A DNA stretch of 32,000 bases. It comes from Phycisphaera mikurensis NBRC 102666. GTDB lineage: Bacteria > Planctomycetota > Phycisphaerae > Phycisphaerales > Phycisphaeraceae. The translations under genes were made by a program, and so were the position numbers. This document shows positions 1 through 32,000 of this stretch, in pieces (position 1 is the first letter of the stretch; every line of letters starts with the position of its first letter). Location of the stretch: assembly GCF_000284115.1 (NCBI RefSeq), contig NC_017080.1:1110001-1142000 (forward strand), written 5' to 3'. The notes below the pieces were generated by a model, which made no database searches, was not told where the DNA came from, and saw nothing but the letters and a program-made list of their open reading frames with translations.

Positions 1-803
1 TCCATCGCGGCGCGGCGGGCGGCGTCGGGCTCGCGCGGAGCGCAGAAGCTGATCCACCAGACCAGGGCGTCGAGGTCTTCGACGTAGCCGGGGGCCTCGT
101 TGAAGCTGCCGTCGGCCCCGAGCTTCTCGGGGAAGGCGAGCATCTTCTCCGCGGCGTACGCCCGCACCTCCTCGCCGCGGGGGTGCTCGTCGCCCAGGGC
201 CGCGGCGACCATGCCGGCCCCGCCGACGATGCGGAGCGTCCAGTTGGTGCCTGCGTCGAGGAACCAGCTGTCCTTCTCGACGCTGGCGAGGAAGGGCTGC
301 ATGACCTTGCGGTCGAGCCCCTCGCGGAAGGCCGCGCGTCGCTCGGGGGAGAGGTCCGCTTCGAGGCGGACCCACGCGACGGCCAGCGCTGCCCCCAGGT
401 CGCCGGTGCGGAGCCCGGCGGGGTCGCCTTGGTGGGCGAGGTCGCGCCAGTCGGGCCAGAGGCCCTCGTCGAAGAGGGCTTCGATCTGCCTCCAGGCCTC
501 TTCGAGGTGAGTGGGGTCTCCCTCGGCGGCGAACAGCTCGCTGAAGACGAGGATCCGGTCGGCGACGCGGTCCACCAGCCTGCCCTCGCGGTTGCCGATC
601 TCCGACTGCCTCGGCGTCCGCCAGGGCGCCACGGTCTGCGGCGTGTAGACCGGCTCGCCGGCGAGGCCCGCGGCCTCGGCCCGCATCGCCTCCAGCAGCG
701 CGCCGCGGACCGCGGCCGGATCCGGCACCCCGGCGGCTTGATCCGCGGCGTGGACCAGCGAGAGCAGCGAAAGCGTCAGGGCGGCGAGCGGGCGGAGCGT
801 CAT
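1..803 (-). CDS. Secreted heparinase II/III-like / alginate-lyase-superfamily (alpha/alpha toroid) protein; 3' end lies outside the window
   Basis: Absent from the ORF track because it runs off the left edge. Reverse-strand translation from the ATG (cat at 801-803) stays open to position 1 and has GC-rich third codon positions. It starts with a signal peptide, MTLRPLAALTLSLLSLVHAADQ. It then shows a helical-repeat pattern: AVAWVRLEADLSPERRAAF, GTNWTLRIVGGAGMVAAALGD and DGSFNEAPGYVE. These resemble heparinase II/III and alginate-lyase toroid families; this is from memory, not a search. Confidence 0.5.
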   Translation of the reverse strand, partial: MTLRPLAALTLSLLSLVHAADQAAGVPDPAAVRGALLEAMRAEAAGLAGEPVYTPQTVAPWRTPRQSEIGNREGRLVDRVADRILVFSELFAAEGDPTHLEEAWRQIEALFDEGLWPDWRDLAHQGDPAGLRTGDLGAALAVAWVRLEADLSPERRAAFREGLDRKVMQPFLASVEKDSWFLDAGTNWTLRIVGGAGMVAAALGDEHPRGEEVRAYAAEKMLAFPEKLGADGSFNEAPGYVEDLDALVWWISFCAPREPDAARRAAM

Positions 804-920
804 GGCGGAGCGGATCCTGAGAAAGCGGGAATCTATGGGTGGTTCATCGCAACGTATCGCCGCAAGCCGCGGCGACTCGCCGCTCCCGGCGACGCCATCG
901 GACGCGCGGGAGGGCAGCCC

Positions 921-966
921 CCGCGGACCGTCCGCGGCCGGGGCGGAAGCCGCCCACGGTCCGCGG
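921..966 (-). repeat. REP-like intergenic palindrome, copy A (CCGCGGACCGT-N24-ACGGTCCGCGG)
   Basis: Perfect 11-bp inverted arms at 921-931 and 956-966 with a 24-nt G-rich loop. It lies 60 nt 3' of the stop of the minus-strand GH10 gene (1026). The same arms recur at 2879-2923 and 4784-4831. Confidence 0.7.
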
Positions 967-1025
967 TGCCGGCACGCGGCCGAGGACCCGCTGGCGATCG
1001 GGATCGACGCGGGCGTCCCTCGGGT

Positions 1026-2861
1026 TCAGGGGGTCGGATCCGCACGGAGGCGGAGCTTCGTCCCGCCCGCGGGCAGGTCGACCTCGCGGGTGATCCGCGT
1101 GCCGCCGGGCAGCGTCGCCTCGACGCGGTGGCGGCCGAGGAAGCCGCGGACCGTCGCGCGGCCGTCGGCGTCGGCGGCGACCCGCTCGTCGGTGTGCCAG
1201 GCTCCGTGGATGAGCGAGAGCGCGGCGCGGCCGGTGGGCGAGGGGGACCAGTCCTCCTCGAAGACGGCGGCGTCGGGCATCCAGGGCTTGCTGCCGGCGT
1301 GGAAGTTCCAGAAGATGAAGGCCTGCATCTGGGGCTTGCTGAAGGCGGCGGTCATGAAGTCGCGGACGTAGGCCTCGGTCAGCTGCGGGTCGTCGGTGAC
1401 GACGTCGAACTCGGTGACCTGGTAGCCGACGCCGAGGCCGTCGTAGGAGGAGAGGATCTCCAGCACCTTCTCCGGCGGGGTGAGCCCGCTGCCCATGTGC
1501 GACTGGAAGCCGATCGCGTCGATCGGGGCGCCGGCGGCCATCGCGTCCTGCACGAGGTCGTGGACGAATCGCTGCTTCACGGCGTTGGTGCCGTTCTGGC
1601 CCAGCAGCGCGAAGTCGTTGTAGATCAGCGTCGCGTCGGGCGCGCCGGCGCGGGCCCGCTTGAACCAGGCGGCGACCTCCTCGTCGCCGAGCAGCTTCAG
1701 GAACTCGTTCTGGTTAAACGCCTCGTTGACCACGTCCCACGTGTCCACGAGGCCGGCGGTGCGGGAGAGGATGTCGTCGATGTGGTTGTCCACGCGGCTG
1801 CGGAGCAGCTCGGGGTCGTCCTGCGCGGCGGCCCAGAGCTCCTCGGCGTCGGCCACGCGGAACTTCTCCAGCCCCGGCCACACCAGCACGTGGCCGTGGA
1901 CCCGCATCCCCATCTTGTTCAGGCCGCGCAGCGTGGTCATCGCCACCTCGGGCTCGCTCTCCCAGCGGCTCCACTTGAGCGCATTCTCGATGGATGCGGT
2001 GTTGAAGTGCTTCTCCAGCTCCTCGATGTAGCGAGCCGCCTGCGGCGTGCCGGCGTTGTCGTCGAGCCATTTGGCGCTGATCGCCACCCCGAAGTCGAAG
2101 GCGTGCTCCACCAGCTCGACGCGAACCTCGGCGTCGGGCACCGGCTCGCCGTCGGCGTCGAGCACGGTCACCTCCAGGTCGGCCTTGCGGTGCCGCTCGA
2201 TCCGCTCCGCGGCGGCCGCCCGCCACGGTGCGTCGGCGCTGGCGCCGGCGTAGCTCTTCCGCTTCACGGGGAACTCGGCGGGGTCGGCGTCGGGGCCGAG
2301 GTTGACGACCTCGACGCCGGCGATCTCCAGCGTCTGCGGCGGGTAGCCGCCGGAGAACACGAAAGCGACGCGGCCCTCGGGGATCGCCGCGTCGGCGCGG
2401 TCGGCGACGTAGAAGACCTCCCAGTCGGGGCCGACCGTCCACTCGCGGTAGTTGGACCGCTGGTGCGGCGGGCCGGTGTTCTGCACCCGCGAGAGCGTGA
2501 AGCCCTCGCCGGCCTCGTAGCGCTGGGCGTCGGTGATGCGGGCGGCGAAGCGGGAGAAGAGCACGTCGCCGGCGTCGATGGACCCGTCCAGCGGCAGCCG
2601 CACCTCCACGCCGTAGTGGGCGCCCGGCTGCTTGGTGGTCTCCAGGCGGAAGCCCGGGCGGCGGCCGCCGGTGTCGGCGGCGGAAAGCGGCTTGAGGTTC
2701 CCCTCGCCGCCGCCGTTGGCGCTGAAGCGGAGGGCGGAGAAGTCCGGCGCGAGGGTGGTGCCCTTCGGCGTCGGCGGGGCGTCGTCGGCGGCGAGGGCGG
2801 GCGCGGGAGCGGGAGCCACCAGGAGCAGGCAGGCGGCGAAGGCGAGGAGGGCTTGTTTCAT
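1026..2861 (-). CDS. Secreted glycoside hydrolase family 10 (endo-beta-xylanase-like) with N-terminal CBM-like module
   Basis: ORF 1026..3209 trimmed to the internal ATG at 2861 (cat 2859-2861). From there the protein begins with a signal peptide, MKQALLAFAACLLLVAPAPAPALAADD. The 116 upstream codons are Arg/Pro-rich and overlap the neighbouring gene. GH10 hallmarks are TWDVVNEAFNQ (acid/base Glu region) and YQVTEFDVV (nucleophile Glu region). About 330 N-terminal beta-rich residues precede the catalytic barrel. Confidence 0.85.
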   Translation of the reverse strand: MKQALLAFAACLLLVAPAPAPALAADDAPPTPKGTTLAPDFSALRFSANGGGEGNLKPLSAADTGGRRPGFRLETTKQPGAHYGVEVRLPLDGSIDAGDVLFSRFAARITDAQRYEAGEGFTLSRVQNTGPPHQRSNYREWTVGPDWEVFYVADRADAAIPEGRVAFVFSGGYPPQTLEIAGVEVVNLGPDADPAEFPVKRKSYAGASADAPWRAAAAERIERHRKADLEVTVLDADGEPVPDAEVRVELVEHAFDFGVAISAKWLDDNAGTPQAARYIEELEKHFNTASIENALKWSRWESEPEVAMTTLRGLNKMGMRVHGHVLVWPGLEKFRVADAEELWAAAQDDPELLRSRVDNHIDDILSRTAGLVDTWDVVNEAFNQNEFLKLLGDEEVAAWFKRARAGAPDATLIYNDFALLGQNGTNAVKQRFVHDLVQDAMAAGAPIDAIGFQSHMGSGLTPPEKVLEILSSYDGLGVGYQVTEFDVVTDDPQLTEAYVRDFMTAAFSKPQMQAFIFWNFHAGSKPWMPDAAVFEEDWSPSPTGRAALSLIHGAWHTDERVAADADGRATVRGFLGRHRVEATLPGGTRITREVDLPAGGTKLRLRADPTP

Positions 2862-2878
2862 GGGGATTCGGGGGGAGG

Positions 2879-2923
2879 CCGCGGACCGTGCGGCCCGGGG
2901 GGGGAAACGTCGACGGTCCGCGG
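2879..2923 (-). repeat. REP-like intergenic palindrome, copy B (CCGCGGACCGT-N23-ACGGTCCGCGG)
   Basis: Perfect 11-bp inverted arms at 2879-2889 and 2913-2923. It lies 10 nt 3' of the stop of the upstream GH10 gene (2933) and 18 nt 5' of the next start (2861). Confidence 0.7.
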
Positions 2924-2932
2924 GTGGAGGGC

Positions 2933-4765
2933 TCAGCGGGCGGGCGTGAGCGAGATCGCGGCCTCGGTGGTGCCGGGCCGCAGCGTGAAGGCGACCGAGC
3001 CGCGGCCGGCGGGCGCTTCCACGCCGAGCTCGTAGTCGCCGTGAAACGCGGTGAGCGTGGCGACGCCCGAGGCGTCGGTGGTGACGGTCGCGTGGGTGCT
3101 CCAAGCGTCCATCAGGTCGAGGATGGCTCGGCCGGCGGGCTTGAGTGTCCAGTCGCGGCGGTACATCGCGGCGTTGCCGCGCCAGTGCGCGCCGTCCCAG
3201 AAGCCCCACAGAATGAAACCATCGACGGCCGGGTGGCTGAAGGCGACGGTCAGCAGGTCGCGGGTGTAGTCCGCCTGAAGCTCCTCATCCTGGGTCATCA
3301 GGTCGAACTCGGTGATCGTGATCGGCAGGCCGAAGCCGGCGAAGCGGTCGAGGATCCGCTCGATCCTGTCCGGAGGCGTCAGCCCGGCGCTGCCGAAGTG
3401 GCCCTGCACGCCGATCGCGTCCAGCGGAGCGCCGCGGTCCAGCAGGTACGAGATCGTCTTGAAGTAGTGGTCCTGGTGACCGTCGGTCTCTTGGTCGCCG
3501 ACGGTGAGGATGCCGAAGTCGTTGAGGAAGAGCTTTTTCCGGGGCGCTTGGCGACGCGCGATCTCGAACCACCGGACCATCGCCTCGTCGCCGAGGAGGT
3601 CCATGAAGTCGTGGTGGTTCCAGGGCTCGTTCACCACGTCCCACGCGTCCACCAGCCCGCTGGTCTCGCGGAGCACGTCGACCAAGTGCGCCTCGATCTT
3701 CTCACGCAGCGGTTGGGTGTCGCCCGCCTCGGCGGCGGCCCGCTCGGCGGTGAGGTCGACGCGGCTCTTGGCCCAGCTCGGCCAGACCAGCGCGTGGCCG
3801 CGCACCGCGAGCCCGGCGTCCCGCAACACCCGCAGCGCCCGCATCGTCGCGGTTCGGTGGCGGGGATCCTCCCACCGCCCCCACTTCAGGCCGTTCTCCG
3901 GCGTGGCGGTGTTGAAGTGCGCGAAGAGCTTCTCGCGGTAGGCGGCGGCGTCCGCGTCGTTGCCGAGCAGCGTCTCGACGCGGACGGCGGTGCCGAAGGC
4001 GAAGCCGTGGCGGAGGTGGTCGACGCGGACCTCGGCTCCCGCGACGGGGCGGCCGTCGGCGTCCACGACGGCAACCGTCATCGGCGAGGTCCGCAGCTCC
4101 CGGATCCGTCGCTCGGCGGCGGCCCGCCAAGGGGCGTCGGGCTCGCGGCCGGGGTAGGTGATGCGGGTGACCGGCAGATCGCGGACGCGGGTGCCCGCCG
4201 GGAACCGGAGCAGCCCGACGCCGGCGACCTCGAGTTCCTGCACCGCGCCGCCGACGCCCAGCGTCAGCTGGTCGCCGTCCGGGGGGTAGTCCTGCAGCGA
4301 GCGGAAGGGCAGGGCGATCCGGGTCCACTCCGGCCCGATCGAGACCGTCTCCATCAGCGAGGGGTTGAACGGCCGCTCGTTCTGCTGCACGAAGGCGGTG
4401 ATCGTGCCCAGCCCGTCCTCCTGCTCGGAGGACAGGGTGCGGGCGTGGAAGCGGAGCAGCAGCACGTCGCCGCGTCGGATCTGCGGGAAGTCGCCGGTGG
4501 TCCACTCCACGTGCCAGAAGTCGCCGCGGGCGCGGCTGGTGAGCCGGACGGCGGGGCCGCCGCCGGGGCCGGTCGCGGGCGCGGCGGTGCCCCGGTCGGG
4601 GTCGCCATCGGGGTTCCGGAGCGTGAACGCGGCGAGGAAGCCGTCGCCGTCGCCGAGCGTCTCGCCTCCGACGACCGCCGGCTCATCGGGCGCCGCGACC
4701 GCCGCCGCGCCCGGCGGGAGCACGCAGAGGATCACGACGGCGGCGAGGCGGAGGAGCGGAAGCAT
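2933..4765 (-). CDS. Secreted glycoside hydrolase family 10 (endo-beta-xylanase-like) with N-terminal CBM-like module; tandem paralog of 1026-2861
   Basis: 610-aa ORF with signal peptide MLPLLRLAAVVILCVLPPGAAAVAAPD. GH10 motifs are AWDVVNEPWNHH and ITITEFDLMTQD. The shared segment PWRAAAAERI.E.R and the overall domain order match the neighbouring gene. Confidence 0.85.
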   Translation of the reverse strand: MLPLLRLAAVVILCVLPPGAAAVAAPDEPAVVGGETLGDGDGFLAAFTLRNPDGDPDRGTAAPATGPGGGPAVRLTSRARGDFWHVEWTTGDFPQIRRGDVLLLRFHARTLSSEQEDGLGTITAFVQQNERPFNPSLMETVSIGPEWTRIALPFRSLQDYPPDGDQLTLGVGGAVQELEVAGVGLLRFPAGTRVRDLPVTRITYPGREPDAPWRAAAERRIRELRTSPMTVAVVDADGRPVAGAEVRVDHLRHGFAFGTAVRVETLLGNDADAAAYREKLFAHFNTATPENGLKWGRWEDPRHRTATMRALRVLRDAGLAVRGHALVWPSWAKSRVDLTAERAAAEAGDTQPLREKIEAHLVDVLRETSGLVDAWDVVNEPWNHHDFMDLLGDEAMVRWFEIARRQAPRKKLFLNDFGILTVGDQETDGHQDHYFKTISYLLDRGAPLDAIGVQGHFGSAGLTPPDRIERILDRFAGFGLPITITEFDLMTQDEELQADYTRDLLTVAFSHPAVDGFILWGFWDGAHWRGNAAMYRRDWTLKPAGRAILDLMDAWSTHATVTTDASGVATLTAFHGDYELGVEAPAGRGSVAFTLRPGTTEAAISLTPAR

Positions 4766-4783
4766 GCTCGAGATGGCGGGGGC

Positions 4784-4831
4784 GCCGCGGACCGTGGCCG
4801 CCGCGGGGCGGCGGGGCGGACGGTCCGCGGC
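4784..4831 (-). repeat. REP-like intergenic palindrome, copy C (GCCGCGGACCGT-N24-ACGGTCCGCGGC)
   Basis: Perfect 12-bp inverted arms at 4784-4795 and 4820-4831. It lies 27 nt 3' of the pseudopilin stop (4858) and 19 nt 5' of the GH10 start (4765). Confidence 0.7.
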
Positions 4832-4857
4832 GATGAGCGAGAGGGTTCACAGGCCCG

Positions 4858-5703
4858 TCAGAACCTCGGCGAGTTCAGACGCCACAGGGTCGGGAGGAAT
4901 TGCTCCAGGACGCCGTCGGAGCCCGCGTTGGGCGCACCGATCTTCTTGGTCCCCTCGGGCACGTCGTCTGCTCCGAGGGAGGCGGCGTGTCCGTCGCCGT
5001 AGAGCAGATTCATGGAATCCTCGCCGCCGTGGCGGAGGCTCAGGCGGTTCCAGTTGTCGCTGTGCAGCTGCACGCCGTCGTAGAAGAGGGCGGTGTTCGT
5101 CGGGTCGTTCATCACCTCGACCGTGTGGGTCCGCGTCTGCGTCCCGGAGACGTCCGACAGCGGGAAGAAGTCGAAATAGGCCGCGCCGCCTCCGCCCATG
5201 AACATCGTGTTCGCGCCGTACCACGTCGGCGTCTGGGCCTGCGCGACGCCGCCGACCGTGCGGAAGGCGAGCCAGAAGTGCTTCCCGGCTTCAGCCGTCC
5301 GCGACGCCGGGGTCGAGAGGCTCCGCTCGTCGAGGCCTTCGGGGCACCGGTACATCGAATCCTGCACCACGCCGCCGGCGCCGCCGCTGGTCAGCACGTC
5401 GACGGCGTCGCCGTACCCGGTTTCCGAGAGGATCGACGCGTAGTGATCCTCGCTGACCGAGCCGGCGGTCTGCCGCGCCGGCACGAAGCTCTCCTTGAAG
5501 TCCGCTGCGTAGGACATCGTGCCGACCCCGATTTGTTTCAGGTTCGCGAGGCACTTCACGTTCCGCGCCGCCGAGCGGGCGGCGCCCAAAGCCGGCAGCA
5601 GGATGCCGATGAGCAGGGCGATGATGGAGATCACCACCAGCAGCTCGATGAGCGTGAAGCCGGGACGGCGCGGGAGGAGCACGCGGGTGGAGGAAGCGGG
5701 CAT
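4858..5703 (-). CDS. Prepilin-type N-terminal cleavage/methylation domain protein (DUF1559 / H-X9-DG-like orphan pseudopilin)
   Basis: ORF 4858..6762 trimmed to the ATG at 5703 (cat 5701-5703). The N-terminus [43 protein letters not shown] carries the G|FTLIE prepilin motif plus a hydrophobic helix. The C-terminal [18 protein letters not shown] resembles the H-X9-DG motif, with a spacing of 11 here. The upstream part of the track ORF is Arg/Pro junk overlapping the next two genes. Confidence 0.85.
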
Positions 5704-5783
5704 GGTGGGGTCCTCGATGGAGGCGGGGAAGGGTGGGCGAGAGGCACGGTGGCTCGTTGGGGAGCCGGCGTCGGGGCCTTGGG

Positions 5784-6485
5784 TTAATCGGTGGTGAGGG
5801 TGGCGGGCTGGCCGCCCTCCTTCGTGCCGAGCTGGACGAAGGCGTCGTCGCTGGCGAGGTAGAAGACGGCGGTGCCGTTGGTGTCGGTGCTGAGGAAGGC
5901 GGCGATCTCGGCGGTCGGACCGAAGACCACCTCGGTCGCGCCGGCCGCCACCTCGCACTCGGCGAGCTCGGTGAGCGGGGCGCCGAACCAGGTGAGGGCG
6001 GCGGTGCCGGTGGCGGTCTCCTGCAGCCCGGGGGCGTTGTCGCCGGTGAGGGCGGCGTCCGAATCGGCGGGCTCGAAGTTGGCGGCGCCCTCCTCGAAGT
6101 CCTGCTCGGAGAGCTCGGGCTTGCCGCTGCCGTCGGGGCCGCCGGCGAAGCCCTCGTCGAGCCCGTAGAGCGTGATCGTGCCCGGGGTGAGATCCTCGCC
6201 GGTGACCGCGAGCGTGAGCGTGGCCACCGCGGCGTCGGTGATGCCCGGCGCCGCGGAGAGGTCGAAGCGGAGCACGCCGTAGAAGTTGTTGCCGCTGTAC
6301 GCGTGGCCCCGCACCTCGAAGCTGCCGGCGCGGCCCTTGTTGAAGGTCTCGCGCTCGTTGCCGAAGCCCATCACCTGGTTGTCGCTGCCGGTGCCGTCGG
6401 CGGTGGAGAGCTCGGCCGCGCCCGCGAGCGGGGCGGCGGCGAGGAGAAGGCAGGCGAGCGGGCTGGAAAAGAGCGAGTTCATCAC
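5784..6485 (-). CDS. Secreted hypothetical protein, DNRLRE/CBM96-like beta-sandwich (tentative)
   Basis: 233-aa ORF with signal peptide [25 protein letters not shown]. The segment [13 protein letters not shown]...ATLTLAV...TITLYGL resembles the ..LRFDLS.. core of DNRLRE-type carbohydrate-associated domains (recognised from memory). Third codon positions are GC-rich. Confidence 0.6.
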
Positions 6486-6507
6486 GGGGGCGAGGAGGCG
6501 GGAGAAG

Positions 6508-6537
6508 CCGCCGCCGGGCGGGTGGACCCGGCGGCGG
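6508..6537 (-). terminator. GC-rich hairpin between the PEP-CTERM gene and the next gene (attenuator or mRNA-stabiliser candidate)
   Basis: Perfect 11-bp inverted repeat CCGCCGCCGGG (6508-6518) / CCCGGCGGCGG (6527-6537) with an 8-nt loop. It lies 17 nt 3' of the stop at 6554. No U-tract follows. Confidence 0.4.
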
Positions 6538-6553
6538 GGGAGCGGGAGGGCCC

Positions 6554-7348
6554 TCAGGGGCGGCGGCGACGCAGCAGCGCCAGCGAGCCGAGGCCGGCGA
6601 GGGCGAGGGTGCCCGGCTCGGGCACGACCCCGACCTCCAGGTTGTCCAGCGCGATCGTGCGGCGGGTGGTGGTGCTGGCGGTCGGGCCGAACTGCAGGGT
6701 GATCTGCCCGAAGTTCGCCGGGTTGGTCCGCAGCGCGGCGGCGCTTGCCTGCTGCACGCCATCGACCAAGAGCGAGTACGTGCCCGCGTCGAAGTCGATC
6801 ACGCCGTCGACGTTGACGAAGCGGCTGCCCGCGTCGTCGAAGTCGAAGTTCTGGCCGTTGCCGTTCAGGACGTTCGTGGCCGTCGTCCCGTCGTTGTATT
6901 GGAAGCGGCCGTTATCGAAGACCTGGAAGTCCAGGATCGGGTTGCCATCGGTGTTGCCGATGCGGATGCGGTGGGCCACGCCGAAGCCGTCGGCGTCGCC
7001 GGCGTTGGCGCTGCGGATGTCGAAGCCGAAGTCGAACAGCTTGCCGGCGGTGGAGGTGTCGGAGGCGCCGAGGAAGGCGGCGTCGGGGGTGAAGCGGTTG
7101 TTGGCGAAGTTGTTCCCGACGCTGCTGGCGGACTGGGCGATGCCGCCGCCTCCGAAGCTGTCGACGGTGTAAAGGGTGCCGTTGCCAGCGAAGCTCGGGC
7201 CGCCGCCGGAGGGCTGGCCGCTGAGCGAGCTGCCCAGCGTGAACCCGTCGGCGGGGTCGAAGGTGATCACGCCCGCCGAGGCCGGGGCGGCGGCGAGCGC
7301 CGCGACGGGGGCGAGGGCGGCGGCGAGACGCAAGGGGGAAGCAGGCAT
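6554..7348 (-). CDS. PEP-CTERM sorting-domain protein, beta-rich lectin-like ectodomain
   Basis: The C-terminus [24 protein letters not shown] is the PEP motif, a TM helix and an Arg cluster. The N-terminus is a signal peptide, [27 protein letters not shown] prefer the ATG at 7348, which is preceded by GGAG (TTGGAGATTCCCATG). The track start at 7360 is a TTG inside that Shine-Dalgarno region. Confidence 0.85.
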
Positions 7349-7424
7349 GGGAATCTCCAAGAAAGAAAGAGAGAACGCCGGACGAAGCCGGTGACGAAGA
7401 AGCCGTGCGCGCCGCTGTCGCGGC

Positions 7425-8492
7425 TCACGCGGGAGGGGCCGCGGACCCGGGCGGGCCCGTGGTGGCGCCGAGCTCCAGCTCCGGGCGGATCTGGATGGCC
7501 GAGGCCGACGGACGCTTGGGCCGCCGCTTGAAGTGCTGGCAGAGCAGCTCCACGGCCGTGCGGCCGATGGCGGCCCAGGGCAGGACGACGGTCGTGAGCG
7601 GGGTGCCCAGAAAGGGCGTGATCTCGTCGGCGATCGAGACGATCGAGAGGTCTTCGGGCACCCGAAGCCCCAGCCGGGCCGCCGCGATCAGCAGCATCGT
7701 CGACTCCGCGTGGCTGTAGCCGACGACGGCGGTGGGGCGGTCGGCGCGGGCGAGCCACCGCTGCGTGTAGGCCAGCCGCTCGTCGGTGGCGAGGTCGCGG
7801 CGGATCTCGCGGTACGGCCGAGACGCCTCCACCGTCACCCGCGGGGTGCCGCCGGCCGCCGCGACGGCCTCTTCGAAGCCGAGGCGCCGGTGCTCGCCGC
7901 TGTGGTGCTCGGGCGCGGACACGAAGAACAGCGCCGGGTCGCGGTGGCCCAGCTCCAGCAGGTGCTCGGCGGCCATCCGCCCGGCGGCGTGGTCGTCGGG
8001 CCGGACGCAGCCCTCCTCCACCGGGGCGTTCAGCCAGACCGCGGGGATCCGGTGCCGGCGGATCAGCGCCAGCAGTTCGGTGGGGAAGAAGTGCGTGTAG
8101 TTGATGAGCAGCCCGTCCGCGGCGACCTCCCGGACGACGCGCGGCAGGAAGCCGTCCTCGACGAGCTTCTCGTCGGGCAGGCGGCTGAGCGAGAGGTGCA
8201 GGTCGTGCAGCGTGAGCGCCTGCTCCACCCCCTCCAGCAGCCCGGTGGGGATGCGGCTGACGCCCTCGTGCAGGCCGAGGATCAGCTCGACGTTGCGGGT
8301 CGAGCCGCTGCGGGTGGCCCGGGCGGCGGCGTTGGGCCGGTACCCGGCGGCGGTCGCCGCGTCGAGGATCCGCTGCCGCGTCTCCGCGTTCACGCCGGGC
8401 TTGTCGTTGAGCGCGAACGAGACCGCCATCTGGCTGACGCCGAGCTCGGTGGCGAGTTGTCGCTGGGTGATGCTCAAGGCTTGACGATCCAA
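7425..8492 (-). CDS. LacI-family transcriptional regulator (LacI-1)
   Basis: N-terminal HTH: SITQRQLATELGVSQMAVSFALNDKPGVNAETRQRILDAATAAGYRPNAAARA. A periplasmic-binding-protein-like effector domain follows. The start is a TTG (8492 or 8477); no in-frame ATG precedes the HTH. Confidence 0.85.
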   Translation of the reverse strand: MDRQALSITQRQLATELGVSQMAVSFALNDKPGVNAETRQRILDAATAAGYRPNAAARATRSGSTRNVELILGLHEGVSRIPTGLLEGVEQALTLHDLHLSLSRLPDEKLVEDGFLPRVVREVAADGLLINYTHFFPTELLALIRRHRIPAVWLNAPVEEGCVRPDDHAAGRMAAEHLLELGHRDPALFFVSAPEHHSGEHRRLGFEEAVAAAGGTPRVTVEASRPYREIRRDLATDERLAYTQRWLARADRPTAVVGYSHAESTMLLIAAARLGLRVPEDLSIVSIADEITPFLGTPLTTVVLPWAAIGRTAVELLCQHFKRRPKRPSASAIQIRPELELGATTGPPGSAAPPA

Positions 8493-8509
8493 GGCGGGCC
8501 GAAGCGGCG

Positions 8510-8563
8510 GTGGCCGGAGCGGCCGGGGTGGCCGGAGCGGCCGGGGTGGCCGAGGCGGCCGGG
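8510..8563. repeat. Tandem 18-bp repeat x3 (GTGGCCGGAGCGGCCGGG) with degenerate flanking units
   Basis: Units lie at 8510-8527 and 8528-8545 (identical) and at 8546-8563 (GA to AG swap). Related partial units lie at 8497-8509 and 8573-8588. Each unit contains the mini-palindrome GGCCG-GAG-CGGCC. The array sits 18 nt upstream of the LacI-1 start. Confidence 0.9.
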
Positions 8564-8612
8564 AGAAGACGGGGTGGGCCGGAGCGGCACCCCGCAGAAG
8601 TCAATACGTAAA

Positions 8613-8640
8613 AGCTTAGCGGGTTTTCCGCAGCATGCAA
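8613..8640 (-). promoter_or_regulatory. Candidate sigma70-like promoter for LacI-1 and its operon (TTGCAT-N16-TAAGCT on the minus strand)
   Basis: This is the only AT-rich island (about 8598-8660) in the 387-bp intergenic region. On the minus strand, TTGCAT is at 8640-8635 and TAAGCT at 8618-8613, with a 16-nt spacer. The geometry matches the candidate promoter upstream of LacI-2. Confidence 0.35.
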
Positions 8641-8785
8641 GCCGCCTCGGCCCGATTTTTGAGCGGCGTGCGGCGTGCGGCGGCCGGTGCCGGTGCGGGC
8701 CGCCTCCGCTTCGCGCGGAGCCCCGCGGCCCTCCCGGTGTCGACCCGCGGGCTCCGCCCCGGCGGGCGTCGCGGGCCGGCCGGCT

Positions 8786-8826
<41 letters not shown>

Positions 8827-8831
8827 TCTTC

Positions 8832-8877
8832 CCGCGGACCGCGGCTTCCTACCGCCCCCCGCGCCCGCGGTCCGCGG
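8832..8877 (-). terminator. REP-like palindrome, copy D (CCGCGGACCGCGG-N20-CCGCGGTCCGCGG); likely 3' hairpin of the CDGSH gene
   Basis: Perfect 13-bp inverted arms at 8832-8844 and 8865-8877. The element ends 3 nt 3' of the stop codon at 8880-8882. It shares the CCGCGGACCG core with copies A-C. No U-tract follows. Confidence 0.5.
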
Positions 8878-8879
8878 CG

Positions 8880-9170
8880 TCAGTCCTCGTCCCGCACCTC
8901 GACGACGCGCTTGTTGTCCCGGTCGTAGACGTGGAGCTTGCCGGCCTCCTCGCCCTCGGTCTTGGGGCACTTCTTGTGGCTGCCGTCGCAGAGCGGGAAG
9001 GTGCGGCTGAGCCCGCAGGTGCAGACCCAGACGGACCGGTCGGAGGGCTTGATCTCGACGGGCTTGGTGCCCTCGAGGCGGACGAGGCGGGCGATGGGTG
9101 GCTCCTTGCGTGGGAGGGCGTGCGCGTGGGGATCTACGGTACGGGGCGTCGCCGTGGCCGCACCTCCCAC
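8880..9170 (-). CDS. CDGSH-type iron-sulfur domain protein
   Basis: The C-terminal motif VCTCGLSRTFPLCDGSHKK matches the CDGSH 2Fe-2S signature C-x-C-x2-S-x3-P-x-C-D-G-S-H. The track ORF (to 9770) is antisense to alr upstream of about 9180. The first plausible in-frame starts before the domain are GTG at 9170 and TTG at 9176; no start codon lies closer to the motif. Confidence 0.7.
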   Translation of the reverse strand: MGGAATATPRTVDPHAHALPRKEPPIARLVRLEGTKPVEIKPSDRSVWVCTCGLSRTFPLCDGSHKKCPKTEGEEAGKLHVYDRDNKRVVEVRDED

Positions 9171-10329
9171 CTCCAACTCGTGGCTGGAGGTGGACCTCGC
9201 GGCGGTGGAGGCCAACGCGCGGGTGCTGGCCGCGGCGGCGCCCGCGGCGTCGCTCTGCGGGGTCGTGAAGAAGGACGCATACGGGCTGGGCGGGCCGGCG
9301 GTGGGGCGGGCGCTGGAGGCGGCGGGGGCGGGGATGCTGGCGGTGTACGAGCCGCGGGAGGCGCTGGCGATCGCCGAAGCGGGCGTCGGGCTGCCGTTCC
9401 TCGTGCTGCACGGCACGCTCGCGGCGGGTGATCCGTGGGCGGCCCTGGCGGAGGCGGGACGGCTGGAGTTCCAGGCGGGGGACGGCGAGCTGCTGGACGC
9501 GCTCGACGCGGAGGGACGGCGGCGGGGGATCCGGCTGCCGGTCCATGTCCACGCCGACACCGGGATGAGCCGGGAGGGGATGCCGGGGCCGGCGGCGGTG
9601 GACGCGGTGCGGGGGATCCCCGCGCGGGCCGGGCTGCGGCTGGCCGGGGTGATGACCCACCTCGCGACGGCCGATTCGGACGCCCGCCGGGCGGCCGGGC
9701 AGGTCGCGGCCTTCGACCGGCTGCTCGCGCAGATGGAGCTGCCGGAACACGCGGTGGTCCACCTGTGCAACTCGTACGCAGCGATGCGGGAGCCGGCTTG
9801 GCACCGGCGGATGATCCGGCCGGGGATCGGCCTGTACGGCTACGCCGAGCCCACCCTGGACCGCGGGGAGCGCTGGGAGACGGACGCCCGGCTCCGGCCG
9901 GTGGCGCGGTGGGTGTCGCGGATCGCGCGGGTGCTCGACGCGAGCGCCGGCGCACCGGTGGGCTACGGGGCAACCGAGTCGCTGGAGAAGGACACGCGGC
10001 TGGGGCTCGTGCCGGTGGGCTACGCGGACGGCTACCCGCTGGCGCTCTCGGGGCGGGGCGTCGTGCGGGTGGGAGGTGCCGAATGCCGCGTCGTCGGGCG
10101 GGTGAGCATGGACCAGGTGATGGTCGACCTCTCGGCCGCCCCGGGGGCCGGGCCGGGGGCGGAGGTGGAGGTGTACGGCAACGACCCCGCGGCCCCCAAC
10201 GCCCTCCCGCGGATGGCCGCCGCGGCGGGCAGCCACGCCTACGAGCTGCTCACGCGGATCCACCCGCGGGTGGAGCGGCGGCACGCGGTCGCGCGGCCTG
10301 GATTTGGTGACCCGCCCGATGCGGGTTAG
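9154..10329 (+). CDS. alr: Alanine racemase
   Basis: Motifs: SWLEVDLAAVEANARVL; the PLP-lysine motif GVVKKDAYGLGG (compare VVKANAYGHG); GRVSMDQVMVDL; and YELLTRIHPRV near the C-terminus. The start is ambiguous. GTG at 9154 gives a canonical N-terminal length, while ATG at 9094 is also in frame. The track start at 8938 is antisense to the CDGSH coding sequence. Confidence 0.85.
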   Translation: MAAPPTSNSWLEVDLAAVEANARVLAAAAPAASLCGVVKKDAYGLGGPAVGRALEAAGAGMLAVYEPREALAIAEAGVGLPFLVLHGTLAAGDPWAALAEAGRLEFQAGDGELLDALDAEGRRRGIRLPVHVHADTGMSREGMPGPAAVDAVRGIPARAGLRLAGVMTHLATADSDARRAAGQVAAFDRLLAQMELPEHAVVHLCNSYAAMREPAWHRRMIRPGIGLYGYAEPTLDRGERWETDARLRPVARWVSRIARVLDASAGAPVGYGATESLEKDTRLGLVPVGYADGYPLALSGRGVVRVGGAECRVVGRVSMDQVMVDLSAAPGAGPGAEVEVYGNDPAAPNALPRMAAAAGSHAYELLTRIHPRVERRHAVARPGFGDPPDAG

Positions 10330-10401
10330 GGTTTGACCGTCCGCAGCGAGCGGCGCCGGTGAGAAGAGAAAGATCCTTTCAAGAAGCGAGAACCGAAGAA
10401 G

Positions 10402-12084
10402 ATGATGCGTCGCCCCCTGCCGACCGGTGCCCTGCTCGTCGCCGCCTGCTCAATGGGGGGCGGGGCGTTCGCCCAGGCCGCCATCACCGCCCAGGGCAAC
10501 GTCCGCGTGGATCAAAACGCCGTCAGCGGCTCGTTGAGCAACCCGCTGTCGGCCGCGGGCGTGGGGGTGGGCGACCCCAACGGCTCCAACGCGGCCGCTT
10601 CGGGCAGCCTGAGCCTCGCGGGCGGCGCCTCCGCGACGGTCCAGCAGACCTTCTTGGCCAACTTCTTCGGATCGCGCACCGGCGTGCTCGACGTGCGCGG
10701 GTTCGGGACCGCGTACGGCGGCGGCGACCTCGCGGCGGGCGGGGGCGACGGCCGCGGCGTGCTGCGGGTGCTCGACGGCGGGCTGGTGGACCTCGACGGG
10801 CGGATCGACCTCGGTTCCTTCCAGGGCGGCGGCTCGGGCATCCTGCAGATCGACGGCTTCGCGGAGGTGGAGGCGACCTCGGCCGGCTTCCTCCGCGGCC
10901 GCGGCGACGTCACCGGCGGCGGCGTGCTGGACCTGGGCTTCGGCGGCCTGACCCTGGGCGACGGCGGCTCCTTCGACCTGTCGCTGGACACCGGCGGCGA
11001 GCTGCGGGTCGGCACCCTCCAGGTCGGCTCGACCAACGGCGGCGTCGGCAGCACGCTCCGCCTCGGCGACGACGCGGTCGCCCGTCTCGGGGCCGGCCAG
11101 GTGAACGCCGGCAGCCGGGTGGAGATGGCGGGCGGCACGATCCGCACCGACTTCCTGCTCCTGAGCGGCGGGGCGTTGGAGGGTTCCGGCCGCTTCGAGG
11201 GCGAGCTGCGGGTTTTGGACGGTGCCGGTTCCCGCGGGCGGGTCTCGGTCGCCGCGGGCGAGCGGCTGGCCGTGCAGCGGCCCGGGCAGTTCATCACCGC
11301 GATCGACAACGCGGGCCTCGTCGAGAACGGCGGCGTGCTGGACCTGGGCGGCGCGACCTTTGTCAACAACCAAAGCGGCTCCTACCTCGGCCGCGGCGGG
11401 ACCTTCCGCGGGTTCGAGTTCCAGAACGAGGGCCAGGACGCGGCGGTGGACCTGCTGTCGGGGGCCAACACCTTCGACGCGGACTTCATCAACAGCCAGA
11501 ACCGCCGGGTGACGGTGACCGGCGGGGCGACGGCCGCGTTCCAGCAAGACGTGGTGAACCAGGGCCTTGTCCGCGTCGACCCCGGCAGCCAGGCCACCTT
11601 CGTGGGCACCTACAGCGGTGCCGGCGACCTGCTCGGCGGCGGCGGCGTGACGTTCCTGGGCGACGTGCAGATCGGCAACAGCCCGGCGGTCGTCAACGTG
11701 GGCGTCGCGTCCACGTTCGCCAGCACCAGCACCTTCGAGATCGAGATCGGCGGCACCGACCGCGACGCCGAGGACTTCGACGGCGTCAACTTCCTGACCG
11801 GCGGGTCCTACGACTTCCAGGGCGGGACGCTGGACGTGAAGACCTTCGGCGGCTTCGCGCCCGAGAACGGCGACACCTTCGAGATCTTCCGCTTCGAGTC
11901 CTTCGCGATGATCCCGGTCACCGGCGGATTCGGCGACGTCGTGCTGCAGCAGCTCGGCGGCGGGCTCTCCTTCGACGTGTCGAACCTGCTCGTCGACGGC
12001 ACGATCACGGTCGTGCCCGAGCCGGCCTCGGCGGCCCTGCTGCTCGCCGGCACCGGCCTGCTGCTCCGACGCCGCCGGGCGTAG
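10402..12084 (+). CDS. PEP-CTERM sorting-domain protein with beta-helix (autotransporter-associated beta-strand repeat-like) passenger
   Basis: Signal peptide MMRRPLPTGALLVAACSMGGGAFAQA. Gly-rich repeats recur throughout (GGVLDLG, GGTIRTDFLLLSGGALEGSGRFEGEL and similar). The C-terminus is VVPEPASAALLLAGTGLLLRRRRA. A purine-rich, AT-richer leader lies at 10359-10401. Confidence 0.85.
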   Translation: MMRRPLPTGALLVAACSMGGGAFAQAAITAQGNVRVDQNAVSGSLSNPLSAAGVGVGDPNGSNAAASGSLSLAGGASATVQQTFLANFFGSRTGVLDVRGFGTAYGGGDLAAGGGDGRGVLRVLDGGLVDLDGRIDLGSFQGGGSGILQIDGFAEVEATSAGFLRGRGDVTGGGVLDLGFGGLTLGDGGSFDLSLDTGGELRVGTLQVGSTNGGVGSTLRLGDDAVARLGAGQVNAGSRVEMAGGTIRTDFLLLSGGALEGSGRFEGELRVLDGAGSRGRVSVAAGERLAVQRPGQFITAIDNAGLVENGGVLDLGGATFVNNQSGSYLGRGGTFRGFEFQNEGQDAAVDLLSGANTFDADFINSQNRRVTVTGGATAAFQQDVVNQGLVRVDPGSQATFVGTYSGAGDLLGGGGVTFLGDVQIGNSPAVVNVGVASTFASTSTFEIEIGGTDRDAEDFDGVNFLTGGSYDFQGGTLDVKTFGGFAPENGDTFEIFRFESFAMIPVTGGFGDVVLQQLGGGLSFDVSNLLVDGTITVVPEPASAALLLAGTGLLLRRRRA

Positions 12085-12090
12085 AGACGG

Positions 12091-12129
12091 CACCGGAAGG
12101 CCCGTCGCGACGCGACGGGCCTTCCGGTG
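12091..12129. terminator. Perfect 39-nt palindrome (19-bp arms, 1-nt centre) at a convergent gene junction
   Basis: CACCGGAAGGCCCGTCGCG-A-CGCGACGGGCCTTCCGGTG begins 7 nt after the stop of the + strand PEP-CTERM gene (12084). It can fold on either strand. No U-tract follows. Confidence 0.6.
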
Positions 12130-12221
12130 CGGGCCACGGCGGCGCCAACCCGCGGCGCGGCCGCTGCGCGAGGCCCAGACGGCCTCGCGTCGCGCTTGGG
12201 CTTTCAGGTGCGTCTCTCCGA

Positions 12222-12269
12222 GCCGCGGACCGCGGCCCGGAACCGCGCCGATCGGCGGCGGTCCGCGGC
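12222..12269 (-). repeat. REP-like palindrome, copy E (GCCGCGGACCGC-N24-GCGGTCCGCGGC)
   Basis: Perfect 12-bp inverted arms at 12222-12233 and 12258-12269. The element ends 6 nt 3' of the stop of the minus-strand small gene (12275). Confidence 0.65.
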
Positions 12270-12274
12270 CTCGC

Positions 12275-12478
12275 TCAGCCCTTCCGGTTCTTGATCGCCC
12301 GCCTGATCGGCTCGCGGAACACGAAGGCCGCGACGCCGGCGGCCAGCGGGAGGGCCAGCCAGAGCAGGTGGTGCAACGCGCCACCGACGGCGGCGGCGTG
12401 GTCGTGGCCGGGGTGCGCGAGGGCGGCGGGGGCGGCGACGAGCAGGACGGAGGTGGCGGCGGTGAGGCGGGTGGTCAT
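12275..12478 (-). CDS. Small (67 aa) secreted/membrane-anchored His-rich protein
   Basis: Sequence: MTTRLTAATSVLLVAAPAALA|HPGHDHAAAVGGALHHLLWLALPLAAGVAAFVFREPIRRAIKNRKG. It reads as a signal peptide, then an HPGHDH cluster, one TM helix and a basic tail. Third codon positions are almost all G/C, as in the real genes here. Confidence 0.6.
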   Translation of the reverse strand: MTTRLTAATSVLLVAAPAALAHPGHDHAAAVGGALHHLLWLALPLAAGVAAFVFREPIRRAIKNRKG

Positions 12479-12544
12479 CGGGAGGTCCGGGCGGGTCGGG
12501 TTCGCAGGCGCCGGATCGTAGGGCTGCGCCGCACGCCGCGTTGC

Positions 12545-13555
12545 TCAGTGCAGGGGGTCTTCGCGGAGCATCCGGGTGTCGAGCGCCCACAGGCGGTCGG
12601 TGAAGCCGGTGTTGCCCCTGTCCCGCTCCACGGCCTGCATCGTCATCGCCATCTTCGCGTCGAGGTTGTCGAGCATCGAGACGAAGAGGGCCTCCGGCGT
12701 CGAGGGGATCTTCGCGGCGCCGAAGTCCGGCTGGCCGTGGTGCGAGATGACGATGTGGCGCAGCACCATGGCGGCCTTCTCCGGGACCGGCACCGCGGCG
12801 TCGCCGATCTCCTCCTTGAGCCGCGGATCGGCGCAGGCGGCGATCTTCGCGTCGAGCATCGACATGCCGCCGACGAGGTGGCCGATCAGGTTGCCCGCGT
12901 CGGTGTAGCCGAAGCCCTGCTTCCAGGTCAGCTCCTCGACCTTGCCCAGGTCGTGGACGAAGAGGCCCATGAGCACGAGGTCGCGGTTGAGGCCGGGGTA
13001 CAGCCCGACGAGCCGGTCGCCGGCGGTCATCAGGTCCAGCGTGTGCTCGAGCAGGCCGCCGAGCCAGGCGTGGTGCATCACCTTCGCCGCGGGCGCCTCG
13101 CAGAAGGCGCCCATCAGCTTCTGATCCTCCAAGAAGCGGTCACGCAGGCACTTCATCGCCGGGTTCTCGAGCGTGGCGAGCAGGCCCAGCACGTCCTGGA
13201 ACATCCGATCGACGTCCTTGTTCGAGGTCGGCAGCAGCTGGGCGAGGTCCTCGGCGTTGGGCTCGGCGGGCTCGATGCGGTCGAGCACGACCTGCATCTC
13301 GCCCTGGTAGACGCTGGTCTTGCCCTTGACCCACACGAAGCCGTCGCTGCCCAGCGATGCGGCCTTCTTCTCGTCGACGGACCACATCCGCATGGGGGCC
13401 CGGCCGGTCTTGTCCGAGAGCGTGCCCTTGAGGAAGTCCTTGCCGGCGCGGGTCTGGCCGACGCCCAGGCCGTTGGCGGCGTACACGCCCTCGATGCTTC
13501 CGTTGGCGGTCCACTCGGCGACGGGCACGCGTTGATTCTGGTTCTGGGCAGGCAT
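12545..13555 (-). CDS. OB-fold + HD-domain phosphohydrolase (YhaM-like 3'-5' exoribonuclease family)
   Basis: An N-terminal OB-like segment (GTLSDKTGRAPMRMWS...VYQGEMQVVLDRIE) is followed by HD-domain motifs HHAWLGGLLEHTL, LFVHDLGK and ISHHG. Confidence 0.8.
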   Translation of the reverse strand: MPAQNQNQRVPVAEWTANGSIEGVYAANGLGVGQTRAGKDFLKGTLSDKTGRAPMRMWSVDEKKAASLGSDGFVWVKGKTSVYQGEMQVVLDRIEPAEPNAEDLAQLLPTSNKDVDRMFQDVLGLLATLENPAMKCLRDRFLEDQKLMGAFCEAPAAKVMHHAWLGGLLEHTLDLMTAGDRLVGLYPGLNRDLVLMGLFVHDLGKVEELTWKQGFGYTDAGNLIGHLVGGMSMLDAKIAACADPRLKEEIGDAAVPVPEKAAMVLRHIVISHHGQPDFGAAKIPSTPEALFVSMLDNLDAKMAMTMQAVERDRGNTGFTDRLWALDTRMLREDPLH

Positions 13556-13693
13556 CCGGAGAAGGTAGCGGGCGCTTCAACCCGGCCCGGTCCAGCGGCG
13601 TGCTGTTCCGCCTGTGCCGGCTGGGCGGCTTCGGCGTGCCCGCGACCACCCCGCAGCGAGCCGCGGCGCTGGACGCCGGCGGCGGCGCTCTCG

Positions 13694-14521
13694 ATGCAGG
13701 AGGCCGTGGACGACTTCTGTTGGTTCGGCATCGCGGTGATGGTTTCGGTCGCCGGGTGGATGCTCGGCCGCCGGGCCGGCTCCGCTGGCGACCGCACCGC
13801 CCGCCTCGCCGCGATCCTCGGCGTCGTGCTGTTGATCGCCTGGACGTGGCTGCTGCGGCACCCCGCCGTCGGCGTGCGGCTCGTGCCGGTCTCGCTGCTG
13901 GCCCGCGTGGAGGGCACCGGCTCGGTTCCGATGTTCGCGCTGATCCTGGGCGTCTGCTGGGAGCGGGCCCGGGTCGCCCGCCAGCGGGCGGTGGTCGGCT
14001 GGGCCGTCGCGTTGGGCATCGTCTACCTGGCCAACGGCGGCGGCTGGCTGCTGCAGCAAACCCCCGACGCGGTGATGGGGCGGAGCACGCGGGCGACCGG
14101 GAGCGAGGCGCTGGTGATGCAGAGCCAGGACTTCTCCTGCGTGCCCGCCGCATGCGCGACGCTGCTCCGCCGGTGGGGGGAGCCGGCGAGCGAGGCGAAC
14201 ATGGCGAGGCTGACCCGGACGCGCGCGGGCAGCGGCTCGACGATGCTGCGCGCCCTCGAGGGACTCTCCGAGCGGCTCGCCGGGGCGGACCTGCGGCCGG
14301 TGCTGCTGCAGGTCGACTACGCCGATCTCGTCCGCCTGCCGATGCCGCTGATCACGCCGCTGCAGAACGAGGCCTCGCGGCGCCACATGGTCGCGATCGA
14401 CCGGCGCGTCGCCGCGGGCTACGTGCTGCTGGATCCGATCGACGGCGTGTACTGGATCGGCGACGACCAGCTCGCGTCGAGCTTCATCGGCCAGGTGATC
14501 GTGCTCGAAGAACGGCGTTGA
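13694..14521 (+). CDS. Membrane-anchored peptidase C39-like (papain-fold cysteine peptidase) domain protein
   Basis: ORF 12368..14521 trimmed to the ATG at 13694, because the upstream part is antisense to the YhaM-like gene. About four hydrophobic helices include FCWFGIAVMVSVAGWML, AILGVVLLIAWTWLL, VPMFALILGVCW and VVGWAVALGIVYLA. They are followed by QSQDFSCVPAACATLLRRWG (Q...C), RRHMVAI (His) and LLDPIDG (Asp), the order seen in C39 domains. Confidence 0.7.
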   Translation: MQEAVDDFCWFGIAVMVSVAGWMLGRRAGSAGDRTARLAAILGVVLLIAWTWLLRHPAVGVRLVPVSLLARVEGTGSVPMFALILGVCWERARVARQRAVVGWAVALGIVYLANGGGWLLQQTPDAVMGRSTRATGSEALVMQSQDFSCVPAACATLLRRWGEPASEANMARLTRTRAGSGSTMLRALEGLSERLAGADLRPVLLQVDYADLVRLPMPLITPLQNEASRRHMVAIDRRVAAGYVLLDPIDGVYWIGDDQLASSFIGQVIVLEERR

Positions 14522-14532
14522 AGCCCGGGGTT

Positions 14533-14561
14533 TTGCACAAAACCGGCCATACCTTTATGTT
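14533..14561 (+). promoter_or_regulatory. Candidate sigma70-like promoter for ppdK (TTGCAC-N17-TATGTT) in an AT-rich island
   Basis: TTGCAC lies at 14533-14538 and TATGTT at 14556-14561. The island (14527-14565) is the only AT-rich stretch between the C39 stop and the ppdK start (14718). A small hairpin, GGTTTT-GCAC-AAAACC (14529-14544), overlaps the -35 and may terminate the C39 gene. Confidence 0.35.
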
Positions 14562-14717
14562 TTCGGCTGCGCTCCGCCTGCGCCGCCGGGCGTCCCGCGC
14601 GTCCCGCGCGAGGCGGGCGCCGGGCTCGGCACCGCGCCCGCCCGGCGGCCGCGTTCCGGGTGGACGGACTGCGGACGCTCCGCACGCCCCCGAACCTTTT
14701 TCCCCGACGATCTCGAT

Positions 14718-17435
<2,718 letters not shown>

Positions 17436-17491
17436 TCCCGCCCGCCGCCCGCGCCGCGCTCCGACCCCGCCCGCGGCGGGATGACGACTCC

Positions 17492-17531
17492 GCAGCGAAG
17501 AGGCCGCCCGAGCGGGCGGCCTGTTCGCTGC
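17492..17531. terminator. Long hairpin at the convergent ppdK / GH36-like junction
   Basis: GCAGCGAAGAGGCCGCCCG (17492-17510) pairs with CGGGCGGCCTGTTCGCTGC (17513-17531) as 19-bp arms with one mismatch. It lies 57 nt after the ppdK stop and 80 nt after the minus-strand stop at 17611. Confidence 0.6.
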
Positions 17532-17610
17532 GCAGCCCGCTCACCTGCGCGGCGGCATCCGCCCGGGCCGCGGCCGGGAACGCGGCGAGGCAACCCGGTG
17601 GGCTGCGGGC

Positions 17611-19659
17611 TCAGGCCCGGGCCGGGGCGAGCGTCCACCAGCCGAAGGACCGGGCCCGCGGGAGGCGGAGGCGGAGCTCGCGTCCGCACGGTTCCAGAGC
17701 CTCCGCGGCGGCGGGGAGGCGGAGCCGTGCCGGTCCGATGGCGTCCCAGGGAAGGCCGAGCGTCCGCTCGGAAGCGGGGTGATTCTCGCGGAACGCGAGC
17801 AGGTGACGCGGGCGCGAGGGGTCGGCCGGCGCGACCGCGAAGCCGGTCCAGCCGAATCCATCGGGCTCGTCGCCGACGGGGACGACGGTCGCGCCGACCC
17901 AGTCGGCCCGCGCCTCTCGCCACGCCCGGATCACGGGCCCGGCCTCCCGCCGCCGCTCGGGCGCGAGGCGCTGCAACTCCATCCAAGCCAGCGGCGCCGC
18001 GACCATGACCGAGGCGAAGGCGTAGGCGGCGGAGCAACCCCGCGGCGCGAGCGCGTCGTCGGCGTAGCGGTCCGGGTTGCGGTCGGGGTTCAACCACTCC
18101 ATCCGCAGCCGGCTGGGCTCGACCCAGCGGGCGAGCTGCCAGAGCGTGCGGAGGGTGAGGTGCGGGAACCAGCTGCCCCAGTCGGTGTAGCGGTTCTGGA
18201 CGAAGACCGGACCGGCGTCGGGCCGCCCCAGGAAGTCCGGCCGCTTGCCGGCGGTGGCGTCGAGGTCCAGCGTGATGCGCTCGTCGCCGCCGGCGCCGGC
18301 CAGCACCCGGTCGATCATCCGGTGAAACCGCGACTCGCCGAGGCCGCTGTCGATGACGACCGCGTCGATCTTGAAGTGGGTGACGCCGAGCGTGCGGTGC
18401 AGGCCAAGAAGCGTCTGGGCGTCGCGGCGCCAGTTGGCGAAGTCCGCGGAGGAGTCGGGCGCGTACCACAGCCCCAGCCGCACGCCACGCGCCCGCGCGG
18501 CGTCGACCAGCGGTGTCAGCCCCCGCGGGAAGCGATCCGGGTGGGGCGACCAGAAGCCCTCGCTCTCGAAGAAGCCCGACCACTTCCCGCCCGCCTCGGT
18601 GGAGTTGGCGGAGCGCCCGGCCTGCCAGCCGTCGTCGATCTGCACGACGTCGACGCCGAGTTCGGCGGCGGCTTCGATCTCCCCGAGGACGAACGCCTCG
18701 CCCACGCGGCCGTCCCGGCCGCGGTCGCCCCAGGTGTTGCTGACCATCCAGCGGTCGGCCGCGGTCGGCACGCGGAGCCGGTGCTCGTGGTGCTGCAGCG
18801 CGGCGACGCGGCCGGCGACGCCGCCGCCGTGGAGCACGACGGCGTGCCAGTCGCCGATCCGCCAGCCCTCTTCTGCGTCGGGTTGCAGCGGCTCCTCGGT
18901 CAGCTCCAGCGTGCCGGCGTCGGCGAGCAAGTCGGGCCGTTGCCTCCGGCCCGGCGGTGCCGAACCCGGCAGGAGCCCGTGGCGGAGCAGGACGAGCCCG
19001 TCGCCGGAGAACGGTTCCACCAGGGCGAAGAGGTTGCCGTCGAGCGCGAGCTTCCGCTCGCCGCGCAGCCGGCCGAAGCGCCGCGGCTGCACCACCTCGC
19101 ACCGCTCGTCGGTGCGGCCGTGCAGCTCAACCGCTTCGAGCCGGAGATGGGCGGGAGCCAGCGGCAGCCGCTCGATCACGTTCCTGGCGCGGGCGTCGGT
19201 GGCCCGGGCCGCCGGCTCCACACCCTCCATCTCCACGCCGTCGCTGGTCCCGATCGCCGCCGTGCCCGCCGCGCCCGCCGCGTCCGAGCCATCGGCCCGC
19301 TGGGCGTGCCGCGTACGCACCACCGCCAGCCCCGGGAAGATCGCGACGTGCAGCCGCCGGTCCGGCGAGGCGAGCACGACCCGCAGGGCGGGAGCCTGAG
19401 CCGGAGGCGCGGGCCGCGGATCCGGCGCAAGGGTGAAGCCCGCGGCATCGGCGTCGGCACCGGCGTCCGCCCTCTCCCGCACGAGCCACTCCCGCTTCGA
19501 CCGCTCGTCGCGGAGGCTCGCAGCGAGCGGGACGCCGCCTGCGATCCGCCAGCGCCGCGTGATCGCGGCGTTGCCGACCTCCAGCACGCCGCCGCTCCAC
19601 GAGGCGTGGCAATCGTCCAGACGCAGCGGCGGTGTCGGCGGCGGGGCGGTGTCGGACAT
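17611..19659 (-). CDS. Clan GH-D alpha-galactosidase-like glycoside hydrolase (GH36-like), no signal peptide
   Basis: 682-aa ORF. The motif VVQIDDGWQAGR is the DDGW motif of GH27/GH36. It is followed by GVRLGLWYAPD and GVTHFKIDAV (K-x-D nucleophile-region pattern). The N-terminus MSDTAPPPTPPLRLDD has no hydrophobic leader. Confidence 0.6.
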   Translation of the reverse strand: MSDTAPPPTPPLRLDDCHASWSGGVLEVGNAAITRRWRIAGGVPLAASLRDERSKREWLVRERADAGADADAAGFTLAPDPRPAPPAQAPALRVVLASPDRRLHVAIFPGLAVVRTRHAQRADGSDAAGAAGTAAIGTSDGVEMEGVEPAARATDARARNVIERLPLAPAHLRLEAVELHGRTDERCEVVQPRRFGRLRGERKLALDGNLFALVEPFSGDGLVLLRHGLLPGSAPPGRRQRPDLLADAGTLELTEEPLQPDAEEGWRIGDWHAVVLHGGGVAGRVAALQHHEHRLRVPTAADRWMVSNTWGDRGRDGRVGEAFVLGEIEAAAELGVDVVQIDDGWQAGRSANSTEAGGKWSGFFESEGFWSPHPDRFPRGLTPLVDAARARGVRLGLWYAPDSSADFANWRRDAQTLLGLHRTLGVTHFKIDAVVIDSGLGESRFHRMIDRVLAGAGGDERITLDLDATAGKRPDFLGRPDAGPVFVQNRYTDWGSWFPHLTLRTLWQLARWVEPSRLRMEWLNPDRNPDRYADDALAPRGCSAAYAFASVMVAAPLAWMELQRLAPERRREAGPVIRAWREARADWVGATVVPVGDEPDGFGWTGFAVAPADPSRPRHLLAFRENHPASERTLGLPWDAIGPARLRLPAAAEALEPCGRELRLRLPRARSFGWWTLAPARA

Positions 19660-19661
19660 CG

Positions 19662-22526
19662 TCAGCGATCGAGCACGAGGTAGAGCGCGTCCTCGGGAAG
19701 CTCGACCTCCAGCCGACCCTCCGCCCGCTCCACCGGGAGCTCACGCACGGGCAGGAAGTTCGCATCGGTGACGGTGGCTCGGAGCGGCCGGTCGTTCGCG
19801 AGCGAGAGCCGGCCCCGCAGACGCTCCACCCGCCACGGCGTCTCGCCGGTGTCGACGATGCGGGAGGCGGGACCCGCCTCGCCGTCGATCTCCAGCTCGA
19901 TCTCCTCGACCGTCCAGCCGGTGGGGCGGGCACGGGTGCCCATCTGCACGAGGATCCGCTCGCTGGTCGAGAGCGGCTGCGCGTCCAGCGAAACGGCGGC
20001 GACGGCGGCGTATTCGTTCTCGATGGAGAAGCGGGCATCGCCCAGGTCGATCGGCCCCGCCGCCCCGAGGAAGCCGACGGCGGCCTGCGCGCGCGGGCTC
20101 TGGATCCGGTAGACGCCCGCGTCGATGTCCAGGGCGGTCTGGCCGTTCCCGCCGCGGACCGCGCTCCCGTCCGCGGCGATGAACGCGCCGAGGTCGGCCA
20201 CCTCGCTGCGGTCCGCGGATCCGGCGTGGTAATCCACCAGCACCGGTCCCACGAGAAAGGCCAGCGGATCAACGAGCGTCTCGACCGCCGACGGCGCGGC
20301 CTGGAGCCCCTCGTCGCGGTTGGGGTCGAACGCGGAGGACTCGCTGGTGAGCGGCATTCTCCCGCCCCAGATGTCGGCGGGCGGCCGCGCTTCGACCACC
20401 ACCGGGTCGACCGGATCCACCATGGCTTCGCGGAACAGGAGCGCCGCCGCGGGGAACTGACCGAGCGTCATCGGCGTGGCGTACGTCCACTTGCGGGGGC
20501 CCTCGCGTCTTCTCGCCGACTCCCACTGCGGCGCGTGGTTGGCGAACCAGAAGAGAGCGTCGACGCCGCTCTGTGCCTGCTGGCTCGCGACGATCAGCGG
20601 GCCCTCCGCCTCATACCCGTTCGGCGGGACCCACAGGCTCTCGGTGATGAGGAAAGGGAAGCCTGCCGGCTGGCGCACGTTGTTGGGCAGCTCCCGCGGG
20701 TTCCTCGTGGCCGAGGCGTTGCGGAAGATGTGGTCCTCCTTGATCTGCCAGCCGCGGGTCCGCCCGGTGTGCAGCGCGGCGAAGTAGTGGTTCTTCGCCA
20801 TCACCTCGTTGCCGGCGTAGCTGTACCGCTCGGCGTCGTCGGCGAGCACGGGGTCGGACGTCCGCCAGTTTCCGGCGTTGATGAGCTGCGGGGCCCCGAG
20901 TTCCTCCCGGAGAAAGCGGGCGGTCTCCTCGTTGAAGCTCCGCATCTGGTGGGTCATGAAAGCGAGCTGGTCGCCGCGACGCTCGCGGAAGCCGGGGATG
21001 CGGCCCTTCTGTTCCAGCGCGTCCACCCCGTAGTCCCACGGGTGCAGGAGCGCCGGCAGGCCGTCCTTCCAGTCCTCTTCGGCGGGTCCGTGGGTGAAGC
21101 CTCGCCAGCGCTCTCTCACGGCATCCACCGAGCCGTGCTCCGCCACCAGCCAGTCGCGGAAGAGCCCGCGCAGGATCGTCTCCGCCTCGCCCTTGATCCG
21201 GCCAGCGGTGAAGAACAGCAGCGAGTCCTCGTTCTGCAGCTGGATGATGGCCACCGCCGGCTCGTTCTTGAGCGCGACGCCCGTGTACGGGTTCGGCCGG
21301 GTGTACAGCTCCCGCAGCCAGCCCCGGTACGCCGCCTGCACCTCGGGCACGAAGAAGACCAGACCCGAGAGGTTGCCGCTGCCGGAGTGCGGGAAGTCGT
21401 CCTTCCACGACCCGCGCACCTTGGTGTGGCTGCCCCAGTACGGGCTGAGGACCGAGTAGATCCCAGCCCGCTTCATCGCCGCGACCAGCTTGAACGCTTC
21501 GTCGAGGTTCTCCTCGTCGAGGGTCTCCAGCGTCGGGGCCTCCTTCTTGGCATCCGGCCAGCCGGCGCTGATGGAGAGGTCGCCGTGCCAGCGGACCACG
21601 TTGACGCCGCGCTTGGCAAGGAAGCGGCCGTGGTCCGCCAACTCGTCCACGGACAGCTCCTGCTGGTTGTAGTCGGTGCCGCCCCAGAAGCGGATCGGCC
21701 GGCCATCGCCCCGCACGAAGCTCATGCCGTCCGCGGAGAGCCCGATGAAGCCGTGCTCCCCGGCCACGGGCTCGTTGAGCGGCCGGAGGTCGAGCAGCGC
21801 CGCCTCGTCGAAGGTGTCGGTCGGCGGCTCGAACGCCCAGAGGTCCGCCGGGTCGGCGGTCTTCAGCCGGGGATTCGGCTCGCCCGGCTTGAACTCGCCG
21901 AGAGGCTCGAACGCCTCGGTCGCCAGCACCATCACGTCGAGCCCGGCGTGCGGCTTCTCCGAATCCGGGTCGCCGAACCAGACCTTCACCTCGTGGGTGC
22001 CGGCGTCGAGCTGCACCGGCTCCAGCCGGAGCCACGCGAGGTGGCGGGCGTCGGTCGCGCCGTCAGAGGCGAGGTTCCGCTCGTCCTGGACGGCGGGCTC
22101 GTGATCTCCGGCGCTTCGATCCTTCTGGTCCTCCGCCCGGATCGCTTCCGGGTCGATCTGCACCTCCGGCTCGCCGCCGAAGCGGATCGTCAGGTGCCCG
22201 TCGCCCGTGCCGACGCGGAGCCACGGCGTGTACCAGCCGGCCTCGGAGACTTCCACCTCGTACCGTGCCCAACCACGCTCTTGCCCCGGCTCGGAGAAGC
22301 TGTTGATCCACGCGTCGCCGGACATCTCCGCCACCCGGTGCGCGTCGTACCAGTCGTTGCGAAACGTTTCCTGCTCGGCGGCGTCTTCGCCTTCGATCCA
22401 GAGGATCTCGGCGCTCGCGGGGAGGGCGAGCAGGCACAACGCGGCGACGCGGCCAAGCGTTCGCGGGGCGGCGGCGGGACACACGCTCACCCCCCGAACG
22501 GGACGGTGGGTTTGCGGGACCCTCAT
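19662..22526 (-). CDS. Secreted large (954 aa) glycoside hydrolase-like protein: N-terminal CBM-like module + (beta/alpha)8 clan GH-A-like core, family unassigned
   Basis: ORF 19662..22709 trimmed to the ATG at 22526 (cat 22524-22526). The signal peptide is ...GRVAALCLLALPASAEILW. TIM-barrel-like segments are RFWGGTDYNQQ, RGVNVVRWHGDL and AVAIIQLQNEDSLLFF (an N-E acid/base-like motif). The start overlaps the upstream stop as ATGA. Confidence 0.6.
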   Translation of the reverse strand: MRVPQTHRPVRGVSVCPAAAPRTLGRVAALCLLALPASAEILWIEGEDAAEQETFRNDWYDAHRVAEMSGDAWINSFSEPGQERGWARYEVEVSEAGWYTPWLRVGTGDGHLTIRFGGEPEVQIDPEAIRAEDQKDRSAGDHEPAVQDERNLASDGATDARHLAWLRLEPVQLDAGTHEVKVWFGDPDSEKPHAGLDVMVLATEAFEPLGEFKPGEPNPRLKTADPADLWAFEPPTDTFDEAALLDLRPLNEPVAGEHGFIGLSADGMSFVRGDGRPIRFWGGTDYNQQELSVDELADHGRFLAKRGVNVVRWHGDLSISAGWPDAKKEAPTLETLDEENLDEAFKLVAAMKRAGIYSVLSPYWGSHTKVRGSWKDDFPHSGSGNLSGLVFFVPEVQAAYRGWLRELYTRPNPYTGVALKNEPAVAIIQLQNEDSLLFFTAGRIKGEAETILRGLFRDWLVAEHGSVDAVRERWRGFTHGPAEEDWKDGLPALLHPWDYGVDALEQKGRIPGFRERRGDQLAFMTHQMRSFNEETARFLREELGAPQLINAGNWRTSDPVLADDAERYSYAGNEVMAKNHYFAALHTGRTRGWQIKEDHIFRNASATRNPRELPNNVRQPAGFPFLITESLWVPPNGYEAEGPLIVASQQAQSGVDALFWFANHAPQWESARRREGPRKWTYATPMTLGQFPAAALLFREAMVDPVDPVVVEARPPADIWGGRMPLTSESSAFDPNRDEGLQAAPSAVETLVDPLAFLVGPVLVDYHAGSADRSEVADLGAFIAADGSAVRGGNGQTALDIDAGVYRIQSPRAQAAVGFLGAAGPIDLGDARFSIENEYAAVAAVSLDAQPLSTSERILVQMGTRARPTGWTVEEIELEIDGEAGPASRIVDTGETPWRVERLRGRLSLANDRPLRATVTDANFLPVRELPVERAEGRLEVELPEDALYLVLDR

Positions 22527-24178
22527 CGCGGCTCCGCGGCCGGCGGCGTCAGGCCGTAGTGCTCGATCAGCATCCTGTACTTGACCGCCTCGTCCAGCGG
22601 CTGGCCGAGGTGCTCCATGTGGCCCCACTGGCCGTTGCGGTTCCAGTTGTGGACGAGCACGAAGGGCGTGTTGCTCGCCAGGCCGCTGGCCTCGTGCCGC
22701 TCCAGCCATCGCTCGTAGAGGCCGGCGAACCGCGGCGTTCGCTCAACCTCGAAGAGGAAGTCGACGAAGGCGGGCTTGAGGTCGTAGATGGGGACCTTCT
22801 TGGGCTTGCCCTGCCCGTTGAGCTCCGGCTCGGGAGGCAGCACCCGCTTGCTGGCGATCAGGTGCGAGTTGCCCTCGTAGCTCACCACGGGGACGCCGGC
22901 CTTGGCCGCCAGCTCGTACTGGTGCGCGGGGGCGTGGTTGTCGGGCAGGAACTCGTCCTTGCGGAAGGGGCCGCTGCCCAGCCGGAGCTCCAGCTCGTCC
23001 ATGAAAGCCTCCGGCGTGACGGGCCAGCGCTCCATCGCCCACTCCTCCATGCCGTGCGAGAAGTAGGTGGTGATGGCGAGGACGTCGAAGTCGCGGCCGG
23101 GCTCGGCGGCCTCGAAACGCTTCCTCGTTTTCCAGCCCTTGCCGTGGTTGGTGTGGGTGCCGACCACCCGGACGAGGCGGTCGGTGCCGCCGAACTCCCG
23201 CTCGAAGATGCGGAAGACGTTGAGCGCCTTGGCCATGTACTTGTCCTCGACCCGCTCGCCGGGGACGTTCTGGTCGACCCACTTGGTCTGCTGGAACTGC
23301 CAGTTCCAGACTTCGTTGCTGTACTCGACCCAGACGCGGAGGCCCTCCTCGAGCGGCTCGCCGGTCTGCTCGCCGGTGGCGGGGTCGACGCCGGTGCGGA
23401 CCAGGGCGGCGAGGTTCCGCACGTAGTCGTCGGTGGCCAGGTGCGGCACGCAGAGCCACAGGTCGTTGCCCGTCTGGTTGCACAGCTCGACCATCGCCTC
23501 CCAGGCCGCGCCGCCCTTCACGGGCGTCTTGGCGTCGGAGCGCGTCAGCGTCTGCACGTAGGTGGGCCAGTCGGCGGGCGTGCGGTCGGCCCAGTCTCTC
23601 TGCTCGGAATGATTCGTGAGGCCCAGGTCCATGAAGCGGAGGTGGCTCCCGCGGAAAGGCTCGATCACCGCGAGGTACGCCGGGTTCCAGCGGCTCTTGA
23701 GCGTCTCGGTGCCGGGCAGGTAGAGGTGGAGGTCGCTCACGGGGAAGGCGTCGATCTCGATCTCGAAGCCGTAGCTCTCGACCTGCGGGACGCGGTACAC
23801 CCGGCGATGCACGCCGTCGTCTGTCTCGTCGTGGACGAGCTCTGCGGCGTGCGGGCGGTCCAGCCGTGCCTCGCCCCCGCCCCGCCAGGTGAGCACGTAC
23901 TCGCCGGCGGGGAAGGTGTCGCCGGCGTCGACGCCGATCCGGGCGTTCACGGTCTTGCCGGCGACGGCCCCGGTCGGGTAGCCCCGCTCGTCCCAGCCCG
24001 CGACGTTCAGCCACCTGGCGGTCTTCACCAGGTCGTTGAAGGGGCTGTAGGACATGTAGTAGTTCAGGCCGCCGAGGCCCGGGCCGACGCGTGCGAAGTC
24101 CGCGGGTGCGGCGGATGCGGAGCGGGCGCCGAGCGAGGCGACGAGGAGACAGGCGAAGCGGAGAAGCGGGTGGCGCAT
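22523..24178 (-). CDS. Secreted 551-aa glycoside hydrolase-like protein, family unassigned
   Basis: Signal peptide MRHPLLRFACLLVASLGARSASAAPAD. Motifs are GSHLRFMDLGLTNHSEQ and VWVEYSNEVWNWQF (an N-E motif typical of retaining TIM-barrel hydrolases). Codon bias is strong, and the gene is operonic with flanking CAZyme genes. Confidence 0.5.
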   Translation of the reverse strand: MRHPLLRFACLLVASLGARSASAAPADFARVGPGLGGLNYYMSYSPFNDLVKTARWLNVAGWDERGYPTGAVAGKTVNARIGVDAGDTFPAGEYVLTWRGGGEARLDRPHAAELVHDETDDGVHRRVYRVPQVESYGFEIEIDAFPVSDLHLYLPGTETLKSRWNPAYLAVIEPFRGSHLRFMDLGLTNHSEQRDWADRTPADWPTYVQTLTRSDAKTPVKGGAAWEAMVELCNQTGNDLWLCVPHLATDDYVRNLAALVRTGVDPATGEQTGEPLEEGLRVWVEYSNEVWNWQFQQTKWVDQNVPGERVEDKYMAKALNVFRIFEREFGGTDRLVRVVGTHTNHGKGWKTRKRFEAAEPGRDFDVLAITTYFSHGMEEWAMERWPVTPEAFMDELELRLGSGPFRKDEFLPDNHAPAHQYELAAKAGVPVVSYEGNSHLIASKRVLPPEPELNGQGKPKKVPIYDLKPAFVDFLFEVERTPRFAGLYERWLERHEASGLASNTPFVLVHNWNRNGQWGHMEHLGQPLDEAVKYRMLIEHYGLTPPAAEPR

Positions 24179-24212
24179 CGGGTTGCGGAGGGAGCGGGTT
24201 GCGAGGTGCGGG

Positions 24213-25697
24213 TCAGGCGCCCACGCGGGCCAGCGGCGGGCGGTCGGGCAGCGTGTCGAGGTTCCAGCGGGCGAGCCGCTGCAGGAGGTCGCAGCGGGCC
24301 GCGGCCAGCGCCGGGTCGTCGATCCGGTTGTCCATCTCCCAGGGGTCGGCGGCGAGGTCGTACAGCTCGTCGCCGCCGGCCTCGCGCACGACGAGCTTGT
24401 GGCGGTGGGTCCGCACCATCTGGGCGCGGGCGAGGCTGTCGGGCACGCGCTGGTAGGTCAGCTGCTTCCGCTGGTCCGGGTCGACGTCCCCGCGGGCCGC
24501 CATCGCGGCGCGGCTGGCGGGGTCGTGGCCGCCATCGGCGAAGACCGCCTCGCGCCCGGCCCGCTCCCCCTCGATCACCGGGAGCAGGCTGCGGCCGTGG
24601 GCGCCGGGCAGCGGGGGCAGGTCCAGCAGGTCGAGCAGCGTCGGGGCCAGGTCCGTGTGATCGGTGAGCGCCTCCAGGCGGCGACCGGCGGGCAGCGACG
24701 GCGCGACGATCGCCGCGGGCACGTGCGTCAGGCAGTCGCAGAAGGAGGTGTCCCACTTCTCGACGAGCCCGTGCTGGCCGGCGTAGTCGCCGTGGTCGCT
24801 CCAGAGCAGCACGACCGTGTCATCGAAGAGGCCCTGCGCCTCGATGGCCCCGACGACCTGCCCCATCAGGTGGTCGACCTTGGCGATCATGCCCAGGTAC
24901 ACGGCCTGGATCTCGCGAAGGGCGGCTTCGTTCTCTTCGACGTCGGCCCCTGTCCGGTGCTCCCGCTGCGCGGTCATCGGCAGCGGGGCCCCCGCGGGCA
25001 AACCGCGCGGCCAGGCCCGCAGGGCCTCGCGATCGACCCTGGAGAACCACGGTTCCTCGACCTTGTACGGGGTGTGCGGCCGCTCGAGGTTGAGCTGCAG
25101 GAAGAAGGGCCGGTCGCGGTCGCGGTGCTCGGTGACAAAAGACACCGCCTGCTCCGCGAAGGCCTCGTCGGTGGGGTAGGAGCCGCGCCCGGCGAAGTCG
25201 CAGCGGCTGCGGGCATCGGGCGGCATCACGCCGTGGGGGTCGGGCTCGGGCTCGGCGGCCGCCTCTGCGTGTCGCCGGTAGATCTCGGCGAAGGGCGGCT
25301 TCCAAGAGTGATGATCCAGGCGCTGCCCCCGCTTCCCGGGTTCCAGGTCCGGCGGCGTCTGGCTCGCCTCAAGCGCGTGCTCCCAGCAGTGGTTCTTGCC
25401 GAAGAGCGCGGTCTGGTAGCCCGCGTCGATGAGGGTCGAGAGCAGATCGGGCCGATCCGCGGGCAGGAGTTGGGTGATGTCGCGGTACCCGTCGGTGTGC
25501 GCGTAGCGGCCGGTGACCAAGCTCACCCGCGCCGGCGTGCACTTGGGGAAGGTCGAGAAGTGCCGGGACAGCAGCACGCCGCGGCCGCACAGGGCATCCA
25601 TGTGCGGCGTGTACGCGTCCGCGTCGAGGCCGTTGATGCCGAGGCAGTCGCCCCGCATCTGGTCGGTGCAGAGGATGACGAGGTTGCGTGCGGGCAT
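24213..25697 (-). CDS. Cys-type (formylglycine) sulfatase, no signal peptide
   Basis: ORF 24213..25796 trimmed to the ATG at 25697 (cat 25695-25697). The N-terminus is MPARNLVILCTDQMRGD. The sulfatase signature is CTPARVSLVTGRY (C-x-P-x-R), followed by WSDHGD. No N-terminal hydrophobic leader is present. Confidence 0.85.
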   Translation of the reverse strand: MPARNLVILCTDQMRGDCLGINGLDADAYTPHMDALCGRGVLLSRHFSTFPKCTPARVSLVTGRYAHTDGYRDITQLLPADRPDLLSTLIDAGYQTALFGKNHCWEHALEASQTPPDLEPGKRGQRLDHHSWKPPFAEIYRRHAEAAAEPEPDPHGVMPPDARSRCDFAGRGSYPTDEAFAEQAVSFVTEHRDRDRPFFLQLNLERPHTPYKVEEPWFSRVDREALRAWPRGLPAGAPLPMTAQREHRTGADVEENEAALREIQAVYLGMIAKVDHLMGQVVGAIEAQGLFDDTVVLLWSDHGDYAGQHGLVEKWDTSFCDCLTHVPAAIVAPSLPAGRRLEALTDHTDLAPTLLDLLDLPPLPGAHGRSLLPVIEGERAGREAVFADGGHDPASRAAMAARGDVDPDQRKQLTYQRVPDSLARAQMVRTHRHKLVVREAGGDELYDLAADPWEMDNRIDDPALAAARCDLLQRLARWNLDTLPDRPPLARVGA

Positions 25698-25756
25698 GCG
25701 GAGTCGGCGAGCGTCAGGAGCTGGAGGACCCGGTGAAGGCAGCACCGGCGGCGGGC

Positions 25757-26536
25757 TCAGAAATCGAAGTCGCTCTGCAGCTCCGCGGCGTTCCATTCAT
25801 TGACGCTGAAGCCGCTGCCGTCCACCCGGGCGAGGTTCACCACGCCCGCGTGGTCGTCGATGCTGCCGTCCTGGGCGACCTGCCAGGGCATCTGGTTCGC
25901 CTGTTCGCCGGGTGCTCCCGCGGGGTTCTCCGCCGCGATGGTGCGGGAGTCGAAGGTCCACTCCCCGCCGATGAGCCGGCCGTCCCCGTCGCCGAGCATC
26001 ACGACGTTGGTCGGGACCCGCTCGAGCCGGACCGGGCGGACCCGGAAGTCGAAGGGGCCGATGCCCGGGCCTCCGCCGCCGCTGGACCCGTTGCGGTCGC
26101 CCTGCAGGTTCGTGTTCATCGCGTAATGGCAGATCGAGTTGATGTTGTCCCGCAGCGGCAGGTCGCTGGCGAAGGGGCAGTTCCACACGAAACCCGAGGC
26201 CGCGGCGAGGTTCTTGGTGCCGACGGCCTCGACGTCTTGGATGTAGTCCGTGGTCCGCATGCGGCGGAACCAGTCCCCGGGGATCTCCGGCGGGCGGACC
26301 GACGCGGCCTCCGCGGCATTCCCGCGGAACCGGTAAGGCAGGTAGCCCTTGTGGTCGGCGGCGTAGGTATGGAAACCGATCGACAGCTGCCGCAGGTTGC
26401 TGCCGCAGGACATGCTGCGGGCCGCGGCGCGGGCGGCGCCGAGTGCCGGCAGCAGGATGCCGATCAGCAGCGCGATGATGCTGATCACCACGAGCAGCTC
26501 GATGAGGGTAAAGCCTTGGCGGGCGGTTCTGGACAT
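25757..26536 (-). CDS. Prepilin-type N-terminal cleavage/methylation domain protein (DUF1559 / H-X9-DG orphan pseudopilin)
   Basis: The N-terminus is [36 protein letters not shown]. Its 29 residues from GFTL are identical to the gene at 4858-5703. The C-terminal [13 protein letters not shown] is an exact H-X9-DG motif. Confidence 0.85.
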
Positions 26537-26633
26537 GAAAGAACCTTTGGAGGAGCGAGAGGTGGAGAAGGCCCCCGCTCGCCGTTGGGCGGGCCGGGGA
26601 GAGCGGGTGTTCGGGGAGAGCGGCGGTCGGGCG

Positions 26634-27446
26634 TCAGCGACGACGGCCCATCATCAGCAGCCCGCCAGCACCCAGAAGCGCCAGCGACGCGGGCTCGGGG
26701 ATCACGGCGTTGAAGTCATCGAAGCTGGTGGTTCCCACGCCGCCGTTCCCGCCCGCGACGCCGATCACGCCGAGCCGGTACTCGGTGTCTTCTTCCTGAA
26801 AGCCGGAGAACTGGGCACTGGTGATCGACTGGGACGCGGTGCCGGTGTCGAAGACGACGCTGCCGTTGACATCGGTGACGACGGCGGAGGTGTCGACCTG
26901 CCAGTCGTTGCCGCCGTTGTTGGTGACGGTCGAAGTCAGATCGACCTCCAGCGGGCCGCCGGAGAAGTTGGCAAGCACCGACTGCGAGATGGACTCCTGG
27001 AAGCGGGTGCCGGAGTTGGCGGTGAAGCGGATCCGGTCGTCGCTCCCGAGGAAGAAGACCGAGAGCCCGCTGATCACGCCGTCGTTCAGGGCGGACTTGT
27101 TGCCGTCGCTGGTGCCGATCTCGAAGATCGTGGCGCTGCCGCTGCTGCCGGACCCGTTGGCCAGCTGGCCGATGGTGAAGCTGACGTTGACGGTGCCTTC
27201 CGTGACCGCGGCGTTGATGCCCTTGGTCAGGTAGGCGCGGTCGCCGGAGAAGTTGTCTCCGCCGTCGTTGGCCTCGATCTGGCCGACGCCGGTGAGGGTC
27301 GCGTTGCCGGCGGTGACGGCGGTGTCCCAGTCGTACGGCGACACGCCGTCGAAGTCACTGGAGAAGTTGAGGCTGGCCGACGCACTCCCGGCGCATCCGA
27401 GGGCAAGGGCGAGGCAGGCGGTGGTGGTGGTGGGGAAAGGATGCAT
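26634..27446 (-). CDS. PEP-CTERM sorting-domain protein, beta-rich lectin-like ectodomain
   Basis: The C-terminus is [24 protein letters not shown] prefer the ATG at 27446 ([24 protein letters not shown]), which is preceded by GGAGG 9 nt upstream. The track start at 27470 would add 8 residues. Confidence 0.85.
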
Positions 27447-27494
27447 GTCTAGAAACCTCCGTGGGGACATCAGAAGGAAGCGAGAGGGCGGGCG

Positions 27495-28550
27495 TCAGGC
27501 CCGCGTGGAACGGGCAACGCTGCCCGTGCGGTGAAACTCGAAAGGCAGGACGACCGGGCTCCGCGGTGTGTCTGAAGCTCCGATCAGCGCCGTCAACTCC
27601 GCCACCGCCGCTGCGCCCATGCGGAAATGCGGGGTCAGGACGCGGTCGAGCGCGAAGTCTTCGCCGCTGGCGGCGTGGTTGTCGAAGGTGATCAGCGAGA
27701 GGTCTTCGGGCAGCCGCAGCGACAGCGACAACGCCGCCATCGCCATCACGCGGCCGTGCTCGTTGGAGCAGATCATCGCGGTGGGGCGGTCGGGCCGCTG
27801 GAGCATCCGCACGCACTCCTCGAAGAGGCGGCCGGGCGCGTACACGCCGCGGACGCGAGGACGAAGCGTCTCGATCCGGGGCTTGAGCCCCCGCTCCCGC
27901 ATCGCCCGGGCGTAGCCGACCCGCCGGTCGGCCACGCTGTAGTGGTGCTCCTCGCTGGTGAGGTCATCGGCTTCCGAAGCGCGGTCCACGAACCACGCGC
28001 TGCGGTGCCCGTGGTCGAGCACGAAGCGGGTCGCCTCCAAGGCGGCGCCTTCATCGGCGGGGTGGACGCAGTTGCTCTCGCGCTTGCGATTGATCCAGAA
28101 GGAGGGGATGTGGCAGCGGTCGATCAGGTCGCGGACCGTCGCCGGCGTGCCGAAGACGTAGTTGATCAGCAGGCCGTCGACGGCGTTCTCGCGGACGATC
28201 CGCGGGGCGCGGGCGTCGTCGTCGCCGCGGTGAAGCGGCGAGTCGATGACGTCGCGGAGCAGGCAGAGGCCTCGCTCATGGAGCGCGTGGTCGAGCCCGG
28301 CGTCGAACTCGGGGGCGTGCACCGAGCGGGAAAGCTCCGGGCTGCGGATCATCCCCAGGTAGCCGGTGCGGCCGTTGCGGGTCGCGGCGGCGGCCGCGTT
28401 GGGCCGGTAGCCGAGGGCGGCCGCGGCGGCGAAGACCCGCTGGCGGGTCGATTCCGCGACGCGGCCTTTGCCGCTGAAGGACCGCGACACCGTCATGTGC
28501 GTGACGCCGACGGCACGGGCGACGTCGTTGAGCGTGGGGGCGTTCGACAT
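27495..28550 (-). CDS. LacI-family transcriptional regulator (LacI-2)
   Basis: ORF 27495..28640 trimmed to the ATG at 28550 (cat 28548-28550). The HTH is MSNAPTLNDVARAVGVTHMTVSRSFSGKGRVAESTRQRVFAAAAALGYRPNAAAAATR. It shares GYRPNAAA.ATR.G with LacI-1. Confidence 0.85.
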   Translation of the reverse strand: MSNAPTLNDVARAVGVTHMTVSRSFSGKGRVAESTRQRVFAAAAALGYRPNAAAAATRNGRTGYLGMIRSPELSRSVHAPEFDAGLDHALHERGLCLLRDVIDSPLHRGDDDARAPRIVRENAVDGLLINYVFGTPATVRDLIDRCHIPSFWINRKRESNCVHPADEGAALEATRFVLDHGHRSAWFVDRASEADDLTSEEHHYSVADRRVGYARAMRERGLKPRIETLRPRVRGVYAPGRLFEECVRMLQRPDRPTAMICSNEHGRVMAMAALSLSLRLPEDLSLITFDNHAASGEDFALDRVLTPHFRMGAAAVAELTALIGASDTPRSPVVLPFEFHRTGSVARSTRA

Positions 28551-28612
28551 GCAGGGGGTCCGAGTGGACGAAGACGCGTCGGGAGCGACCGGAGCCGCAG
28601 CCGAGAGAGCCA

Positions 28613-28640
28613 ATGTTATCGTGAGAGCAACGGCTGTCAA
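28613..28640 (-). promoter_or_regulatory. Candidate sigma70-like promoter for LacI-2 and its operon (TTGACA-N16-TAACAT on the minus strand)
   Basis: On the minus strand, a consensus TTGACA lies at 28640-28635 and TAACAT at 28618-28613, with a 16-nt spacer. They sit inside the only AT-richer patch of the 176-bp divergent intergenic region, and would give a leader of about 55 nt to the ATG at 28550. Confidence 0.4.
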
Positions 28641-28726
28641 CCGGATCTTCTCCCGCCGCTGCGGTCGCCGGAGTCTCCCCCGTCGACGACGCTTTGATCC
28701 CGCTCGTCTCCGGCCAAACTCGAAGG

Positions 28727-30193
28727 ATGAACGCCCGCCCCAACGTCCTGTGGATCTGCACCGACAGCCAGCGGTGGGACACGCTGGGCTGCTACGGCAA
28801 CGGCTGGGTCGCCACGCCGAACCTCGACCGGCTCGCCGCCGGCGGCGTCCGTTTCGCCAACGCCTTCAGCCAGAGCCCGCTGTGTACGCCCAGCCGCGGG
28901 AGCTTCCTCACCGGCCGCTACCCGGTGACCAACCGCCTGCGGCAGAACGGGCAGGAGTGCCCGCCGGACCTGCGGCCGGTCACCCGCGACCTCGCGGACG
29001 CCGGCTACGCCTGCGGGCTTGTCGGCAAGCTGCACCTCAACCCCTGCGACCGCCGGCTGGCGCTGGGCCCGGACTGGTGGAAGAGCGACAAGCGGGACTG
29101 GTTCCGCGGGGCAGAGCCGCGGCTGGACGACGGGTACTCGGTGTTCGAGTGGGACCACGCCGCCAAGAGCGAGGACCCGGCGAGCGCCTACGGCCGCTGG
29201 CTCCGCGGCCGCGGGGTGAGCGTGCCGCTGGAGAAGCCGCCACGGGAGGATTGTGGATCCGTGCGGGTCGGCCCCTCGGTCGAGAACCACCAGAGCACCT
29301 GGGGCTGCGAGCGGGCGATGACCTTCGTCGAGAGCTACGCCGATGACCCGCACCCGTGGCTGCTGTCGCTGAATCTGTTCGACCCGCACTTCCCCTTCGA
29401 CCCGCCGCCGGAGCTGCTGGATCGCCACCTCGACCGGCTCGACGACATCCCCCTGCCGGTCGACGCGGACCGGGAGCCCGCGACGCACCCGGCGTGGCGG
29501 CGGCGTTGGGCGGAGCGCGACGCGGGCCGGAGCGAACGGGAGCACCGGCTGGTCCGCGCTGCCTACTGGGCGATGATCGACCTCCTCGACGCGCAGGTCG
29601 GCCGCCTGCTCGACACGCTCGACCGCACCGGGCAGAGAGAGGACACCCTGGTGATCTTCACCAGCGACCACGGCGAGATGCTCGGCGACCACGGGCTCTA
29701 CAAGAAGGGTCCGGCCCTGTACGAGCCCGCGGTGCACGTGCCGCTGATCCTCTCGCAGCCCGAGACGCTCCCGGCGGGGGAGGTCGTGGACGAGCTGGTG
29801 GAGCTTTCGGACCTGGTGCCGACGCTGCGGGAACGCTGCGGGCTGGAGCCGGGGGCCGCGGTGCAGGGCCGCTCGCTCGCGCCGCTGCTGGGCGGCGACG
29901 GTGACGGCGGCGACGGTCCCTGGCGCGACAGCGTCTACGCCGAGTACCTCAACGCGAATCCGGACGAGCCGCCGGTGTACCTGACGATGCTCCGCACCCG
30001 CGACGCGAAGCTGATCCGCTGCCACGGCGGCGAGGGCAGCGCGCTCTTCGACCTCGCGGCCGACCCGCACGAGCAGCGGAACCTCTGGGCCGATCCCGGG
30101 TCCGCCGCACGCAAGACCGACATGCTTCTCCGCCTCACCGACCGGCAGGCACGCACGGCCGATCCGCTGCCGCGCCGCGTCGGCGTCTTCTGA
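28727..30193 (+). CDS. Cys-type (formylglycine) sulfatase, no signal peptide
   Basis: I prefer the ATG at 28727 (MNARPNVLWICTDSQRWD); the track start at 28694 is a TTG. The sulfatase signature is CTPSRGSFLTGRYP, followed by FTSDHGEMLGDHG. The gene is divergent from LacI-2. Confidence 0.85.
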   Translation: MNARPNVLWICTDSQRWDTLGCYGNGWVATPNLDRLAAGGVRFANAFSQSPLCTPSRGSFLTGRYPVTNRLRQNGQECPPDLRPVTRDLADAGYACGLVGKLHLNPCDRRLALGPDWWKSDKRDWFRGAEPRLDDGYSVFEWDHAAKSEDPASAYGRWLRGRGVSVPLEKPPREDCGSVRVGPSVENHQSTWGCERAMTFVESYADDPHPWLLSLNLFDPHFPFDPPPELLDRHLDRLDDIPLPVDADREPATHPAWRRRWAERDAGRSEREHRLVRAAYWAMIDLLDAQVGRLLDTLDRTGQREDTLVIFTSDHGEMLGDHGLYKKGPALYEPAVHVPLILSQPETLPAGEVVDELVELSDLVPTLRERCGLEPGAAVQGRSLAPLLGGDGDGGDGPWRDSVYAEYLNANPDEPPVYLTMLRTRDAKLIRCHGGEGSALFDLAADPHEQRNLWADPGSAARKTDMLLRLTDRQARTADPLPRRVGVF

Positions 30194-30207
30194 AGCGAAG
30201 CCCCCGC

Positions 30208-32000
30208 ATGAAGCGACCGCACGACGCACGAACCGTTTGGCACCCCGGCAACGCGGATCCCGAGGCCGGGGTGGATTGGGTGACCTTCGAGCGCACGTTC
30301 GACCTTGACGGTCCGCCTGAGATCGCGCCGCTGTGCCTCTTCGCCACGCATCGGTACCGGCTGCGGGTGAACGGCCGGGTGGTGGCGTCGGGCCCCGCCC
30401 GCTACGTGCCGGGCACGGAGTGGCACGACGAGCTGGACCTGCGGCCGCACCTGCGAGCGGGCCGCAACCAGATCGTGGTGGCGTGCTGCTTCCTGGACAG
30501 TGTGAACTTCCAGCACGCGCGGGAGCCGCGGGGGCGGTTCCTCGCCTGGGGCGGGGTCCGGGAGGCTGGCAAAGAACCGGTCGATCTCGCCACGCCCGGA
30601 GCCTGGCGGTGCCGTCGTCCCTGCGGGCACGCGGCCGGTGCGCCTTCTTTCTCCTTCGCGATCGGCCCGGTCGAGGTGCTGGACACGCGGATCGCCGGCG
30701 GGGGTTGGCAGCGTCCCGAGCCGGTGCCCGCCTGCGCGGAGCCGCGGACCACGCCGCGCCTCACGCCGTACGCGACCGGGAAGATCGTGACGCCCGAGGC
30801 CGTGTTCGTGGCGGGTGTGGAGGCGAGCGAGACGCGCGTCGGCTACGTGAGCGTCGTCCGCGGGGTGGAGCCGGGGGAGCGGGAGGCGGTGCGACGCCAG
30901 GCCTCCCGCTACGCCCTCTGCCTGCACAGCCCGGAGACTCAGCGGGTGCCGTTGTTTCTGCACTGGGGGCCGCACTTCGTCAACGGCGTGGAGCTCGAGC
31001 CCGAGGACGTGCCCGGGCACGGGAACAAGCAGGCGGTGGAGGTGGAGCTGCGGGCGGGATGGAACCTCCTGTGCGGCGAGCCGCAGCAGGTGCAGCCGCG
31101 GCACCCGGTGATGATCGGCTGGCCGGAGGACGCGCAGCTGGCGGCGCGGTCGCGGCCGGACCCGGGCGATGCGGCCGCGCTCCGCTTCCTGGATCCCGAG
31201 GAGATCGACCCCGCCGCGTCGTGGCGCCGCGGCGCCCCGTCCCGCGTCGAGGACCTGCCGGGCGCGGCGTGGCGGACGCGGCCGCGCGGCGGCGTGCTCC
31301 CGCTTCCGGCGCGGGAGATGAGCTGGGACCGACCCGCCGCGGCGGAGGCGAAGCCGTCGCTGCCGGTCCGCCGGTCATCCGGCGGTGGCGCCTTCACCGC
31401 CGTGCTGGATTTCGCCGACGAGTTCCTCGGGCACGTGGTCGTGAAGATCGACGCGCCCGCGGGAACGATCGTCGACGTCGGCTGCGACGAGCGCCGCCGG
31501 GCCGACGGGTGCCTGGACTGGTTCGGCGCGAACCCCTTCGTCGACAGCGCCGATCGCTTCGTCGCCGCCGGGGGCCGGCAGACGCTGGAGACCTTCCACC
31601 CCCGCGGCGGCCGCTTCCTGCAGGTGACGCTGCGTCCGCCGGCGGCGGCGCCGGCGCCGGATCCGCGGTCCGCGGACCGCGGGCCGCTGAGCCTCGAAAG
31701 CGTCACGGTCCGCGACGCGCACTGCCCGCCCGCGTACGACCGGCCGGCTCCCCCGCTGCACGACGAGCTGCTCGCCTGGGCGTGGCGCACCGGGGTGAAC
31801 ACGCTGCGCGCGAGCACCGAGGAAGTTCACTGCGATTCGCCCTGGCGGGAGCGGGGCCTGTACCTGGGGGACGGCCACGTGCAGTCGATGGCGGAGACGC
31901 TGGTGACCACCGACGCCAGCCTCGGCCGCCGGGCGCTGCAGCTGTTCGCGGCGGGTCAGTTTCCCGACGGGCAGCTGCCCTGCGTCGTGCCCTCCTGGCT
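30208..32000 (+). CDS. GH78-like (alpha-L-rhamnosidase-type) six-hairpin glycosidase; 3' end lies outside the window
   Basis: Absent from the ORF track because there is no stop in the window. The frame is open from the ATG at 30208 (MKRPHDARTVWHPGNADPEAGVDWVTFERTF...) to 32000 and has GC-rich third positions. The N-terminal rhamnosidase-like beta-sandwich pattern is LFATHRYRLRVNGRVVASGP. The motif HCDSPWRERGLYLGDGH resembles the D-C-P-x-R-E-R-x-G-W-x-GD motif of GH78 catalytic domains. The start is 15 nt after the sulfatase stop. No signal peptide is present. Confidence 0.55.
   Translation, partial: MKRPHDARTVWHPGNADPEAGVDWVTFERTFDLDGPPEIAPLCLFATHRYRLRVNGRVVASGPARYVPGTEWHDELDLRPHLRAGRNQIVVACCFLDSVNFQHAREPRGRFLAWGGVREAGKEPVDLATPGAWRCRRPCGHAAGAPSFSFAIGPVEVLDTRIAGGGWQRPEPVPACAEPRTTPRLTPYATGKIVTPEAVFVAGVEASETRVGYVSVVRGVEPGEREAVRRQASRYALCLHSPETQRVPLFLHWGPHFVNGVELEPEDVPGHGNKQAVEVELRAGWNLLCGEPQQVQPRHPVMIGWPEDAQLAARSRPDPGDAAALRFLDPEEIDPAASWRRGAPSRVEDLPGAAWRTRPRGGVLPLPAREMSWDRPAAAEAKPSLPVRRSSGGGAFTAVLDFADEFLGHVVVKIDAPAGTIVDVGCDERRRADGCLDWFGANPFVDSADRFVAAGGRQTLETFHPRGGRFLQVTLRPPAAAPAPDPRSADRGPLSLESVTVRDAHCPPAYDRPAPPLHDELLAWAWRTGVNTLRASTEEVHCDSPWRERGLYLGDGHVQSMAETLVTTDASLGRRALQLFAAGQFPDGQLPCVVPSW

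What the first reader, a model, noticed from the sequence alone, without database searches (positions are those of the whole stretch)
25757..27446. Recurrent PEP-CTERM lectin-like + orphan H-X9-DG pseudopilin pair inside CAZyme operons; candidate glycan capture/uptake module
The same unusual pairing occurs twice in 32 kb, at 26634-27446 + 25757-26536 and at 6554-7348 + 4858-5703. In each case a roughly 265-aa beta-rich secreted protein ending in a PEP-CTERM anchor is followed by a prepilin-type DUF1559 protein. The two pseudopilins share 29 identical N-terminal residues, [29 protein letters not shown]. Each pair sits directly downstream of a LacI regulator and directly upstream of secreted and cytoplasmic glycan-degrading enzymes, all co-oriented with short gaps. 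The window contains no type II secretion or type IV pilus machinery and no exosortase, so both partners are orphan substrates of systems encoded elsewhere. DUF1559 proteins are known to be massively expanded in Planctomycetes without an assigned function. The fixed position relative to the regulator and the enzymes suggests a substrate-specific surface module, functionally analogous to the binding/uptake pair of Bacteroidota polysaccharide utilisation loci. In that model the PEP-CTERM protein binds glycan and the pseudopilin tips or primes a retractile fibre. As far as I know this has not been described as a defined system.
Basis: partly seen in the sequence, partly recalled or inferred. Interest (0 to 1): 0.78.

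Follow-up and report, generated by a model that had tools for sequence, protein, structure and literature searches.

The report
Surface-protein plus pseudopilin module in glycan operons
Two sugar-polymer-degrading operons of the marine bacterium Phycisphaera mikurensis each begin with a regulator, a cell-surface-anchored lectin-like protein and a private pilin-like protein, an arrangement that recurs in related bacteria and gives concrete candidates for the unproven 'fishing-rod' model of polysaccharide capture in this group.

Summary
The window is Phycisphaera mikurensis. Two co-oriented operons run LacI regulator, then a PEP-CTERM secreted protein, then a DUF1559-type pseudopilin, then enzymes: GH10 xylanases in one, sulfatase plus unknown enzymes in the other. 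In the first operon the two genes are not adjacent; a missed 232-aa secreted-protein gene (5784-6482) lies between them.

The same layout recurs in Phycisphaeraceae with other enzyme sets (GH16, GH25, BNR/LamG, an ABC importer) and once in Lentisphaerae. It is not a general DUF1559 trait: only 2 of 80 PVC-wide DUF1559 loci have it, and both also carry LacI and glycan genes.

PEP-CTERM protein 1 models confidently as a ConA-like lectin/glucanase jelly-roll. The model of protein 2 failed. In orthologous sulfatase loci the regulator, pilin head and 551-aa enzyme stay 52-58% identical, yet the PEP-CTERM ectodomain is replaced by unrelated sequence. This argues against a fixed two-protein complex.

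Best reading: an inducible surface module of planctomycete polysaccharide-utilisation loci, made of exosortase-anchored glycan binders plus an operon-specific subunit of a shared pilus or pseudopilus. The mechanism is inferred, not shown. A general pilin 'fishing-rod' idea is published; this architecture was not found in the literature searched. New variant of a known kind; interest about 0.6.

The parts
28613..28640 (-). Sigma-70-like promoter candidate (TTGACA-16-TAACAT) upstream of LacI gene 2
   Evidence: 1 site found against 0.1 expected in shuffles. The TTG that the ORF listing took as the LacI start is the -35 hexamer.
27495..28550 (-). LacI-family regulator of cluster 2 (351 aa from ATG 28550)
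   Evidence: LacI HTH 5.4e-16, Peripla_BP_3 2.9e-13. Orthologues in L090 and L091 are 56-58% identical.
26634..27446 (-). PEP-CTERM protein 2 (270 aa): signal peptide, beta-rich ectodomain, [23 protein letters not shown] tail
   Evidence: 100% identical to an NCBI P. mikurensis protein. It is nearly an orphan. The structure model is unusable.
25757..26536 (-). Pseudopilin 2 (259 aa): prepilin leader, conserved alpha-1 helix, DUF1559 start, H-X9-DG at residue 229
   Evidence: Orthologues are 59-82% identical.
24213..25697 (-). Sulfatase without a signal peptide (probable start MPARNLV at 25697)
   Evidence: Sulfatase 2.4e-40.
22523..24178 (-). Secreted 551-aa protein of unknown family, conserved with the module in L090 and L091
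   Evidence: Searches found no family or PDB match; 52-54% identical orthologues; widespread distant relatives.
19662..22526 (-). Large unknown protein. Probable start at 22526, overlapping the upstream stop codon as ATGA
17611..19659 (-). Cytoplasmic melibiase/GH97-like glycosidase, last gene of cluster 2
   Evidence: weak Melibiase hit, 5.4e-06.
28727..30193 (+). Divergently transcribed sulfatase
   Evidence: Sulfatase 1.2e-43. The same divergent arrangement occurs in L001, L090 and L091.
7425..8492 (-). LacI-family regulator of cluster 1
   Evidence: Orthologues are 38-80% identical.
6554..7348 (-). PEP-CTERM protein 1 (264 aa): ConA-like jelly-roll ectodomain
   Evidence: pLDDT 86.5; matches lectin, PL7 and GH131 folds.
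5784..6482 (-). No PEP-CTERM tail
   Evidence: GC3 0.96-1.00, signal peptide; faint DNRLRE hit; 63% identical orthologue in L009. CBM96-like proteins occupy this slot in L007, L008 and L009.
4858..5703 (-). Pseudopilin 1 (281 aa): same alpha-1 helix, different head domain, H-X11-DG
   Evidence: The head domain is 44-45% identical in L003 and L006.
2933..4765 (-). Secreted GH10 xylanase-family enzyme b
   Evidence: 3.4e-45; signal peptide.
1026..2930 (-). GH10 xylanase-family enzyme a (true start unresolved; the ORF runs up to 3209)
   Evidence: 9.8e-42.

Best explanation
Both gene sets form the 5' 'surface module' of two LacI-controlled polysaccharide-utilisation operons of Phycisphaera mikurensis. 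One operon is for xylan (GH10). The other is for a sulfated glycan (sulfatases plus unknown enzymes).

On induction the operon makes three kinds of product:
1. One or more Sec-exported, exosortase-sorted (PEP-CTERM) non-catalytic beta-jelly-roll or CBM-like proteins. These sit on the cell surface and most likely bind the polymer.
2. One operon-specific DUF1559 pseudopilin. Its near-invariant alpha-1 helix lets it be processed by machinery encoded elsewhere and built into a shared type II secretion / type IV pilus-like filament. Its variable head domain gives that filament a substrate-specific role in capturing the glycan or handing it across the envelope.
3. Secreted and cytoplasmic enzymes. 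In related loci an ABC importer is also encoded, completing breakdown and uptake.

Shown: the gene content, the order, the conservation and the fold of one binder. Inferred: glycan binding, filament incorporation and the capture role.
For: Operon anatomy:
- Genes are co-oriented and tightly spaced, with one promoter-like site ahead of LacI and no terminator-like sites on the coding strand.

Conservation:
- The xylan locus is conserved in seven other Phycisphaerae loci, with all parts 37-80% identical.
- The sulfatase locus is conserved in L001, L002, L090 and L091.

Independent recurrences of the same layout with other enzymes:
- P. mikurensis L092: a GntR/PBP regulator, a PEP-CTERM protein, a pilin, then an ABC binding protein and permeases. 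The same locus has a second pilin followed by a PEP-CTERM-tailed GH25.
- L173, carrying a protein that NCBI assigns to Algisphaera agarilytica: LacI, two PEP-CTERM genes, two pilins, then GH16.
- L018, and L053 from Lentisphaerae.

Fold and pilin features:
- PEP-CTERM 1 has a ConA-like lectin/glucanase fold (pLDDT 86.5; Foldseek probability 1.0 to sialidase lectin domains, PL7, GH131 and a legume-lectin-like inhibitor).
- CBM96-like proteins, and dockerin repeats on homologues of PEP-CTERM protein 1, occur in the same slot.
- The pilin alpha-1 matches filament-forming PilA and GspG (E 4.5e-10 to 1e-4). It is kept identical between paralogues by purifying selection, as expected if all of them use one assembly machine.

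Specificity:
- PVC-wide, DUF1559 neighbours are heterogeneous. Only 2 of 80 loci have a PEP-CTERM neighbour, and both also have LacI and glycan genes.
- 80 loci anchored on distant relatives of the 551-aa enzyme contain no pilin gene at all.

Literature:
- Dextran binds pili-like fibres of planctomycetes (PMC5394234).
- The 'fishing-rod' pilin hypothesis is reviewed in PMC12078418.
- N_methyl+SBP_bac_10 proteins are found in membrane fractions and are 'often flanked by' genes for signal-peptide proteins (PMC8567305).
Against: - No experiment or transcript data were available. Co-transcription is inferred from spacing alone.
- Glycan binding is untested. A ConA-like fold also occurs in enzymes (PL7, GH131), so protein 1 could be catalytic.
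- The PEP-CTERM 2 model failed.
- PEP-CTERM ectodomains are replaced by unrelated sequence in orthologous loci, so no fixed pilin/binder complex is implied.
- One xylan locus (L011) has LacI, pilin and GH10 with no PEP-CTERM gene.
- Most DUF1559 genes in other PVC lineages lie in non-glycan contexts.
- L092 and the L003/L006 loci already encode a classical ABC binding protein, so the pilin is not needed for solute binding.
- No pilus machinery lies nearby that could link the pilin to a particular filament.
- A genome-wide census of both families in P. mikurensis could not be made.
Confidence: 0.5

Rival explanations
1. The pseudopilin is an operon-specific export adaptor. It joins the type II secretion pseudopilus and recruits or pushes out the operon's own exoproteins (PEP-CTERM proteins and secreted enzymes). 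It would not contact the glycan.
For: - The N-terminal 60-126 residues match the major pseudopilin GspG, and NCBI names these proteins 'type II secretion system protein'.
- All neighbours that need to cross the outer membrane carry Sec signal peptides.
- Seeger et al. note that such genes are often flanked by signal-peptide genes (PMC8567305).
- This reading would also explain the heterogeneous secreted neighbours PVC-wide.
- The pilin head co-diverges with the secreted 551-aa enzyme rather than with the PEP-CTERM protein.
- The type II secretion system is up-regulated during fucoidan degradation by a planctomycete (PMC11685898).
Against: - To my knowledge, no cargo-specific major-type pseudopilin is known in any type II system.
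- Some neighbours are cytoplasmic (sulfatase 1, the GH36-like enzyme).
- The exported partners vary while the pilin stays the same.
- Nothing here tests export.
Confidence: 0.25
2. There is no specific coupling. PEP-CTERM is simply the default surface-anchoring signal in Phycisphaeraceae and DUF1559 proteins are an abundant family. Both accumulate in secretome-rich glycan operons. The DUF1559 protein acts on its own, for example as a membrane-anchored periplasmic binding or hand-over protein ('PulG-like putative transporter').
For: - Enzymes in these loci also carry PEP-CTERM tails: polysaccharide lyases in L003 and L006, GH25 in L092, and the BNR-like protein in L018.
- A third PEP-CTERM gene in the window (10402-12084) has no pilin partner.
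- L011 has a pilin without a PEP-CTERM gene.
- PEP-CTERM partners are interchangeable.
- In L092 the pilin directly precedes ABC transporter genes.
- Pfam and NCBI names hint at a solute-binding or transporter idea.
Against: - The position is strikingly fixed. PEP-CTERM non-catalytic proteins and pilin(s) sit together at the 5' end right after the regulator in at least 12 loci.
- 6 of 7 PEP-CTERM genes are directly adjacent to a pilin in pilin-anchored loci.
- Tandem [PEP-CTERM, pilin] x2 in L091 suggests the unit duplicates as a unit. L173 holds two of each, ordered PEP-PEP-pilin-pilin rather than as repeated pairs.
- Identity of the 29-residue helix maintained by selection is more than a membrane anchor needs.
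- Classical binding proteins are already present where ABC importers occur.
Confidence: 0.2
3. Chance adjacency of two multi-copy families within one 32-kb window.
For: Both families are multi-copy, and the window was picked because the pattern was noticed.
Against: The same layout occurs in orthologous and non-orthologous loci from several genera and one other phylum. It is significant in a permutation test on loci not chosen for PEP-CTERM genes. Control loci show essentially no false positives.
Confidence: 0.03

Closest known systems
Bacteroidota polysaccharide utilisation loci (SusC/SusD plus surface glycan-binding proteins)
   Same: A substrate-specific, regulator-linked operon that puts non-catalytic surface proteins next to secreted and intracellular glycan enzymes. 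There is one private set per substrate.
   Different: No TonB-dependent transporter or SusD homologue is present. Anchoring is by PEP-CTERM/exosortase rather than lipoprotein export. A pilin-like protein takes the place of the transporter pair. The regulator is LacI/GntR-type. The resemblance is analogy only.
Type II secretion major pseudopilin GspG/PulG and type IV major pilins (PilA)
   Same: Prepilin leader, G|F cleavage site, Glu5, and an alpha-1 helix that aligns over 57-126 residues.
   Different: All scores fall far below the equivalog cut-offs (27-32 bits against 88.85). The head domain of about 190 aa is unrelated and carries a DUF1559 start and an H-X9/11-DG motif. The genes lie in catabolic operons, not in gsp or pil clusters, and many paralogues exist per genome.
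DUF1559 / SBP_bac_10 (PF07596) N_methyl proteins of Planctomycetes, Verrucomicrobia and Lentisphaerae
   Same: Pfam scores are above the gathering threshold. The domain order is the same and the family shows the same massive paralogy (5296 relatives with E <= 1e-10 among the candidates scored).
   Different: Only the first ~36 model positions align, so these are short (259-281 aa), divergent members. The embedding in LacI/PEP-CTERM/CAZyme loci is not typical of the family (2 of 80 loci).
PEP-CTERM/exosortase-sorted surface proteins (Haft's system; e.g. floc-forming PepA, NF038120-type families)
   Same: Signal peptide plus a C-terminal PEP motif, a transmembrane helix and an Arg cluster. There are weak sub-threshold hits to several PEP-CTERM families.
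   Different: To my knowledge, known PEP-CTERM proteins are linked to EPS or floc formation loci and to exosortase genes. Here they sit in catabolic operons beside pilin genes, some homologues carry dockerin-type repeats, and no exosortase is nearby.
Planctomycete 'fishing-rod' fibre hypothesis (Boedeker et al. 2017, PMC5394234; review PMC12078418)
   Same: It proposes that dedicated pilin-like proteins form fibres that bind polysaccharide and pull it into the periplasm.
   Different: The published work is microscopy in Planctomycetia, and the passages of those papers that I read name no subunit genes. Here candidate subunits are identified by operon context in Phycisphaerae, together with PEP-CTERM partners.

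Membership tests
Prepilin-type (type IV pilin-like) proteins, PF07963/TIGR02532 | Short basic leader ending in Gly, Phe at +1, Glu at +5, and a hydrophobic alpha-1 of about 20 residues | tested here: met
   (RQG|FTLIELLVV...). N_methyl 31.5 and 31.6 bits against 21.2; TIGR02532 28.2 and 29.5 bits against 16.3; alpha-1 matches PilA and GspG.
Prepilin-type (type IV pilin-like) proteins, PF07963/TIGR02532 | Processing by a prepilin peptidase and assembly by a T2SS/T4P platform and ATPase | not testable with these tools
   No such genes occur in the window. The whole genome could not be surveyed.
T2SS major pseudopilin GspG (TIGR01710 equivalog) | Full-length match above the 88.85-bit cut-off, within a gsp operon | tested here: not met
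   27.7 and 32.0 bits, N-terminal part only. No gsp genes lie nearby.
DUF1559 / SBP_bac_10 (PF07596) | Pfam score above the gathering threshold | tested here: met
   31.4 and 40.1 bits against 23.3. Only model positions 2-37 of 268 align.
DUF1559 / SBP_bac_10 (PF07596) | C-terminal H-X9-DG motif | tested here: inconclusive
   pseudopilin 2 has [12 protein letters not shown] (X9). Pseudopilin 1 has H-X11-DG. No NCBIfam H-X9-DG model was reported at E <= 0.01.
PEP-CTERM exosortase substrates (PF07589/TIGR02595) | N-terminal signal peptide plus a C-terminal P-E-P motif, a transmembrane helix and a basic cluster | tested here: met
   Protein 1: Pfam 30.0 bits against 20.7. Protein 2: TIGR02595 20.9 bits against 16, with Pfam 20.0, just under its cut-off.
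PEP-CTERM exosortase substrates (PF07589/TIGR02595) | An exosortase (EpsH/Xrt) encoded in the genome | not testable with these tools
   None is in the window. The genome-wide check was not possible.
Concanavalin A-like lectin/glucanase fold | Beta-jelly-roll sandwich with significant structural matches to lectins or glucanases | tested here: met
   PEP-CTERM 1 only; pLDDT 86.5, pTM 0.80; 363 PDB matches with E <= 0.001; TM 0.4-0.5 to sialidase lectin domains, PL7, GH131 and 1dhk_B.
Concanavalin A-like lectin/glucanase fold | The same fold for PEP-CTERM 2 | tested here: inconclusive
   pLDDT 37.7, unusable; hhalign 94% probability to the protein 1 family over 175 columns, but this includes the shared tail.
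Concanavalin A-like lectin/glucanase fold | Actual carbohydrate binding | not testable with these tools
   This needs binding assays.
Bacteroidota-type PUL | Adjacent susC-like TonB-dependent transporter and susD-like genes | tested here: not met
   neither family is present in the window or in related loci.
CAZyme gene cluster (regulator + CAZymes ± transporter) | At least one CAZyme with a regulator or transporter within two genes | tested here: met
   (LacI + GH10 x2; LacI + sulfatase + GH-like). An ABC importer is present in the related loci L003, L006 and L092. The definition follows PMC11131199.
Verru_Chthon cassette (TIGR02596 protein D) | Score above the 70-bit cut-off, with cassette partners A-C present | tested here: not met
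   20.3 and 22.6 bits, N-terminal helix only.

The most novel reading that the evidence does not exclude
The operon-encoded DUF1559 pseudopilins are the long-sought substrate-specific subunits of the planctomycete polysaccharide 'fishing-rod' fibres. Each glycan operon would supply its own head domain to one shared retractile filament. Exosortase-anchored lectin-like proteins would act as the cell-surface acceptors. Together they would form a pilus-based counterpart of the SusC/D capture system, and this would explain the massive DUF1559 expansions in the PVC superphylum.
Probability: 0.3. Interest if true: 0.85.

Novelty: new variant of a known kind. Interest (0 to 1): 0.62.

Why it matters
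Planctomycetota are major degraders of algal and plant polysaccharides. How they bind and import polymers is unknown, their CAZyme clusters have not been characterised functionally (PMC11131199), and the large DUF1559 pilin-like family has no assigned function.

A conserved, regulator-linked module puts a private pseudopilin and private surface lectin-like proteins at the head of substrate-specific operons. This turns a microscopy-based hypothesis (fibres that bind dextran) into named genes. Those genes can be deleted, tagged, expressed and tested on defined substrates such as xylan, sulfated galactans and beta-glucans.

It would also define a PUL-like signature usable for annotating Phycisphaerae genomes and MAGs.

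Tried and rejected
- Sensitive all-against-library search with the PEP-CTERM 2 ectodomain: only one close relative and three weak ones. No family could be built, and the AF2 model from four sequences failed.
- Search for LacI operator palindromes in the intergenic regions: nothing convincing.
- No intrinsic terminators on the coding strand and only one promoter-like site.
- Scan anchored on the 551-aa enzyme in metagenomes, to see whether the module travels with the enzyme: only distant (24-31% identical) relatives were returned, with no pilins. This is useful only as a negative control.
- Test of whether the intervening 232-aa protein is CBM96-like: hhalign 3% probability, with only a shared FLxxDTNG motif. 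Pfam found nothing even at E = 5.
- L015 and L074 'PEP-CTERM-like' tails near pilins were not confirmed by Pfam and lie in non-glycan contexts. I did not count them.
- NCBI's name 'DUF1559 family PulG-like putative transporter' could not be traced to an NCBIfam model.
- Look-up of P. mikurensis paralogue P0056 failed.
- PDB sequence searches for the 551-aa and 1015-aa proteins gave nothing significant.
- Gene conversion as the cause of the 29-residue identity is rejected: there are 10 synonymous differences in 87 nt.
Full report
**Origin and gene map**

PEP-CTERM protein 2 is 100% identical to a Phycisphaera mikurensis protein on a 3.8-Mb contig. The window is 68-75% G+C, so raw ORF lists are full of artefacts. 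I therefore called genes by third-position GC and checked them with Pfam and NCBIfam.

Cluster 1 lies on the minus strand:
- LacI regulator, 7425-8492
- PEP-CTERM protein 1, 6554-7348
- a 232-aa secreted protein, 5784-6482
- pseudopilin 1, 4858-5703
- GH10, 2933-4765
- GH10, 1026 to about 2930
- an unknown gene, 3-1025

Cluster 2 also lies on the minus strand:
- LacI regulator, 27495-28550
- PEP-CTERM protein 2, 26634-27446
- pseudopilin 2, 25757-26536
- sulfatase, 24213-25697
- secreted 551-aa unknown, 22523-24178
- roughly 950-aa unknown, 19662-22526
- melibiase-like glycosidase, 17611-19659

A sulfatase and a rhamnosidase-like gene diverge from the cluster 2 regulator. Gaps are 48-97 nt in the 5' part. 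Among the enzyme genes the gaps are small or the genes overlap, including an ATGA stop/start overlap. One sigma-70-like site lies upstream of LacI 2 (28640-28613; 1 found against 0.1 expected). No terminator-like sites fall on the coding strand. Co-transcription is therefore plausible but only inferred.

**Checking the observation**

The core observation holds.
- Both PEP-CTERM tails and both prepilin/DUF1559 N-termini score above the curated cut-offs.
- The 29-residue identity is exact. It is maintained by purifying selection: the DNA is 77/87 identical and every difference is synonymous.
- No secretion or pilus machinery and no exosortase is present in the window.

Five corrections are needed.
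1. In cluster 1 a real gene lies between the two 'partners' (third-position GC 0.96-1.00; signal peptide [23 protein letters not shown]).
2. Only pseudopilin 2 has H-X9-DG. Pseudopilin 1 has H-X11-DG.
3. The pseudopilins share only their first ~65 residues. Pfam DUF1559 aligns only to model positions 2-37 of 268.
4. The two PEP-CTERM proteins are not homologous by BLAST (E 0.21). Profile comparison gives 94% probability over 175 columns, but that stretch includes the shared tail.
5. A third PEP-CTERM gene (10402-12084, plus strand) has no pilin neighbour.

**What the proteins are**

PEP-CTERM protein 1 belongs to a small Phycisphaerae family: 19 sequences at 40-57% identity. With that alignment AlphaFold gives a confident beta-sandwich (pLDDT 86.5, pTM 0.80). 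Foldseek against the PDB returns 363 matches at E <= 0.001. They are led by the lectin-like domains of sialidases and trans-sialidases, PL7 alginate lyases, GH131 glucanases, the botulinum-toxin Hc-N lectin-like domain and a legume-lectin-like inhibitor, at TM 0.4-0.5. This is the ConA-like lectin/glucanase fold. It is compatible with a carbohydrate binder but does not exclude an enzyme.

Several family members carry dockerin-type repeats before the PEP-CTERM tail (Pfam PF00404).

PEP-CTERM protein 2 is nearly an orphan. It has one 87% relative and three weak hits among 1.8 billion cluster representatives. Its model is unusable (pLDDT 37.7).

The pseudopilins match solved structures only through alpha-1: Geobacter and Thermus PilA at E 4.5e-10 to 1e-7, and GspG at 1.2e-4. 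NCBI names relatives 'type II secretion system protein' or 'DUF1559 family PulG-like putative transporter'.

**Is the arrangement conserved?**

Yes, within Phycisphaerae.

Xylan locus. Mucisphaera calidilacus and six metagenomic or MAG loci carry LacI, then 1-3 paralogues of PEP-CTERM protein 1, then a CBM96-like protein (usually also PEP-CTERM-tailed), then an N_methyl/DUF1559 pilin, then GH10. In L003 and L006 these are followed by a polysaccharide lyase and an ABC binding protein with permeases. All components co-diverge: LacI 38-80%, PEP-CTERM protein 1 47-57%, pilin head 44-45% in L003 and L006 (30% in L008), GH10 36-69%. The order varies. In L005 and L008 the pilin comes first.

Sulfatase locus. 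L001 and L002 (83-87% identical proteins), L090 and L091 keep the LacI, the pilin and the 551-aa enzyme. In L090 and L091:
- LacI is 56-58% identical, the pilin head 53-57% and the 551-aa enzyme 52-53%.
- The PEP-CTERM protein in the slot between regulator and pilin is unrelated in its ectodomain. Only the signal peptide or the tail aligns.
- L091 holds two tandem [PEP-CTERM, pilin] units.

**Does it recur independently?**

Pilin-anchored look-ups, not chosen for PEP-CTERM, gave further cases.
- P. mikurensis locus L092: a GntR/PBP regulator, an FAD oxidoreductase, a 383-aa PEP-CTERM protein, a pilin, then an ABC binding protein and two permeases. A second pilin in the same locus is followed by a PEP-CTERM-tailed GH25 and faces a divergent 304-aa PEP-CTERM protein.
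- L173, carrying a protein that NCBI assigns to Algisphaera agarilytica: LacI, two PEP-CTERM genes, two pilins, then GH16.

In a PVC-wide sample of 80 DUF1559 loci (1.16 Mb), only two have Pfam-supported PEP-CTERM genes within 10 kb.
- L018 (Phycisphaeraceae): two paralogous PEP-CTERM proteins, a pilin, a PEP-CTERM-tailed BNR-like protein, a LamG/FG-GAP protein, then a sodium:solute symporter, with a divergent LacI.
- L053 (Lentisphaerae): LacI, a PEP-CTERM protein, a pilin, a pectate-lyase-like protein, then a CBM9-like protein.

In both, the PEP-CTERM genes flank the pilin. Across L018, L053 and L092, 6 of 7 PEP-CTERM genes lie directly beside a pilin. Permutation gives p about 1e-5, which is optimistic because the genes are clustered; with loci as the unit, p is roughly 0.01-0.03.

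**Background**

- LacI lies near only 5 of the 80 loci.
- The immediate co-oriented neighbours of 99 DUF1559 genes are heterogeneous: TPR proteins, kinases, PQQ dehydrogenases, DUF1501, a serpin, and a few CAZymes.
- Eighty loci anchored on distant relatives of the 551-aa enzyme (0.97 Mb) contain no pilin and one PEP-CTERM gene.

The module is therefore lineage-restricted. It is an add-on to the enzymes, and it is strongly associated with LacI-type regulators and glycan enzymes where it occurs. One variant (L011) has LacI, pilin and GH10 without a PEP-CTERM gene.

**Mechanism**

I commit to the following. These are inducible polysaccharide-utilisation operons, and their first products form a surface module.
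- PEP-CTERM-anchored jelly-roll or CBM-like proteins bind the polymer at the cell surface. This is inferred from the fold, from CBM96-like proteins and dockerin repeats (the latter on protein 1 homologues) in the same slot, and from position.
- The pseudopilin uses its invariant alpha-1 to enter a shared T2SS/T4P-type filament. This is inferred from alpha-1 homology to filament-forming pilins, and from selection far beyond what a membrane anchor needs.
- Its variable head, which co-diverges with the regulator and the enzymes, provides substrate-specific capture or hand-over.

This fits the observation that gold-labelled dextran binds pili-like fibres of planctomycetes (PMC5394234). It also fits the 'fishing-rod' idea restated in a 2025 review (PMC12078418).

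The swap of PEP-CTERM ectodomains at a conserved slot argues against a fixed binder/pilin complex. It suggests fast-evolving, interchangeable surface binders.

Main rival: the pilin is a cargo-specific adaptor for type II export of the operon's exoproteins. This would also explain why such genes are 'often flanked by' signal-peptide genes in Tuwongella (PMC8567305).

Second rival: there is no specific coupling, since PEP-CTERM tails also decorate enzymes in these loci. Chance is essentially excluded.

**Novelty**

- No paper in the library mentions DUF1559 together with PEP-CTERM.
- DUF1559 is described only as an expanded PVC family of unknown function or as 'solute-binding'.
- CAZyme clusters in Planctomycetota are stated to be functionally uncharacterised (PMC11131199).
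- The general pilin-uptake hypothesis exists. The genomic architecture that nominates specific subunits and partners appears to be undescribed.

I classify it as a new variant of a known kind: a PUL-like locus with a pilin/exosortase-substrate surface module.

**Limits**

- No genome-wide census of either family was possible.
- No expression data were available.
- No structure was obtained for either pilin head or for PEP-CTERM protein 2.
- My gene calls in the background loci are heuristic.

Noticed in passing
window 5784-6482 (-): An unannotated-looking 232-aa secreted protein lies between PEP-CTERM 1 and pseudopilin 1. It has no Pfam hit and only a faint DNRLRE hit. A 63% identical orthologue exists in L009. 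It shares an FLxxDTNG motif with the CBM96-like proteins that occupy the same slot in other xylan loci, but hhalign does not support homology.
   Followed up: partly
window 22523-24178 (-): A secreted 551-aa protein with no Pfam, NCBIfam or PDB match. The family is very widespread: 504 of 600 candidate stretches in metagenomes encode relatives at 24-31% identity. The invariant EYSNEVWNW motif is reminiscent of the Asn-Glu acid/base motif of clan GH-A hydrolases, so it is a candidate new glycoside hydrolase family.
   Followed up: partly
window 19662-22526 (-): A large protein without family assignment. Its only similarity is a weak local match to GH5 mannanases (E 0.08). The probable start overlaps the upstream stop codon as ATGA, which suggests translational coupling with the 551-aa gene.
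   Followed up: partly
window 10402-12084 (+): A third PEP-CTERM protein: 560 aa, Gly/Asp-rich and repetitive, with a beta-helix-like look. It stands alone between the alanine racemase and HD-domain genes with no pilin partner, so not every PEP-CTERM gene is paired.
   Followed up: no
L090 7758-8942 and L091 8151-8909 versus window 26634-27446: At the orthologous slot the PEP-CTERM proteins keep a similar signal peptide (MHKFKTT... against MHPFPTTTT...) and tail but have unrelated ectodomains. This looks like cassette-style replacement or extreme divergence of a surface-exposed domain.
   Followed up: partly
L091 6408-9777; L173 7460-10828: Duplications of the module: [PEP-CTERM, pilin] x2 in L091, and PEP-CTERM x2 plus pilin x2 ahead of a GH16 in L173.
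   Followed up: partly
P0011, P0015, P0016, P0018, P0019; L003 8907-10052; L018 7946-8959: Dockerin-type (PF00404-like) repeats are inserted between the jelly-roll ectodomain and the PEP-CTERM tail in several homologues. No cohesin partner was looked for.
   Followed up: no
L003 12863-14764, L006 11946-13727, L092 14224-15003, L018 10807-12333: Enzymes in these loci also end in PEP-CTERM tails (polysaccharide lyases, a GH25 lysozyme, a BNR-like protein). PEP-CTERM therefore appears to be a general surface anchor for the glycan-degrading secretome of Phycisphaeraceae.
   Followed up: partly
window 28613-28640 (-): The TTG that mechanical ORF listing gives as the LacI 2 start is the -35 hexamer of a promoter-like site (TTGACA-16-TAACAT). 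The true start is probably ATG 28550.
   Followed up: yes
window 8938-10329 (+) and L009 4685-6283: An alanine racemase gene lies divergent from the xylan-locus LacI both in the window and in metagenomic locus L009 (LacI 80% identical). This indicates vertical inheritance of the whole neighbourhood.
   Followed up: no
window 1026-3209 (-): The GH10a ORF extends 277 nt into GH10b with an Arg-rich, implausible N-terminus, so its real start lies downstream and is unresolved. Both GH10 proteins carry long N-terminal regions (250-360 aa) without family hits, plus a CarboxypepD_reg-like domain.
   Followed up: no
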